Source: an uncultured Bacteriovoracaceae bacterium
Lineage (GTDB): Bacteria > Bdellovibrionota > Bacteriovoracia > Bacteriovoracales > Bacteriovoracaceae
DNA length: 64,000 bases
Assembly: GCA_964012805.1 (NCBI GenBank)
Contig: CAXGUD010000004.1
Span: forward strand, 86,900-150,899
Direction: 5' to 3'
Part shown: in pieces, positions 1 to 64,000 of the stretch
Layout: each line of letters opens with the position of its first letter
Position numbering within the stretch: the stretch's first letter is position 1
Program-made: the position numbers and the translations under genes
The notes under the pieces: generated by a model
What the model was told of the DNA's origin: nothing
The model's database searches: none
The model's input: the letters and a program-made list of their open reading frames with translations, nothing else

Positions 1-48
1 AAATAATATGTTAACTTTATCGTTCGGTTTTTAGGAAAAGGAAAGTGG

Positions 49-486
49 TTGTTATTTATGAAAATTATTTGCGTTTTATTTTTTCTCATTAATATCCTTA
101 GTTGGATCCTCGTTAATTCGAGTCTTAAATCTTTTGTGGATATTCCATCTCTTATTATTGTCTTTCTCCCTATTTATATGGCAATCGCCTATAGGCACGG
201 ATGGAAGTCTTTGTTTAGTTTAAAATTTCATACAGACGTTTGGGTAAAAAATGGAAAAGAGCAGGATGGATTATTAAAAACCATTGGCCACACAGCTTTA
301 TTAACGGGAGCCTTGGGAATGGCGGCTGGTTTAGTCCTCATGTTTTTTAATTCCACTCATCCATTTTCCATAGCTGCCCAAACTAATCCCGCGATGAAAA
401 TAAGCTTATTAACCTCAACTTATGCACTTATTGTATTTTTAGTTATAGTGTTACTCTATTTTGTTGGAAGGGAGGATCAATCATGA
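49..486 (+). CDS. Short MotA/PomA-like (MotA/TolQ/ExbB family) membrane protein
   Basis: FVDIPSLIIV motif and GALGMAAGLVLMF...PAMKISLLTSTYA resemble PomA TM2 and TM3-TM4; TTG start; cytoplasmic loop very short. Confidence 0.6.
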   Translation: MLFMKIICVLFFLINILSWILVNSSLKSFVDIPSLIIVFLPIYMAIAYRHGWKSLFSLKFHTDVWVKNGKEQDGLLKTIGHTALLTGALGMAAGLVLMFFNSTHPFSIAAQTNPAMKISLLTSTYALIVFLVIVLLYFVGREDQS

Positions 487-959
487 TTGGAAAAATGACG
501 GGTCTATTTATCCTCTTTAGCAGTATTTTATTAAGTATTCTTATGACGTCTAACCTGTCCTTTTTTTTTGATATTCCATCTTTCCTTATTGTCATGACTC
601 CGCTTCTCATTCTTTTCTTTTTTAAGTTTATTAAAGAAGCGGAAAAAATGAATGGTATAACAAAAGGTAAAGAGGTATCTCATTGGGAACTAATTGGATC
701 CACTTCTCTTCAACTTGGAGTTTTAGGTGCTTTTTTTGGCCTTATAATCATGTTTAAAAGTTTAAATAACCCAAGTGCTATTGGGCCTGCCATGGCCATC
801 ACTCTTCTTTCCATGTTTTATTCTTTAATTGGTTTTTTGGTGTCTTTTTTTATGGGAAATTTCAAGGCAAGACCAACTTACTACTACATCGCCTTTCTTC
901 AACTATTTTTTTTGATCAGCGCTTTTTATACTATAGGCCTGTCTTTTAAAAATAATTAA
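483..959 (+). CDS. Short MotA/PomA-like membrane protein, paralog of upstream gene
   Basis: FFDIPSFLIV and LGVLGAFFGLIIMFKSLNNPSAIGPAMAITLLSMFYS closely match PomA TM3-TM4; GGAGG RBS; ATGA overlap with upstream stop. Confidence 0.72.
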   Translation: MIGKMTGLFILFSSILLSILMTSNLSFFFDIPSFLIVMTPLLILFFFKFIKEAEKMNGITKGKEVSHWELIGSTSLQLGVLGAFFGLIIMFKSLNNPSAIGPAMAITLLSMFYSLIGFLVSFFMGNFKARPTYYYIAFLQLFFLISAFYTIGLSFKNN

Positions 960-971
960 GTTCTAAGGTAA

Positions 972-1778
972 TTATCCAGACATTATATTTCTTGAATTTA
1001 AAAAGTGAGTAAACCACGGGAAATGTCTTTGCATGAAGACAATAAACTTACCATGACCAGTTATAATGACTTCTTTTTTTCCCTTTAGAATCGCCTTTTT
1101 CATTTGTAAGGTGGCGCTTTTTGTATCCATAATGATCCAGTCAGGAGCTGGGTCTTTAGCATCGGCCTTATACTGACCTTTATTATTCACAAGCCTAATT
1201 TGAGATTCCACAAGGCCTGGGCAAATAAGAGTGCATTTAACACCGAATTTTTTCATTTCAAAAAAGAGGCCCTCAGAAAGGGCCTTCACGGCAAACTTAC
1301 TCATGCAATAGGGAGTCAGTTTGGGGCTTGAGATATAAGAGGCAACACTTCCCAAAAGGGCCAGGTGACCTTTTGATTGAATCAAATGATCTTTAAAAAA
1401 ATAAAAAGTACGGAGGACTCCAAAAACATTAGTTTCAAACTGGTATTTATAATCTTCAACTGTTAATTTACTCACATAACCTTGAACAGGTATGCCCGCG
1501 TTTGCAATGACAATTTTTAAGGTGAGGTTATTTTCATTTACAAAATTCTGCACTTTTTGAAGGTCTTCATCCTTCGTGACATCACATATAAATGTTTCAA
1601 CGCTAATTTTAGAATTGATTTTTAGGCACTTTTCTTTTACCTCATGGAGAAGCTCTTTTCTCCTCGCCAATAAAAGGAGAGAGTAAGAGCTTTCAGCAAA
1701 ATGCATGGCCAAATGAGAGCCTATGCCTGAAGAGGCCCCCGTTATTAAAACGTATTCTTTTTCATTCATAATGATCAC
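972..1778 (-). CDS. Short-chain dehydrogenase/reductase (SDR)
   Basis: TGASSGIG Rossmann motif, NAG, catalytic YCMSK (YxxxK), CPG. Confidence 0.93.
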   Translation of the reverse strand: MIIMNEKEYVLITGASSGIGSHLAMHFAESSYSLLLLARRKELLHEVKEKCLKINSKISVETFICDVTKDEDLQKVQNFVNENNLTLKIVIANAGIPVQGYVSKLTVEDYKYQFETNVFGVLRTFYFFKDHLIQSKGHLALLGSVASYISSPKLTPYCMSKFAVKALSEGLFFEMKKFGVKCTLICPGLVESQIRLVNNKGQYKADAKDPAPDWIIMDTKSATLQMKKAILKGKKEVIITGHGKFIVFMQRHFPWFTHFLNSRNIMSG

Positions 1779-1964
1779 TCTTCCTTGGTTATAAAAAACT
1801 TTCTTTCAGCTTATCAGTTTAAACCTTCAAAATATAAAGGAATCGCTCCTTTTTTCAATAAAAATTATTTAAAATTTACCGAGCTCCCTTATCAATTTTT
1901 CAGGGACAGGTGATAAAAAGCCTCTTTTATGGTTAAAGTTAACTGTTACTTAAGAGGTTTTTAT

Positions 1965-2537
1965 ATGGCATCTCCATTTGTAATACACAGCTTGACCTTT
2001 GGGGTTTTTTTCTCATTTTTGAGTTATGACCTCCTCTTTTATAAATGGTACCAAAGAGGTGATGGAAAAGAGGATAAGCATACATCCACTCTTCTTCAAA
2101 TGTTTCTTTCTTTAAACCTTATCTTTTCCTTTTTTTGCTTTTTCAAAGGGCTTCATTTCTCTCATGAAAGTCATGCGGTTTTAATGCTCCTAGGACTCAT
2201 CCTTTGTCTTTGTGGTTTATATATACGTGTTTGGGCGATTAAAACCCTTAAGAGTATGTTTTCCTGGAAAATAAGCATTCAAAAAGACCACAAGCTAATT
2301 AAAAATGGTCCTTATAAACTGGTACGCCACCCAAGTTATTCTGGTGGGTTGTTGGCCATTTTCGGTTTTAACTTGGCACTTGGAGCATGGCCTGCTCTTA
2401 TCCTTTTTATGATGACTTATTTGCCTGTCCTTCTGATAAGAGTCAAATCAGAAGAATTGGTCTTAGGTCAATATTTTAAAAATGATTACGAGGAATATAA
2501 GAAAACGTCCTACTCCTTAATTCCTTTTCTTTTTTAA
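1965..2537 (+). CDS. Isoprenylcysteine carboxyl methyltransferase (ICMT/PEMT) family membrane protein
   Basis: HKLIKNGPYKLVRHPSYSG and RVKSEE..L...F...YEEY motifs; ATG at 1965 follows GAGG (ORF track starts 1929). Confidence 0.88.
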   Translation: MASPFVIHSLTFGVFFSFLSYDLLFYKWYQRGDGKEDKHTSTLLQMFLSLNLIFSFFCFFKGLHFSHESHAVLMLLGLILCLCGLYIRVWAIKTLKSMFSWKISIQKDHKLIKNGPYKLVRHPSYSGGLLAIFGFNLALGAWPALILFMMTYLPVLLIRVKSEELVLGQYFKNDYEEYKKTSYSLIPFLF

Positions 2538-2558
2538 CTAAAAATAATTAAAAAAACT

Positions 2559-3614
2559 ATGAATGATTTAAAAAAAATAAGGCATAAGGTTGATATATCA
2601 AAGTATAAAAAAGATAGGACTCTTTTTATTCACTTTTTTATTCACCTTTTTATTTTCTTAGGTCTCATGAGCTTTGTCATGCTCTCTCCAGAGCTTCACT
2701 GGGCACTTTATTTTTTATTTATTATCGTGGTTGGAAATAGTATGCTCGTCATGTCTTTTGCGGCCCATGAAATGAGTCATGGTGGTGGAGGGCTCAAAAA
2801 AGGATGGACTTTAAAAACTCTCATCCATTTTGGATGGTTGGGCGGGGTGTTTACAACCGGAACAAATCAGACCGTTGCTCATAATAGACTTCATCATATC
2901 CACACCAATAAATTAAATGACCCTGATAGAAGAGTTCTTCAAAAAGAAGTATCTCCTTATGGGAAATGGGCCAGTCTTTTTTCTTTTTTTGTTCCAAGTC
3001 ATCATTACCCTAAAATGACCTTTCTTTATGGCTTTGCTTTTCTGATCTTTTCTTACCACAATAACCTTTTTTGGCAGACTCTTTTCAATTCAAAACAAAT
3101 TTATGACCTTCGTTTAAGTGTTAAAGATAAGCTTAAAACCTCCCTTGAGTACTTTTCAAACCTTTTGGTTTATGGACTCTTTTGGTCTATGAGTGGCTTT
3201 AGTTTTAAAGGCCTGGCCTTTATAGGGTTTTCCTATTTTGTTGTGGCCTGGTTATCAGGGTTTTATATTATTACAAACCATTTAAATTGCAGTCTTTTAG
3301 ATCAAGAGATGGATAGCTTTGAAAACACTTTGAAAACCACCGTATCGCTTGAAATACCAAAGTGGATTGATTTCCTCCACCTTTACTTTTCTCACCATGT
3401 TGAACACCACCTTTTCCCAGCAGCAAGTCACAAACTATTTCCCGAATTAAGAGAGGCCCTTCTTAAAGATTTTAAGGATGAATATAAAATACTATCCTGG
3501 TCGAAGGCCATAAGACTTATTCTAGAAAGACCTATATTTTTAGTTGATAAAGATACAATAGCTGACTGGGATGGGAAAAATATAAAAAGAGTTGCCTTTG
3601 TTAGAAAGGCATAA
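2559..3614 (+). CDS. Membrane fatty acid desaturase family protein
   Basis: Three His boxes HEMSH, HNRLHHIH, HHVEHHLFP with hydrophobic segments. Confidence 0.9.
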   Translation: MNDLKKIRHKVDISKYKKDRTLFIHFFIHLFIFLGLMSFVMLSPELHWALYFLFIIVVGNSMLVMSFAAHEMSHGGGGLKKGWTLKTLIHFGWLGGVFTTGTNQTVAHNRLHHIHTNKLNDPDRRVLQKEVSPYGKWASLFSFFVPSHHYPKMTFLYGFAFLIFSYHNNLFWQTLFNSKQIYDLRLSVKDKLKTSLEYFSNLLVYGLFWSMSGFSFKGLAFIGFSYFVVAWLSGFYIITNHLNCSLLDQEMDSFENTLKTTVSLEIPKWIDFLHLYFSHHVEHHLFPAASHKLFPELREALLKDFKDEYKILSWSKAIRLILERPIFLVDKDTIADWDGKNIKRVAFVRKA

Positions 3615-3622
3615 AGATGCCT

Positions 3623-4000
3623 CTATTTTTCGAGAACCTTTTTTAAAATATTAATTAAATGTTCTTGCTTAAACGGTTTTTTAAGATAATCGTTTTTAAT
3701 ATTTTCCTCATAAAATCCTTTAAAGCAGTCATATTTTTCAGGTTGATCAGTAGACATCATAACAAAAGGAATTAAAAGCTCATTCCTTTTGATGTAATCG
3801 TAGACTGTTCCACCATTTCCATCTTTCATTCTATAGTCGCAGAGGACAACTTCGATATCTTTTTCTTTTTCTAAGAGTTTTATGGCATTGTTTCCACAGT
3901 TTGCTTGAAGGATTTCAAAAGAATATTGAGCGCTTATGAAGTGGGCCAACAAAAACCTAATGGCATCTTCATCATCAACTATGAGAATTTTTTTATTCAA
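3623..4000 (-). CDS. Single-domain response regulator (receiver)
   Basis: ILIVDDE, phosphoacceptor LCDYRM, S/T and KP motifs; TTG start. Confidence 0.88.
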   Translation of the reverse strand: MNKKILIVDDEDAIRFLLAHFISAQYSFEILQANCGNNAIKLLEKEKDIEVVLCDYRMKDGNGGTVYDYIKRNELLIPFVMMSTDQPEKYDCFKGFYEENIKNDYLKKPFKQEHLINILKKVLEK

Positions 4001-4160
4001 AACTTTATCCTAGAAAAGAAAAGAGATCATCTCTATTATATCCAATTAAAATAAGGTTCATAGAAATGAGAATATTTACCTCTTCATTTTTCACTCAATA
4101 TTAACAATTCATACAAATATCTAATTTAATCAGTTTTTGATATTTATAAATTTTATTATT

Positions 4161-5144
4161 TCAGTTCTTTTTACTCAGAGCTTTAATAAGTTCATAAAGA
4201 TAACCCTTCAATTCGGACCTTAATGATTTATATTCTTTTAGATCCTTCTGCTCCTTTTTTGGAATAAGGTCATGATAAGACCTAAACTTTTCTATATCTC
4301 TTAAAAGCCTTTGAATAGAGCTTATTTCAATTTTGACCCTTGACTCAAAATCTCTAATCCGCTTCCTTTTAAGAATATTTATTTTAGAGTTTGGCCTTTT
4401 TAAATCCATCTTTGAAAACTTCATGATAACAAAGCCTTTATAAAGCTTCGCTTTTTCTTCATATGATAATTTTTGAGGATCATAAGAATTATTCTTCAGT
4501 TTACTTTGAGCAAATTTACTTATTCTACCAATTCTAGGAAGTTTTTTGCTAAGCTTGCAAACTTTACCTGATAAAAGACCCCTTGAAATTGTCATGGAAA
4601 AATCTTTAATTGTTCTTCTGCTTGGAACCTTTTGAGAAACGAAAAGAAATTCTTTTTTAAGTTTTTTTCCTGAGCAATCATCACCATTAGCGCAAGCTAC
4701 AGCTTCTAAAGCAAACCCAGCATTATCCATTCTATTAGAGACGTGAAAAGCAACAACCATAGCAATGGGAACGGGGGCGAGATAAATTCCTGGAATAGCA
4801 GCACCTAAGGCAAACATGACAGGCGCTCCTGACAAAATATGTCCCGCTGTAAGACTTCGTGTAATTCCATATATAATCCATAGTCCTCCGCCAAGAGTTC
4901 CTGAGGCCAGGCTTAAACCTCCATAGGTTCCTAAAATACCCTTTTTAAATCGTCCTTGGATTTTCTTTTTCTTTAATCCTTTTTTATCAAATTCATCAAA
5001 ACAAGGTGAGGCCCTGAAAAAAGGGGACAGATAATTTTGATAAGTAATGACTTCCTCTTTCTTTTTTGAGTAAGCCGCCACTGTATTAAAAAGAAGAAGA
5101 CTGGCCAAAAAAATGAGCTTCAATTTGAAATTTAATTTTTTCAT
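4161..5144 (-). CDS. Secreted basic hypothetical protein with internal Gly-rich hydrophobic segment (tandem copy A)
   Basis: Signal peptide; 327 aa; highly similar to adjacent gene. Confidence 0.8.
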   Translation of the reverse strand: MKKLNFKLKLIFLASLLLFNTVAAYSKKKEEVITYQNYLSPFFRASPCFDEFDKKGLKKKKIQGRFKKGILGTYGGLSLASGTLGGGLWIIYGITRSLTAGHILSGAPVMFALGAAIPGIYLAPVPIAMVVAFHVSNRMDNAGFALEAVACANGDDCSGKKLKKEFLFVSQKVPSRRTIKDFSMTISRGLLSGKVCKLSKKLPRIGRISKFAQSKLKNNSYDPQKLSYEEKAKLYKGFVIMKFSKMDLKRPNSKINILKRKRIRDFESRVKIEISSIQRLLRDIEKFRSYHDLIPKKEQKDLKEYKSLRSELKGYLYELIKALSKKN

Positions 5145-5156
5145 TGACTGAACCTA

Positions 5157-6140
5157 TTATTTTTTCTTTTTCTCTAGGGTCAAAATAAGGTCATAAAGGT
5201 ACTTTTTCATTTCAGACCTTACGCTCTCAAAATTCTTAAGATCCTTTTTATCGCCTTTAGGGACAACAGAATCGTATGACTTAAATTTTTCTATATCCCT
5301 TAAAATTCTTTGGATGGCACTAATTTCAATTCTCACCTTTGATTCAAATTCCTTTACTTTTTTATTCTGTCTTCTTTTAAAAAAAGAAGTCGGTTTTTTT
5401 AAATCCATTTTTGAAAGTTTAGCGATAAGAAACCCTTTATAGAGCTCTATCTTTTCTTTGTTTGTTAATTTCTGAGGGTCGTAGGAATTCTTTTTGAGTT
5501 TGCTCTGAGCAAACTTACTGATTTTTCCAATTCTAGGAAGCCTTTTACTTAACTTGCAGACTTCTCCGGATAAAAGACCCCTGGCTATGGTCATGGAAAA
5601 ATCCTGAATGGTTCTTCTGCTCGGTACTTTTTGAGAAACGAAAAGGAACTCTTTTTTAAGCTTTTTTCCAGTACAGTCATCACCATTAGCACAGGCAACG
5701 GCTTCTAAAACAAAACCGGCATTATCAAGCCTGTTCGCTACATGAAAAGCAACGGTCATGGCTATGGGAACTGGGGCCAGAAAATAAGCCGGTGCTATGG
5801 CACCAATGGCAAATAAAAAGGCCCCACCAATGAGTGCTCCACTGCCACCCGCTTGGAGTGTCCCTACGACCCAAGCGCCACCAACAAGGGTTCCGCTGGC
5901 AAGACTTAGCCCTCCATAGGTTCCTAGGACACCTTTTTTAATCCGCCCTTTAATTTTTTTCTTCTTTAAACCCTTTTTGTCAAACTCATCAAAGCAAGCT
6001 GAGGCCCTGAAAAAAGGTGAGAGGTAACTATGATAAGTCATGACCTCTTCTGTCTTTTTAGAAAAGGCCACTTCTGAATTTAAAAGAAGAAGTGCTGCTA
6101 AAACAAAAAGCTTTGATTTCAAAAAAAATGATTTAGGCAT
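5157..6140 (-). CDS. Secreted basic hypothetical protein with internal Gly-rich hydrophobic segment (tandem copy B)
   Basis: Signal peptide; GAGG RBS; long identical blocks with copy A (e.g. GKKLKKEFLFVSQKVPSRRTI). Confidence 0.8.
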   Translation of the reverse strand: MPKSFFLKSKLFVLAALLLLNSEVAFSKKTEEVMTYHSYLSPFFRASACFDEFDKKGLKKKKIKGRIKKGVLGTYGGLSLASGTLVGGAWVVGTLQAGGSGALIGGAFLFAIGAIAPAYFLAPVPIAMTVAFHVANRLDNAGFVLEAVACANGDDCTGKKLKKEFLFVSQKVPSRRTIQDFSMTIARGLLSGEVCKLSKRLPRIGKISKFAQSKLKKNSYDPQKLTNKEKIELYKGFLIAKLSKMDLKKPTSFFKRRQNKKVKEFESKVRIEISAIQRILRDIEKFKSYDSVVPKGDKKDLKNFESVRSEMKKYLYDLILTLEKKKK

Positions 6141-6172
6141 GATTCCACCTCTTCTAAAATTTTTTTCTTTAG

Positions 6173-7042
6173 TTATTTTCTCTTTTTCCAGTTTTTTGAT
6201 TTCTTTTTAATTTCTTTCTTTTTCCTCTCCATTTCTTTATGAAACTTTTTAAAAGCATTTTTAATATCTACGCGGTTTAGTTGGTGCTTGATAAGTTTTG
6301 GTGGGTCACAGCCAGCTAAAACATCACTTGCATGATGCTTCAGCTCTTTAAAGTACTCTTTATAAGGTGCTTTGGCCCTTCTCACAAACTCGGCAACATC
6401 GGGGTCAAACTTTGCCATTTGTTTCATGCCCCTGGAGTCTAACTTGATTTTACCTTTTTTATTACCAAGGCCTGGTATTTTAGTGGAAAGCCTATAGACA
6501 TCCTTTCCTTCCGCCCAAACATCTTTAGGATCTTTATAAGGAAGGTAACCGGGCTTGTCTGTCCAGGCCTCAATAAAAGTCATTTCTCCCTTTTCATTAA
6601 AAGTGAATTCTTCATAGATGGGGCATTTAAGTCCATCGTAATCAAAAATAACGTGACATCTTCCCATAGGGTTCTTTTTAAAGAAACGGCAATCTAGCTT
6701 GTCATAAGCGGTTTTAAAAAGCTTTAAAAGGGTGTCCGTCCAAATCAAATTAGATTTTCCGTAACCCGTTAAAAGAAGCCAAGGTTCCCATTCCCATCTG
6801 ACTACTTTTTCAGAGTAGTTGGGCTGAACCATAACGCTAACAGAAGTTTCCATCGTTCTAAAATATTTAATACTTTGCTCTACGTAGTATTTTGGTGGCT
6901 TTGTTGGTTTCACACAGCCAGCTTTTGCAGCATCTGTTCCGCAGGCCAAAACTTTTCCAAAGTTAATTGTTCCAGCAAAAGCATTGATTGAAATAAAGAA
7001 AAATATCAAAGATAAAAAGAGCGTTCGACTAAATATATTCAT
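6173..7042 (-). CDS. Secreted hypothetical protein
   Basis: ATG at 7042 preceded by AAGGAG; signal peptide ending AFA; no recognised family. Confidence 0.75.
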   Translation of the reverse strand: MNIFSRTLFLSLIFFFISINAFAGTINFGKVLACGTDAAKAGCVKPTKPPKYYVEQSIKYFRTMETSVSVMVQPNYSEKVVRWEWEPWLLLTGYGKSNLIWTDTLLKLFKTAYDKLDCRFFKKNPMGRCHVIFDYDGLKCPIYEEFTFNEKGEMTFIEAWTDKPGYLPYKDPKDVWAEGKDVYRLSTKIPGLGNKKGKIKLDSRGMKQMAKFDPDVAEFVRRAKAPYKEYFKELKHHASDVLAGCDPPKLIKHQLNRVDIKNAFKKFHKEMERKKKEIKKKSKNWKKRK

Positions 7043-7144
7043 TTGAGTCTCCTTAAAATGGAACTTCAAATGATCTTACCCTATTTTAAATTTTAAAAAA
7101 AAAAAGATGATTAAAATCTTTGGATCTGTGAACACTAGAGTAGT

Positions 7145-8236
7145 TTAACTCAGGTTTAAAACAGGCTTTATAAAAACCGAAAGAACACCCAATAAAATTC
7201 CTAAAGTCACAAGTTTTATTGAACTAGTCTTTGGAAACTTCCAAAGGATAAGGCCAATAATTATAAAGATGGCGGCTCCTAGAGGATCACTAAATGAAAC
7301 TTTTCCTAGAGGGTAGATGGCATAAATCATAAGGCCTACGGCGCCTGCATTGACACTGTCTAAAAGAAGAGAAAAGTTTTTTGAGTTTCTCATTTTTGGA
7401 ATCAAGGGGTTTAAAGCGTAAACAAAAATAAAGGAGGGGAGAAAAATTCCAATAGAGGCAAGCAAGGCCCCCTCAAAACCGCTTAGAAGGTAACCAACAA
7501 AAGTTGATGTTGAAAGAACTGGTCCAGGAGTAAATTGTCCGATGGCAATAGCATCGGCTATTTGGGCACTTGTGAGCCAGCCCCTCTTTTCAACAATTTC
7601 ATCTTGAAGATAGGCCATAAGAACATAGCCACTTCCAAACAAAACGCTTCCAATTTTTGTGAAAACCCAAAAGATAGAAGGTAAGGCCACACTTTTAAGA
7701 CTAAAAGAGCTTTTGACCTTTAAAATAATAAACCCGAAAATGGAGCCAATAAAAAGAGCGTAGACTTCACCTATTCCGTAAAAACCTAAGCCTATGACAA
7801 GTGCCGCAACAGCGCCAAGTTCATATCCCTTTATGGCCTTTTTCCCAAGTTTTTGAACGGCTTGAAAAATAAGAATAATAACAACAGGTTTAATGCCAAT
7901 TAAGTATTGTTCAAAGTTTGGAATTTTATAGGCGAGCGTATAAAGGTAGGCCAAAATTCCCGTTAGAACACAGGCGGGCAGTATAAAAGAAATTCCGGCA
8001 ATCAAAAGACCAGGGACGCCGCCTCTTTGGTATCCACAGTGAATGACCATCTCAGTTGAGTTCGGGCCTGGAATAAGGGAAGTCGCTCCGACGAGGTCGA
8101 GGAAGTGTTTTTCATCCATCCACTTTCTTTTTTCGACAACCTCTTTGTGAATCATCGCTATATGTGCGGCTGGACCACCAAAAGCTACAAGACCGAGCCG
8201 TAAAAATAACTTTAAAATCTCTGAAAAGGTCTTCAA
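7145..8236 (-). CDS. chrA: Chromate efflux transporter (CHR family, long chain)
   Basis: FGGPAAHIAM, PGPNSTE, FGSGYVL, GQFTPGP motifs in two homologous halves. Confidence 0.93.
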   Translation of the reverse strand: MKTFSEILKLFLRLGLVAFGGPAAHIAMIHKEVVEKRKWMDEKHFLDLVGATSLIPGPNSTEMVIHCGYQRGGVPGLLIAGISFILPACVLTGILAYLYTLAYKIPNFEQYLIGIKPVVIILIFQAVQKLGKKAIKGYELGAVAALVIGLGFYGIGEVYALFIGSIFGFIILKVKSSFSLKSVALPSIFWVFTKIGSVLFGSGYVLMAYLQDEIVEKRGWLTSAQIADAIAIGQFTPGPVLSTSTFVGYLLSGFEGALLASIGIFLPSFIFVYALNPLIPKMRNSKNFSLLLDSVNAGAVGLMIYAIYPLGKVSFSDPLGAAIFIIIGLILWKFPKTSSIKLVTLGILLGVLSVFIKPVLNLS

Positions 8237-8328
8237 AACTGATCTCCCAACTTAAGAAGGTTTTTTAGGTCAGCGTTTTATCGTTAAGGCCAGTAATATA
8301 CCTTTAGAGTAAAAGATTTTAAAGTTTG

Positions 8329-9225
8329 TTATTTGTTAACGCATTTCAAGTCTTTGTGTTTGAGGAAGAAGCAACTGAGTGAGTTCAATTCATTGCAGGT
8401 TAGGTCTTCAGAGCTTAATTGACAAAATGACGCAGTGTTTTTTAGCAAATTTTTTGTAACTTGTTTTTTTCCTTGGAATTTATAGATGTCCCTAGAAAGT
8501 TCTTCCCAAATTTTCTTTTGGGTAGCTCTATAACGGTTTTTGGGCCCCCTTTTTTTTAATTTTAAAATCCTATCAATATAAATATAAAACTTGTTAGCAA
8601 AAATATCTTTCAATCGAAAGGTAACATGCCTGTCATAAAGGTGGAGGCAAAGTGGTTTATTTTCTCTTATGTGAAAAAAGAAAGGGGACTCCGTTTTTTT
8701 CGAATTAAATCTTTCGGTTAGTTCAAACCAATAATCCTTATCTGGGTTAATATATTTAAGATGATTTTTCTGAATTGAATTTAAGGGGTTGCCTGAACTA
8801 TTTGAGAACTCTTCTATGATGAGGTTTGTGAGAAATATCTCTTTAAAGTATCCAGGTGAGAGTGGTCCTACATTATGCTTTGACCTTTTAATTTTAAAAT
8901 GACTAATAAGCTCACAGGACTTGATATTTTTCACTTTTTGACAAATATTTTTTAGAAGAGGCCGAACTTTGGTGTGATCATCCATCATTTGGTTAAAAAA
9001 AAGGTCAAAAAGGTCTTTTCTTGGTGTGCAACGATTATTTTTTATGTAATCCAAGTAGATAAAGAGTAAAGGCAATGCTTGGGCCAATGAATGCGGATCT
9101 AAGTCGACCCCTTTAAGATGATTCTCGTAAAGGTAGTCTTTTGAGGAAGATTCTTTTTTAAAAACTGTGCAAGATGAAAGGAGGCAAATTAAAAGAATTA
9201 AGAAAAGGGACTTAAAGATGTTCAA
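8329..9225 (-). CDS. Hypothetical lipoprotein
   Basis: Hydrophobic N-terminus with lipobox LSSC; 298-aa ORF. Confidence 0.65.
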   Translation of the reverse strand: MNIFKSLFLILLICLLSSCTVFKKESSSKDYLYENHLKGVDLDPHSLAQALPLLFIYLDYIKNNRCTPRKDLFDLFFNQMMDDHTKVRPLLKNICQKVKNIKSCELISHFKIKRSKHNVGPLSPGYFKEIFLTNLIIEEFSNSSGNPLNSIQKNHLKYINPDKDYWFELTERFNSKKTESPFFFHIRENKPLCLHLYDRHVTFRLKDIFANKFYIYIDRILKLKKRGPKNRYRATQKKIWEELSRDIYKFQGKKQVTKNLLKNTASFCQLSSEDLTCNELNSLSCFFLKHKDLKCVNK

Positions 9226-9390
9226 AGTTGGCTTCCAGAAACTTTATAGAACTTTATAAGGTATTCTCATTATTTCATTAAGATTTCTTTTTAACAATTG
9301 GTAAAGTGGAAATAAAAATATAAAATTATTTTATAAATATCATTTAAAAAATTTACACTTTTTCAAAGTTCTAGAAAAGGGTTAGAAGCT

Positions 9391-10215
9391 ATGGAAGGTA
9401 TACAAGTTATGGAAGGATCACAGATTACCGAAGGCTTGGAAGAAAACAAAACCATGCTTTGGTGGCGAATATTAAGTGGGTTTGCGACTTTCAATATCAT
9501 CTTGTGGGTTATCCTTCTTTTCACCGTTGATTCATCAAAGCCTTATATTTGGTGGCAGCTCATTTTTTCCGGTATTTTTACTTTCGTTTGCGCCTTCCGA
9601 TCTTATTTCCCTAGAATTTGCCTCGAACGCTATTGCCTTTTTGATTCTTTTTTTTCAAGCATTGTCTTAGGAAGATCTCTCGCAACGATTGCTGAAGTGA
9701 GCTTTGCCTTTCAAGTTGCTCTTTTGGTTCATGAAATGGGTGCCGCAACCGGTATTTTGTGGGTCCAAAACTTGTTTTTTCCGATCATCCTTTTGTTAAC
9801 AATTGCTCAAGTTTTTTGCTGGGCCAGTGTCTTTACTCTCAATCATTTAGGCCACGCTATTGAGGAGTCCATTTGGGCCTTTACTTTTGCCTTGGTTGGG
9901 GTATCAATGGCCTTTTGCCTCCACCGCCTGGATGGACTTTGGTACAATGTCGTTTTAAGTGGAACCGTCGCCTGTTCTCTTTATGTCCTCTTTATGGTGA
10001 TAGTTGATATCCCAATGTATGTGAAGCGCTTAAAAAAAGGGAAGTTAAAGGGTGATCATAGTATGGATTTATGGAATGGCCTTAAAGATGCTTTGACTCG
10101 CCGAGTTGCTACCCGGGATTGGAAAATTTGGAAGCCTGAGGTTGCGTGGCTTTCTGGTTACTTTACTTTTGGGGTTTGGGTTTCTCTTTTAATGGTTTAT
10201 CTTGAAAGGACTTAG
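9391..10215 (+). CDS. Hypothetical multi-pass membrane protein
   Basis: About 7 hydrophobic segments; conserved-looking GRSLATIAE and HAIEESIW motifs. Confidence 0.75.
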   Translation: MEGIQVMEGSQITEGLEENKTMLWWRILSGFATFNIILWVILLFTVDSSKPYIWWQLIFSGIFTFVCAFRSYFPRICLERYCLFDSFFSSIVLGRSLATIAEVSFAFQVALLVHEMGAATGILWVQNLFFPIILLLTIAQVFCWASVFTLNHLGHAIEESIWAFTFALVGVSMAFCLHRLDGLWYNVVLSGTVACSLYVLFMVIVDIPMYVKRLKKGKLKGDHSMDLWNGLKDALTRRVATRDWKIWKPEVAWLSGYFTFGVWVSLLMVYLERT

Positions 10216-10236
10216 CTAATCATGACAATAACTAGG

Positions 10237-12885
10237 TTAAATGAGTAAGGGGAGCTCAACAATAAACTGGGTTCCTTCATTAATTTTTGAATTCACAATA
10301 ATTGTACCACCAAGTCTCTCAACTTCTTCTCTAACGGCATCCATTCCGATACCTCTCCCTGATAAATCAGAAACGTCCTTTTTTGTGGAAAACCCGGGAA
10401 GGAAGATCATGTCGATAAGTTCATTTTCACTAAGAATGTCAACTTCTTCAGCGCTTTTTATTTTCTTTTCAAGTATTTTATTTTTTATATGAAGTGGGTT
10501 AATTCCTTTACCATCATCTTGAAGGTATATTGTGATTCGGCCCTTAATTATTTTAAATAAAATACTGACTGAGCCCACACTGCGCTTTCCATTTTCGATT
10601 CTGACCTCTTCTGTTTCAATACCATGGTCCACCATGTTTCTAAAAAGATGAATTGAAGAGTTAATAAAGTTTGTGTACTTTTTGACGTCGACCTTAATTT
10701 CGTCCCCTCCAATGGTCATGTCGATTAATTTGTTTTGCTCATTGGCCAGGTCTGTAACTAGGCTTATATACCGTTGAAACTTTAGTTTGATATCAGAAAT
10801 AAGATATTTTTCCTTAAGAAAGGTGATGTATTCTTCACTTAGTTCAAACTCACGGGCCTTTTCTATCATTTCAGAAATATGAACGATTTGCCCATCATCC
10901 ATGAGTGCCTTATGAGATGCTTTGATGATGAGAGCATTATCTTTAACGAAGTCTTTAAAAACTTTTTGAAAATCAATAAACCTGTCGTCCAAATCGTTCA
11001 AATTATTTCGTGACATTATTGTTTCAAGCTCATTTAACTCTTTGGCAACATTTATAATACCAAAATGGCCAAACCTCGCTTTCAAGGTGTGAAACTTCCT
11101 AAAGAGTTCACCTTCTTCCATTTCTTTAATAATTTCATAAGTCTCAATTAAGTCTTTGGTATCTTCTAAGAGGTCTACAAGTTCAGAAGGAGTTTCAAGG
11201 GCGTTTTTTATAAAAATGACATTTTTTTTATCAAGTTCAAGCTGATGTTCCAGCCCAACTTCGTTTGTTTTGTCTGTAGCGACACAGATTATTTTTTCAA
11301 TTTTATCAACTGTATCAATGTTTTGACTTTCTTTTTCTTCGTAAATGGGGTGGTAGTCTAAATCAATATACTGACCCTCTTTCCCTCTAAAGGATTGGGG
11401 CCCGAGAGGCTTTAAGTCTTTAAAGGCAAGTTTTCCTTGCCACATATTTTTTAACCAGCTTTTTAAGCTTTGGGCCTGTTCAGATTTAAGACCCAAAACT
11501 TCTGAAAGGTTTTTTCCTTCTGGATTTTCATTGAAAAATTCTTTGGTGATTTTGGTTGCCCCTTCTTGTACCTTACCGACTTCATCAATTACCATAAAGC
11601 CTTGCCCAAGATTTTCAATGAGCATTTTTATGCTTTTTGTTTTTAAGTTAACTTCTGTTTTTAATGTCTTGGCGTAGTTTTCCTGTAGCTTTTTTGCCTC
11701 TGTTTCTTTTTTGATGGCCTCTTCCTGGATAAGGTTAAATCTGTCTGCCAAACCCATAGAGAGGAGAATGAGCTCGATAGCATTTCCAACAAGTAGGAGG
11801 TTTCTGGTTAAAACATTACTTGGCAGAATTCCCATACCTAAAAGGCTTTCTGAAACACCACCAGAAATGAAAAAGGTAAAAGCAAGTATGAAATACTTGG
11901 CAGGCCTGAATTTCATTTTAAACTTATATAAACCAGCTATATAAATGGCGATTAAGGAGAAAAGGGAGTTAATCGTCATAAAGGGAGCACAAAAAGCGTA
12001 GGGAAGAGTAAAGGAAGATAAAATAACAAGAGAACTGCTAACAATAAACAAGAGCAAAAACTTATACATCTTAGGGTTTTCATTTTTTATGTTTAGATAA
12101 GAAATGGTAAAAAGGGCCAAAAAGAGTGCCGAAGTCCCCCCTAAAAAACTGAAGCCGTAATTACTTGCCCAGGTAAAATCTCTAAAGAGGAATCTTTGAG
12201 CAAAACCGCCCCTGATCATAATGAAAAGACCGATCGAGAGTACATAAAAGACATAAAAGAGGTAACTCGTCCTCCGGGTTGAAAAAAAGACAAACGTGTT
12301 ATAGATAAGCATCGCTAAAACAAGGCCAAAAAAGAGACCTAAGATGTAATTTGTGTAGCTTTCTTTTGTCAAGAAATCCAAAGGGGTTGTTAGGGTAAGG
12401 TTCATTTGGGTGACTGAACCTCTGATTAACATATAATAAAAGGAGCTATTTTTTGGTTCTATTTTAAAAGTGAAGGATTTCGTGTCAATTTCTCGGCTTG
12501 AAAAGGGAAGGGTGTCCCCTGTGAGTGTTTCTTCCCACACACCCTTTTTAAGCCTATAAAATTTAACAGCGTCTTGTTGGTAATAGTTTTGAGAAAGAAG
12601 CCAAGAGGATTGATTTGAGTTTTGATTTTTAATGTGAATCCTTGCCCAAAAAGAAGATTTTGAAAATCCTAAGTTGTGGACAACTTTGGTACTCGCTTTA
12701 AATTTCTTCGCCCATTTAGACTCTGTGACATCTGTAATTTTAAGATTCCCTGTGGGATCCTCTAAAATATCAATGTAATGACCTAGCTCGTAAAAGGTCT
12801 TCCCATTTTCTTTGAGAATAAGTGGCTTGGCCTCCACTAGGTAGATGGAAATGAAGAAAAAAAAGACTGTCCAAAAAGGTCTCAT
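10237..12885 (-). CDS. 7TM-DISM sensor fused to PAS-like, HPt and CheA-type HATPase domains (no CheW domain)
   Basis: ILEDPTG/LGFSKSSFW (7TMR-DISMED2), 7 TM helices, FHTLKA HPt, HLFRNMVDHGIE, DDGKG, SGRGIGM; ends at LPLLI. Confidence 0.88.
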   Translation of the reverse strand: MRPFWTVFFFFISIYLVEAKPLILKENGKTFYELGHYIDILEDPTGNLKITDVTESKWAKKFKASTKVVHNLGFSKSSFWARIHIKNQNSNQSSWLLSQNYYQQDAVKFYRLKKGVWEETLTGDTLPFSSREIDTKSFTFKIEPKNSSFYYMLIRGSVTQMNLTLTTPLDFLTKESYTNYILGLFFGLVLAMLIYNTFVFFSTRRTSYLFYVFYVLSIGLFIMIRGGFAQRFLFRDFTWASNYGFSFLGGTSALFLALFTISYLNIKNENPKMYKFLLLFIVSSSLVILSSFTLPYAFCAPFMTINSLFSLIAIYIAGLYKFKMKFRPAKYFILAFTFFISGGVSESLLGMGILPSNVLTRNLLLVGNAIELILLSMGLADRFNLIQEEAIKKETEAKKLQENYAKTLKTEVNLKTKSIKMLIENLGQGFMVIDEVGKVQEGATKITKEFFNENPEGKNLSEVLGLKSEQAQSLKSWLKNMWQGKLAFKDLKPLGPQSFRGKEGQYIDLDYHPIYEEKESQNIDTVDKIEKIICVATDKTNEVGLEHQLELDKKNVIFIKNALETPSELVDLLEDTKDLIETYEIIKEMEEGELFRKFHTLKARFGHFGIINVAKELNELETIMSRNNLNDLDDRFIDFQKVFKDFVKDNALIIKASHKALMDDGQIVHISEMIEKAREFELSEEYITFLKEKYLISDIKLKFQRYISLVTDLANEQNKLIDMTIGGDEIKVDVKKYTNFINSSIHLFRNMVDHGIETEEVRIENGKRSVGSVSILFKIIKGRITIYLQDDGKGINPLHIKNKILEKKIKSAEEVDILSENELIDMIFLPGFSTKKDVSDLSGRGIGMDAVREEVERLGGTIIVNSKINEGTQFIVELPLLI

Positions 12886-13080
12886 ATTAGCTCAGAAAAA
12901 TGGGTAGAAAATATGATAACTCCTCGGTCTTTTTTCCTTTTATTTGATTTTTAGCAGCTGATATTTCGCAAAGCAAGGTGCTTTTTCGCCCCCAATCAGA
13001 AAATCTTTTTCTTCCCATTGAAGTCGGTGCCAAAATTCCCCCAAAAAAGGAAGAAGGCGCTCCTAAAATGAAATCTCAGT

Positions 13081-13095
13081 TGGCATGGAAATTGC
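13081..13095 (+). promoter_or_regulatory. Sigma54 (-24/-12) promoter candidate
   Basis: TGGCATGGAAATTGC = GG-N10-GC, intergenic, 62 nt before the 13158 start. Confidence 0.7.
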
Positions 13096-13157
13096 CTTTT
13101 CTTCTTAAGAACGTTCACTTGTTAAAGTTCACTTAACACTAAAAAAAGGAATGAGTT

Positions 13158-14057
13158 ATGACGAAATTTAAGACCATTGGGCTTATGATCACAATGTCTC
13201 TCATTGGATTTTCTGAGGATGCCTTAAGCCGTGAGGAGAATACTTTAAATCCTTTACGTGAAGCAAGGCCTATTATTAATAAACCTGCTTTAAGTAGAGA
13301 TTTAAAGCCTGATCTAAGAAGATGGATTAAAAAGCCTGAAGTAAAAGGAGCAAGTCTTAGAGTTTTAAAAGGGCGGAAGGCCGGTTTTTCTCTAAAAAGC
13401 ATGCCGGTTAGGACTATTTCAAAAGCAAAGTTTAAAAATTCCCAAATGAAAAGCTTTAAATCAGGTCTCTATGTTATTGGACTCGATTATATTCCTCACT
13501 TTGTGAAAGGGAGTCTAAAAAGGTTTGGTTATAAAATGGCCCGAAATGGTGAGGTTACGAATTCAAAAGGAGAAAAGTTAACTATTTTTGTTGGGGGCGA
13601 AACGGGCCTGGTCAAATCGAAAAGATTTTCAGCACGTGGTTTAATGGACAATCGTTGGGATATTGAAAACACAATGATGGACCTTAATTTAAACGAAGAC
13701 AATGCCTCTCCGTATCAGTTCCGTTGCTATTCTTTTCATCCATGGGCCGTTTATTATGGGGGCTTTCACCGTTGGTATGATGTGAGAACTCATGCTTCGA
13801 CTTATACAACAGATCCTCAGGGTGGTTGTTCTGTCCGCTCACCAAGAACTAATATTGAATACCTCCAAACTTACGCTCTTATTAAAGGTTCTGCTGATAT
13901 AGACACTTGTAATAATTGTAATGAAAGAAATTCGCGAGACGTATGGGATGTGGGAAGATTTTGGCCAGCTCACGGTAGGCCTGCTAGCACTTACCACCAT
14001 GCTGTGTATAGAGATGGTGGGATCTATTTTTCTAGGACTTCTCGTTTAGGATGGTAA
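13158..14057 (+). CDS. Secreted hypothetical protein with Cys/His/aromatic-rich C-terminal domain
   Basis: Signal peptide; AAGGA RBS; compositional switch near residue 183. Confidence 0.75.
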   Translation: MTKFKTIGLMITMSLIGFSEDALSREENTLNPLREARPIINKPALSRDLKPDLRRWIKKPEVKGASLRVLKGRKAGFSLKSMPVRTISKAKFKNSQMKSFKSGLYVIGLDYIPHFVKGSLKRFGYKMARNGEVTNSKGEKLTIFVGGETGLVKSKRFSARGLMDNRWDIENTMMDLNLNEDNASPYQFRCYSFHPWAVYYGGFHRWYDVRTHASTYTTDPQGGCSVRSPRTNIEYLQTYALIKGSADIDTCNNCNERNSRDVWDVGRFWPAHGRPASTYHHAVYRDGGIYFSRTSRLGW

Positions 14058-14089
14058 GAGCTTTTAAAAGATGGGAAAGAATTAAAAAA

Positions 14090-15466
14090 ATGATTAAAAA
14101 ATTACTTTTTTCACTTCTTTACTTTTTGGTGGCCTTTAGTTTTAACTACCCCCACCAAAGTTTTGCTGAGGGAGACCGAAATAACGGTTTCCCTCAATAT
14201 TTTATTGAACCTTTTAAAGATCATTATTTTAAAAAAATAAAAGAAAAATTAGACCTAAACTTAAAAATAAAAATGGTTCCCACATCCTATCAATTTGGAG
14301 GAAAAATTTTTAAAAAGGAAAGGGATTTAAATCTTTTTATTTACTGGCCCATGGAAAAAAAAATAAAGGATCCACTAAATTTAGTCCGCTTAACCCTTTG
14401 TCATGAAATCGGGCATTACTTGGCCAAAGGACCTTATAAAGAGTCAATGGGACTTGTCACCGAAAGGGCGGTTGAAGGAGCTTCAGACTACTTTTCTACT
14501 CATGACTGCTTTTTTTCAAACTTTTCTTTTGTTTTAAAAAAACCAAAGTTTAAAAAACTTAAAGTGGGAGAGTGGGGAGAAGACTACTGCAAAGATCAGT
14601 ATTTTGAAAGTGAAAAAAGAAAGTGTGAAATACTTTATCCAATTGCTTTAGATTATCTTTTTAACCTTTTAAGATACCATTATTCGAAAGAAGATTTTTT
14701 AAAGGCAAAAAACTGGTCTCTTAAAAAAAGGAACTTTGTGGAAATCAATTTGGTGCCTGTTAAAAAGACCATTTCCTACCACCCTGAAGCTTTGTGCCGC
14801 TTAGAAACGATCATGAGGGGGGCCCTAAACAAAGAAAGACCAACTTGCTGGTTGGGAAAAGACTCTTTGTTTAAAATAAAGGATTCAAAAAGGTATGCCT
14901 CTTTTAAGCGTTATGCTTTAAAAAGGGACTACCAATCTTTAGAAAATTTAGTTCCAAACCTTAACTGTCATAAAGAAAAAAATGATACTGACCTTTTGGG
15001 GAACTCACCCTTGCATTTTGCCGCTTATTTAGATGACTTAAAATTAGTGAAAATGCTGGAAAGTAAAAACTCAATGTGCACACACTTTAATAATTTAAAT
15101 CATTTGGGCATATCACCGATTCATTTGGCCATTAAAAACCAATCGCTAAATGTTTTGAGTCACTTTTTAAATAAAAAAGAAAAATTAAACCTCTTTTTGC
15201 TTAATGGGCCTGACCCTCTTTACCTTTCGATTAAGTCCCGTAACGAAAAAGCGGCCTTAATGATTCTTTCTTATTATAAATTAATAAAAAAGACCAAGCC
15301 TTTAGTACTTCACCTGGAAGAAATGTTTATCGATTCATTCAATTGGAATATGCCTATTTTATCAAGAGAATTTATAAAACTTAGGCTAATTCAAAATAAA
15401 TGGGTTTTAAAAAGAGGGATTAACATTGCAAAAGAAATGGCAAATGAGATGAGCTTAGAAAATTAG
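14090..15466 (+). CDS. Secreted HExxH metallopeptidase-like protein with C-terminal ankyrin repeats
   Basis: CHEIGH...EGASDYF; GNSPLHFAA and GISPIHLAI ankyrin motifs; signal peptide from ATG 14090 (ORF track 14051). Confidence 0.72.
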   Translation: MIKKLLFSLLYFLVAFSFNYPHQSFAEGDRNNGFPQYFIEPFKDHYFKKIKEKLDLNLKIKMVPTSYQFGGKIFKKERDLNLFIYWPMEKKIKDPLNLVRLTLCHEIGHYLAKGPYKESMGLVTERAVEGASDYFSTHDCFFSNFSFVLKKPKFKKLKVGEWGEDYCKDQYFESEKRKCEILYPIALDYLFNLLRYHYSKEDFLKAKNWSLKKRNFVEINLVPVKKTISYHPEALCRLETIMRGALNKERPTCWLGKDSLFKIKDSKRYASFKRYALKRDYQSLENLVPNLNCHKEKNDTDLLGNSPLHFAAYLDDLKLVKMLESKNSMCTHFNNLNHLGISPIHLAIKNQSLNVLSHFLNKKEKLNLFLLNGPDPLYLSIKSRNEKAALMILSYYKLIKKTKPLVLHLEEMFIDSFNWNMPILSREFIKLRLIQNKWVLKRGINIAKEMANEMSLEN

Positions 15467-18400
15467 GAGGCCCTATCTTTAATATTTTCCTTCTTATAAG
15501 TTTTGATCTTTGAAAGGGCATCTTGGAGCATGTTGTTAATATCATGAATTTTAAATAGCCGAATTTCTTCACTTATTTTATCAAACCAAGGTGAAAGATA
15601 CTTTAATTTATTATTTTTTATTTTTTGTTGAAGCTTTAAGACCTTTTTTTCTAAAAAGTCTATATTTCCGTCTTCAAGACCTTCTTCAAAAACCTCTTCC
15701 ATATCAAAAAGAATAATCCCTTCTTTAAGCCCTAAGTTTTTATTAACTGTAAACTCGAAAGTGTCTGAATCGGGCTCGTCTTTTTTAACCACTTTCTTTA
15801 CTTCGTGTTTTAAAAATTTAGAAACTTCAAAAACAAACTCGTCTTTTTGAACGGGTTTTCTTAAAAAAGAGTCGAACTCTTCTTGGATTATGGGGTCAAT
15901 ATTTAAGGCCGATATAAGAATAACTGGTATCTTATTATTTTGACTCCTTAAAGCTTTCATGACCTCATCACCACTTAAAGTGGGCATTTTAAAGTCGGTT
16001 ACAATTAAATCTGGTTTAATTCTATTTACCTTATAAAGAAGTTCCTCTCCATCCCGGGCCGTCTCAATATTTAAGTCGTAATTGAAGAGGTAGGCCTTCA
16101 AAAGGGTCAAATTCATATGGACATCATCGGCAATTAAAATTGTTTGACCAAAAAAAGTAAAGGACTTTTCAGTGGCAGTGGTTTCTTCTTCAAAGCCTAG
16201 GGTAACATCTTTCAAGGTAACACTAAAATTGGTTCCTATTCCAAATTGTGAGCTGACAAGCAAATTTCCATTTAATTTTTCAACAATTTGTTTGGAAATA
16301 TAAAGCCCAAGACCGGTGCCTTTTTCAATAGTCCTTTCCGGGTCGTGAACTTGAGAAAAACTTTTAAAAAGGCTTCCTAACTTTTCCTTTTCTATCCCAA
16401 TGCCTGTATCTTCAATGTTGAAAATAAGGTCGATTGTTTTCTTATCTGTTCCAAAAAAGTAGCTTTTAACATCTACTTTTATAGTCCCTTTTTCAGTAAA
16501 CTTTAAAGCGTTTCCTATAAGGTTGTCTAAAACCTGTTTGAGCTTTTGTTTATCAATAGTAATCCACTCAGGCACTTCTTCATCCCACTCTAAGGTAAAC
16601 TCTATTCCTTTTGTGAGGCTTTGGTTGGTGTAAAAGATAGATAAGTCTTTTAAGAATTCATAAAGGTTAATATTAGTGTTTTCCACCTTTAATTGATTTA
16701 AGTCAATTTTAGTAAAATCCATGACGGAATCAATGAGGCTTAAAAGAGAATCTCCACTGGATTTAATGCACTGAATGAAGTCCTGCTCTTTATTTAAATT
16801 TTTTCTTTTAAGTTCACTTTTTAAAATTTCTGAGAAGCCAAGGATTGAATTAAGAGGAGTTCTTAGTTCATGGCTTAGCTTAGCAAAAAAAAGTGAACGG
16901 TCTTCTTGAATATTCTCAAGCAATTCATTACTATCTTTTAGTTCGGCTTCTCTTTTTTTTAGCGACTCATTGGACTCTTTTAATTCTTTGGTTCTTTCTT
17001 CAACCATTCTAATTAAATTATCTCTATACTCAGACAATTCTTTATTGGCATTTTTAAGGGCATCTAAAGTCTCAAGCTGGTCTTTATAGGACTGTTCATA
17101 ACTCATAGTTGCAGCACTTAAAGATGTTTTAGCAAGAGATAACTGCTTTTTAAGTTCGTTAATGATATCGTCTTTTTGAGTGTAGTGAAATTTACTTTCT
17201 TGAACATTGGTTTTTTGCATGGTTTGAATTTTGTCAGTTCTTTCTTCTTTCAAATTTCCCATTAAGCCAGCAATAAATTGACTTACCTCATGTAGCTTGG
17301 GAGGTTTAACTAATTTGATGTATGGAGTGTCTTGCCCCGTACCGCCTTCAAAAGAGGCTCTATGCGCTTCAGGAACCTCTTCAAGCGTATTTCCCATAAA
17401 AAAACCATTTTCTTTAAGAATAAAGGTTAGATTTTTGAAAAAACTTTGTTTTTTATTTTCTTTTAAATAATTTAATTTATTAAATAAAATAACAATATCA
17501 GCGTTTAAAAGAAAAGGACCTTCTACAAAGCAACCTTTTGAGTAAACGATATTATTTCTATATTCGTCTTTAAAATAATCCTTACCATTTCTTTGCCTAG
17601 TTAAATCGTCTTTTATAATATAACTTTTATATTCTTCAAAAAATGAGGACTTTATGCTTCGAAACATTAAGTCTTTATAATGATCTTCAGAGGCTTCTTT
17701 AGCAAAAATCTTAAAATTTAAATCTAATTTTTTATCTTTAATATAATTTTCAATAATATAACTAAGTATCATGCACTCATAACCATTACCAGAGCACAAA
17801 ACTTCAATTTTTAGTTCCTTTTGACCTCGTTTTACTATTTCAGGCAAAATGTTATTTATTAGGGAATCTTTTATTAAAGGGAAATTTTCTTTTGAAAAAG
17901 GTTTGTGAAGTCTCAGAGAATTATAGAAGGCTTCGACTTCAAGAGAATTTTCTTCTAAAGAATAGAGGTATTTAGTAAAGTCTCTCTTTCCATGAATAAG
18001 AGGAACTCTATCTAACAAAGACTCATTGATCATGCTATATTTAAAATGATCCAGGACAAGGTCATTTTGTTTAAACATTAATTTGATAATTTCTCTTACT
18101 AAAGCATATCGATGATTATAAAAAGTTAAAATGTTTTCAGGGTTTAAAAAGAAAAGATTTAAAAAATCAATTGTTTCTTTTAACTCTATTTCGAGATGAA
18201 ATTTTTTATTTTTATAGAGAATGTGATTTTTTCTATCTTTAATGTTTGCTTCTTTAGTAATAAGGATTAGAGAATTTTCATCAAATAAATCGCTTGTGAC
18301 CACCGTGAAGAAGTCGGAGTCTAAATCCATATTAATGACACAAGCGTTTCTATATCGACTTCTTATTTTGACTATGTCACTAATAGGGTCATTTTTATGT

Positions 18401-18555
18401 AGGAAATTTATTTTTTTTATTTCATCCGAATTGAAAAATTTAATGTCATTATTTTTTAGTGAGGTTTTTTTAATGTGAGAAATCAAGTCTTCTGCTAACC
18501 CTAAAGAGTCAGAACTAGAAAGAATCAAAATAAGATTTTTGTCTTTTTTTTCCAT
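15463..18555 (-). CDS. Hybrid histidine kinase (HisKA-HATPase-REC) with degenerate CheB/CheR-like N-terminus
   Basis: LSHELRTPL, NLIGNALKF, DTGIG, GTGLGL, receiver IADD...TDFKMP...KP; N-terminus resembles an eroded CheB-CheR fusion. Confidence 0.87.
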   Translation of the reverse strand: MEKKDKNLILILSSSDSLGLAEDLISHIKKTSLKNNDIKFFNSDEIKKINFLHKNDPISDIVKIRSRYRNACVINMDLDSDFFTVVTSDLFDENSLILITKEANIKDRKNHILYKNKKFHLEIELKETIDFLNLFFLNPENILTFYNHRYALVREIIKLMFKQNDLVLDHFKYSMINESLLDRVPLIHGKRDFTKYLYSLEENSLEVEAFYNSLRLHKPFSKENFPLIKDSLINNILPEIVKRGQKELKIEVLCSGNGYECMILSYIIENYIKDKKLDLNFKIFAKEASEDHYKDLMFRSIKSSFFEEYKSYIIKDDLTRQRNGKDYFKDEYRNNIVYSKGCFVEGPFLLNADIVILFNKLNYLKENKKQSFFKNLTFILKENGFFMGNTLEEVPEAHRASFEGGTGQDTPYIKLVKPPKLHEVSQFIAGLMGNLKEERTDKIQTMQKTNVQESKFHYTQKDDIINELKKQLSLAKTSLSAATMSYEQSYKDQLETLDALKNANKELSEYRDNLIRMVEERTKELKESNESLKKREAELKDSNELLENIQEDRSLFFAKLSHELRTPLNSILGFSEILKSELKRKNLNKEQDFIQCIKSSGDSLLSLIDSVMDFTKIDLNQLKVENTNINLYEFLKDLSIFYTNQSLTKGIEFTLEWDEEVPEWITIDKQKLKQVLDNLIGNALKFTEKGTIKVDVKSYFFGTDKKTIDLIFNIEDTGIGIEKEKLGSLFKSFSQVHDPERTIEKGTGLGLYISKQIVEKLNGNLLVSSQFGIGTNFSVTLKDVTLGFEEETTATEKSFTFFGQTILIADDVHMNLTLLKAYLFNYDLNIETARDGEELLYKVNRIKPDLIVTDFKMPTLSGDEVMKALRSQNNKIPVILISALNIDPIIQEEFDSFLRKPVQKDEFVFEVSKFLKHEVKKVVKKDEPDSDTFEFTVNKNLGLKEGIILFDMEEVFEEGLEDGNIDFLEKKVLKLQQKIKNNKLKYLSPWFDKISEEIRLFKIHDINNMLQDALSKIKTYKKENIKDRAS

Positions 18556-21500
18556 TATGCTTTAAGACTTATTTTAAAAGTCGTTCCCTTTCCTTCTTCT
18601 GTTTCTAAGTTTATTTCGGCATTAATTTTTTCTACGTTCTTTTTAACCACATCCATTCCGATCCCTCGTCCTGAAATCTCCGTAACATTTTCCTTGGTAC
18701 TAAAATTGGGTAAAAAGACAATGTTGAGTTTTTCTTCATCGGACATAAGCTTTATATCTGTTTCAGTATAAAACTCTTGTTCGATGGCCTTTTTAATAAT
18801 TGTTTCTTTAAGGATTCCCCTCCCATCGTCTCTAATTTCTAAAACGAATTGGTACTTCTCATTCCTATAGCACTTGATTTCTATATTGCCATACTCATCT
18901 TTATTTAATAATTTTCTTTCATCAGGCTTTTCAAGACCGTGGTCTACTGAATTTCTAACCAGATGAACGATAGCATCTTTCAATAAATTTAAAGATTCTT
19001 TACTAATGGCCCCTTGCTCTCCCTTTATTGAAAAATTGATTTTTTTGCCTAAGCTTTTTCCCATTTCCATGGCCATAACTTTTAGATTCTTTAAGGAAAA
19101 TTTAACTGGAACCCTTTTTAATTCCTCAAATAAAAGGTCTACATCCTTTTTAGAAAATGCCTTTTTATTTTCAAGGTCTTTTATGACCTTGTCTTTTAAA
19201 TGATTAAAGTTGTGAACCATAACTTCATAGGTTTCAGGCTTAGTGTTTTTATCTACCGATTCATCTCCATCGGGCTCCTGCTCTTTAATAAAATCTCTTA
19301 AAAACCTTAATAAATCGATGCTTTCTAAATAGGGGAACCACCCTTCATCGATTCCTTCCATAATCGTAATAAGGTTTTCAAGGGTCTTACTTTTAATCTT
19401 CTTTAAAATCATTATGCTTTGAATTGATTCACTCACAAAGTTATGTCTTAAGCTCGAATAGACATCACCTAAGAAAGAACTTACATCAGTTAAAGGCACA
19501 ATATCCTCAAAAATTAGGTGCTCTTTTGATTCATTTTCCAAAAAATTGATGTTTTCAATAAAGGTGTTAATAGAGACTTGTTCATAGATTAAAACATTAA
19601 AAATCCTAATTATAAGGGGTTCTTCGGAAAGGCTCAATTCGTCAGTCATAGCCTTAATAACTTGTTCCCATTCCTCTTTTTTATAAGGCTTGGAAAGCTT
19701 ATTTTTAAAGCTTTCTCTTTCTTTTTCTGGAACTGTTTTTTCGATATCAATTTGAATAAGAAATTTGAAGTGTTGCCATATCCTTTGAAAAGTTACCCTG
19801 ATTTTTTCTTTGTTAATAGAGTCTTCTTTAATAAAAAGTTCATAAACGGACCTTAAAAGAGTCGGGATATAAAGAAAATGATGGCCAATTGATTTATAAT
19901 TTAAAGAATAGAGAGCGTGGATAGCATCTTCCTTTTTTTCAGGACCTGATTCTTTAAAGAGTGAAACCAGGTTAAAAAAACCAACGAAAAAATTAACCCA
20001 AACTTCACTTTGATGATTGAAAGGTTTAAAGGCTGAGGAGCCAATATACATATCCTTCGCACTCTTTCTAATTTCAAATAATGGTTTTTTAAATGAATTA
20101 TCTATTTCATCTTTTGTTAAGGAATCACCAAGCAATAAAGTATGAATTGTCGTTTCAAAGAGGTGTATGTTTTCAGATAAACCTCTTTCGTTCATAGAGC
20201 GTGCAATTCCTTTTAAAGAGTGGAGGTTACCTCGTATCGAGTCAAATATTCTTACTCTTGTTTCATCGTCCAGGTTAAAAATATTGATTAAAAAAGAGAG
20301 CTGACTGCTTAGAAGAGAACTTGCTCCCTTTCCATTAAAGTAAGGTTGTCCAAACCAATACTCAAAATCTTTATAGATTTCATGAAACTCATTTTTAAAC
20401 TTGGAGTCATCTTCCGATTCAACTCCAAAAATATCCCTTGCCAGTTTAAAGTATTCATTAATTTGCCCTCGGAGCTCATAAAGGGAGGTCATCAAGAGGT
20501 TCATTTCGTCCATTCCTCTTCCAGCAAGGTTATTTTGTTTTAACTGAATGGCCATGGACTCAATTTCATGGGTTTTTTGACCAATGGCAGTAAAGCCGTA
20601 AATTCTTGAGTTTCCTTTGATTGTGTGAAGGTTCCTTAAGAAGTTATTCAGTTCATTTTTTATAGCCTCTTCGCCCTTTTGATATTGGGCCCTTATAACT
20701 TTCCAAAGGGAGACCGCCTCGTTAGAAAGGTAATTAGCGTTGTCAAAGAAAGTTTGAATTTCATCTTTTTTATTCGTCGCCAATTCTTGAAGGATTTTTC
20801 CTCTCTTTGATATCTCTTCTTGTTGGGCTTGCATTTTCTTTTCTAGAACTTGAATTTCTGTAATGTCTTCTACAATGAGCATAACACTTACAATAAGACC
20901 CTCATCATTATAAAGAGGACTATAAGCGACTTTTAAGATTTTTTCCTTTTCAATAAAATCTGATTTTAGATTAATTTTTGTGGGAAAGTGGTCCTTAACC
21001 ATTTCCCATTGAAGGTCATCTGCTCCAAATAAAATTCCAAAAGAAAACTTAATTGTCGAATACAATTCAGAGCTCTTATCAATATTAAAATAGAGGTTTT
21101 TAAAAATATCTTCTTCGACAATTTCATGGCCAAAAATAGTTGAGGAGTACTTAGAAACTGGTTTTTGAACAATACAGTCTTTTGAAATCGTAAAGACGGC
21201 TTGCCTCATATTATCTAAAAGGTTTGAAATATCATTTAATGCCATGGAGAGATCAATTGTCCTTCTTTTAACTTTGTCTTCCAAATTTAAGTTCGCATCT
21301 TCGAGTAGTTCATTGGCCTTAACATTTTCTTCTAAAAGGGTGTTAATAATGTCAGCTAGCCCCAAAGAGAGAAGGACGACTTCAATGACCCCACCAATTT
21401 GATAGCCATTTGCAAAAATAAACCAGGAAGGGAGATAGCCAGCAATTTGTCCAATTTGGAAGATTGCTCCGCCAAATAAAAAGATAAAGGCCATGAGGTA

Positions 21501-22511
21501 AAATTTGGCAGGCCTGTAATTTTCCCTAATTTTTATAATTCCCGAAACAAAGCAAAGGCCAAAGGAAAGTGCCATGAAAAGATAGGCTAAAGGCAGAAAC
21601 GTCTTGTAAAAAGGAAAAGTAGAAAGCCCAATGAAGACAAAGCACGTTATATTAATTCCCCGCCAAATCTTTTTTAAGAGAGGGTTCTTTTTTCCAATAT
21701 TTAAATAACTTGTTGTAAAAAGAGAAAGTGTAAACCCTGTCATCATTCCTCTTAAGATAAATCCTTCATTTTGAAACCAAATCCAGTCAGGGTATAAAAA
21801 TTGATAAGCAAGGCCATTAGTTGCCATATTTAGGAGAGTTGAAGTACCAATAAAACAGATATAATAAAAATAACTTATGCTTTTCGTACTTATAAAAATA
21901 AATAAATTATACAAAATCATAATAATCATAATGCCGTAAAAAATACCAAAGCCCGCCATTTTAAAGTTTTCAACCTCAGTAAAGGCCGTAGGGGAGTAGA
22001 GTTTAAGAGGTACCTGAACTCCATCATTTGATTTTATTTTAAAATAATAAGTCTTATTTTTTTGATTTAGGTTAATTCTAAAGACAAAATTTCTATTTTT
22101 AACTTCCCTTGTTGAAAAGACCTCTCGGTCCCCAGTTTTGATTGCTGACCATTTGCCATCAACAAATCTGTAAAACTCCAAATAATCGCACCAAACTTGT
22201 TCAAAAGATAAAAACCAGGAGCTTGATTGATGAGTTAGCTTATTGATTTTGACTTTCACCCAAAAAGTTGAATTCGTTATACCATAACTTGGTACATCTT
22301 TTTTACTTCTCTTAAATTTGGGGTTGTATTCTTCTTTTGAGACATCATCTATTGTTAGCTTACCTAAAGGGTCCTCTAAGATTGATACTTGACGACCAAT
22401 CTTATAGATTTCTTTTCCTTGTAATAGATCAACACCAACATCAGCATATAACTGGGAGGCATCCAATATGACAATTAAGTTAATAATTAAAATAATAAAT
22501 ACTCTCAGCAT
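18555..22511 (-). CDS. 7TM-DISM sensor fused to PAS-like, two HPt-like and CheA-type HATPase domains (no CheW domain)
   Basis: ILEDPLG/TGDR DISMED2, 7 TM, LHTIKG and LHSLKG, HLVRNSVDHGLE, DDGRG, SGRGIGMD; TAATG coupling to downstream gene. Confidence 0.88.
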   Translation of the reverse strand: MLRVFIILIINLIVILDASQLYADVGVDLLQGKEIYKIGRQVSILEDPLGKLTIDDVSKEEYNPKFKRSKKDVPSYGITNSTFWVKVKINKLTHQSSSWFLSFEQVWCDYLEFYRFVDGKWSAIKTGDREVFSTREVKNRNFVFRINLNQKNKTYYFKIKSNDGVQVPLKLYSPTAFTEVENFKMAGFGIFYGIMIIMILYNLFIFISTKSISYFYYICFIGTSTLLNMATNGLAYQFLYPDWIWFQNEGFILRGMMTGFTLSLFTTSYLNIGKKNPLLKKIWRGINITCFVFIGLSTFPFYKTFLPLAYLFMALSFGLCFVSGIIKIRENYRPAKFYLMAFIFLFGGAIFQIGQIAGYLPSWFIFANGYQIGGVIEVVLLSLGLADIINTLLEENVKANELLEDANLNLEDKVKRRTIDLSMALNDISNLLDNMRQAVFTISKDCIVQKPVSKYSSTIFGHEIVEEDIFKNLYFNIDKSSELYSTIKFSFGILFGADDLQWEMVKDHFPTKINLKSDFIEKEKILKVAYSPLYNDEGLIVSVMLIVEDITEIQVLEKKMQAQQEEISKRGKILQELATNKKDEIQTFFDNANYLSNEAVSLWKVIRAQYQKGEEAIKNELNNFLRNLHTIKGNSRIYGFTAIGQKTHEIESMAIQLKQNNLAGRGMDEMNLLMTSLYELRGQINEYFKLARDIFGVESEDDSKFKNEFHEIYKDFEYWFGQPYFNGKGASSLLSSQLSFLINIFNLDDETRVRIFDSIRGNLHSLKGIARSMNERGLSENIHLFETTIHTLLLGDSLTKDEIDNSFKKPLFEIRKSAKDMYIGSSAFKPFNHQSEVWVNFFVGFFNLVSLFKESGPEKKEDAIHALYSLNYKSIGHHFLYIPTLLRSVYELFIKEDSINKEKIRVTFQRIWQHFKFLIQIDIEKTVPEKERESFKNKLSKPYKKEEWEQVIKAMTDELSLSEEPLIIRIFNVLIYEQVSINTFIENINFLENESKEHLIFEDIVPLTDVSSFLGDVYSSLRHNFVSESIQSIMILKKIKSKTLENLITIMEGIDEGWFPYLESIDLLRFLRDFIKEQEPDGDESVDKNTKPETYEVMVHNFNHLKDKVIKDLENKKAFSKKDVDLLFEELKRVPVKFSLKNLKVMAMEMGKSLGKKINFSIKGEQGAISKESLNLLKDAIVHLVRNSVDHGLEKPDERKLLNKDEYGNIEIKCYRNEKYQFVLEIRDDGRGILKETIIKKAIEQEFYTETDIKLMSDEEKLNIVFLPNFSTKENVTEISGRGIGMDVVKKNVEKINAEINLETEEGKGTTFKISLKA

Positions 22512-22542
22512 ATTTATTTTTCCTCTAAATTACTGATATATT

Positions 22543-22570
22543 TAATCGGTCATAGGTTTTTAATACTTGA
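22543..22570 (-). promoter_or_regulatory. Sigma28 (FliA)-like promoter candidate
   Basis: Minus strand TCAAGTAT-N12-ACCGATTA about 30 nt upstream of the 22511 start. Confidence 0.45.
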
Positions 22571-22724
22571 CTATTATTTTTCTGTTTAGCGGGTTTAGTG
22601 GATTTAATGGTTATTTGTTTAATTGAGAGGTGAAAAAAAAATAATTTAAATAAATTACAGTTAATTAAGTTAAAGCTAGGAAATTTTAGGAAAGATTATT
22701 TTTATTTCTGAGGTTTTTAAAAAT

Positions 22725-25700
22725 TTAGGAAGCTTCTTTATAAGGAACTTTAATAATAAAGACGGTCCCCTCATCTTTTTTGCTTTGAATTTCAATGGTT
22801 CCATTTAAATTATCGACCTCTTCTTTTAATGATTCCATTCCTATGCCGCGACCAGAAATTAAATTGACTGTGTCTTTTGTAGAAAATTCAGGTCTGAAAA
22901 TATAAGAGAATAACTCCTGGTTTGAGACTTTACTTAAGTCTCTTTCTTGTAATAAGCTCTTTTCAACACATTTTCTTTTTATTTTATCTAAATCCAGGCC
23001 TGCGCCATCATCTGTAAAGGTCATTTTTATCATGTCATTTTCTATCTTGAAGTTTGTTTTTATGGTTCCCTCTTTAGGTTTCTTCTTATTTATTCTTACT
23101 GTTTCATCTTCAATACCATGGTCAATCATATTTCTAAAAAGGTGAATAGACGAATTTAAAAAGCTTTTTAACTTTATTTTATTTATTTTTATACTTTCAC
23201 CTTCAATTTCAAAATTTATGAGTTTTCCTTTATTCATTGAAGCTTCTTCAGTATACTTTTTATACTTTATAAAGTTTGACTTTAAGTCCGATAATACGTA
23301 GTTTGAATAAATCTGTTCTTTAATGTCATCGACTCCATTACTTGAAGTGAATAATTTTAGAATATCCTGGGTTGGAATCGATTTATTTTCTTCAAGAGCA
23401 TGCCTTTTGCAGGATTCTATTAAAATAAAGTTATTCTCAGCAAAATTATTTAATTCATCTTTAAATTTATTTATTTCTGTTATTAACTTTTCTTTGTTTT
23501 TTTCAAAAATAGCGCTTTCTAAGCTATGAATAACATTGATTAGATCATGAATTTTGAAAAAGCTCATCCTGGCCTTTAAAGTATGGATGAACCTAAAAAA
23601 AGTATCTTTTGATTCTAAATTATCCTGATAGTTCTTTTCTAATTCCTGAGAATCCAGAATAATTTCTATAAAGTCTGTTGGATACTCCAGGGCCTTTTTT
23701 ACAAGCTTACTATTTTCAACTTCCTTTTTAATGTCTTCTTCCAAGGCCTTTTCTTTTGTCCTGTCTTTTCCTACGAGGACCATTTTTATAAGTTTATTCT
23801 TTTCTTCAATTGAATAGATAGGCGCGAAGGTTAACTCAATATATTGATCTTTATTTTTTTTGAAATTTTTTGGTGCCAAAGGGGCCAGGTCTTTAAAGGA
23901 TATTTTTCCTTCCCACACCCTTTTTAGCCAACTCTTAAAGGTTTCTAAATTATCGCCTTCTAATTCAAGAATATCCCAAATATAATGTTTTTCGTTCGGA
24001 CTAAGGAGGTCACTTTTGAAAATTAACTTCCCAAAAATGTCTTCTGAAATTTTTGACCCTACATCGGAGATCACCCCATCCTCATCAAAGAGAAGTAGTG
24101 CTTCTGGAATGGTGTTAAGAATTTCTCTTTGATTTTTTTGTTGATGATAAATTTCATCCATTAAATATTCCATTTCCATTTTAGAAACGAGAAGATGATG
24201 AGAGCGCTCAGAAAGTTTTTTTTCGTTTTCTTTAAGTCTGGTTAAATTTCTTACAAGGCTAACAAGCTCTACCTCATTAAAGGGTTTTCCTAAAAAGGCA
24301 TCTGCTCCAGATTTGACCCCAGTTGTTCTACTTTCCTCGTCACTTTTAGCGGTTAAAAGAATAATAGGCGTCGTTTTACTTTTTTGATCCGACCTAATAC
24401 TTTTTATGAAATCAATTCCACTTGTTTCACCCATCATCCAATCTACAATTACTAGGTCAGGTTTTATTTTACGGACCTTTTTTAGGCCTTCTTCAGGATT
24501 TTTAGCTAAGGAGACTTTATAGCCATGAGGCATAAGAATATTCTTTAGAAGAGACCTCATATCTTTTATATCGTCTATAATCAATATATTCAGCCCACTT
24601 CCTATATCAGTTTTTAAATCCTCTTTTGTTAATTCGAAAGATTCCTCTGTTTCTTCCTCTCCACTATCATCACTCTTTCCCTTGTATTCAAATATCCAGT
24701 TTTTTAAAGCATAGGATTCAGTAGAGATGATCTTAGAAGATTGTATATAGTCCTCTATAACCTTAATAATAGGGTTAAACTCAAAAGAAATGAAGTAACG
24801 GTCTATGTAGGGTACATCCATTATGTCTTTCTTACGTCTTTTGAGAACATCAGGATTTATTACGGCAACTTTTTTTGTAAGAGATGAAATAAGGTGAGAG
24901 AATTTTAATAAATGAATCCCTTCATATTCAAAGTGGGTTAAATCAATCATGATGCACTTATACTTATTTCCTTTTAATCTTTTTCTGGCCTCTGTTATTG
25001 TTTGGACAAAGTCTATTTTCCTTTTTGCCTTGCCCTTTTGAGTTTGATTCAAGAATCCCTCATATTCACTTAGATAAATATCTTTCAGTGAAACGATTAA
25101 AAGATCTCTTAACTCATAATCAAATAAAATTGGACGGTCCTTTATTAAGCTTTCAGCGACTTTTTTCTTCATTATCAACTTTAACTCGTTATCTATTTTA
25201 TCTTCCTTTTCAAGCGATAAAAAGTAAGAGTCTGGAATCGAATCTGTTATATTTTCCCATAACTCAAGGTTTTCCTGCGAGTCTTCCAATCTTGGGTCTA
25301 TTAGAATAATTTTTGGATAAAATAAATTTGAAAAGTTTTTGAGATCTTTTAGTGTATGAATTTTTTCCCAGGTAAAGTCTTTCAAAAATAATTTTCTGTA
25401 GTCTGAAGTATCCTCTTTTTTAGGTATAATAAGGACAAAATCTATAATATTTCTAGGGTTAAAAGAAGGAAAATCAACCCAGAAGTAGGATCCATTCTTT
25501 CCATCACTTTCAATACCCACTGAGCCCTTCATACTTTCTGCTAGTTCTTTGACAAGTGAGAGACCAAGGCCCGTACCTTCCTTTCCATTATTTGAGTCGA
25601 CCTGTACAAAGGATTGAAAAATTTTGCTTTGATCCTTTTTGGGGATTCCTGGGCCTTGGTCTTTGACTCCAATTCTTAAATTATGTTCATGCTTAGTTAT

Positions 25701-26783
25701 AGAGAGCGTGATGGTTCCATTTCTCGGAGAGTATTTAAAAGCATTGGCCAGTAAGTTAAAGAGAATTTTTTCCAAAGAGTCCAGGTTGATCTCAATATAA
25801 AATCTGTAATCTTCTATCGTGATCCTATCGAAATTTTCCTCACCTATTAGGAAATTGAATTTTAGCTTACTAGATTCACAGGTAGGGCCAAAGGTTTTTG
25901 ATACATTTTCACAAAATTTTATAAGATTTATTGGATTTAGTTTAATTTTATCCTTATTTACTACGGCTTTTTGAAAATTTAGTAACTGGTTGACAAGGTG
26001 ATGGAGCCTCGTTGAGTTCTTTAAAGCAACCTTTAACTCCTTATCCAATGGGTATCTTTTAGAACACTCGTTCAAAGGGTTTTCAATCAGAGTTATTGGT
26101 GTTCTCAACTCATGAGACAAACTTTGAAAAAAGTTTGTCTTTTGTTCATCTAGGTCTTTTAATTTCTTATTTTGGTCTTTAAAGTGGCTAGTTAAATCCC
26201 AGAACTTTTCCAGATATTGATTAAGGTTACTGTTTTTCTTTTCCAAATCCTTACTTTGATCTTCGAGGGTATCGACTTTTTCTTTTACAAGACTATTTAT
26301 TAATGAAAAAAGAAAAATAAAAAATGGCATCATTATTAGGTATGAATCTTTTTTAAAGGATAAGGTACCTGTTGTAAGATGGATACCAAGGCACGTAATG
26401 AGTAGGTAACTTACTCCACTTACGAGAGTTGGAGTAAATCCATACATTCTTAAAAGTGAAATAGAGTAAAGCGAAAGTGATAAAAATAATAAGGGCCCAA
26501 TAATATAGTCACTAAACTGGAGTGCTAGTGTAATAGTTAAAACTCCATGGATGTGGGGCCAAAATTGATAGGAAGAACCTTTTATTTTTTTATGGAAAAA
26601 GTACTGAAAAGTAAGAAGTGGTATGGGAAAACCGAATATTAAAAGTTTTGAATGAGGAACGCTAAGACCATTAAAGTAAAGAATGCTAAAAAAAAAAAGG
26701 AGGGACCATGCAAATGTCCAATAAACAAGTTGAGATTTTTCATCTTGATTAATAAATAAAAAAGTTCCTTTTTTCTTTTCCAT
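22725..26783 (-). CDS. Dual histidine kinase: TM sensor, class I HisKA-HATPase, receiver(s), PAS-like, HPt and CheA-type HATPase
   Basis: LSHELRTP, NLLANAFKY, DQGPG, GTGLGL; intact receiver IIDD...VDWMM...KP; IHTLKA; HLFRNMIDHGIE, DDGAG, SGRGIGM. Confidence 0.88.
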   Translation of the reverse strand: MEKKKGTFLFINQDEKSQLVYWTFAWSLLFFFSILYFNGLSVPHSKLLIFGFPIPLLTFQYFFHKKIKGSSYQFWPHIHGVLTITLALQFSDYIIGPLLFLSLSLYSISLLRMYGFTPTLVSGVSYLLITCLGIHLTTGTLSFKKDSYLIMMPFFIFLFSLINSLVKEKVDTLEDQSKDLEKKNSNLNQYLEKFWDLTSHFKDQNKKLKDLDEQKTNFFQSLSHELRTPITLIENPLNECSKRYPLDKELKVALKNSTRLHHLVNQLLNFQKAVVNKDKIKLNPINLIKFCENVSKTFGPTCESSKLKFNFLIGEENFDRITIEDYRFYIEINLDSLEKILFNLLANAFKYSPRNGTITLSITKHEHNLRIGVKDQGPGIPKKDQSKIFQSFVQVDSNNGKEGTGLGLSLVKELAESMKGSVGIESDGKNGSYFWVDFPSFNPRNIIDFVLIIPKKEDTSDYRKLFLKDFTWEKIHTLKDLKNFSNLFYPKIILIDPRLEDSQENLELWENITDSIPDSYFLSLEKEDKIDNELKLIMKKKVAESLIKDRPILFDYELRDLLIVSLKDIYLSEYEGFLNQTQKGKAKRKIDFVQTITEARKRLKGNKYKCIMIDLTHFEYEGIHLLKFSHLISSLTKKVAVINPDVLKRRKKDIMDVPYIDRYFISFEFNPIIKVIEDYIQSSKIISTESYALKNWIFEYKGKSDDSGEEETEESFELTKEDLKTDIGSGLNILIIDDIKDMRSLLKNILMPHGYKVSLAKNPEEGLKKVRKIKPDLVIVDWMMGETSGIDFIKSIRSDQKSKTTPIILLTAKSDEESRTTGVKSGADAFLGKPFNEVELVSLVRNLTRLKENEKKLSERSHHLLVSKMEMEYLMDEIYHQQKNQREILNTIPEALLLFDEDGVISDVGSKISEDIFGKLIFKSDLLSPNEKHYIWDILELEGDNLETFKSWLKRVWEGKISFKDLAPLAPKNFKKNKDQYIELTFAPIYSIEEKNKLIKMVLVGKDRTKEKALEEDIKKEVENSKLVKKALEYPTDFIEIILDSQELEKNYQDNLESKDTFFRFIHTLKARMSFFKIHDLINVIHSLESAIFEKNKEKLITEINKFKDELNNFAENNFILIESCKRHALEENKSIPTQDILKLFTSSNGVDDIKEQIYSNYVLSDLKSNFIKYKKYTEEASMNKGKLINFEIEGESIKINKIKLKSFLNSSIHLFRNMIDHGIEDETVRINKKKPKEGTIKTNFKIENDMIKMTFTDDGAGLDLDKIKRKCVEKSLLQERDLSKVSNQELFSYIFRPEFSTKDTVNLISGRGIGMESLKEEVDNLNGTIEIQSKKDEGTVFIIKVPYKEAS

Positions 26784-26873
26784 TATTCAAGTTTCGGAAC
26801 TTTAATTATGTAATAGATAAAAACTTTAAACATTGGAAAAAAAGGAAAAACTTTCCTTATTCCTAAGAAAACT

Positions 26874-27698
26874 TTAAATTGAGCAAGTTTCAATAAGATG
26901 AATTTCTTCTTCTGTTAGGGTAAACTCAAATATTTTTAGGTCTTCTTCCATATGTATCGGATCTGTTGTACCCGTAAGAGGAATAACACCAATTTGGCTG
27001 GAAAACCTAAAAATCAATTGTCCTATTGTTACCTTGTATTTAGATGCCAATTGGCCAATTTCTCTTATTTTATAAACAGAAGGGTTGGCCGTTAGAAGAG
27101 AAAAACCCTGATAAAGGATACTATATTGCTTGCAAAAATCCCTTACTTCCTGATCCCATGCTCTATCTGCATAACATCGGTTTTGGACAACCATAGGAGT
27201 CACGGAAGACAATTCGCAAAGGGTTTCTAATTGTTGCATGTTTACATTACTGACACCAATACTTTTGGTTCTTCCAGACTTATAAATATCTTCTAGTGAT
27301 TTCCAAACTTCCATATCTTCCTTGCATAAACCAGGAAAGGAGTGCGGCCCATGGAGTAAATATGAGTCAAGAGTCTCAACTCCGAGGTTCCGAAGAGAAC
27401 TGGCAAAAGATTCTTGAACTCTTTCTGGAAGTTGTTTATCTAATGAGTAGGGGATTCTGTGGTCGTGGCCACCTTGTGGTGTAAACTTGGTTTGTATGAA
27501 AAAGTCTTCTCTTTTTAGTCCTTTTGAAAAAGCTTCTTGAAGGGCCTGACCTACGAGGTCTTCTTGATAATGTTTGGGTTGGTTTGCTGTATCAAAGGCC
27601 CTGAAGCCTTTTTGAATTGCCAAATCAACAAGTTCTGGTGTTCTGTCCTCTTTCCATGCAGTTCCATAAATGATTTGTGAAATGGGTTTAAAAGTCAT
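26874..27698 (-). CDS. Aldo/keto reductase
   Basis: GFRAFDTA, IQTKF, YLLHGP, IGVSN motifs; AAGGAG RBS. Confidence 0.92.
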   Translation of the reverse strand: MTFKPISQIIYGTAWKEDRTPELVDLAIQKGFRAFDTANQPKHYQEDLVGQALQEAFSKGLKREDFFIQTKFTPQGGHDHRIPYSLDKQLPERVQESFASSLRNLGVETLDSYLLHGPHSFPGLCKEDMEVWKSLEDIYKSGRTKSIGVSNVNMQQLETLCELSSVTPMVVQNRCYADRAWDQEVRDFCKQYSILYQGFSLLTANPSVYKIREIGQLASKYKVTIGQLIFRFSSQIGVIPLTGTTDPIHMEEDLKIFEFTLTEEEIHLIETCSI

Positions 27699-27731
27699 TC
27701 CCTCTCCTTTAAAAACTTTTCTGCCTTCTCT

Positions 27732-27890
27732 TTAGTCTAATCTTTCTTTAGGAAACATGAAACGGCCTAATAAGAAAAAGGGGAAGTTGCTTGGTTTATT
27801 TCGCACAGGGAAAGATGGCCTAAGGTGGGATCGTGAAGAATTTGTGGGGAAAATTTTGGTAGGAATAGAGGGGTGGTAAGTAGATGCCAT
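27732..27890 (-). CDS. Possible 52-aa small ORF (MASTYHPSIPTKIFPTNSSRSHLRPSFPVRNKPSNFPFFLLGRFMFPKERLD)
   Basis: AGGA just upstream of ATG; lies immediately downstream of a sigma54-like site; no recognisable homology. Confidence 0.25.
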   Translation of the reverse strand: MASTYHPSIPTKIFPTNSSRSHLRPSFPVRNKPSNFPFFLLGRFMFPKERLD

Positions 27891-27934
27891 CTTTTCCTAG
27901 AGGTTCGGGGCCTTGCCCTGTTGTCTATTCATAA

Positions 27935-27949
27935 GCAAGAGTCATGCCA
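27935..27949 (-). promoter_or_regulatory. Sigma54 (-24/-12) promoter candidate
   Basis: Minus strand TGGCATGACTCTTGC = GG-N10-GC in a 380-nt intergenic gap. Confidence 0.65.
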
Positions 27950-28081
27950 GTTTTGGAAAACTAAGAAAAATACTTTTAAAAACAATAGGTTATGTCCTTA
28001 GCTTTTTAATTCTTGAAAAGACTGCATAGGAATTTAGGGGTAAAAGGAGACTAAAAGAATCTCTTAATGGCATTAAGGCCC

Positions 28082-29572
28082 CTATAGATTGGGGACCTTA
28101 TGGGACCATGGCGCACTTCGCTCTAATTGTGCGGCAAGTTGAAGTAGCATTCCCTCTTGGGCAAAGGGAGCAATAAAGTGGACACCAATAGGGAGGTTTT
28201 CTTTTGTCCAGTGAAGGGGAACACTCATGGCCGGTTGACCAGTCAAGTTAGCTATTTGAAGAAAAGGGACAACTCTTAAGTTCTCTTTGGCCATTTCCTC
28301 AACGATGCCTGATTTAAGGAGGAGCTTGCCTAGTCCCAGAGTATTGGCCAATTTCATAAGGACATTTTCATAAGGCTTTGGCTGAAGAGATCCCGTTTTA
28401 AAGGGTTTTTGTGCCATAGTTGGTGTAACGAGGATGTCATAATTTTGGTGAAATTTATCCATCATTTGACCGTAATGGAACCACTTTCTTTTTTCCGCAA
28501 CGTATTGACTTGCACTTAAACTTTTTCCAAGAAGGCCAAGTGTTTGTGTGACGAGCTCCAGTTGCTTGATGGATTGGCTTCCCATAAGCTCCTGCGTCTC
28601 ATCAATGTCAGCAGCAACTTGCCCCATGAGCATCGTAAGGCATACTTTGGCCAACTCTTCTCCGTTGAAGCGAGGTCCTTCCTCCTCGACAGTGTGGCCT
28701 AGGTTTTCTAATAACCTTGCTGTTTTTAAGACAGCTTCCTGACAATCTTTATCTATATCAAAGCCAAGCGGATGCTTTAAGGTAAAGGCAATTTTCAAAG
28801 GTTTTGGATTTCTTTCAATCCCTTGTAAAAAAGGTTGCTCAGGAGGAGCGATTTGTTGAGCAGAACCAATATCTGGTCCATGTGTTTGGTCGAGCATACA
28901 GGCACTGTCTCTGACTGAGCGGCTTAAGACGTGTTGTGAAACGGCTCCTGCCCAGTATTCTCCTGCTTTTGGACCGGAAGGATTGCGACCCCTGGATGGT
29001 TTAAGGCCAAAAAGACCTAAGCAAGAGGAGGGAATTCGGATTGAACCAAGTCCATCTCCAGCTGAAGCTAAAGGGGTTATTCCTGAAGCAACGGCAGCGC
29101 CCGAGCCCCCTGATGACCCTCCTGTTGTATAATCTGTATTCCATGGATTTCGACTTGCTCCAAAGGCCTTGGGCTCCGTAAATCCAAGAATCCCAAACTC
29201 AGGTGTATTGGTTTTTCCAAAAATGGCCACACCACTTTTTTTAAACCGTTTCACTATTTCAGCGTCACCATCAGAAACAAAATTAAATTTCTTATAGGCC
29301 ATGGATCCATTGGCCATGGGAAAGCCTTTATAATCAGCAAGGAGGTCCTTTAGGAGAAAGGGAACACCTTCAAAAGGACCTTTTGGAAGTTCGGAGTCTG
29401 CCATTTTGAGGCCTTCGCTATACATGGGAGTATTGATAGCGAAAATTTTGGGATTTACCTGGTTGGCCCTCTCAATTGCGACCTTCATGAGCTCTCTAGG
29501 AGTGACTTCTTTCTTTTTTACGAGCTCAGCAAGACCAATCCCATCATAGCTTTGGTATTCAGAAAAGTTCAC
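28082..29572 (-). CDS. Amidase signature family enzyme
   Basis: GVPFLLKD, GKTNTPEF, GGSSGGS, DGLGSIRIP; GTG start after GAGG. Confidence 0.95.
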   Translation of the reverse strand: MNFSEYQSYDGIGLAELVKKKEVTPRELMKVAIERANQVNPKIFAINTPMYSEGLKMADSELPKGPFEGVPFLLKDLLADYKGFPMANGSMAYKKFNFVSDGDAEIVKRFKKSGVAIFGKTNTPEFGILGFTEPKAFGASRNPWNTDYTTGGSSGGSGAAVASGITPLASAGDGLGSIRIPSSCLGLFGLKPSRGRNPSGPKAGEYWAGAVSQHVLSRSVRDSACMLDQTHGPDIGSAQQIAPPEQPFLQGIERNPKPLKIAFTLKHPLGFDIDKDCQEAVLKTARLLENLGHTVEEEGPRFNGEELAKVCLTMLMGQVAADIDETQELMGSQSIKQLELVTQTLGLLGKSLSASQYVAEKRKWFHYGQMMDKFHQNYDILVTPTMAQKPFKTGSLQPKPYENVLMKLANTLGLGKLLLKSGIVEEMAKENLRVVPFLQIANLTGQPAMSVPLHWTKENLPIGVHFIAPFAQEGMLLQLAAQLERSAPWSHKVPNL

Positions 29573-29724
29573 TGTTTTCCACCTCTGGTTGAAATAATCC
29601 TAAATTTAAAAAAAGATGGTTGCTATTTAAAGAGAAAAAGAAGGGAAAGACAATAGGGGCACCAATAGTATCTAAAGATTTAATTTTAAAATAAAAAAAA
29701 GCCGTAAAATGTAAATCCTCTTAA

Positions 29725-29793
29725 ATTTTTCACCCTCCATTTATTGGACTTTTTAACTTTGAATCCAAGGTATTTAAAAAGAGGGTGAAAAAT
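29725..29793. repeat. Perfect 13-bp inverted repeat (possible terminator or stabilising hairpin)
   Basis: ATTTTTCACCCTC (29725-29737) / GAGGGTGAAAAAT (29781-29793), inner TTGGA/TCCAA; 7 nt past the stop of the 29801..30661 gene. Confidence 0.6.
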
Positions 29794-29800
29794 GAGTCTT

Positions 29801-30661
29801 TTAGAGGTTTTTTAATGCCCATAAAGGGTAGTCTGTTTCGATAAGGTCAACTTTCCTATCCACCATTTGGTTGAGCCTCCTTTTTGAGTTAACTCCCCAA
29901 GCGATAAGTTTAAAGCCTTGCCCTTTTAACTTGCGAGAAAGTGATTTTGTAAGAAAAAAGCTGTGAGGCTGGAGGTAGGAAACATTAATTGACTTTAATT
30001 CTTTAAAGAGGTCGCTCCAATCTAAACTCGTTCCTAAGGTGATACCTAAGGTTTCTGTGTGGGCCACAAAAACAAAAACTTTCGGAATTTCGGGAACTAG
30101 CTTTTCAAATTTGTAGAGGACTGATTTATCAAAGGATTTAAGCCAAACTTGATGGCCTTTACCGCTTTTTTGGAGGAGGGAGGCAATCTTAGATTCAATA
30201 CCAAAGGTTCCTTTTGTCGATTTAACTTCTATTATTAAAGTAACACCTTCTTGGGGAAGCCATTCTAGGACTTCTTCGAGAGTCGGTATTTTTTCTCCTT
30301 TAAATTGAGAAGAAAACCAAGAACCAGCATCAAGGCTTTTGAGTTCTTTTAGTGTTTTGTAGGCCACTTTACCATAACCGTTGGTCGTTCGATCAAGACT
30401 TGAGTCGTGAAAAAGAATAACTTCACCATCTTTACTTAATTGAACGTCTATTTCGATATGGGAAACCCCAGAGAGAAAGGCCTCTTTTATGGCCGCCATA
30501 GTGTTCTCAGGGGCTTTGGAGCTAAAGCCTCTGTGGGCTATGACCTGGACATTTTTTTGGGTGTTCAGGGAGTGAGCGAGTGAACCCAACGCTTGGCCCA
30601 TTTTAAGGGGCAGAAAAAATAGGGAAAAGGAAAGAGAGAGGGAAAAAATTAGTTTTTTCAT
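29801..30661 (-). CDS. Glycerophosphodiester phosphodiesterase (secreted)
   Basis: IAHRG, PENT, EIDV, FHD, IPTLEE, IETDYP. Confidence 0.93.
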   Translation of the reverse strand: MKKLIFSLSLSFSLFFLPLKMGQALGSLAHSLNTQKNVQVIAHRGFSSKAPENTMAAIKEAFLSGVSHIEIDVQLSKDGEVILFHDSSLDRTTNGYGKVAYKTLKELKSLDAGSWFSSQFKGEKIPTLEEVLEWLPQEGVTLIIEVKSTKGTFGIESKIASLLQKSGKGHQVWLKSFDKSVLYKFEKLVPEIPKVFVFVAHTETLGITLGTSLDWSDLFKELKSINVSYLQPHSFFLTKSLSRKLKGQGFKLIAWGVNSKRRLNQMVDRKVDLIETDYPLWALKNL

Positions 30662-30662
30662 C

Positions 30663-31700
30663 TTATTGGACCTTTCTTTTTAATTTAACAAATTCATAAG
30701 AGGCATTAGCTTTTTGTTTCATATAATAAAGGGAGCCGTCTGGGGTAAAGCTTGGGTAATAACAATTTGATTTTTTACATTCACTCACCCAATTGAAATA
30801 ACCTGTTTCGAGGTTATAAGTCATAATATCAATCTGATTACTCAAATCTTGAGTTTTGACAACATAGGCGACATCTTTTGGGTTCACGGGAGAAACGTGA
30901 AAGGCCATAAGTTTATCGTCGTAGGAGAAATCGACTTTGCCAGTGGGCATTTGAAGGTCTTTAAAAAGGTGGCATTTAAACTTATCATCCATTGTATAAA
31001 TCTTCATATGTCTTGATTTAGGGTCTACGGCCGCAAAATATTTTCCACTTTTTGAGAGCATAGGAAGTGATACTTCAATATTGGGACAAAACTTTTTTGC
31101 CCTTCTGTAAAGCGTTCGCATTTTTTTTGGAGACTGGTCATGGTTTAGCAAAATTTCATAATCCTGAAGGAAGACATTCTTTTTATTTAAAAAACTTTCA
31201 GTAACCATCCTGAGGATTATTTTGTCTTCGTTTTTTTCAATAATGGCCATTGTTTGATAGGCGCCTGGGAGAGTACGGTCCTTAAAAAAGGGTCTTTTTT
31301 TACCTTTAAGGAGGTCATTTGTTCTATAAAACTCCATAGAGCCAAATTCCGGTATAAAACCGTATCTAGGAGCAACCCTTATATTGGGAACAAGCTTGGG
31401 AATAGTCACGAGGCCTTTAAAGGGGGTAGGAATTGCATCGACCCAGTGAGGAATGTTAATTTCCCTTCCTGTCTCCATGTTAAGAAGATAATTCCTTGTT
31501 CCAGAGGTATAGGAAATGAAGGGAGAATCAGGAACTGGTCTAAAAAAGTATTTTGGATCTTTTTTCGGTGCCATGGTCATTTCAACCGACCATTCCTTAG
31601 GGTTGGAATAGGCCATATCGTAGGATCCGATAAAGAGAGAAAAAAAGATTAGGAAAAAGTGAAATGACTTTAGTTTTTTAACAAGTTTAGGTGTGTTCAT
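30663..31700 (-). CDS. Secreted hypothetical protein, probable beta-propeller (TolB-like C-terminus)
   Basis: LPMLSKSGKY, KVDFSYDDKLMAFH, YPSFTPDGSLYY blade-like repeats. Confidence 0.6.
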   Translation of the reverse strand: MNTPKLVKKLKSFHFFLIFFSLFIGSYDMAYSNPKEWSVEMTMAPKKDPKYFFRPVPDSPFISYTSGTRNYLLNMETGREINIPHWVDAIPTPFKGLVTIPKLVPNIRVAPRYGFIPEFGSMEFYRTNDLLKGKKRPFFKDRTLPGAYQTMAIIEKNEDKIILRMVTESFLNKKNVFLQDYEILLNHDQSPKKMRTLYRRAKKFCPNIEVSLPMLSKSGKYFAAVDPKSRHMKIYTMDDKFKCHLFKDLQMPTGKVDFSYDDKLMAFHVSPVNPKDVAYVVKTQDLSNQIDIMTYNLETGYFNWVSECKKSNCYYPSFTPDGSLYYMKQKANASYEFVKLKRKVQ

Positions 31701-31714
31701 TTAAAAGCTTCCTT

Positions 31715-32572
31715 TTATTTTGAAGCCGCTTTCTCTAAGGCTTCGTGAATAGCTTCTTCACCTTTAGCACCAAAGAGTTGTACATGAGAAATTTTTCCTT
31801 CTTTGTAGAAGAAATAATTAGGAAAATGGAGGGATGCACCTTGAAGGTGGAGACGCTCTGCCTTATTTCTTCTCGTTAGCTTTGAGGGTAAGGAAAACTG
31901 CTTTGTAACTTTTTTTATCTCTTTATCATTTGCAAGAGGGTCCATCAAAATAGTCAAAGGAAGCTTTAACTTTTTGGCAACATTTTGAAGAGGATATAGA
32001 GAGCCTACAGAATAAGGCATATGAGGACTCCATAAATAAATAATCCCTTTCTTGGACTCTTTAAGAAGCATTTTGAGATCATCGTCCGTAAAGTCACTCG
32101 TTTTGGTCTTAAACCCAGTTAATTTGTAATGGGAGTTTTCTCTAGTCTTTTTTTCTTTGCGTAAAAGCGTAACGTGACACTTTTTTGGTGAGGACGGATT
32201 AAGTTTATAAAATTCGATTTGTTTCAATGTTTTTAAAGATAGGTAGAGAGTTTTTTGAGGCACAGACTTTTTTTCAATGCTTAGTTGGGCCCCTCCTTTT
32301 CCAGAGAGGATCGTTTGATAAATGAAGCGTACATTCCCCTTAGAACCTTTACCCGGTCTAAGGGTCCATTTCAGTTCGGATACTTTTGATTTAATTGATA
32401 AGGCATCCAAACAGATTTGAGGAATGGGGCTTTTTTTATTTTCTGGGCGTGGAGGCGCTAGATTTGTGGATGAAAAACCACTCTTTGCAGTAGAGACCAA
32501 AAAAAAGACCGCGACGAGGTGAATGATATGACTAAGGGTGAGTTTAAAAAAAGATTTTTTCATGCAGTGCAA
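31715..32572 (-). CDS. Secreted hypothetical protein with thioredoxin-like C-terminal domain lacking CxxC
   Basis: IYLWSPHMPYS at the WCxxC position; HFPNYFFYKEGKI cis-Pro-like motif. Confidence 0.55.
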   Translation of the reverse strand: MHCMKKSFFKLTLSHIIHLVAVFFLVSTAKSGFSSTNLAPPRPENKKSPIPQICLDALSIKSKVSELKWTLRPGKGSKGNVRFIYQTILSGKGGAQLSIEKKSVPQKTLYLSLKTLKQIEFYKLNPSSPKKCHVTLLRKEKKTRENSHYKLTGFKTKTSDFTDDDLKMLLKESKKGIIYLWSPHMPYSVGSLYPLQNVAKKLKLPLTILMDPLANDKEIKKVTKQFSLPSKLTRRNKAERLHLQGASLHFPNYFFYKEGKISHVQLFGAKGEEAIHEALEKAASK

Positions 32573-32686
32573 TTACCCTTCCACGGAAGGCTTTGTCAAT
32601 TTTGAGGTGATCTTTTTCTCTTCCTTTACACGTTGTTTTTGATAAATTAGTCATTAATTTAGAAACAAAGTTTTTGAGGAGAATTT

Positions 32687-34588
32687 GTGGAAAATATAAA
32701 TAATTACCAAGCTTTAGGGCATCATTCAATGACCAGAAAAAGCGTGCGGTTCTCTTTGAATATTTTTTTTACTTTTTCTTTTTTTCTTTTTTTGATTTTT
32801 GCCGAGGAGGCTTTTGCTGGGGGAGGTCGAAAAAGAGAAATATATAAGGATTTTAAAAAGCCTTTTCCCTTTACCCTTTTCCATACAAATGATCTTCATT
32901 CACATTTTGAGGGTACGGGGCCCGATCACTATTTCACACGTTTTATAAAAGACAGAGACCCGGTAAAAGGTCATTACGCTCGTTTGGCCTTCAAGATTAA
33001 AGAGCAGGTTCTTGAAAAAAAGGAGTCAAAGGAGCCTTACCTACTTTTAGATGCAGGAGATTACTTTTCAGGGACTTTATTTCACACTTTGGCCCCTCGA
33101 AAGGACATTAAATCTGCCCCGGAATTTGAGTTTTTTCAGGCCCTTAATTACGATGCTATTATTTTGGGAAACCATGAGTTTGATGCAGGCGAAGACGGCC
33201 TTGAAACAATGCTTGAAAAGGCCCGCGCGATGAAGCCAACATTCAATATTGTTGTGAGTAACTTAGATGAAGCCGGCAAAAATTCCTTTTTGAAGAAGTT
33301 TATGAATAAAACTGATGGAGAGTTTAGAGGAGGAGCTTTTAGTCAGGACCTGAAAAAAAAGAAATTAATTCATCAAGTTCTTGTAAAGGAGGTTCACCAC
33401 GAGGGGCGGACTCTAAAACTAGGTTTGATTGGTCTCCTGGGACCTGATGCTGCTTTTGCAAGCCTGAGCGATAGGGAGAAGGTTTCCTTTGTTGGTTACA
33501 AGGATGCAGGGTCAAAAGCAAGAATGAAAGACCTTGTGGCCTTAACTCAAAAGTGGACGGATATTTTAAAAAAGAAAAAGAAAGCCGACGTCGTTGTGGT
33601 AGTGATCCATGGAGGTTCACCAGAGGATGAAGAGCTCGCTAGGAAGGTTGAAGGACTTGATGTTATTATCGCAGGCCACACTCACAGAGTTTATGAAAGT
33701 TTAAACGGACCTAATGGGGTGATCCTCGCCCAAGCCGGCTCTTACGGAAGGTTCCTTGGACGCTTGGAGCTTGAATACTTCAAGGGTAGGGTGAGGGCAC
33801 GGAAAAAGGCCAGGCCTCACCTGGTTTTAATTGATGACAATATTCCAGTTGATAAAGAAGTTTTTGAAAAAATAGAGTCTTATAAACGACTTATCTCGAA
33901 AAAGGTTCTTAAGGGTTCTCAATACCGATATGACACTCCAATTTATAAAAATAAAAAAAGAATAGAGAGGGGGTTCCTACCAACGAGTGACTTGGGGAAG
34001 TTAGTTACAAAGGGTCTAAGAAAGGAGTTGAACCTTCAAATGGATGATCCTATTGACGTATATTTTAGTCCACTTGCTCTGATAAGATGGGGTGCCATAC
34101 CTGCTTTAGAAGGGCAAAAAGAGGGGACGGTCATTCAGTACTCCGACATTTTTAGGATGCTGGGAATGGGTTTTGATAAAGAGCTACGCCCAGGAACTCC
34201 TATCGTTGACTTTTATATTTCTAAAGACGACTTCGTAAAGGTTTTACAATTTACAGAACTTTATAGGTTAATAAACCACCATAGCATAATTGCTTACTCC
34301 CCTTCATTAAAATATGAGACACATAAGAAGGTCCCTTTACTTAAGGAAAAGAAAAAAACTTTGAGGCTTCATGGTTTGCCTTTTTCCCAATGGCCTGAAC
34401 GCATTCATGTGGCAACAAACCTTAAACTTGCTAAATATATTTTTAGGTTAAAGGAATTATCCTATGGTTTGGTTCAAGTGGATGCTACTGACAAAAATGG
34501 GAAGGTTCTCAACAGCTTGGAATCTATAAAAGGTGTAAGAGAGCATACACTTTTTTCTGACTATTTAAGAAAAAGCGTAAATTTGTAA
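32687..34588 (+). CDS. Bifunctional metallophosphoesterase / 5'-nucleotidase
   Basis: HTNDLHSH, DAGD, GNHEFD, AGHTH motifs; true start may be ATG 32729. Confidence 0.9.
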   Translation: MENINNYQALGHHSMTRKSVRFSLNIFFTFSFFLFLIFAEEAFAGGGRKREIYKDFKKPFPFTLFHTNDLHSHFEGTGPDHYFTRFIKDRDPVKGHYARLAFKIKEQVLEKKESKEPYLLLDAGDYFSGTLFHTLAPRKDIKSAPEFEFFQALNYDAIILGNHEFDAGEDGLETMLEKARAMKPTFNIVVSNLDEAGKNSFLKKFMNKTDGEFRGGAFSQDLKKKKLIHQVLVKEVHHEGRTLKLGLIGLLGPDAAFASLSDREKVSFVGYKDAGSKARMKDLVALTQKWTDILKKKKKADVVVVVIHGGSPEDEELARKVEGLDVIIAGHTHRVYESLNGPNGVILAQAGSYGRFLGRLELEYFKGRVRARKKARPHLVLIDDNIPVDKEVFEKIESYKRLISKKVLKGSQYRYDTPIYKNKKRIERGFLPTSDLGKLVTKGLRKELNLQMDDPIDVYFSPLALIRWGAIPALEGQKEGTVIQYSDIFRMLGMGFDKELRPGTPIVDFYISKDDFVKVLQFTELYRLINHHSIIAYSPSLKYETHKKVPLLKEKKKTLRLHGLPFSQWPERIHVATNLKLAKYIFRLKELSYGLVQVDATDKNGKVLNSLESIKGVREHTLFSDYLRKSVNL

Positions 34589-34612
34589 AAATGGTAAAAT
34601 AAACATCGATAA
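34586..34612 (+). promoter_or_regulatory. Sigma28-like promoter candidate
   Basis: TAAA-N15-ATCGATAA, 22 nt upstream of 34635. Confidence 0.4.
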
Positions 34613-34634
34613 GAAGTGAAGAAGAGAGGTGTGA

Positions 34635-35384
34635 GTGAGCTCAAAAATTCTGATCTTTCAGCACGTACCCCATGAAATTTTAGGGACTTTCGATCCTTTA
34701 TTGAAAAGGCGGGGGGTTCGAATGAGGTATGTGAACTTTTCTCGAGGAAACGTCGATTCAATCAATTTAGAGAGTTACGATGGGCTTATTGTTTTAGGTG
34801 GGCCTATGAGTGTTAATCAACTTGATGAGTACCCTCATCTTAAAGAAGAAATTTATTGGATAAAGAAGGCCATAGAGCAAGATCTTTTTGTATTAGGAAT
34901 CTGCCTTGGGGCCCAATTAATTTCTAAGGCCTTAGGTGGGGAAATAACAAAAAGTCCATCTCCTGAAATTGGTTGGTTTGATATTAAGCTAAACAATGAG
35001 GGAAAAGAGGATCCTCTGTTTGAGTTTTTTGATGAAAATCAGAAAATATTTCAATGGCATGGAGATGCCTTTTCTATACCAGAAGGAGCTGTAAACCTGG
35101 CTTCGTCCACGAACTGTCCCCATCAAGCTTTTCGTTACGGGCAAAAGGTTTATGGTTTTCAATTTCATTTAGAGGTTAATCATGACCTTATTGAAAGGTG
35201 GCTTGATAATGAAGTGAATGAAAGTGAACTTGAAAAGCATAGACCACATATGGATATTCCACAAATTAGAAAAGAAACTGAGCAATATTTAGGCCCTCTT
35301 CAGGTTTTAAGTGACAAAACTTTTGCCCTATTTTTAAAAATAGTGGGGGTAGTTGAAAAAGAAGTAAAGTTAAAGTCTAGGTAG
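34635..35384 (+). CDS. Class I glutamine amidotransferase-like protein (GMP synthase-like)
   Basis: LGGPMSV, GICLGAQ nucleophile elbow, QWHGD, QFHLE. Confidence 0.92.
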   Translation: MSSKILIFQHVPHEILGTFDPLLKRRGVRMRYVNFSRGNVDSINLESYDGLIVLGGPMSVNQLDEYPHLKEEIYWIKKAIEQDLFVLGICLGAQLISKALGGEITKSPSPEIGWFDIKLNNEGKEDPLFEFFDENQKIFQWHGDAFSIPEGAVNLASSTNCPHQAFRYGQKVYGFQFHLEVNHDLIERWLDNEVNESELEKHRPHMDIPQIRKETEQYLGPLQVLSDKTFALFLKIVGVVEKEVKLKSR

Positions 35385-35388
35385 ATCG

Positions 35389-35742
35389 TTAATTGATTGA
35401 ACTTGTTAAAAAGGTATTCAAAAAAACGAAAGTAATTATAATTCCAATATAGGCCATGACAAAAAAGTTATCCATTAACATAGAGCTCATTTTCTCTGAT
35501 TTTTCCATAAGCTCCTGGTCATCTTTATAATAGTTAATGGTAAGTTCCCCATCTGATATTTCAAAGTCAGCTGAATAACCATTTTTTTGTTTCACAGGGC
35601 GTGTAATTTGAGTTGTTATACTTTCTGATGAATTGTCGGCCCAAAATATTTCAGTGAAATTATCATAAAAAAAGATATTGCCAGTGATAAATTTTTCTCT
35701 GGAGAGTCCCATCAGAAATTTTTCAAATTCTTGAATATTCAT
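35389..35742 (-). CDS. Hypothetical protein with C-terminal TM helix
   Basis: 117-aa ORF filling the gap; hydrophobic C-terminus. Confidence 0.55.
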   Translation of the reverse strand: MNIQEFEKFLMGLSREKFITGNIFFYDNFTEIFWADNSSESITTQITRPVKQKNGYSADFEISDGELTINYYKDDQELMEKSEKMSSMLMDNFFVMAYIGIIITFVFLNTFLTSSIN

Positions 35743-35840
35743 TAAAAAACAACTTTTATTGAGGTAAATAATAATCTAAATCTCTAGTTTCATCTTACTT
35801 TAAAAGGGCGCTTGGACCAAACAAAGAGGGAAAGCGAGGC

Positions 35841-35885
35841 TTTTTAGATGGGTTTTTAAATAATTTTTAGATGGGTTTTAAATAA
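35841..35885 (+). repeat. Tandem direct repeat, 23/22 bp
   Basis: TTTTTAGATGGGTTTTTAAATAA followed by TTTTTAGATGGGTTTTAAATAA. Confidence 0.85.
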
Positions 35886-35902
35886 CTTTTAGTGAGAAAA
35901 AG

Positions 35903-35929
35903 TATAGTTTGAGTAAAAAGATCCGATAT
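35903..35929 (+). promoter_or_regulatory. Sigma28 (FliA)-like promoter candidate
   Basis: TATAGTTT-N11-TCCGATAT vs consensus TAAAGTTT-N11-GCCGATAA; 40 nt before 35970. Confidence 0.6.
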
Positions 35930-35969
35930 GTAAGAGGCGGGAAATATTACTTTTTTTAGTGAAGTTTAA

Positions 35970-38123
35970 ATGAGTTTAAAAGAAGGAAGGCCTTTTTTAA
36001 AAAGCGTTGAAGAAAGCGAGAAAGATGGTCGTGGGAAACCTAAAGACCATATGGCGTTTATTAGGTATTATCTAATAATAGGTGCTTGGATAATATTTTA
36101 TTTTTCGGCTTTTTTGTTTTCTTCATTTCTGGAAATGAAATCAAGAACAATAAACGAGCCTCTTTTCCTTTTTTGTCCTTTGATTCTTATCCTTTTGGAA
36201 CTTTCCCTAAAAATTTTTAAGGGAAAAATATCATCTATTCCTTATTTTAAAAAGGTATCAGATTTAAAATTTACAATATTTTTATTACTACACATATTCC
36301 TGGCACTTTACTTTTCTTTAAAGGAAAACCCTGAAATAGATGGCTTTTTGGGAATACTGGTGCTTTCCTCTTCTTATCTTTTTATTCTAGGAAGGTTTGG
36401 CCTTGCAAAAAGCCTTTTATTATCTTTGAGTTATTTAATTTCCTTTATGTTTTTGAAGTTTAAAATGTCACCTGAGTTTGGACTTGATGATAAAATTTTT
36501 ATTTTTTTCTATATATTCTTCTCAACTTCTTTTTCACTTTTAAATTCTTTCCTTAAGCGATCAAAGGACAAAGAAAAGGAGACCCAGGAGAAAATGAAAT
36601 CATTTAATGAAAGACTCGAAAAATCAGTTAAGGAAAAAACTTACAAGATGAGTGTTTTAAATCAAAGTTTGATTGGAATGATGGTCGATGTAAATGAAGA
36701 GAAATTATCTAGAGAAAGGCTCCTTGAAAATTTGGCGGAAGGCTATATGGTTTTCAATAAAGAAAGGGTTATTGAAGAAGGTGCAACAGCTGCTTCGAAG
36801 AGGCATTTTAAAATGAAAACCGAGGGAAGAAAAATTGAGGATGTTTTAAGACTTAAGGACCATGCTCGGGAAAACTTTTTAAAATGGTGTGAGAATGTAT
36901 GGAAGGGAAGTATCAACTTTAAAGACCTTCTGCCTTTGGCCCCAAAGACGTATCTTGGAGAAGAAGAAAAGTATATAAAGCTCGATTTTAGGCCTATTTA
37001 TAAAGAAGACAATAAAGAAATAGAAAAAATTATTTGCATAGCTTCTGATATAACAAATGAAAAAAGGCTTGAAGAAAAGGCAAGTAGAGAGAAATTAGAA
37101 GTTCAAATGTTTTTGAAAATACTCGAGCAACCCGGATATTTTTTGAATTTAATAGAAGATGCAAAAGACTCTTTCGACTTGATGAAGAAATCGGATGTTA
37201 TGGATGTGGATTTAATTTTTAGAAACATTCATAATTTAAAGGCCAATTTCTCAAGATTTCACGTAATGACTGTAACTCAACAACTTCATAAGCTGGAAGA
37301 AATTCTTGATAAGTATAGATCAGAAAGCTTTTTTAAAACTGAAGTTCCTGATGATCTGAATAAATCTTTTATAGATGCTGAAAGTCATCTTTTAAACTTT
37401 CTTAAATCAGAGAAAACGGTATTGGATATGGCAAGAAGGGACGCAAAGAGCTCCGAAAGCGATGAGACAGTCTTTTTGCCAAGCCTTGCTAGTTTCATTT
37501 CTGAAAGGTTTGGGGAGGAGTCAAATTTTTATATTGCTTTTAAGGAAGAATATTTAATGGGTAATTTATCAGATAAACTTAAAAACTTTATGCATATGGT
37601 GATAGACCTTTCTCAATCTCAGGGTAAGCAGATAATTTTTGCCATTGAAGATGCTTCTTTTAAAGTCAACCTGTTAAAGTATAAAGGTGTTATAAATGCT
37701 TGCACTCATATCCTAAGAAATGCTGTCGACCACGGTATTGAAACTCCGGAAGAAAGGGAAGAAAAGGAAAAAACCAAGCAAGGCATGATTAAGGCTTCTT
37801 TCAAGGAAACAGGGCTTGATATGTTTCAGCTTATTATTGAAGATGATGGAAAAGGAATTGACCCATCAGTAATAAGAAACATTGTTGGACAAAAAAATAT
37901 AATAAGTAAAGAGCTTATAAAGAAATTGAATGATAAAGAAATTATCCAATTTATTTTTGAACCAGGTTTATCATCGAGAAAAGATGCCTCTAATATATCT
38001 GGACGTGGGGTCGGTGCAGATATTGTTAAAATTGAAGCTGAGAAAATAGGTGGAGAGGTTAGGGTTATTAGTAAATTTGGTAAGGGAACAGCCTTTATTT
38101 TAACTTTGCCTCTTTTTAAATAA
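35970..38123 (+). CDS. Membrane-anchored PAS-like, HPt and CheA-type HATPase kinase (no CheW domain)
   Basis: 5-6 N-terminal TM helices; IHNLKA; HILRNAVDHGIE, DDGKG, SGRGVGAD; ends LPLFK. Confidence 0.87.
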   Translation: MSLKEGRPFLKSVEESEKDGRGKPKDHMAFIRYYLIIGAWIIFYFSAFLFSSFLEMKSRTINEPLFLFCPLILILLELSLKIFKGKISSIPYFKKVSDLKFTIFLLLHIFLALYFSLKENPEIDGFLGILVLSSSYLFILGRFGLAKSLLLSLSYLISFMFLKFKMSPEFGLDDKIFIFFYIFFSTSFSLLNSFLKRSKDKEKETQEKMKSFNERLEKSVKEKTYKMSVLNQSLIGMMVDVNEEKLSRERLLENLAEGYMVFNKERVIEEGATAASKRHFKMKTEGRKIEDVLRLKDHARENFLKWCENVWKGSINFKDLLPLAPKTYLGEEEKYIKLDFRPIYKEDNKEIEKIICIASDITNEKRLEEKASREKLEVQMFLKILEQPGYFLNLIEDAKDSFDLMKKSDVMDVDLIFRNIHNLKANFSRFHVMTVTQQLHKLEEILDKYRSESFFKTEVPDDLNKSFIDAESHLLNFLKSEKTVLDMARRDAKSSESDETVFLPSLASFISERFGEESNFYIAFKEEYLMGNLSDKLKNFMHMVIDLSQSQGKQIIFAIEDASFKVNLLKYKGVINACTHILRNAVDHGIETPEEREEKEKTKQGMIKASFKETGLDMFQLIIEDDGKGIDPSVIRNIVGQKNIISKELIKKLNDKEIIQFIFEPGLSSRKDASNISGRGVGADIVKIEAEKIGGEVRVISKFGKGTAFILTLPLFK

Positions 38124-38535
38124 AGTCATCTAAAAAATCCTTTTTTCTTTCTTTATAAAACTTTGTTATTTCGTCTATTTCTCTTTGATTTCTTTTTTGA
38201 ATGGTTGAAATAACATCTTGAAACCTCTTTTCAGAAATTCTTTCAACGTCCGCTCTTTTTAACTTTGAAATTGTTGATTTTGGCGCCTTATGGAGCTTAA
38301 GAAGAAAACTAAAAAATACCTCTAAATACCTTTTTATATTTTTTACTCTTCCTGCTGTAAACATAGAATCTGATAAAATGAGGACGTCAAGAGGGTCTTT
38401 AGAGGTAAAGAATTTTTTGTTTATAAAAGTTTCCTCTAAGACAGTCATATAGATCTTATGGCCTGTATTGAGGATCGTTTTCCTAAATTTTCTCTTTTTC
38501 AAGTCTTCTATTTTGAGAATATTTTCTTGGTGCAT
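38116..38535 (-). CDS. Hypothetical protein
   Basis: 139-aa ORF with GAGG RBS. Confidence 0.6.
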   Translation of the reverse strand: MHQENILKIEDLKKRKFRKTILNTGHKIYMTVLEETFINKKFFTSKDPLDVLILSDSMFTAGRVKNIKRYLEVFFSFLLKLHKAPKSTISKLKRADVERISEKRFQDVISTIQKRNQREIDEITKFYKERKKDFLDDFI

Positions 38536-38657
38536 CGAAGGTTTCCTCTATAGGGTCGGTTAATCTTAAAGAGTCAGTTCATTTAAATCAAGTAAAACTA
38601 GTAAAATTTGGGGTTAATTATGATGAAACCAAAAAACTCGGACTATTTTATTGTCCA

Positions 38658-38684
38658 TAATATTTTTTTTTAAATATCCGATAA
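38658..38684 (+). promoter_or_regulatory. Sigma28-like promoter candidate
   Basis: TAAT-N15-TCCGATAA upstream of the CheY-like gene. Confidence 0.5.
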
Positions 38685-38807
38685 AATGATGAACTTGGAT
38701 GTTTGTAATCAATGGAGAACTCCTCTAGAGTCTTTTGAAAGTTAGAGTGAGCCCCGCATTGTTTCGATTATCTAATTTGGAGACGGAAGGAAGAGGAGGA
38801 TATAAGT

Positions 38808-39176
38808 GTGGCAAAAATTCTTTTGATAGATGACTCAGACACTTACAGAATAAAATTTAAAACCTATTTGGAGGATAAGGGCCATATTGTTATTGATGGT
38901 ATTGATGGTGAAGAAGGCCTCGATTTAGCTGAGAAGCATGACGGAGTGGATCTTGTTATTAGCGATCTTAGGCTGCCTATGATCGATGGTCTTACAATGG
39001 TTGAAAAGTTAAGAAAGCTTGAAAAGTATAAGACGATACCCGTCGTTATGATCACAACGGAAGCAGGTGCTGAATATAAAAAGAGAGGAAAAGAGCTCTC
39101 CGTCCGGGCCTGGATACAAAAGCCTCTCAATTTCGAAGTTGTCGAAAGTGTTTTAGGTAAAATTATTGTTAAGTAA
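38808..39176 (+). CDS. CheY-like single-domain response regulator
   Basis: ILLIDDS, ISDLRLP, PVVMITTE, WIQKP; GGAGG RBS before GTG. Confidence 0.9.
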   Translation: MAKILLIDDSDTYRIKFKTYLEDKGHIVIDGIDGEEGLDLAEKHDGVDLVISDLRLPMIDGLTMVEKLRKLEKYKTIPVVMITTEAGAEYKKRGKELSVRAWIQKPLNFEVVESVLGKIIVK

Positions 39177-39232
39177 TGATTAAACGGTTTATTGACCGTT
39201 TCATGGTTTTTGAAGGGAGAAAGTGAGGGGAA

Positions 39233-39976
39233 ATGGATTTTAAATCGAAAGGGCCCTCAATGGACCAACCCTCAAATGAGATCTTTTGGAGTTTCCTAGC
39301 ACAAATCTTTGTTAAAGAAATTGATTTCCAGGGAATTGAAGTTCTTCTGGAAAAAAAAGACAAACCTGTTTTTTATATAGGGCAACATGGTGCTGCTTTA
39401 GGGTGGCTTGCTTTGGCTTTGGCCAATAGGGTTTTTTGGAGTCACCAACAAATAGAAAGGCCTCCTGGCATTATCTTTCACCCTTTCGTTTATCAAATGC
39501 CACTTTTAAAAAATTTGGCCTTCAGGTTTTCTTCGGGCCATAAAATCACTAATTTTTTTCAGCTTATTAAGCTTATAGAAAGGGGAAAAATTTTAGAAGT
39601 AGGTTCGTGCCCCGAAAGCAGTAACTGTAATTTTCTATATGATGAACCTGTTGCCCCCTTTAAGTTTAAAGAATGGATTCATCTGGCCTTGAGAATAGAT
39701 AAGGATATCGTCCTTGTCGTCCATTCTGGGACAGAAGAATGGCAAAAAACTTGGAAGTGGCCTTTTTCTTTAGGGCCATTACGTGGCGTTCACATTCCCT
39801 TTGTGACCAAAAAAATAGAAAGGTTACGGCTGAAGATGATCCCCTATACGCCTCCCTTTGACGGAGCTGAATTTAAACAATTCACCAAAAAAGAGCAGGA
39901 AGCTATTGTTGATGAAGAGTGTGAAAAAATCCGCTCTATTATGATAGAGGAGTGGAAAATACTTGATGCGGCGTGA
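39233..39976 (+). CDS. Lysophospholipid acyltransferase-like protein (divergent)
   Basis: PVFYIGQHG, CPE and LAL...IVLV..GTEE resemble LPLAT blocks; Asp of HxxxxD not evident. Confidence 0.55.
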   Translation: MDFKSKGPSMDQPSNEIFWSFLAQIFVKEIDFQGIEVLLEKKDKPVFYIGQHGAALGWLALALANRVFWSHQQIERPPGIIFHPFVYQMPLLKNLAFRFSSGHKITNFFQLIKLIERGKILEVGSCPESSNCNFLYDEPVAPFKFKEWIHLALRIDKDIVLVVHSGTEEWQKTWKWPFSLGPLRGVHIPFVTKKIERLRLKMIPYTPPFDGAEFKQFTKKEQEAIVDEECEKIRSIMIEEWKILDAA

Positions 39977-40157
39977 CCTTTTTGATACGGTCTGATCAAC
40001 TTATTTTCTAAGTTTATAAGTGCCTAATTTTACACACTATTAGTGTCTTGATAGCTAGGGCTTCACAAGCCACTTTAAAGGCCTTGGCAGCTTTATTTGA
40101 AAAGAGGGAAGCTGTTTTTAAATAAGTTTAAAATATCGACTTCTAGTTGAATTAAGG

Positions 40158-40700
40158 TTGATTTTTATGGGGATTCGCTTTCTTTATGTGATCGCAATGA
40201 GCTTCTTGGCCCAATTGTTTTCTCTTAACCTCCTGGCCTCGCCATGTCTTATTACAAAAAACGACTGTTCATTTTACCTATGCCAGGATGAGTGGAGGGG
40301 TTGTTCTCAAGGAGTTGCTGGTGAACCGAAGGAAAGCTATTTAGTAGATTTTGGTCATCATTATTGCCAAAAGTTTCTTGATATAGAAAAAGGACTCTTT
40401 TCTTCAAGTGGTGAACTGTGGCTATCCGAAGTTCGTCAGTGCCTTATGGAGAAAATGGAAAAGTTACCCGAAAATATTTCCTGTCAATCAATAAAAAGAA
40501 AATCTAATGGGCATCACTTCAATTGTTATTATGAAACAGGTTTTTGTGATCTTCCATTTAAAGATAAAAGACAATTGATGAATTTGATTAAGCCTGAACT
40601 AAAAAGACTGGACGTTCTGCTTTCAGGTCTTGGCGTAATTTTTGCCTGCAATGTTCCCTCTCCACCTTCTGTTGCAACTGATTTAACAGGACCGTTTTAA
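40158..40700 (+). CDS. Secreted Cys-rich protein, stanniocalcin-like Cys pattern
   Basis: CSFYLC, FGHHYCQKF, WLSEVRQCL, HFNCYYETGFCDL; signal peptide. Confidence 0.6.
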   Translation: MIFMGIRFLYVIAMSFLAQLFSLNLLASPCLITKNDCSFYLCQDEWRGCSQGVAGEPKESYLVDFGHHYCQKFLDIEKGLFSSSGELWLSEVRQCLMEKMEKLPENISCQSIKRKSNGHHFNCYYETGFCDLPFKDKRQLMNLIKPELKRLDVLLSGLGVIFACNVPSPPSVATDLTGPF

Positions 40701-40828
40701 ACTCTGTAAACGTTCGGTTAAGGCCCTCCATAAATTTTAAGTTAAAAAAAGAACTTTTAAGAAACTAATAAATGTGTATATGATGGTTGATACCGTACAT
40801 TTATTAATTTCAAAAAGGATTTGAAGTT

Positions 40829-43117
40829 TTGAAGAAGGGAAATCTTTTAACAGCAATGATTTGCTTTGCTTTAGTATTTTTACAGGCAGAGTCTTCTTTC
40901 GCTAACGGTGACCGTATTTCAGAAAGGAAAATAAAAAAAATTCTAAAAGAAGTAAAAAAAGGAAAAAATGAAGGGCTTTTTAAAGTTCATAAGGCGCTTT
41001 TTGATACATTCCTTCCGACTATTAAACTGAATTCGACGAGGAAGCTAAGGCTCATGGTTCAAAAAAGGAGGAGGACCCTATGGAGCTCCTTTTCTAAGAT
41101 GGAATCTATCACTTTAGCCTTTACCGTTTTTAGAGATTTAAAGCTCTTAACATCCCAGAGTATCGTTAAAATTATCTACAAATTTGTTACCAAGGAAGAA
41201 GAGTCTTTTACTGGTAAGAGGGTCAAGGCCTTAAAAGATTTAAAAAAATTAATTAAAAGTTTTGAAACGCGAAAGATAAGGGTCTCTGTTTCTGATTTAA
41301 CAAGGCAGGAAAGGCTTAAACTTTTTGAATTTCTTGTACGCTCCCCGGTTAACCTCCATCGGCATATGGGCTTTGCGATAAGAAATGCCTACTTAAATTA
41401 TCTTTATAAAGAAGGTCTTCTTGAAGCATTGACAGGTATTGTGGATGATACTGACATGCCGGCAAACCCAATGCCAAAGAGGCCTTTCTTTCAAACAAAA
41501 CTTAAATTTAATCAAAAAAGGAAAATGATAGAAGGTGAGATTGATACCATTGTTATCGGAAGTGGTATTGGTGGTTCTGTTGTCGCAAGTGAGTTTCAAA
41601 AAGCTGGTAAAAAAGTCCTTGTTTTAGAAAAAGGTCCTTTTGTCAATCCGGGTGCTCTTAAAACTTATCTTAATTGGTCATTTTTGGAAGGCCGGATGCC
41701 TATGGAAGATAACGATGGGAGCGTTATGTTTTTGAACGCTTCCATCGTCGGGGGAGGAACTATTATTAATAATGGCTTTTCTTTTCCTCCGACACTTCCC
41801 CACGTCCGCAGAACTATAGAGGGCTGGAGGAAGAAGTGGCTTCTTTCACAAAAAGATGCTCGTGATATCTGGTCGCCAGCTAATATGGAGAGGGCGTATA
41901 GTTGGCTGGAAAAAAGATTTCTACCAAGGGTTGTGGATGATAGTGAAGTCAATAATAACAATCTTCTTTTACAAAGAGGCCTAAAAAAACATTTGGGTGT
42001 GAAGGGGAAAAAATTTGAGCTCTTTCGCTATAGAAAAGGACGCGGGCCTACTAATGTTTTTGATATGAAGTCATCGGTTGAAACTCTTTTATGGGAAGGT
42101 TTGACGGACAAAGAAAATCCCATCACCCTTTTAAGTGATGCGAAAGTAACGCGTGTATTGTTTCACGGTAAGAGGGGTCATCAAAAAGCTATTGGCGTTG
42201 AGTTTGAGATGGTTCAACCTAGGAAAAGGGAAGGTGTTCTTATAGATCCCTATAAATTAAAAATTCCTATCAAAAGAAGAATAAGAGTCTATGCAAAAAA
42301 TATTATTCTTTCGGCGGGTAACTTAGGTTCAACTGTTGTGCTTAAAAACTCTGGACTCAAAAACGATAATATTGGGAGAGGCTTTTCTGCCCATCCTTAT
42401 ATTCCTGTTATGGGAGAGTTTGAAAGGGATATTAACGCTTTTGAAGGAGAGGTTGCTTCGATCTATTCCGACGCTTATATGGATGAAAAACTCCCAGAGT
42501 TGAAGAGAGGGTTTCTCCTTGAGTCTGCCTCAAGCACAGCTGACATTGCGGGTCTTTTAGATGCCTCACTTCCTCGAAGATCTTTAGAGAATATAAAAAA
42601 GGCGCGGAAGTTTGGAGGGATGGGAGTTCTTCTTATCGATAGCGTTAATTCAAAAAATAGAATCGAAGTAAAAAGGGGAAGGCCTCAGATTTTTTACGAT
42701 TTAAATAAAAAGGACAGAATGAGATTGGCCTATGGAGTAAGCGAAGTTGCCAAAATCCTTTTGAAGGAAGGTGCTAAGAGGGTTGTTGTCCTAACCTTTG
42801 AAGATATTTTGGGGAAGCGTTCATGGAGAGAAGGCTTTTCAGTTAAGACTCTTAAAGAAGCCGACGCTTTTAGAAGTAGGCTAAAGCTTATTCCAAATAA
42901 GAATCTTTTAATGGCCGCACATATGTTAGGGGCCAATAAACTGGGGGTAGACCCTTCTGTAAGCGTTGTTGGTCAAGATCATCAAGTCTGGGGTGTTAAG
43001 GGACTTTATGTCGTTGACTCAAGTGTTCTTCCTGCTTCGCCTGGCGCAAATCCAATGACGACTATCTATGCAATTTCAAAACTCTTTACAGAGAGCTTTT
43101 TAAGAAAAAGCTTCTGA
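40829..43117 (+). CDS. GMC family oxidoreductase with N-terminal extension
   Basis: VIGSGIGG FAD motif, VGGGTIIN, ILSAG, AHMLG, VVDSS, NPMTTIYA. Confidence 0.9.
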   Translation: MKKGNLLTAMICFALVFLQAESSFANGDRISERKIKKILKEVKKGKNEGLFKVHKALFDTFLPTIKLNSTRKLRLMVQKRRRTLWSSFSKMESITLAFTVFRDLKLLTSQSIVKIIYKFVTKEEESFTGKRVKALKDLKKLIKSFETRKIRVSVSDLTRQERLKLFEFLVRSPVNLHRHMGFAIRNAYLNYLYKEGLLEALTGIVDDTDMPANPMPKRPFFQTKLKFNQKRKMIEGEIDTIVIGSGIGGSVVASEFQKAGKKVLVLEKGPFVNPGALKTYLNWSFLEGRMPMEDNDGSVMFLNASIVGGGTIINNGFSFPPTLPHVRRTIEGWRKKWLLSQKDARDIWSPANMERAYSWLEKRFLPRVVDDSEVNNNNLLLQRGLKKHLGVKGKKFELFRYRKGRGPTNVFDMKSSVETLLWEGLTDKENPITLLSDAKVTRVLFHGKRGHQKAIGVEFEMVQPRKREGVLIDPYKLKIPIKRRIRVYAKNIILSAGNLGSTVVLKNSGLKNDNIGRGFSAHPYIPVMGEFERDINAFEGEVASIYSDAYMDEKLPELKRGFLLESASSTADIAGLLDASLPRRSLENIKKARKFGGMGVLLIDSVNSKNRIEVKRGRPQIFYDLNKKDRMRLAYGVSEVAKILLKEGAKRVVVLTFEDILGKRSWREGFSVKTLKEADAFRSRLKLIPNKNLLMAAHMLGANKLGVDPSVSVVGQDHQVWGVKGLYVVDSSVLPASPGANPMTTIYAISKLFTESFLRKSF

Positions 43118-43131
43118 GAAAAGCTTCTGAG
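43106..43131 (+). repeat. 13-bp tandem duplication spanning the GMC stop codon
   Basis: AAAAGCTTCTGAG x2. Confidence 0.8.
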
Positions 43132-43385
43132 AAAAAAGATTTTAGGCCTTAGAAGAATCTAAAAAAAGGCTTTTTAAAGTTGAATTCTTAAGGTGTCAAA
43201 ATATAGTAAAAAATAGATTCTTTTACTGATTGAAAAGGTCTCCTACATTGACTAAGCTATAGGTTAATTTTTTCGACGTGGGTACTATATAAAAGAAAGT
43301 AAATAAGCTTGCTTAATGATCATTTCTAATGGGGAAGTGTATTAACCAGTTCAAAAATTTACTGAAGGTAAAAAGGAGTTCTTTT

Positions 43386-44102
43386 TTGAAAGTCAAAAGG
43401 CACAGGCCCGATGTAGGGGTTCAACAATTTTTTGAAAAAGAAAGCTCAACCTATTCATACCTTCTCTATGATCAGGAAACAGGAGATGGTATTTTTATTG
43501 ATCCCGTCTACGAAACCTACGAGAGGGACCTAAAGTGGATAAAGGACCTGGGGATAAAATTACTCTATATATTAGAAACTCATGTTCATGCAGACCATAA
43601 GACAGGGTCTTGGGAAATAAAGAAAGCAACGGAGGCCAAAACGTGTCTTAGCGCAACTTCTGGAGTTAAAAATGCAGACCTCCTTTTGGATGACGGTCAG
43701 ACTATAGAGTTTGGAAATTTTTCTCTGAAGGCCTTCAATACTCCGGGTCATACAAATGGGTGTATGTCTTATTACGTGGACGGAATGCTTTTCACTGGTG
43801 ATGCCCTTTTTATAAGAGGCTGCGGAAGAACTGATTTTCAGGAAGGTGACCCGCACACTCTTTTTAAAAGTGTTCGGGACCTTCTTTTTTCTTACCCCGA
43901 TGAAACTTTAATTTACCCAGGGCATGATTATAAAGGTGTTAGCTTTAGCACTGTTGGCGAAGAAAAAAAATTCAACCCAAGGCTGAAGCTTGATCACTCT
44001 GAAGAAGACTTTGTGAAAATAATGAATGGCCTTAATTTGGCTTATCCCAAAAAAATAGATGTTTCTTTACCCCATAACCTGGTTTGTGGAAAAGAGAATT
44101 AA
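43386..44102 (+). CDS. ETHE1-type persulfide dioxygenase (MBL fold)
   Basis: ETHVHADH, TPGHT, GCGRTDFQ, YPGHDY, NPRL; TTG at 43386 is 7 nt after AGGAG (ORF track 43329). Confidence 0.9.
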   Translation: MKVKRHRPDVGVQQFFEKESSTYSYLLYDQETGDGIFIDPVYETYERDLKWIKDLGIKLLYILETHVHADHKTGSWEIKKATEAKTCLSATSGVKNADLLLDDGQTIEFGNFSLKAFNTPGHTNGCMSYYVDGMLFTGDALFIRGCGRTDFQEGDPHTLFKSVRDLLFSYPDETLIYPGHDYKGVSFSTVGEEKKFNPRLKLDHSEEDFVKIMNGLNLAYPKKIDVSLPHNLVCGKEN

Positions 44103-44147
44103 AGTCTTAAAAACTTTAAGAGGATTTTTAGAAAAGGGAGTCGGCCC

Positions 44148-45698
44148 ATGAGTTATGGCTTTGTGATTGATAATAGAACTTGTATTGGATGTCACGCATG
44201 CTCGACAGCTTGTAAAAGTGAAAATGATGTCCCTGTGGGGATTAACCGAACTTGGGTAAAATACACCGAAGTCGGTCACTACCCAGAGGTTAAAAGAGGT
44301 TTTCAGGTTACAAGGTGCAACCATTGTGAAAACCCTCCTTGTGTTTCTATCTGTCCTACTGAATCCATGTTTAAAAGAGATAATGGGATTGTCGACTTTG
44401 ATCCTGAAGTTTGTATTGGTTGCAAGGGTTGCATCCAGGCCTGTCCTTACGATGCTATAGACATTGATCCTGTAACAAGCTCCGCCTCGAAGTGTAACTT
44501 TTGTGCTCATAGAACAGAGGTCGGTCTAGAGCCTGCTTGTGTCGTGGTCTGCCCGACTCATTCAATTATTGCGGGCGACATGAAGGATAAGGAAGCTGAA
44601 ATCTCCAAGGTCTTAAAAAAGAACCCAGTGAGTGTTCGAAAGCCAGAGCAGGGCACATCACCAAAACTCTTTTATATCGAGGGAGATGCTGTCTCTTTAA
44701 CTCCAACGTCGACTACTTTAGGCCAAGACTTCATGTGGTCCGAACGGATTAGTGAACAGAATTCCTGCGGTCCCATGGAAGGCCAAAATGTTATTGCTTC
44801 AACTCATATGACTCAAGTTGCCTACAACGCCCAACATAAAATTCATTGGCATTGGCCAGTGCCTGCTTACTTTGTCACAAAAGGTATTGGAACGGGCCTT
44901 TTTATGCTTCTCTCTCTCTTTTTTGGGTTGGGGTGGCTTCCTTTTAATAGAGAGGCGGCTTTGGCCATTACCGGGAGCAGCCTCTTTTTCATTTTAGCAA
45001 CGACAGCTCTTTTGGTCCTTGATTTAGAACACCCTAAGAGGTTCCTCTATATAATCTTCAGACCTCAATGGAAAAGTTGGTTAACGAGGGGGGCATTCAT
45101 CCTCATCGCCTTTTCCACATTAACAGGGCTTTGGTTCACTCTAGAGTTCTTTTATTGGTTTAGGGAAGTGCCATCGCCAATTTGGCTGCAGTCATCAAGA
45201 CCTTGGGTTTACTTTTTAGGTTTCCTTTTAGGAACTGCAAGCTCTGTTTATACGGCCTTCTTATTTGGTCAAGCGGAAGGAAGAGATTTATGGCAATCAC
45301 CTCTTTTCCCTTTTCATCTTATTATTCACAGTTTCATGAGTGGAAGCGCTTTTATTCTCATGCTAAGTCCTTTCATTCCTCTAGGTCCGGCTTTTGCTTT
45401 TTCAATGAAAAATATCATGATGGTCACCCTTTTTATAGACCTCCTCCTTATTTGGAGCGAATTTAGCATGAGCCATGCAAGTGAAGTTGCTACAAGGGCA
45501 GCGAAGGATATTACGCAAGGTTCTTTTCAAAACCTTTTTTGGGTGGGGGCCATCTTTATAGGTCACTGCCTTCCTCTTCTTCTTGGAGCGGGTCGGCTAC
45601 CTTACTTTGAGTTTGTTGGGCCGCTTGGTTTGATTATTGGGTTGTTTTGTTATGAGTATGCTTATGTTGTGGCCCCACAAAAAGTACCAAACAGTTGA
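44148..45698 (+). CDS. Fused 4x[4Fe-4S] subunit (NrfC/PsrB-like) and NrfD/PsrC-like membrane anchor
   Basis: CIGCHAC, CNHCENPPCVSICP, CIGCKGCIQACP, KCNFC...PACVVVCP; then WHWPVPAYF, DLEHPKRF, SWLTRGA, YTAFL, W.SP and about 8 TM helices. Confidence 0.92.
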   Translation: MSYGFVIDNRTCIGCHACSTACKSENDVPVGINRTWVKYTEVGHYPEVKRGFQVTRCNHCENPPCVSICPTESMFKRDNGIVDFDPEVCIGCKGCIQACPYDAIDIDPVTSSASKCNFCAHRTEVGLEPACVVVCPTHSIIAGDMKDKEAEISKVLKKNPVSVRKPEQGTSPKLFYIEGDAVSLTPTSTTLGQDFMWSERISEQNSCGPMEGQNVIASTHMTQVAYNAQHKIHWHWPVPAYFVTKGIGTGLFMLLSLFFGLGWLPFNREAALAITGSSLFFILATTALLVLDLEHPKRFLYIIFRPQWKSWLTRGAFILIAFSTLTGLWFTLEFFYWFREVPSPIWLQSSRPWVYFLGFLLGTASSVYTAFLFGQAEGRDLWQSPLFPFHLIIHSFMSGSAFILMLSPFIPLGPAFAFSMKNIMMVTLFIDLLLIWSEFSMSHASEVATRAAKDITQGSFQNLFWVGAIFIGHCLPLLLGAGRLPYFEFVGPLGLIIGLFCYEYAYVVAPQKVPNS

Positions 45699-45753
45699 TT
45701 GAAAGCAAGAGAGTAGAGAGTATTGAGGGTCAAAGATCAAATAGGGTAAGAGT

Positions 45754-48534
45754 ATGAGTTCAAAAATAAAAATGTTAAACGTTTTGCAAGATGATGGACG
45801 GATGACAAGTTATCCTCCAGAGGAATTATGGGAAAAGTGGACGGAATATGAATCGAGGGCCTGGCCTAAGAAAGTTGAAAAAACCTATAAGCTTATTCCT
45901 ACCGTTTGCTTTAATTGTGAGAGCGCTTGTGGCCTCCTTGCCTATGTTGATACAAAAAACTATGAAATAAGAAAATTTGAAGGAAACCCTTTGCACCCAG
46001 GTTCCAGAGGACGAAACTGTGCCAAAGGACCTGCGACCCATAATCAGGTTTATGACCCTGAACGTATTCTTTACCCCTTAAAGAGGGTGGGTAAGAGGGG
46101 CGAAGGCAAGTGGAAGAGGATTTCCTGGGACCAGGCCTTGGATGAAATCGGGACCAAGATGAGAGAGAGCCGCCAAAAGAGGCGGGATGGAATCATGTAT
46201 CATGTTGGAAGGCCTGGTGAAGACCACTATGCCAACCGTTGCATTGTCGCTTGGGGAGTTGATGGGCATAACAGCCATACAAATGTTTGTTCTGCTAACG
46301 CTCGTCTGGGTTATTATTTATGGAGTGGATTTGACAGACCAAGTCCTGATCATGCTCACGCAAAAGTTATTCTTCTCATATCGGCACACTTAGAAAGTGG
46401 ACACTACTTCAACCCTCATGCTCAAAGAATCATGGAGGGAAAAATGAAAGGGGCCAAAATTATAACCTTGGACCCACGTTTAAGTAATACGGCCAGTAAA
46501 AGTGACCTTTGGTTATCAACTTGGCCTGGAAGTGAACCTGTTCTTCTTTTGGCCATTGCCAATTATCTTATTCAAAATGACCTTTATGATAAAACCTTTG
46601 TCGAAAAATGGGTTAATTGGCAAGACAGCTTAAGCTTCTTTTTAGATAAGGGTGATAAGCTTGCCGATACTGAGGACTTAAAGGGGCTCAGGAAAAGCTG
46701 GCAAGAGCAAAGGGAAGAGAAAGGAAAAGAAAAGTGGGCCTTTGAATTTTCTCACTTTGAAACCTTTTTAAAAATTCTTTATCAGGACTTTACTCTCGAA
46801 AGGGCCGCCAAGGAGGCCCAAATTCCTCTGGATTCGGTTGTTGAAGCTGCCAAAATTATTTCGGAATCGGAAGGACGGTTGGCCGCCCACACCTGGAGGT
46901 CAGCGAGTATTGGAAACTTAGGTGGTTGGCAAGTGGCCCGGTGCCTTTTCTTTTTAAATGTCCTCACGGGAAGTGTAGGAACAAAGGGTGGAACTTCAGG
47001 GAATTCCTGGAATAAATTCACTCCAAAACCTTTTAAGAGCCCACCTCAACTTGATTGTTGGAATGAGCTTCACCTTCCCCATGAATGGCCATTTGCCCAT
47101 TACGAAATGAGTTTCCTCCTCCCTCACTTTTTAGAAGAGGGGAGAGGAGATATTGATGTCTATTTCACAAGAGTCTACAACCCTCTTTGGACAAACCCTG
47201 ATGGGTTTAGCTGGATGAGGGTTTTAAAAGACGAAGAAAAAATGAAGTGCACTGTCGCTATGACACCCACTTGGAATGAATCGGCTTGGTTTTCTGACTA
47301 TGTCCTCCCTATGGGGCATGGTGGAGAGAGGCACGACCTTATGAGTCAGGAAACCCATTCAAGTCAGTGGATCTCTTTCAGGCAGCCTGTTCAAAGAGTC
47401 GCAAGAGAAAAAGATGGTGAAAAAATAAAGTTTACCTATGAAGCAAATCCCGGTGAAGTATGGGAAGAAAATGAGTTTTGGGTTGAAGTCTCAGGTCGCA
47501 TGGATCCAGATGGATCTATGGGGATAAGGGAGCACTTTGAAAGTCTTGAAAGACCTGGTGAGCTTGTGAGTCAGGATGAGTATTGGGGCTGGATCTTTAA
47601 TCATTCGGTTCCAGGTCTCCCTGAAGTGGCCAAAGAAAAAGGAATGACTCCTCTTGAATACATGAAAAAAATTGGTGCTTTTGAGATTAAAAAAGATAAT
47701 TACAAGCCCTATGAAAAGGATGGTTTTAAAACTCCCAGTAAAAAACTGGAGTTTTTTAGCCAGACTGTGAATGATTGGGGTTGGCCTGAAAAGGAATACA
47801 TTATTCCATGGAATTTAAAAAGCCATGTCCACCCCGACCATATTAAAAGGGAAAAAGGTGAGATGCTTCTTCTTCCAAACTTTAGGTTGCCGACTTTGAT
47901 CCACTCCCGAAGTGCAAATGCCAAGTGGCTTTATGAGATAAGCCACCGAAACCCAGTTTGGATCCATCCTGAGGACGCAAATAGGTTAGGCATTCAATCG
48001 GGGGACCTTTTAAAAGTTGAAACAGAAATTGGTCACTTTGTCGACAAGGCCTGGGTGACTGAGGGAATTAAGCCAGGTGTTGTGGCCTGTTCCCACCACT
48101 TAGGGCGTTGGCGTTTAAGTGAATCGGAAAATATTGGAAAGGGGATGGCCAATCTTGTCGAACTTAAAGAAGATGAGAAAGGCCACCACAGGTTAAAAGT
48201 AAAAGAGCAAGGAGGCCCTTGGAAAAGTAGTGACCCGGATACTGAGAGGATTTGGTGGAAAGAAGTGGGAGTCCATCAAAATTTAACCCATGGTGTTCAC
48301 CCGGATCCCCATAGCGGTGCCCATTGTTGGCTTCAGCGCGCTGTCTCTGTTGAGAAGGCGGGTCCCAATGACCACTACGGAGACGTTTTTGTCGACTCCG
48401 AAAAATCAAAGCAAGTCTATAAGGAATGGTGTAATTTAACTAGAAGTGCAAAAGATCATTCTCCTGATGGAACGAGGAGACCTCTATGGTTTAAGAGACC
48501 TCTCAAGCCAAAAGAATCGGCTTACTCTCTATAG
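45754..48534 (+). CDS. Molybdopterin (bis-MGD) oxidoreductase catalytic subunit, Psr/Phs/Arr-like, no Tat leader
   Basis: CFNCESAC...NCAKG FS0 motif, RILYPLKR, HNSHTNVCS, DPRLS, C-terminal HSRS...VWIHPEDA. Confidence 0.92.
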   Translation: MSSKIKMLNVLQDDGRMTSYPPEELWEKWTEYESRAWPKKVEKTYKLIPTVCFNCESACGLLAYVDTKNYEIRKFEGNPLHPGSRGRNCAKGPATHNQVYDPERILYPLKRVGKRGEGKWKRISWDQALDEIGTKMRESRQKRRDGIMYHVGRPGEDHYANRCIVAWGVDGHNSHTNVCSANARLGYYLWSGFDRPSPDHAHAKVILLISAHLESGHYFNPHAQRIMEGKMKGAKIITLDPRLSNTASKSDLWLSTWPGSEPVLLLAIANYLIQNDLYDKTFVEKWVNWQDSLSFFLDKGDKLADTEDLKGLRKSWQEQREEKGKEKWAFEFSHFETFLKILYQDFTLERAAKEAQIPLDSVVEAAKIISESEGRLAAHTWRSASIGNLGGWQVARCLFFLNVLTGSVGTKGGTSGNSWNKFTPKPFKSPPQLDCWNELHLPHEWPFAHYEMSFLLPHFLEEGRGDIDVYFTRVYNPLWTNPDGFSWMRVLKDEEKMKCTVAMTPTWNESAWFSDYVLPMGHGGERHDLMSQETHSSQWISFRQPVQRVAREKDGEKIKFTYEANPGEVWEENEFWVEVSGRMDPDGSMGIREHFESLERPGELVSQDEYWGWIFNHSVPGLPEVAKEKGMTPLEYMKKIGAFEIKKDNYKPYEKDGFKTPSKKLEFFSQTVNDWGWPEKEYIIPWNLKSHVHPDHIKREKGEMLLLPNFRLPTLIHSRSANAKWLYEISHRNPVWIHPEDANRLGIQSGDLLKVETEIGHFVDKAWVTEGIKPGVVACSHHLGRWRLSESENIGKGMANLVELKEDEKGHHRLKVKEQGGPWKSSDPDTERIWWKEVGVHQNLTHGVHPDPHSGAHCWLQRAVSVEKAGPNDHYGDVFVDSEKSKQVYKEWCNLTRSAKDHSPDGTRRPLWFKRPLKPKESAYSL

Positions 48535-48568
48535 GAAAGAGAACGAGTAAGTCTTTGGGAAAAATTGA

Positions 48569-49546
48569 ATGGAAAAGAGAGATTTAGAAACTGTTCAGTA
48601 CTATGAAACAGTTGGGCAAGTTTTTTTAGGGCTTCCGGGGAGCTCACCCTTAAAGCTTTTAAAAGAGTTGAATCAATCAAATGGTGGGATAACTGAAGAA
48701 GATTTTTTTTGCTCTCACTATGAAACTTTTGGGAGGCAATGGCCTCCTTACCATAGCGTCTTTTGGAGCCTCGATGAGGAAAAAGATTATTTCCGTTCCC
48801 ATCTTTTTTCCTTTTTTGAAGATGAAGACGATTTTAAAAAGAGGCCGGAATTTAAAAAAGAATCACCTGATCATATTGGCCTTCATTTCCTCTTCCTTTC
48901 TCACCTTTTAAGGAGAGAGCTTGAAGCCCCTTCCAACAAAACCCTAAGGAAGCGTCAGCATTTTTTTGATTCTTACCTTTTCCCTTTTTGTAAGTTCTTT
49001 CTTCTAACCTTGGAAAAGGAGTCCGCTTGCCTCTTTGGAGTTTTGGCAAAGGATCTTTTTAAAAAAATGATGGATGATTTTAAAGGACCTTCTAGTAATT
49101 ATTCACCTCCTGAATCTGTCTATCAGGAAGCTCCATACACAGGGACAGTGGTGCCAGCACCTTCTCTTTTTAGTAAAGATCTAGGCCTTAAAGACATGAC
49201 GGCTTACCTATTAAATCCAAGTAAAGTAGGTTTTTTCCTTGGGCAAAAAGGTCTTAGAGATTGTGCAAGGTCATGTGAAGTACCCATTGGCTTTGGGAAG
49301 CGTGGAGAAACTCTTTTGCAACTTTTTTATACATCTTTGGATTTTGAAAAGTTAGGGGCTTTGCTAGAGGCCTTAAAAAGAGAGGTTCAAACGTGGATTC
49401 TTTTTTATAAAAAGAAAAAAGAGGAGCTCCAAGCTTTTTCTTCTTACTGGGATATTTTAATTGGAAGGTCAAAGAGGGCCTTGAACTTTATTAATGAAGT
49501 GAAACTTGTTTCAGAAACAAAAGGTCATGACCCGATAAGCTTTTAG
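48569..49546 (+). CDS. TorD/DmsD-family maturation chaperone with C-terminal extension
   Basis: PPYHSVF and ESPDHIGLHFLFL motifs; position after the Mo enzyme. Confidence 0.8.
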   Translation: MEKRDLETVQYYETVGQVFLGLPGSSPLKLLKELNQSNGGITEEDFFCSHYETFGRQWPPYHSVFWSLDEEKDYFRSHLFSFFEDEDDFKKRPEFKKESPDHIGLHFLFLSHLLRRELEAPSNKTLRKRQHFFDSYLFPFCKFFLLTLEKESACLFGVLAKDLFKKMMDDFKGPSSNYSPPESVYQEAPYTGTVVPAPSLFSKDLGLKDMTAYLLNPSKVGFFLGQKGLRDCARSCEVPIGFGKRGETLLQLFYTSLDFEKLGALLEALKREVQTWILFYKKKKEELQAFSSYWDILIGRSKRALNFINEVKLVSETKGHDPISF

Positions 49547-49548
49547 TT

Positions 49549-50001
49549 CTAAGCATTTTGATTTTTTGGAAAACAAAACTTTTGAATCCCTTTCATTAAC
49601 CTTTGGCAGGATGGGTTGTCTGGATGGTTTGCTTTTTTACATTTTTCAACACCCCAGTGAATTGTATCTAAAAGCTTCTGACGATCTTCTTTAGGAACGC
49701 CTTTGCAAAAGCCTTCTTCTCTCTTTCCGTGATCCAAACAGCTTCCTAAAAAATAATGGGTGCCTATCTGACAAGTTAGGTCTTCGCCACAGGCCATATT
49801 CTTTTTTAAAGAGTGGGTGACGCACTCAGAAACGCTGTGCTTTCCACCCCACTCTTGGCCTTCCTTTTTCATTTTATTTGCGAGTTCATCCATTTTTTCT
49901 GCATTTTGAGTCAGCCAAAAGTAACCAAATCCAAGTGCGGCAAGAACGGCCATCGAAATAACGGAAAAAACGATAATGAGGACTTTCGTATCTTTTTTCA
50001 T
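49549..50001 (-). CDS. Hypothetical membrane-anchored Cys-rich protein
   Basis: N-terminal TM helix; 8 Cys in soluble part. Confidence 0.65.
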   Translation of the reverse strand: MKKDTKVLIIVFSVISMAVLAALGFGYFWLTQNAEKMDELANKMKKEGQEWGGKHSVSECVTHSLKKNMACGEDLTCQIGTHYFLGSCLDHGKREEGFCKGVPKEDRQKLLDTIHWGVEKCKKANHPDNPSCQRLMKGIQKFCFPKNQNA

Positions 50002-50126
50002 GAGAAACCTTTTGGCCTGTAAGAGGTTTTTTAAAATTAACGATTCTCTGTTAGCTAAAAAAATGATTTATTGGAATCTAAAATATACGATTCATGAACT
50101 TTAAGTCAAAGCTAGTGGGATAGAAA

Positions 50127-50849
50127 ATGAAAGAGGAAGGCAAAGTTTTATTAGCAAAGAAAGTTTTAAGGAACCGCGATGTGGGAGTTCTTTCAACGCT
50201 TCACGGTGTAGAAGGGGAGCTTTTTCCATATGGATCAATATGCCCCTTCATATCAACCAGTGAAAGTAAGTTGGTCATTCTTATAAGTAGTATTGCACTC
50301 CATACCAAAAATATTCTTGAAAATGAGAGAGTAGGGTTTACGGTTTTTGATATGGAGGCAAAAAATAAGCAGGCGGCCAGTCGAGTTTCCTTAATGGGAA
50401 AGGCATGGAAAGTTGACCCAAAAAAGAGGAGTGATTACAAAGAAATAAAAGAGCGCTACCTTACTTTTTTTCCTGAAGCAAAGCGCTACTTTGAAGCCCA
50501 CGATTTCAACTTTTACGAAATAACTCCGGACAAAGTTCATTTTATCGAAACCTTTGGAAAAATTTTTACTTTTACGGGCAGTGGTTTTATAAATGAAGCG
50601 GCTTTTTCTGAAATGGAAGAAAAAGAAGCAGTCTCACACATGAATCAAGATCATAAAAGTTTTCTCGTAAAGCTAGTGTCAATTTTAGAACTCCGAAATG
50701 GAATAAAGCATGAAGATGAGGTCAGAGTTCTTAGAATTAACAGAGAAGGTTTTTTTCTTTGGCTTAGAGGTCAAATTAATTATGTTTCATTTAAGAATTC
50801 TGTAAACTCTTTCGGAGAGTTGAGAACAGCTTTTAAAGACCTCATTTAG
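50127..50849 (+). CDS. HugZ/HutZ-like PNPOx-fold (heme utilisation family) protein
   Basis: PYGS, ISSIALHTKN, RVSLMG, HDFNFY, HMNQDH. Confidence 0.85.
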   Translation: MKEEGKVLLAKKVLRNRDVGVLSTLHGVEGELFPYGSICPFISTSESKLVILISSIALHTKNILENERVGFTVFDMEAKNKQAASRVSLMGKAWKVDPKKRSDYKEIKERYLTFFPEAKRYFEAHDFNFYEITPDKVHFIETFGKIFTFTGSGFINEAAFSEMEEKEAVSHMNQDHKSFLVKLVSILELRNGIKHEDEVRVLRINREGFFLWLRGQINYVSFKNSVNSFGELRTAFKDLI

Positions 50850-50883
50850 ATCTTTCTTTAAATCTTTCATTATTTATTGTTTT

Positions 50884-51873
50884 TTAACCTTTCTTTTCAC
50901 GTTCGTTTTTTGAAAGTTTGCCTTTAACCACAGAACTTAGAGAATAAAGAAGAATGATGAGTGCCGGGAGAAGAATAATGGCCTTTGAAACTTCAGGAAG
51001 GTTGATTTGCTTAAAGAGGGCAGAAAAGGCAGCACAAAGGGTTAAAAAGGCAAACAAAAAGCGGAGGGACCTTTCCTTTATATATTGAGTTGAAGAAACG
51101 CCAATAAGAGATCCAAAAAAAGATCCAATGACAAGGATAAGGGCAATTGACCAATTAACTTTACCTGAGAGCGAGAAAAAGAAGCTTCCCGAAGCTCCTG
51201 AAAAAAAGACACAGACAAGGCTTGTCGCGACTGCACTAAGAGTTGGAAGACCAAGGAGAGAGGCCATAGCGGGCACGAGGAGAAAGCCCCCGCCCACACC
51301 CATAATTCCAGAAAGGAAGCCAGCAACAACTCCTAGAAAAATGGGAAGTAAGATGTGGACTTCAGTTTTCGTATGGGAAAGAGAGATCTTTGGCCCTCTT
51401 CTAAATATGTCAAAGAAGAAGGTAAAGGGTGATTTTTTATTTGTGCCTTCTTTTGGATAAATCAGTTCTTTGAACATTTTAAGCGAGATAAAAGAAAGGA
51501 GAAAAATATAAAGGCAACGGGTGAGAAGGCCTGCATGCCCTGTTTTTTCGAGTTCTACAAGTAATAACTTTCCTAAACCCACAGAGAGGATCATTGAAAG
51601 ACCAATCAGCACGCCTAGTTTTAAGTCTACATTGCCATGTTTTTTATGGCGGAGGAGCGCCAAGAAACTCGTACCTGCCATTTGTGTGAGGCCTGTTGCA
51701 ACGGAGTTTGTCATGGGAAGTCCAAAAGCATTGAGGCTAGGTGTAATAAGCCAGCCACCCCCTATGCCCAGGAGACCACTTAACAGACCTACTGCAAATC
51801 CTAGGAATAGAAAGATTGGAAGAGAGGGTAAGGTTCCCCCTAGTATAACAATTTCTTGGGGAAAATTGAGCAT
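50884..51873 (-). CDS. TauE/SafE family sulfite exporter
   Basis: Duplicated SGLLGIGGG..ITP / SGIMGVGGG..LVP and AVATS/AVATG motifs. Confidence 0.9.
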   Translation of the reverse strand: MLNFPQEIVILGGTLPSLPIFLFLGFAVGLLSGLLGIGGGWLITPSLNAFGLPMTNSVATGLTQMAGTSFLALLRHKKHGNVDLKLGVLIGLSMILSVGLGKLLLVELEKTGHAGLLTRCLYIFLLSFISLKMFKELIYPKEGTNKKSPFTFFFDIFRRGPKISLSHTKTEVHILLPIFLGVVAGFLSGIMGVGGGFLLVPAMASLLGLPTLSAVATSLVCVFFSGASGSFFFSLSGKVNWSIALILVIGSFFGSLIGVSSTQYIKERSLRFLFAFLTLCAAFSALFKQINLPEVSKAIILLPALIILLYSLSSVVKGKLSKNEREKKG

Positions 51874-52128
51874 TGAGGAGGCCTTCTTTTTTTATGTTTC
51901 TCTTTAATTGGCATATTTTAATGGCTTCTTTTTTCTTTGTCCTCTTTTAAGATCCTAATTCATAACAAAAGGAGGTGTCTTTGAGTTGAGCTTGATAAAT
52001 AAAATGAAGTAAGTAGTTAAAATTATTATGCTTTTTTTCTAGATAATATTTATTTAATTTGTCCATGATTTATAGAACCCCGGAAAAATCCTAAAATTTT
52101 TTAGCATGTTACAATTCTGATATTACGA

Positions 52129-52509
52129 TTGAGGAGTAAAAAGCTCGTGAATAGATTAAAGTCTGTACGTGAGGGTAGAGGTCTTACGAGGGAGGAACTT
52201 GCCCTATCCATTGATGTTGAACCATCAACTATAGAGAAGTGGGAAGATGGAAGTGTCGATTTGGACATATCTTCGCTTACTGCAATTGTTAGGGTTCTCG
52301 ATTGCCGAGTATCTGAAATCCTGCCTGAAGTCTCTTATGTAGCAAAGGTTGATTTAAGCTCTTGCCAGTTTGGTTCTCCAAAACTCGAAAAAGGTGATAT
52401 AAGAAATCTTAGGTCTTCTCTTGAATTTAGAACCGAGTTTAACTTTAAAAAGTACACCTTGTTGATGGGGCTCCTTCAGCGCTATCAAGGTAAGGCAAAA
52501 AAGCAATAG
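52129..52509 (+). CDS. XRE/Cro-family HTH transcriptional regulator
   Basis: LKSVREGRGLTREELA...STIEKWEDG. Confidence 0.8.
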   Translation: MRSKKLVNRLKSVREGRGLTREELALSIDVEPSTIEKWEDGSVDLDISSLTAIVRVLDCRVSEILPEVSYVAKVDLSSCQFGSPKLEKGDIRNLRSSLEFRTEFNFKKYTLLMGLLQRYQGKAKKQ

Positions 52510-52813
52510 TGCTTTTAAATTTCTAGGTTTCTGTAAAGAACCAACTAAGAATGAAATTTTTTTAAGGCCATGTCTTCTTGACTTTTTTGGTTTTCATAGT
52601 TCGTAGGTATTATCCCCTTTATTTATCTTTTTTTGCTATTTCCCAACAGAATTTTTTGCAAATACCACATTTTGCCAATACTATTCTCAGCTGATGCTGT
52701 TTATAATGTAATAGGCAAGGATTTTTCTCTCTCGCTCTTTCCGCCAATTTGCCTAAAATAAACATTACTGTTACCTGGTTTTTAAAGAAAATTGAAATAA
52801 AGGAGGCCGGGAC

Positions 52814-55306
52814 GTGGGTCTTTTTCATGTAAGAGTTCTTAGTTTCGGGCTTGTCTTTCTTTTTACGATGCTTTCTGTGTCTTACAAGCTTTACCATCTC
52901 AATAATTTCAAAATACTTATGAGTTTTGTGGGGGTTGCTTGTCTTTTTATTCTATTTGATTTGGGTCCCTTCATTTTTAAAGGTTGGAAAAAAAATGACT
53001 CGAAATTAAATGGAAAGGATTCAGGAGCCACAGTCTTTCAAGTCATTTTTTATTCGTTGATGCCTCTCATGGCATGCCTCCCGGGGCTGTTTACTTTTGG
53101 AGATTTTATCCCCTTTTTTACTTCCATAGAGGTTTTTTCCATTATTATTCCGGTTATTTGGATGGCCTACCTTTACCGTGAATTGACCACCATAAATCTG
53201 TGGGAAAAGTTTATCTTTTGGATTTGTTTAACAACTTTATTGGCCAGTATATGGGGAGTATTGGAGTTTTTTGGTCTTCACCCCGACAATTTATATCCTT
53301 TTCTAGGTGGAGATAACCGCGCGAAATCAACTTTTGGGAATATAAATTATTTTGCAGGATACTTGGTGGTTGTCTTGCCTTTTTTGACACAAATTTTTAT
53401 CGCGCAATTTTTCAAACTTAAAGACCTTAAAAATGAGAGGATAATATCTCAAACATTCTTGGGAGTTGTTGTCTTTTTCGGATTAGTGGCGCTTCATTGT
53501 ACTAAGACGAGGGGGGCCCTTATAGGATTTTATGGATCTTTTATTCTTTGTGGCTTTTATTGGTTGTTTTTTGAAGGGTATAAAAATAGGATTAAAATAA
53601 AGTGGAGCTCTCTTTCTACGATACCCGCTTTTTTAGGCTTGGGCGGCGTTTTATCATTTATTTTTTTAAAAATAGCGAGAGTAGGGTCATTAGATAGCTC
53701 TATTATGTCGCGTCTTTTTTCTTGGGAATCAGCAATCAGGTCTATAATTGATGCTCCCATTTTAGGTTATGGTCCCGGAACTTCCTATCAATTATTTTTT
53801 GATTTTAGAAACCCTAATTTTAGGCTTTTTACCAAGGAAAGTAGTTTTCGGCATGCTCATTCAGAGTTTCTAGAATTGCTTCAGGAAGGTGGGCTCCTCG
53901 CTTTTTCTTTGCATCTTCTTTTTTGGGGTATTATTTTTCATATTTTGTATAGTGTATGGAAAAAGCCTTCTGAAAGCCTTTCTAAAAAATGTTCTAATGG
54001 GGAAAATTTAAAAATCCGCTACTTGGCCTTTGCCCTTGGAGCAAGTTTTATTGCATACTTTGCTCATGCATCTCTTTCTGTTGCGCCAAGAATGATGGTC
54101 GTTAAACTTCCCCTCTTTACTTGGATTGGAATGACATTTTTTCTTTCTCAGTTTAGCTCTTTCAAGGGACTTCCACTAAAAGTTCCCGGTTGGTGGGGGC
54201 AGGCGGTTTTATGCCTCTCTTCTTCTAAAAAGCAGCTTTTTGGATTTTTCCTTCTCGTTGGTTTTAGTTTTTGGGGTCTTAATCAATTTATCCCGGCACA
54301 ATATACTCATTATCAACTCTTATCTAGCCCAATGAACCAACAAACCATACAAAAATTTGAAAAGACTGTAAGCAGTGAGAGTTCACCCTATTTTCTTGGT
54401 CATCTTGTTTCGAGGCAATTCCGCCTTGGTAGGATGAAGGAACTTGAAGCTTCTCTTGGTCAAATTGAATCGATGTTTTCGAATTGGCGTGATCAAAAGT
54501 ATAGAATGGCCGTCTTTAATTATAAAAAAGGAAAAGTGAAGGAAGCAACTTCCCTTGCCTTAGGGTTTCAGAAAATGAGTGACTCTTATTATGAACCCAA
54601 TATTATGTTTCTTATGGATATGGCCAAGGTAACAAATAATTACGACCTCTTTAAGGAAGAGCTTAAGTATTGGATTCGGTCTCAGGTTTTTTCCCACAAG
54701 CTTTACTTGGAGAGAAAAGAGGAGAATATTATTTTTAAAGATCAAAAGAAAAAAGCTTTTATCAGCTTGGAAGAAAAGGATGGTAAAGTTTATTGTTTTT
54801 TAAATGATGAGGTTTTAAAGCATTTGTTTAGGTCTTCGATAGATTTAAGAAAGAAGCGGGGGACAAAGGACCATCTGAGAGAGTTGAATAAATTTAAAAT
54901 AAGAGTCACGACCTTACTTGATAGATCTCAATATTTTGGCATTGAAATTCAAAAAAATAATAAAATCCAACCTCAGGAAATAAAGTCAAGCGTCGTTAAT
55001 TACTTTAAAATAGAGCAACAGAAAAAAAGAATGATCAAATCAAAACGCAATTTTTTTCGAAGAGAAAAGATAAGGGTTTCCAAAGATCTTTATGCTAAGG
55101 GTTCTCACCCATATTATGTAAAAATGAAGCTCAACCTTTTGAAAAGAAAGGAGGAAAAAGAGATCAAAAAACTAAGCTTTGAACTGAATAAAAAAGCTCA
55201 GTCTTTGGTCTCAAACCTTCAAAAAGTGACCGATTGGGACAAGGTTCTTAGAAAAATTGAACTCAAGAAAAAAATATTGCAGGTTTTTTACCGTTTGCCC
55301 CTATAG
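52814..55306 (+). CDS. O-antigen ligase / O-oligosaccharyltransferase (Wzy_C) family protein with long soluble C-terminus
   Basis: STFGNINYFAGY, TKTRGA, PILGYGPG, HAHSEFLE...EGG; AGGAGG before GTG. Confidence 0.88.
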   Translation: MGLFHVRVLSFGLVFLFTMLSVSYKLYHLNNFKILMSFVGVACLFILFDLGPFIFKGWKKNDSKLNGKDSGATVFQVIFYSLMPLMACLPGLFTFGDFIPFFTSIEVFSIIIPVIWMAYLYRELTTINLWEKFIFWICLTTLLASIWGVLEFFGLHPDNLYPFLGGDNRAKSTFGNINYFAGYLVVVLPFLTQIFIAQFFKLKDLKNERIISQTFLGVVVFFGLVALHCTKTRGALIGFYGSFILCGFYWLFFEGYKNRIKIKWSSLSTIPAFLGLGGVLSFIFLKIARVGSLDSSIMSRLFSWESAIRSIIDAPILGYGPGTSYQLFFDFRNPNFRLFTKESSFRHAHSEFLELLQEGGLLAFSLHLLFWGIIFHILYSVWKKPSESLSKKCSNGENLKIRYLAFALGASFIAYFAHASLSVAPRMMVVKLPLFTWIGMTFFLSQFSSFKGLPLKVPGWWGQAVLCLSSSKKQLFGFFLLVGFSFWGLNQFIPAQYTHYQLLSSPMNQQTIQKFEKTVSSESSPYFLGHLVSRQFRLGRMKELEASLGQIESMFSNWRDQKYRMAVFNYKKGKVKEATSLALGFQKMSDSYYEPNIMFLMDMAKVTNNYDLFKEELKYWIRSQVFSHKLYLERKEENIIFKDQKKKAFISLEEKDGKVYCFLNDEVLKHLFRSSIDLRKKRGTKDHLRELNKFKIRVTTLLDRSQYFGIEIQKNNKIQPQEIKSSVVNYFKIEQQKKRMIKSKRNFFRREKIRVSKDLYAKGSHPYYVKMKLNLLKRKEEKEIKKLSFELNKKAQSLVSNLQKVTDWDKVLRKIELKKKILQVFYRLPL

Positions 55307-55352
55307 TTTCCTCTAAAAGGCTTAAGAGAAGCGAGTTCCCATCGATAAGGTA

Positions 55353-58300
55353 TTGATGGGTGATGACAAAAAACCAAGCGAAAAAATCAGGTTTGGAGGG
55401 GGAAGAAGTTTTTACTTCTGGGTAGTATTGCTTTGTCTCTTTTTTCTTACATCTTGTATACCGACTGCGATAAATGAAAAAGCTACCTGTGATACAGGAA
55501 AGACCTTTGACAGCCTAACAAGAAGTTGCGTGACGATAAGCTTGGTCTCAATACCTATAACGTCATCTCTCAGCTTCAATGAAGATGTCACTACAGATTT
55601 AACACTTTCTTACAGAGACCATGATAACGATAATGCGACCTCTTGTGATGCAACCACTAGTCCTTCTCGGGATACTGAAATTTCTCTCATATCGTGTTCA
55701 TGCCTTGGTGGAAATTGTACGGTTCGAATTAATTCGGAACCAAATTGGAATGGTCAGTCTGAGTTTTCTTACAGGATAACGGACAATGATGGAACCTCAC
55801 CTTATAAATTAGTGTCTTTGACGGTTACGCCTATTAATGACCCTCCGATTATTGATGCCACAACCTATAAGGGAGAAGAAGGAACTAATAAGACTTTTGA
55901 CTTGAGTGATAATGGTACGGTTATTGATCCGGATGTAGCCACAAATGGGGAGGCGCTTACCTATGAAGTAGAGCTATTAGATATCAATGATGGCATCTTT
56001 GAGAGTGGGACTGGAAAGGATTCGAACAATACAGGACAATTCACTTTTGATCCAAGCGGCGACATAAGTGGGGAAATTTCTTTTAAGGTAACAGTCAGGG
56101 ATTTAATTCATGAGATAACAAAGGATATGACAATTGATTTGGAAGCGACGGATGATACGCTTATTGGAACTAGTCCACCTTTAACGATAATTGAGGATTC
56201 TTCGACTGAAGTGACTCTTTCTTATCGTGACCCTGATGCTAGTTACGACATTTCTCATGATACCACGGCTGACGCTTGTGAGGTCGATGTTAGCAGTGAC
56301 CACGGAACAGACTTTTTCGCTTCCTCCGCTTGTGCTTGTGATCCAACTGGTGTTTGTAAAGTCACCCTTATGGCGGCCAATAATATCAACAGCTCTATTC
56401 CCGGCCGCTCTTTTAATTTTTCCTACAGGCTACAAGATAGCAGTTGGGGGGCGTGGGGTGAATATCACAATGTCGATGTTACGATTGATGCTGTTTCTGA
56501 TAAACCTTTGGCCTTTTCTTTTGATGTGAATGCTATCGAGAGCAATACAATAGATGCTACAGCGATTACTTTTAAGATTGCTGATGCAACAGCAGCTCTC
56601 ATGTTTGATGGTGATCAATTTCATGAATCCACGAGTGATGCTAAGTTTTATATCTCTAGAGCTCCAAGTCATGGGACTTTGACTTGTTATACGGGGGACG
56701 AAAATGATGATGCTGATACAACTTTTGATGTATCAACAGATGTGAGTATTACCTCCGATGCTTCTTTTGATGCGAATCGGGAATGTAAGTATTTACCAAG
56801 AACAGGAAACCTTTCAGGTGAAGGTACTGAAGCCAGTGTTGATCTAAAAAGTGTTAACTTTAAAAGTCGTTTTAAGGGAGAAGCAGGAAACTATATAAGA
56901 ATTTTTGTAATTCCTTTTGATTCAACGGCAGATAAGGAGTTTATTGAAGTTGTTGGTCAAGCCAATGAGGCAACAGTAGATATAAAAATTTATGTTTCAC
57001 TCGATACAACACCTGATGTTGTTGCAAGTCTTGTTGATGGCCACCCTGTAGCCTCTCTTTTAGTTGATGCAAGTGCGCTTTCTAATACTCCTATGGTTTC
57101 AAGTTCATCAGATTCTACCTACGATAACCTGGAGGGAGGAACCAACGCAGCAGACTCTTTTAGTTATTTTGTCTGTGATGATTCGAATCCAGACTGTACA
57201 ATACCTCAAAGTGACCTAAGTAATATTGCAACTGTTAATTTTAATATACAAGCAACTAATGATTCAACAACCCTTTGCCATTATTCCCTCTATGAATATG
57301 CACCCGAGTGCGGACTGAATGATTGTTTTGATAATTCTTCGCCTTATAACAGGATTACTCCTTCCTCACACAACTCAGAAGCAAATGAGCCCGTTATTTA
57401 TTATGATCGATCAAATTCTGTTTGCTGGGAGAGTACCGGGACTTCGAAAACAGATTGGAAGGTCATTAGTTCTCGTATTCAAAATCAAATAGTAAATGAA
57501 AAAGGTAAAATTGTGATTTCAGGTATAAGAATAAGTGAAGGGGGAGCCGAAGAAGCCTCACAAGTTTTAAAATTAGGTGGAGATATTACTAGTGACAACA
57601 ATATTCTAATCCCCAAACAAAATATAAAGTTTTACTATGGTTCCACTGAAATTACCCCAGGGGCAGATCTCGACGATAATACCTATAGTTCTGATGCCAG
57701 CGAATTTAGAATTGAGATCGTACCCGTTTCAGGGCAATCAGGAAAAAGTAACATTCATTTTAAAATATTCGATGATAACAATGACTATTTAGATGTTAGT
57801 TTTGATGTAACCGTCAACGCTGTTTCAGCTCAGCATAATGGATGGGTTTCTCTTTCCGCAGTAGGGCCGAAGGTCAATAAATACGAACAACCGAAAGATG
57901 AAAGTGCTATTTGTCCTTACAGCGAGACTAAGTGTGGATCAGGTTCTCCTTGTTTGGGAACAACATCTCCTAAGGATGCAATAATTCCAGATGTCGCTTA
58001 TGCAATCTATTATGATTCAGAAAATAATAAATGTTATTATTCAACAAGTGGTGATAGTTCGGCGGATTGGACTGAGTTTACAGACCCTCTTTATTGTCCA
58101 ATTTCTCAAAGTGATCTGGCAAATGAATGTAATAGCTCTGTTAGAGGGAGTTGTATATTTAACCAAGACACAAGTGCAGATCTTTTTTCTGATATGAATG
58201 TAGATGGATCAAGTGATTACAATAATATCTATTACAACTTAAAAACAAAAAAATGTTATCGGAATGTAACAAATTCTGTTCCTAATAATGTAGCTGACAT

Positions 58301-60419
58301 TGAGGAAATTTATGCTGGGGCTTCGGTTTCTCTAGAGTGGAATGCATTTACTATATCTGGTACAGGTGCTGAATTGAAAGGTCACAATGTTTATCGGAGA
58401 ATAGCCAAAAGTGGATATAAATTTGACTATGATTCACCCATTAATAAGACGTTAATTTCTAGCACAATAAGTTCCTACACAGATAATGGAACTAATTCGA
58501 AAACACCACCAATTCCTGGAACAGTTTATTTTTATGAAGTTCGCCCCGTCATCACTTTTGGTGGTTCTGATATACCAACAGATACATCTGAAGTTTATAA
58601 AACCATAAGGGTTATTGCTCCTCCAAACAATATGGTCTTTGTTCATCAATCAATGGCCAATAAAGGAATTTGTTCTTTGATGAATGCTGAAAGTGATCCT
58701 CGCTATCAAAACTACTGCACTTATCAGGGACCGGGAGAGAAAATTGATGACGATGGAACTCGAACGTCTTTAGTTTTTGATGTTAAACACCACTTGCTTG
58801 TCGATCGTTTTGAGGCCGGTTGCCATTTTACAAATCCACCTGTTTGTAGTGGGACCAACGATGGCTCTTGTATAAGAATTAGTGACCCAACCGGAGACCC
58901 AGCTGATAGTAATGATGATGTTGATGCTAGCGATGATAAGATTTTTTACGATAGAGGATCTGGAAATTGTATAATAAAAAAGCCAGGACATTGGAAAATA
59001 ATAGAGGCTTCGACTGACATTACAACGTTAGATGAATTCGAATTCGACCACCGTTTGGCCGAGTTACCACCTTTTGTAAACATTAAGCAGGAGTTTGCTC
59101 ATGATTTTTGCAAGCTTAGGTCAACGAACAAGATTTCAAAAATTGTGGGGTTGGTTAATGATAATGTTTCTACATCTCTAAAAGGTCGTTTGCCCTCAAG
59201 GACTGAACAGATAGCCTATTCACTTTGGCCATCAACTATGACGACAAGTAGCATTCAAAATATTGAGGAAGGACTTTCTCTTAATGCGAGTTCAAAATGT
59301 AATACGGCTCAAGCGAATGGTCTTTCCGATAAATATTCAGATGCTGATCATCCCGATTCAAATACTCTTTATACAATTCCCGGCTCAAGGACTTCAGGAA
59401 TAAGATCACTTATGACAGGATCTGATTTGACGAACGGAACTTCTAGTTGTTCATCTCAATTTGGTGTTCAGGATGCTGTTGGAAACGTTAAAGAATGGGT
59501 CTTTGATAGAATTAAATGCCCGTCCCTAAGTACCTGTGAAGGAATTGTTAAAGGAGATTCACCTGGGGATGAACTGCTGCCTCCTTCTGTGGTTCCAAAT
59601 GATGGGACCGGAGATCATTTTAACACGTCAGATTCTTATGCATCTTTTCAAAAATATAAGTTAGATGGAAAAATAGGGCCTTGCCGTGATTCGAATTCTG
59701 ATGGTGATTGTGACTCTTTTATGGGAGAGTGGGAGTTTGATGATCAATTATTTTCAGCAGGTCGGTTTATTGTGCCTATGGGTTTACCTGCTCACACTGA
59801 CTTTCCTAATAACTATTCTTCAGATGTATCTCCTTACCTATTAGAAATTGGTCCAACCAATGGGATAACAAATGCACGCTTAGCAAACGATAAATTTATT
59901 CTTAATAGTCATCATATTTTTGCAGAAAAAGAGGGCTGCGGATCTCTTGCTGGTGGGGGAGGCTATTTAGATAATGGGGGAGCAGGTGTTTTCCACTTGG
60001 AGGTCATTCCTTGCACAGATACAAGTTACCAGTATATAACTGTCGGCCAGATGTCGATTAAGGCCCTAAAAAAGGAGCCACAATTGAAGTTAACTATCAA
60101 TGCAACATCTGACCTAGGATCTGGTGGTACTGTTCAAATAGGTTCCGCCAATACAATAGATAACTCTGCCGATATTTATATTGAAGCGACAACAGACGTA
60201 TCAACTTATTTAAACATTGTGACTCAATTAGACATTAGCCTTAATGCAACTGTAGATGCCGTCGTCAGTGAAGGAGATGGAGGAGATGTTATTAGTCAGT
60301 CAACTTCTCAAACCTCTTTTACGGTTATTAACTCTTCTCCAAAAAGACCTGATGTCGGGTTTAGGTGTGTGGTCCCTCTACCAGATTCTAACACTATCTT
60401 TGAAGAGCCCGTTCCTTAG
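55353..60419 (+). CDS. Giant surface lipoprotein: cadherin/Ig-like repeats, Cys-rich repeats, FN3-like and C-terminal FGE-sulfatase (CLec)-like domain
   Basis: Lipobox LTSC; FNED/IIED...YRD.D...VTPINDPP repeats; VSLEWN...YFYEVRPV; GVQDAVGNVKEWV...VGFRCV. Confidence 0.85.
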   Translation: MMGDDKKPSEKIRFGGGRSFYFWVVLLCLFFLTSCIPTAINEKATCDTGKTFDSLTRSCVTISLVSIPITSSLSFNEDVTTDLTLSYRDHDNDNATSCDATTSPSRDTEISLISCSCLGGNCTVRINSEPNWNGQSEFSYRITDNDGTSPYKLVSLTVTPINDPPIIDATTYKGEEGTNKTFDLSDNGTVIDPDVATNGEALTYEVELLDINDGIFESGTGKDSNNTGQFTFDPSGDISGEISFKVTVRDLIHEITKDMTIDLEATDDTLIGTSPPLTIIEDSSTEVTLSYRDPDASYDISHDTTADACEVDVSSDHGTDFFASSACACDPTGVCKVTLMAANNINSSIPGRSFNFSYRLQDSSWGAWGEYHNVDVTIDAVSDKPLAFSFDVNAIESNTIDATAITFKIADATAALMFDGDQFHESTSDAKFYISRAPSHGTLTCYTGDENDDADTTFDVSTDVSITSDASFDANRECKYLPRTGNLSGEGTEASVDLKSVNFKSRFKGEAGNYIRIFVIPFDSTADKEFIEVVGQANEATVDIKIYVSLDTTPDVVASLVDGHPVASLLVDASALSNTPMVSSSSDSTYDNLEGGTNAADSFSYFVCDDSNPDCTIPQSDLSNIATVNFNIQATNDSTTLCHYSLYEYAPECGLNDCFDNSSPYNRITPSSHNSEANEPVIYYDRSNSVCWESTGTSKTDWKVISSRIQNQIVNEKGKIVISGIRISEGGAEEASQVLKLGGDITSDNNILIPKQNIKFYYGSTEITPGADLDDNTYSSDASEFRIEIVPVSGQSGKSNIHFKIFDDNNDYLDVSFDVTVNAVSAQHNGWVSLSAVGPKVNKYEQPKDESAICPYSETKCGSGSPCLGTTSPKDAIIPDVAYAIYYDSENNKCYYSTSGDSSADWTEFTDPLYCPISQSDLANECNSSVRGSCIFNQDTSADLFSDMNVDGSSDYNNIYYNLKTKKCYRNVTNSVPNNVADIEEIYAGASVSLEWNAFTISGTGAELKGHNVYRRIAKSGYKFDYDSPINKTLISSTISSYTDNGTNSKTPPIPGTVYFYEVRPVITFGGSDIPTDTSEVYKTIRVIAPPNNMVFVHQSMANKGICSLMNAESDPRYQNYCTYQGPGEKIDDDGTRTSLVFDVKHHLLVDRFEAGCHFTNPPVCSGTNDGSCIRISDPTGDPADSNDDVDASDDKIFYDRGSGNCIIKKPGHWKIIEASTDITTLDEFEFDHRLAELPPFVNIKQEFAHDFCKLRSTNKISKIVGLVNDNVSTSLKGRLPSRTEQIAYSLWPSTMTTSSIQNIEEGLSLNASSKCNTAQANGLSDKYSDADHPDSNTLYTIPGSRTSGIRSLMTGSDLTNGTSSCSSQFGVQDAVGNVKEWVFDRIKCPSLSTCEGIVKGDSPGDELLPPSVVPNDGTGDHFNTSDSYASFQKYKLDGKIGPCRDSNSDGDCDSFMGEWEFDDQLFSAGRFIVPMGLPAHTDFPNNYSSDVSPYLLEIGPTNGITNARLANDKFILNSHHIFAEKEGCGSLAGGGGYLDNGGAGVFHLEVIPCTDTSYQYITVGQMSIKALKKEPQLKLTINATSDLGSGGTVQIGSANTIDNSADIYIEATTDVSTYLNIVTQLDISLNATVDAVVSEGDGGDVISQSTSQTSFTVINSSPKRPDVGFRCVVPLPDSNTIFEEPVP

Positions 60420-60429
60420 TCTTTATTTA

Positions 60430-60456
60430 TCAAGTTATATTTAATTTTCTCGATAA
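60430..60456 (+). promoter_or_regulatory. Sigma28-like promoter candidate
   Basis: TCAAGTTA-N11-CTCGATAA, 36 nt upstream of 60493. Confidence 0.55.
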
Positions 60457-60492
60457 GTATTTAGAGGAACTCTTTTTTTAAGGAAAAAAGAA

Positions 60493-61455
60493 ATGAGAAA
60501 TTTAGGAGCATGGGGAGCCCTTTTAGTTATATTTGTTGGTTCTTTTTATATGGGTAAAGCTACCTCTTATAGGGGGGCCAATTTATCAGTAAAGAAAGAA
60601 CCTTTAAGAAAAGATAAAAGGAAAGCCGAAAGTAAAAGGTCTCATAAAAAAAGAAAGGAGTATGATAGAGGACCTCAATCGATTAAAGAAAATTCTTTAA
60701 AGAGAGAAAAACTAAAAACTATTTCTCAATTCATAAAAAAAGAGCCTTATCTAAAGATGGCCAAAATTATGAAAATTAAAAAGGGCCATGAAGAAAAAGA
60801 TCCTATTTTAAATGTTATTATTTCTTTAGAAGAATCGAGTTCTATTTCCCACGAAGATTTCGTAAAGAGCAAAGACCGCCTTCTTGAGTATTTGTCTAAA
60901 AATCCTGAAGAGTCTTTTAAGCAAATGGTCGACGTTGTAAGAAGTGATGTCGGAAGAGATAATTCTTCTTTACGGGGTCAGTTGATGGTCGCCATGAGTT
61001 TTGTTCCAGGAAAAGAGGAAGAAGTCAAAGACTTGGCCATTGAAGAATTAAAAACTAATATTGTTCCTATCAATCCTCCCCTTTCTGTTCCTGGAGATTC
61101 TAAAGAAAAATTTAAAATGATGGGAGCGATGGAACAAGTAGCTGTTATTAAGGCCTACGAGGCTTTTTTAAGTGCTTCTCACAAGAATTTGGAAAATGTT
61201 CAAGAGGAAACTCTTGAAATTTTAAGCTTTCAAAAAAACCTCACTGTCAGAAGAAATCTGGCCATTCTTTATGATAAGGCCTTTCCAAATAAACGAATGG
61301 AAATGCTTCAGAAAATGAAAGAGAAAGGTATCAACCTTATGAAAAAGATGGCCCCTAGGGGTATTGGTGCTGGGGTTGACGAATATTATGAAAACGACGG
61401 GAGTGATAGGAGTCGTTACTACGATTTTCAAGAAGATGAGAGGGAGGACGTTTAA
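60493..61455 (+). CDS. Membrane-anchored hypothetical protein, helical C-terminal domain
   Basis: N-terminal TM, Lys-rich linker, AAGGA RBS. Confidence 0.75.
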   Translation: MRNLGAWGALLVIFVGSFYMGKATSYRGANLSVKKEPLRKDKRKAESKRSHKKRKEYDRGPQSIKENSLKREKLKTISQFIKKEPYLKMAKIMKIKKGHEEKDPILNVIISLEESSSISHEDFVKSKDRLLEYLSKNPEESFKQMVDVVRSDVGRDNSSLRGQLMVAMSFVPGKEEEVKDLAIEELKTNIVPINPPLSVPGDSKEKFKMMGAMEQVAVIKAYEAFLSASHKNLENVQEETLEILSFQKNLTVRRNLAILYDKAFPNKRMEMLQKMKEKGINLMKKMAPRGIGAGVDEYYENDGSDRSRYYDFQEDEREDV

Positions 61456-61457
61456 AA

Positions 61458-62264
61458 ATGAACAAGTGGATTTTAGGGTTTCTTTCAATCGTACTTTCTT
61501 TTTTAGGCTTTCATTTGGGAAGCCGTCAGGTTGAGGAAAAAGTACCAACCTTTAAAACTATTAGAATAGGGGATCTTTCATCGGAACTAACAGGGGATGG
61601 ATCAAGAAGACCGACCGGAGGTAGTGGAACGCAAGGTCAGATACATCTAAAAGGCTTAAAGAGAGGTCCTCAAAGCCAAGGGCATTCAAGTGGAGAAAAG
61701 GAAAGGGAAGAAGAAATCTATTTTAGATCGCACCTTTCAGATAGAGGAAATTTAGACATCTATATAAAAACGAAAAACCTTTTTAGAAACTATGAGAAGA
61801 AAGAAGCTTTGGCCCGTTGGATGGTTCTTGGTAACTTTTTTTCGAGCTCTAAATCTTACGGAGACCTTTTTTATTCTTCTGTTAGGAATCTTAATGAGGA
61901 TCCTAAAAAGACATTGGAGGTTCTTCAAAAATCTATGATCAATATGGGACAAGAAGACTCCTACCTGAGAGGAATGGCGGTTAATTTAGTTCACCATTTG
62001 GAATTAGAGGATGAAGAGAAAGTTTCATTTTTTGGAAAAGAAATTGACCGACCCTTAAAAGTGAGCGAGGGAGGTGATTTGGGATATAACGCTTCATCTA
62101 TTGTTCCTTCCCTCCTTTATCTTAAACAATATTCAAAAGATGATGTCATAACGGTTGAACTGTTAAAAAAGTCTCTTGAAAAAAATCAGAGGAATCCCGA
62201 GACCCAAAAAAGCTTAAGGGACCGTTACCTTGCTTTTTTTCCTAATTTGGCCCATCGAATTTAA
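61458..62264 (+). CDS. Membrane-anchored hypothetical protein, distant paralog of upstream gene
   Basis: N-terminal TM, Gly-rich linker, GGAGG RBS, shared RGPQS, LRG and FP motifs. Confidence 0.75.
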   Translation: MNKWILGFLSIVLSFLGFHLGSRQVEEKVPTFKTIRIGDLSSELTGDGSRRPTGGSGTQGQIHLKGLKRGPQSQGHSSGEKEREEEIYFRSHLSDRGNLDIYIKTKNLFRNYEKKEALARWMVLGNFFSSSKSYGDLFYSSVRNLNEDPKKTLEVLQKSMINMGQEDSYLRGMAVNLVHHLELEDEEKVSFFGKEIDRPLKVSEGGDLGYNASSIVPSLLYLKQYSKDDVITVELLKKSLEKNQRNPETQKSLRDRYLAFFPNLAHRI

Positions 62265-62277
62265 AGGGAGTAGAGTA

Positions 62278-63252
62278 GTGAATCGACTAGGTTTAATAAT
62301 TTTTCTTTTTTTTACTCTAAAACTTTCGTTAGAAATCAACACGGCTTTTGCCTTTGGTGGAAATAGTTTTAGCGGTGATGACTCAGCTTATTCTGAAAAT
62401 CAATGCCGCTCTGAGGTTGCCTGCACTTACGGAAATATGCCTCTTCAAAGGCAAGGATCTATTATGCTCCGCTGGTATTTAAATGAAAAAGAGCAGCTTT
62501 CTGTAAAGTCAGACCCTGGCTGGTGTGGTGCCGTCGCTGGGATGATGGCACTCTATGGTTTGAAGGCCCACAACCCTCAAATTAAATGGAATTCTTGGCC
62601 TGATGAAGTACCTTTTAAAAGAATCAAAAAAAAGAACCTCCACTACGGAGTTTGGAAGACTGGCAAATTATTTAAAACTAACTTTGAAAAGGGAGGAACT
62701 TACGGTCATCATGCGGCTTTAGGGCTTCAGAATATTTGGGATAATTTAGAAGGGGCCAAGTGGAAGCATTATTCTAATGAACGTTACCTACCTCTTTGGT
62801 CCACTGAGACTCTAAAGCAGGATATCTTAGAAAAAAAGCATGTGAGTTATGTGGGAATTAGCAAAGAAAAAGTTAAAATTGTCCGCTCCTTATCTCCTCA
62901 GATTTTTTATGATGATGAAATTAAGAAGAGGTACTTGGATGTTGGGTATTTTGAGGTGCCTGTGAGCAGAGAGGGTGGCCATGCCCTTGTCATAAATGGC
63001 TATGATGGTGACCACTTGATTCTTTATGACCCTTGGGGAAGGATCTATACGGCAAAAGCATCTAATTACCTATATGCTGTTGAAAAAGGCTTCCTCTCTG
63101 ATAAGGTCATTTCGGGTTCTCATAGAACACGCTTTACCTATGGCAAAAAGAAAAAAAGAAACTGGATGAATTTTAGCCATTTTATTGAGCATGCGGGTGA
63201 ATTCAGGTTTCATAATATTTTAATGACAAAAACAAATATTGGCTTACGTTAG
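62278..63252 (+). CDS. Secreted papain-like (C39-like) cysteine peptidase
   Basis: GWCGAVA, GGHALVINGY, LYDPWG (Cys-His-Asp); GTG 62278 after GGGAG gives a signal peptide ending AFA (ORF track 62230). Confidence 0.78.
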   Translation: MNRLGLIIFLFFTLKLSLEINTAFAFGGNSFSGDDSAYSENQCRSEVACTYGNMPLQRQGSIMLRWYLNEKEQLSVKSDPGWCGAVAGMMALYGLKAHNPQIKWNSWPDEVPFKRIKKKNLHYGVWKTGKLFKTNFEKGGTYGHHAALGLQNIWDNLEGAKWKHYSNERYLPLWSTETLKQDILEKKHVSYVGISKEKVKIVRSLSPQIFYDDEIKKRYLDVGYFEVPVSREGGHALVINGYDGDHLILYDPWGRIYTAKASNYLYAVEKGFLSDKVISGSHRTRFTYGKKKKRNWMNFSHFIEHAGEFRFHNILMTKTNIGLR

Positions 63253-63312
63253 TAAAATATTCTGTTAGGATACTCAATGTAAGACTAGAATTTTAAATTA
63301 GGGCAAGGGTCT

Positions 63313-63906
63313 ATGGAAGAGAATGGTACTGGCTTCGATGTGGATAAAATGCGTCAGGACATGAGAAAAGTTGTCATGAAGCGGATTGGGCCTGAAATTG
63401 AAATAGACTATGAGGTAATAGAAGACTTTAAAATAACCAAGCCAGAAAGTCAGAGACTTCTTTCCATTATCTTCATTCAAAATAGCGCCATCACATTCAA
63501 TCTTCAAATCAGTTATTCAATTGAGGACGCTCTTTTCTTTTCCAATTTTAAAGATAGTGGAAAAATGACTACTGATGAAAAAAAGGCGATGGCCAAAGAT
63601 TTTATTAATGAGTTATGCAATATGGCAGGTGGTGGGATTAAACACTTGGTTGAAGAAGAAGGAATTGATTCACTTATAAGTCTTCCTGTTTCAACCAGGA
63701 CTGAAGATCAGGATTTATTCAGGGCCCATCCCAAAGGGACGAGTCGAGTGATTACAGACCAATGGATGCTAGAGCATGCAGAGGGAAACCATAGCGTTCT
63801 TTGTTATACGAAAATGGAAGTTTTGGATGAGAAGGCCATGAAAGAAAGAATTGTCCCTGCTTTCGGTGGAGGTGACGATGCTGGTGGTGGCGTGTTTTTT
63901 CTTTAA
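63313..63906 (+). CDS. CheX/CheC-like phosphatase family protein
   Basis: DFINELCNMAGG (ExxN motif) followed by ISLP. Confidence 0.72.
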   Translation: MEENGTGFDVDKMRQDMRKVVMKRIGPEIEIDYEVIEDFKITKPESQRLLSIIFIQNSAITFNLQISYSIEDALFFSNFKDSGKMTTDEKKAMAKDFINELCNMAGGGIKHLVEEEGIDSLISLPVSTRTEDQDLFRAHPKGTSRVITDQWMLEHAEGNHSVLCYTKMEVLDEKAMKERIVPAFGGGDDAGGGVFFL

Positions 63907-64000
63907 AAAATCAGTAATGCTTTTGGAGTTAAATAATGAGTCAATTAAATGATAAGCCGAATGTTGTTTTGATAGGGGCTTCAGCTGGTGGAGTAAAGCT

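Follow-up and report, generated by a model that had tools for sequence, protein, structure and literature searches.

A putative two-step kinase cascade in one polypeptide that joins a class I hybrid histidine kinase to a CheA-type kinase

Introduction

CheA-type kinases are by definition receptor-array enzymes under the control of CheW. In the window, that is, the whole 64,000-nucleotide stretch analysed here (positions 86,900 to 150,899 of contig CAXGUD010000004.1, assembly GCA_964012805.1, from an uncultured Bacteriovoracaceae bacterium), one open reading frame encodes a CheA-type ATPase in the same polypeptide as a class I hybrid histidine kinase, which raises the question of how the two kinases work together in a single chain. 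An earlier note on this DNA offered two answers: the first kinase phosphorylates the receiver to gate the second, or two routes converge on one HPt. If a receiver does gate a CheA-type kinase via a coiled coil and a PAS-like domain, a CheA core would be controlled without an array, which would bear on the kinship of class I and class II kinases. Since the protein, P0001, carries its own switch (Asp781), it would also be a convenient test case for the whole CheW-less CheA-type family, for which no biochemistry was found in the literature searched.

Domain organisation of P0001

The ORF at 22725-26783 on the minus strand encodes a single, stop-free chain of 1352 amino acids, in which Pfam recognised HisKA (213-271), two HATPase_c stretches and Response_reg (732-843). 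The ORF, Pfam, motifs and structure models confirmed that the whole domain order reported in the earlier note lies in one uninterrupted reading frame, with the following features:

22725..26783, minus strand: whole gene, dual histidine kinase P0001 (ORF and orthologues)
26280..26732, minus strand: membrane region, residues 18-168, four predicted TM helices without a large outer loop (hydropathy)
25959..26279, minus strand: coiled coil and HisKA/DHp domain, residues 169-275, His224 at 26112-26114 (Pfam PF00512, E 1.4e-08; motif)
25458..25784, minus strand: ATPase 1, class I HATPase_c, residues 334-442, N, G1 and G2 boxes intact (Pfam, motifs)
25140..25448, minus strand: pseudo-receiver 1, residues 446-548, truncated fold (model, identities)
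24738..25115, minus strand: pseudo-receiver 2, residues 557-682 (alignments, model)
24597..24737, minus strand: acidic linker, residues 683-729, low model confidence (alignment, model)
24240..24596, minus strand: intact receiver, residues 730-848, Asp781 at 24441-24443 (Pfam PF00072, E 1.9e-28; motifs)
24132..24239, minus strand: signalling helix, residues 849-884, extending receiver helix 5 into the PAS-like domain (model)
23748..24131, minus strand: PAS-like domain, residues 885-1012 (secondary structure, Atlas lead)
23433..23681, minus strand: HPt four-helix bundle, residues 1035-1117, with His1067 at 23583-23585, Lys1070 and Glu1089 (model, family profile)
23292..23432, minus strand: short helical linker, residues 1118-1164, where CheA has its dimerisation domain (model, family profile)
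22734..23291, minus strand: ATPase 2, CheA P4 type, residues 1165-1350 (model, profile)

Residues 19-166 contain four hydrophobic stretches at the Kyte-Doolittle cut-off, and no Pfam family matched this membrane region. For the corresponding region of P0002, the Atlas gives unnamed or MASE-type membrane sensors as neighbours, which is no more than a lead. Kinase 1 carries the SHELRTP motif with H224, an N-box with N343/N347, and G1 and G2 boxes with D375/G377 and G403/G405, while the intact receiver has its acidic pocket (D737, D738), D781, T811 and K833; with HisKA, the HATPase_c boxes and a complete receiver, the front half qualifies by its predicted motifs as a class I hybrid histidine kinase. 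Modelling of residues 200-880 (pLDDT 76) gave two receiver-like folds downstream of ATPase 1, with ShkA (PDB 6qrj) as the top Foldseek match (E 1.3e-23). Pseudo-receiver 1 (IILID, D496), which lacks the fourth helix and fifth strand in this model, shows 92-95% identity in close orthologues and 66% in P0003; a second IHTLK string inside it (residues 475-479) is absent from P0003 and is not an HPt. Pseudo-receiver 2 (CIMID) retains D614 (Asn in P0003) but is devoid of the acidic pocket, Thr and Lys; intact receivers from paralogues can be aligned with it in register. The acidic linker has a Trp motif in common with cyclase-ending relatives.

AlphaFold2 modelling of residues 725-1352 (mean pLDDT 84) gave, in order, the receiver, an unbroken 55-residue helix, a PAS-like arrangement of strands and helices, a four-helix bundle and the ATPase. 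ATPase 2 (N1218, D1221, D1259, G1311/G1313/G1315) superimposed on CheA P4 with a VIA Z of 23.9 (rmsd 1.7 over 174 residues), compared with 17.1 for the best class I kinase, and its family profile matched CheA P4 at E 2e-59. The earlier note had allowed that one ATPase might be inactive; the motifs give no sign of this, and both sets of boxes are intact in P0001. The HPt motif IHTLKAR (H1067, K1070) is followed by E1089, and in CheA P1 a Glu serves ATP-dependent phosphorylation. The HPt family profile matches the CheA P1 structures 2ld6 and 1tqg (E about 2e-05), and the Pfam HPt model, which missed P0001, detected the domain in 24 of 40 family-alignment members at E up to 0.5. Short helices lie at the P3 position and the family profile reaches into the end of P3 in 4xiv/1b3q; H-kinase_dim, a model described as insensitive in PMC10782961, was not among the 25 Pfam families listed for the 40 members. 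The weakest domain call is the PAS label, which draws on secondary-structure order, Atlas neighbours at 0.88-0.89 (a lead only) and PAS_4 in 2 of the 40 members. A dimer prediction of residues 856-1350 scored 0.04 against a mark of 0.42, and no weight is placed on this score. The chain ends two residues past ATPase 2 and has no CheW (P5) domain.

Integrity of the gene

The genome consists of 130 contigs assembled without long reads and holds many similar kinase genes, and no single other contig spans the gene, so that an assembly chimera of two adjoining kinase genes, as the earlier note had cautioned, has to be weighed. Divergent full-length orthologues of 82% and 48% identity already refute it. 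A syntenic orthologue of 84% identity, which covers residues 1-1182 and is under purifying selection, also speaks for an intact chain, as does a contig of run X11 that bridges the receiver, helix and PAS-like domain (23590-24365) with 22 differences, and the probability left to a chimera is negligible. The signalling helix (849-884) is without a single amino-acid change relative to G001, and two paralogues of like design exist. In one public record set the gene is in two pieces, P0394 (residues 1-430) and P0393 (from about 499), whose contigs have equal lengths. Contig joints at 22652-26306 and 23482-26310 are supported by no more than 20-21 letters on their shorter side, and we discarded them as foreign matches.

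CheA-type kinases without CheW in the genome

The genome contains 68 CheW-less CheA-type kinases built on the rear module, beside one true CheA that has an N-terminal receiver and a CheW-like ORF adjoining its gene. As many as 63 of the 68 copies stand behind at least two predicted TM helices, and most have no receiver; a coiled coil leads into the module at one common PAS start, and the module's ATPase is there the sole kinase of the chain. Of the 59 copies scored, 56 retain the HPt Glu at His+22, and the F-box, PEFST in P0001, has Gly in most copies. The earlier note was silent on these copies, as on the recurrence of the order in Bacillota. Two proteins, C33:23381 and C6:56108, show receiver-PAS-HPt-ATPase without kinase 1, which indicates that a receiver can act as module input; another relative, C6:24877, has a decayed kinase 1 and no ATPase 2. 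In C1:100311 and C63:2706 the front HisKA-ATPase-receiver cassette is followed by an adenylate/guanylate cyclase, and the closest in-genome relatives of the intact receiver of P0001 sit in the kinase-1 cassettes of such cyclase-ending proteins, from which we infer that the receiver came with kinase 1.

No response regulator gene lies next to 22725-26783, and of the 24 kinases in its HTLKAR subtype only 1 has a single-domain receiver no more than 300 bp away. Chemoreceptors and CheW were sought by motif and profile, which returned nothing and the query only, respectively, a result too weak to count given the CheW-like ORF by CheA. Scans for promoters (19 vs 19.7) and terminators (5 vs 4.1) stayed at chance level. 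A scan of genome contigs with a CheA-like pattern gave mostly ordinary CheA loci among the matches listed.

Occurrence of the dual architecture

Among the best 150 representatives, the front cassette leads to a cyclase 65 times, to a second class I kinase 52 times and to a CheA-type kinase 4 times. The earlier note had called two ATPases of different kinase classes unusual, and this holds for the CheA-type second kinase; two ATPases around a receiver are common. The same domain order occurs in Bacillota (Cohnella), with relatives on record from named Cohnella species, P0398 and P0418 being Cohnella examples. Quick trees without a mixture model rejected a single origin of the dual order, and class I plus CheA-type wiring thus appears to have arisen more than once. 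The receiver-PAS-HPt-ATPase fragment G002:C104, broken at its contig start, was left out of the dual count, and its exclusion from the P0001 clade was non-significant (p-AU 0.064). A sample of 300 genomes from its own phylum yielded no further full dual (E 1e-95, two candidates scored in each), and no dual form came from 401 genomes of G316's phylum or 125 of G315's class; a metagenome scan with P0414 gave 80 loci, none with both kinases.

Both His, the receiver Asp and Lys, both N-boxes and both G2 boxes are kept in 30 of 35 dual sequences, a set gathered by similarity to intact queries, near-duplicates included, and hence biased toward intact motifs. Of 23 Bacillota-type sequences, 16 have another residue in place of the second Gly of the ATPase 2 G1 box, a replacement that may leave kinase 2 weaker in those forms. 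From the receiver Lys to the PAS start there are 41, 48 or 62 residues in Bdellovibrionota-type forms, all in one heptad phase, this in-phase set comprising three distinct lengths from related proteins and four rows being unparsed by the pattern; distances of 45 (13 Bacillota-type sequences) and 51 (P0319) are out of phase. In P0371, P0397 and P0400 a further domain is inserted between receiver and HPt.

The remaining 5 of the 35 duals belong to a tandem pair that both G000 and G001 retain, and the two genes have lost complementary sites. In gene a the H-box His is missing, and ATPase 2 has neither N nor G2 box. In gene b the lid of ATPase 1 is shortened, the last receiver Asp is replaced by Asn and the HPt His by Tyr, and its ATPase 2 is intact; since its own HPt has no His, this ATPase could only serve the HPt of another chain. 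These dead sites fit a two-step cascade, and the C32 pair predicts which steps cross from chain to chain.

Discussion

On comparative evidence we consider it fairly probable that P0001 works in two steps as a cascade: D781 receives a phosphoryl group from kinase 1 and gates kinase 2 via a putatively heptad-phased helix, and kinase 2 phosphorylates the HPt. A signal at the TM region would set the autophosphorylation of His224, which the two pseudo-receivers probably tune or space, and the phosphoryl group would pass to Asp781. Phosphorylated Asp781 would then alter how receiver helix 5 and the coiled coil that prolongs it pair in the dimer, in the way solved for LvrB, and this rearrangement would run through the PAS-like domain, entering where TM sensors do in other module copies. 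ATPase 2 would use a second ATP to phosphorylate His1067, probably that of the partner chain in the dimer, and His1067 would pass the group to a separate response regulator, probably CheY-like and most likely one of the 87 single-domain receivers of the genome. This last step is the weakest, because no response regulator gene adjoins and HTLKAR kinases so rarely lie near a single-domain receiver. The cyclase ending, which has no His for a relay, marks the cassette as a switch, and the likeness to LvrA and LvrB is a precedent that supports receiver gating of kinase 2. Gating is thus the better supported of the two options in the earlier note.

The other option, an OR gate in which a His224-Asp781-His1067 relay and a separate ATPase 2 phosphorylation under PAS-like control feed one HPt, is less well supported, and we regard it as unlikely. 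The domain order kinase-receiver-HPt, also that of ArcB/BarA-type relays, speaks for it, as do the relay residues, all of which 30 of 35 duals keep, and the G1 changes in 16 of 23 Bacillota-type forms. On the other side stand the commonest cassette ending, a cyclase without HPt, and the fact that none of the 35 duals keeps kinase 1, receiver and HPt while losing the N or G2 box of ATPase 2; in the model, moreover, receiver and HPt lie on either side of a rigid 55-residue helix and the PAS-like domain, with an extra domain inserted between them in P0371, P0397 and P0400. It is more doubtful still that phosphate flows in reverse, with kinase 2 phosphorylating His1067 and then its own receiver as a sink or feedback on kinase 1. 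The receiver's kinship with the cyclase-ending cassettes and the TM inputs of 63 of 68 module copies, most without receiver, argue against such a flow, even though the genome's true CheA has an N-terminal receiver and PMC10782961 reports receivers fused to about 35% of CheA, argued to be sinks. A tolerated fusion, with independent halves or a merely structural kinase 2, could draw on the free reshuffling of these modules in the genome, on the split form on record (P0394/P0393) and on relatives of the C6:24877 type. Non-synonymous change is, however, low in all cytoplasmic parts compared, where synonymous change is near-saturated, and zero in the joining helix, and the same order appears to have originated repeatedly; this reading is very improbable.

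Taking the cascade reading further, we tentatively propose, with somewhat less than even confidence, a recurrent, undescribed circuit in which a class I kinase-receiver switch stands in series with a receptor-free CheA-type kinase and spends two ATP to turn a two-component input into a CheA-type output. It would have been built independently in Bdellovibrionota and Bacillota, within an expansion of CheW-less kinases beside the true CheA, and in one lineage the four catalytic jobs would be divided over a tandem pair of paralogues, each half dead, that can function only together as a heterodimer, with every step passing between the chains.

Several known systems resemble parts of P0001. The cyanobacterial CyaC type is a hybrid kinase-receiver-adenylate cyclase with the same front cassette, as in C1:100311, C63:2706 and the 65 representatives, but in P0001 the gated enzyme is a kinase. 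Compared with ArcB/BarA, a PAS-like domain precedes the HPt and an ATPase follows, so the chain does not end in the HPt. ShkA of Caulobacter (PDB 6qrj) likewise places a pseudo-receiver and a receiver after DHp-CA, and binds c-di-GMP through a DDR motif; P0001 differs in its two pseudo-receivers, TM input and second kinase, and a by-eye search of the alignment found no conserved motif of this kind. Class III histidine kinases, reportedly treated by Wuichet and Zhulin (2010) and Adebali et al. (2017, J Bacteriol 199:e00218-17), are said to combine sensor input, HPt and CheA-type ATPase without CheW. Work on them is cited in PMC6501615. By that definition the rear half and its 67 genome relatives match the outline, whereas the input of P0001 is a whole class I hybrid kinase. 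With CheA, P0001 shares the P4 fold with N, G1 and G2 boxes and a P1-like HPt with His, Lys and Glu; it is distinguished by the lack of CheW (P5), the absence of a detected P3 or P2, membrane anchoring and two HATPase domains, where a survey of CheA gives CheW for all CheA and no kinase-domain duplication (PMC10782961).

The closest precedent is LvrA of Leptospira, a kinase-receiver-kinase chain (PAS-DHp-CA-REC-DHp-CA; PMC5863495). LvrB is a Rec-controlled kinase whose activity is raised by phosphorylation (PMC5863495, PMC13269768), and heptad-phased signalling-helix lengths are reported for such kinases (PMC13269768). P0001 resembles them in having two kinases joined by a receiver whose helix 5 is extended by a signalling helix, and differs in that kinase 2, instead of being DHp-CA, consists of an HPt and a CheA-P4 ATPase preceded by a PAS-like domain, and in its TM-region input and two inserted pseudo-receivers. 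The earlier note had asked whether the architecture is already common and characterised: this is so for kinase-receiver-kinase, as PMC5863495 describes for LvrA, and not for the class I plus CheA-type combination, of which no description was found in the literature searched, a body that left out class III kinase papers and most subscription journals. Two kinases joined by a receiver are thus already known, and the CheA-type second kinase is what that literature does not contain. The LvrA model NF047465 was the top NCBIfam match of P0001, at 187 bits, far under its cut-off of 1200.

Architecture and integrity of the gene

The open reading frame at 22725–26783 on the minus strand is stop-free and codes for a protein of 1352 aa (P0001), in which Pfam matched HisKA, one receiver and two HATPase_c stretches, and every catalytic motif listed in the earlier note was located. 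AlphaFold2 models were built for residues 200–880 (pLDDT 76, from 15 sequences) and 725–1352 (pLDDT 84, from 40 sequences). The rear ATPase (ATPase 2) folds like CheA P4 (Z 23.9, rmsd 1.7 across 174 residues), the best class I kinase scoring lower (Z 17.1). The profile of the rear module (PAS-like domain, HPt and CheA-type ATPase) matched CheA P4 with an E value of 2e-59 and CheA P1 with one of about 2e-05. Because the chain stops two residues past ATPase 2, P0001 has no CheW domain, which places it outside CheA as defined in the accessible text of PMC10782961. The two suspected degenerate receivers were both receiver folds in the model, the first one truncated; pseudo-receiver 2 aligns with intact paralogue receivers, its acidic pocket, Thr and Lys being gone. 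The proposed PAS-like cassette held up in the order of its secondary-structure elements but gave weak matches, and the label PAS is based on these two observations only. Conservation of pseudo-receiver 1 (25140–25448, minus strand) against close orthologues is 92–95%, higher than that of either ATPase, and this suggests that it may have a binding role.

P0001 is a real gene. The reading as one uninterrupted chain was borne out, and a chimera excluded, by two independent full-length proteins, P0002 and P0003, which are whole-chain public matches with 82 and 48% identity, respectively. An 84% orthologue in a genome of the same genus (G001) sits behind the same aldo-keto reductase gene and is truncated at residue 1182, where the contig ends, and another genome (G002) has an orthologue of the rear half, cut at the contig start. 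Between P0001 and G001, changes in the cytoplasmic parts are 0.00–0.12 per non-synonymous and 0.37–0.85 per synonymous site, with zero amino-acid changes in the helix linking the front and rear halves. Contigs of four runs that are not marked as the source together cover most of the gene, the full span being present in none, and one of them, with 22 differences, joins receiver, helix and PAS-like domain. As counter-evidence, the gene is split in one public record set, where P0394 and P0393 are its two pieces on a 3.7-kb contig. Named members of the 90% cluster of P0001 carry the label Bdellovibrionota bacterium; for the rear module, the top named locus among the matches listed comes from a Halobacteriovoraceae assembly.

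Occurrence and origin of the dual order

The front half follows the order HisKA, ATPase, optional receivers, Trp linker and receiver, and in two genes of G000, the genome of the window, a cyclase forms its ending. Of the 150 best matches from 1.84 billion representatives, 65 end in a cyclase, 52 in another class I kinase and four in a CheA-type kinase. Through one of these four, P0319, a second group sharing the order of P0001 was reached. This group comprises 23 sequences, three of them named (Cohnella sp. CFH 77786, Cohnella panacarvi and a Bacillota bacterium). In total, 35 dual sequences, combining both kinase classes in one chain, were obtained with near-duplicates counted (513 proteins and 4 translated loci). 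No additional dual was found in samples of 300, 401 and 125 genomes, few candidates being scored in each; the dual order is rare, as the earlier note had supposed in calling it unusual.

In quick trees, a single clade of duals was rejected both for kinase 1 (48 rows, 18 of them duals; p-AU 3e-31) and for ATPase 2 (38 rows, 17 of them duals; p-AU 6e-04). A clade uniting the P0001 group with the C32 pair described below was likewise rejected in a tree of 35 rear modules (p-AU 4e-04; group set by architecture and tested after a first tree was known). Since one clade is rejected in all three tests, the fusion, or a module exchange, appears to have arisen more than once.

The rear half of P0001 fits the definition of class III histidine kinases. 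Work on that class is cited in the accessible text of PMC6501615. In the literature searched, a class I plus CheA-type chain was not found described, a listing under class III being possible, and the accessible parts of PMC8534201, PMC6944256 and PMC8396549 contain nothing on such a chain. The architecture of P0001 is a conserved, recurrent and apparently new combination of known parts.

Relatives at four loci share the front cassette and a PAS-like domain but then carry a helical tail of unrecognised type where P0001 has HPt and ATPase 2; kinase 1 itself is decayed in those of L004 and L029.

L004:4878–8699, helical-tail relative
L029:1374–5192, helical-tail relative
L030:2849–6574, helical-tail relative
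L031:3270–7190, helical-tail relative

Proposed working mode

Judged from comparative evidence, P0001 probably works as a cascade, in which kinase 1 would phosphorylate the receiver and the receiver would switch kinase 2. This option of the earlier note is thus the preferred one, and its other option, two routes into one HPt, is considered unlikely. We prefer the cascade because the enzyme most frequently gated by the front cassette is unable to accept a relay, because the rear module stands alone with a receiver first elsewhere in G000 (C33:23381 and C6:56108), and because the last helix of the receiver enters the module where TM sensors enter. This helix, continuing into the rear module, would be the switch path to kinase 2. 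Between receiver and PAS-like domain, forms of the Bdellovibrionota type span 41, 48 or 62 residues, which is one heptad phase; the span is 45 in 13 forms of the Bacillota type and 51 in a single form (4 rows unparsed; forms with an inserted domain outside the test). The accessible text of PMC13269768 describes such gating in solved structures of LvrB, together with a heptad preference, and that of PMC5863495 proposes the same control for LvrA, a kinase-receiver-kinase chain. P0001 may be likened to LvrA with its second kinase swapped for a CheW-less CheA-type core, but is not a member.

Of the 35 duals, 30 retain both His, the N and G2 boxes of both ATPases, and Asp and Lys of the receiver. 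Retention of both His plus the receiver Asp and Lys would also suit direct transfer from Asp to HPt, to which we give a low probability, and a receiver acting as phosphate sink is less probable still. The second Gly of the ATPase 2 G1 box is altered in 16 of the 23 Bacillota-type duals, which makes full activity less likely in those 16.

A tandem pair with complementary losses

The five duals outside the intact-motif set are sequences of the C32-type pair, two adjacent genes with complementary losses present in G000 and G001.

L001:4832–12403 (G000:C32), tandem dual pair
L028:1140–8717 (G001:C74), tandem dual pair

In gene a, Val replaces the H-box His and ATPase 2 is decayed, with ATPase 1, receivers and HPt intact. 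Gene b, of which P0238 is a third copy, keeps the H-box His, ATPase 2 and an intact first receiver; its ATPase 1 lid is shortened, its last receiver Asp is replaced by Asn, and its HPt His by Tyr. The pair is a predicted obligate heterodimer, in which one full path would be rebuilt by alternating between the chains, from ATPase 1 (a) to His (b), Asp (a), ATPase 2 (b) and finally HPt (a).

The rear module in the genome and other kinases

With profiles built from G000 itself, the rear module, with its C-terminal CheA-type ATPase, was found in 68 ORFs of this 4.47-Mb genome, three copies besides P0001 lying in the window.

10237–12885, rear module copy
18555–22511, rear module copy
35970–38123, rear module copy

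The His-x-x-Lys motif is present in 64/68, and at least two predicted TM helices precede the module in 63/68. The usual CheA layout, including a CheW-like tail at the C-terminus, is seen in one G000 protein (C58). G000 has 87 single-domain receivers; 14/68 module genes have such a receiver within 300 bp, versus 24/600 of the remaining long ORFs (Fisher p 5e-06, the genes being non-independent), and in the subtype of P0001 only 1/24 does. The CheW-less CheA-type kinases of G000 fall into the subtypes HTLKAR and HTxKGN; members of HTxKGN often have two HPt-like motifs.

At 15463–18555 (minus strand), a 1030-aa HisKA-HATPase-receiver hybrid kinase weakly matches a CheR-like methyltransferase at its N-terminus (Pfam E 4e-07); the start of its gene overlaps with the stop of the CheA-type kinase gene lying upstream. 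The reverse arrangement, PAS-like and helical parts ahead of a class I hybrid kinase, occurs at L007:3437–6343 (G000:C5), where the HPt His motif and ATPase 2 are absent. By eye, L066:1219–13646 (G000:C3) groups three CheA-type kinases, two of them with a 229-aa tail, with a CheY-like gene and CheX-like ORFs. P0397 is a CheA-type kinase with a C-terminal CheX-like domain (PF13690), and at L078:2858–6458 of Syntrophomonas palmitatica a CheX-like-ended CheA-type kinase gene overlaps a CheY-like gene. In P0377 (4858 aa), a further CheW-less kinase of the CheA type, a profile marked about 29 HPt-like repeats. In the window, GC skew, noted at 31000–32000, changes from mostly negative to steadily positive at about 28–31 kb.
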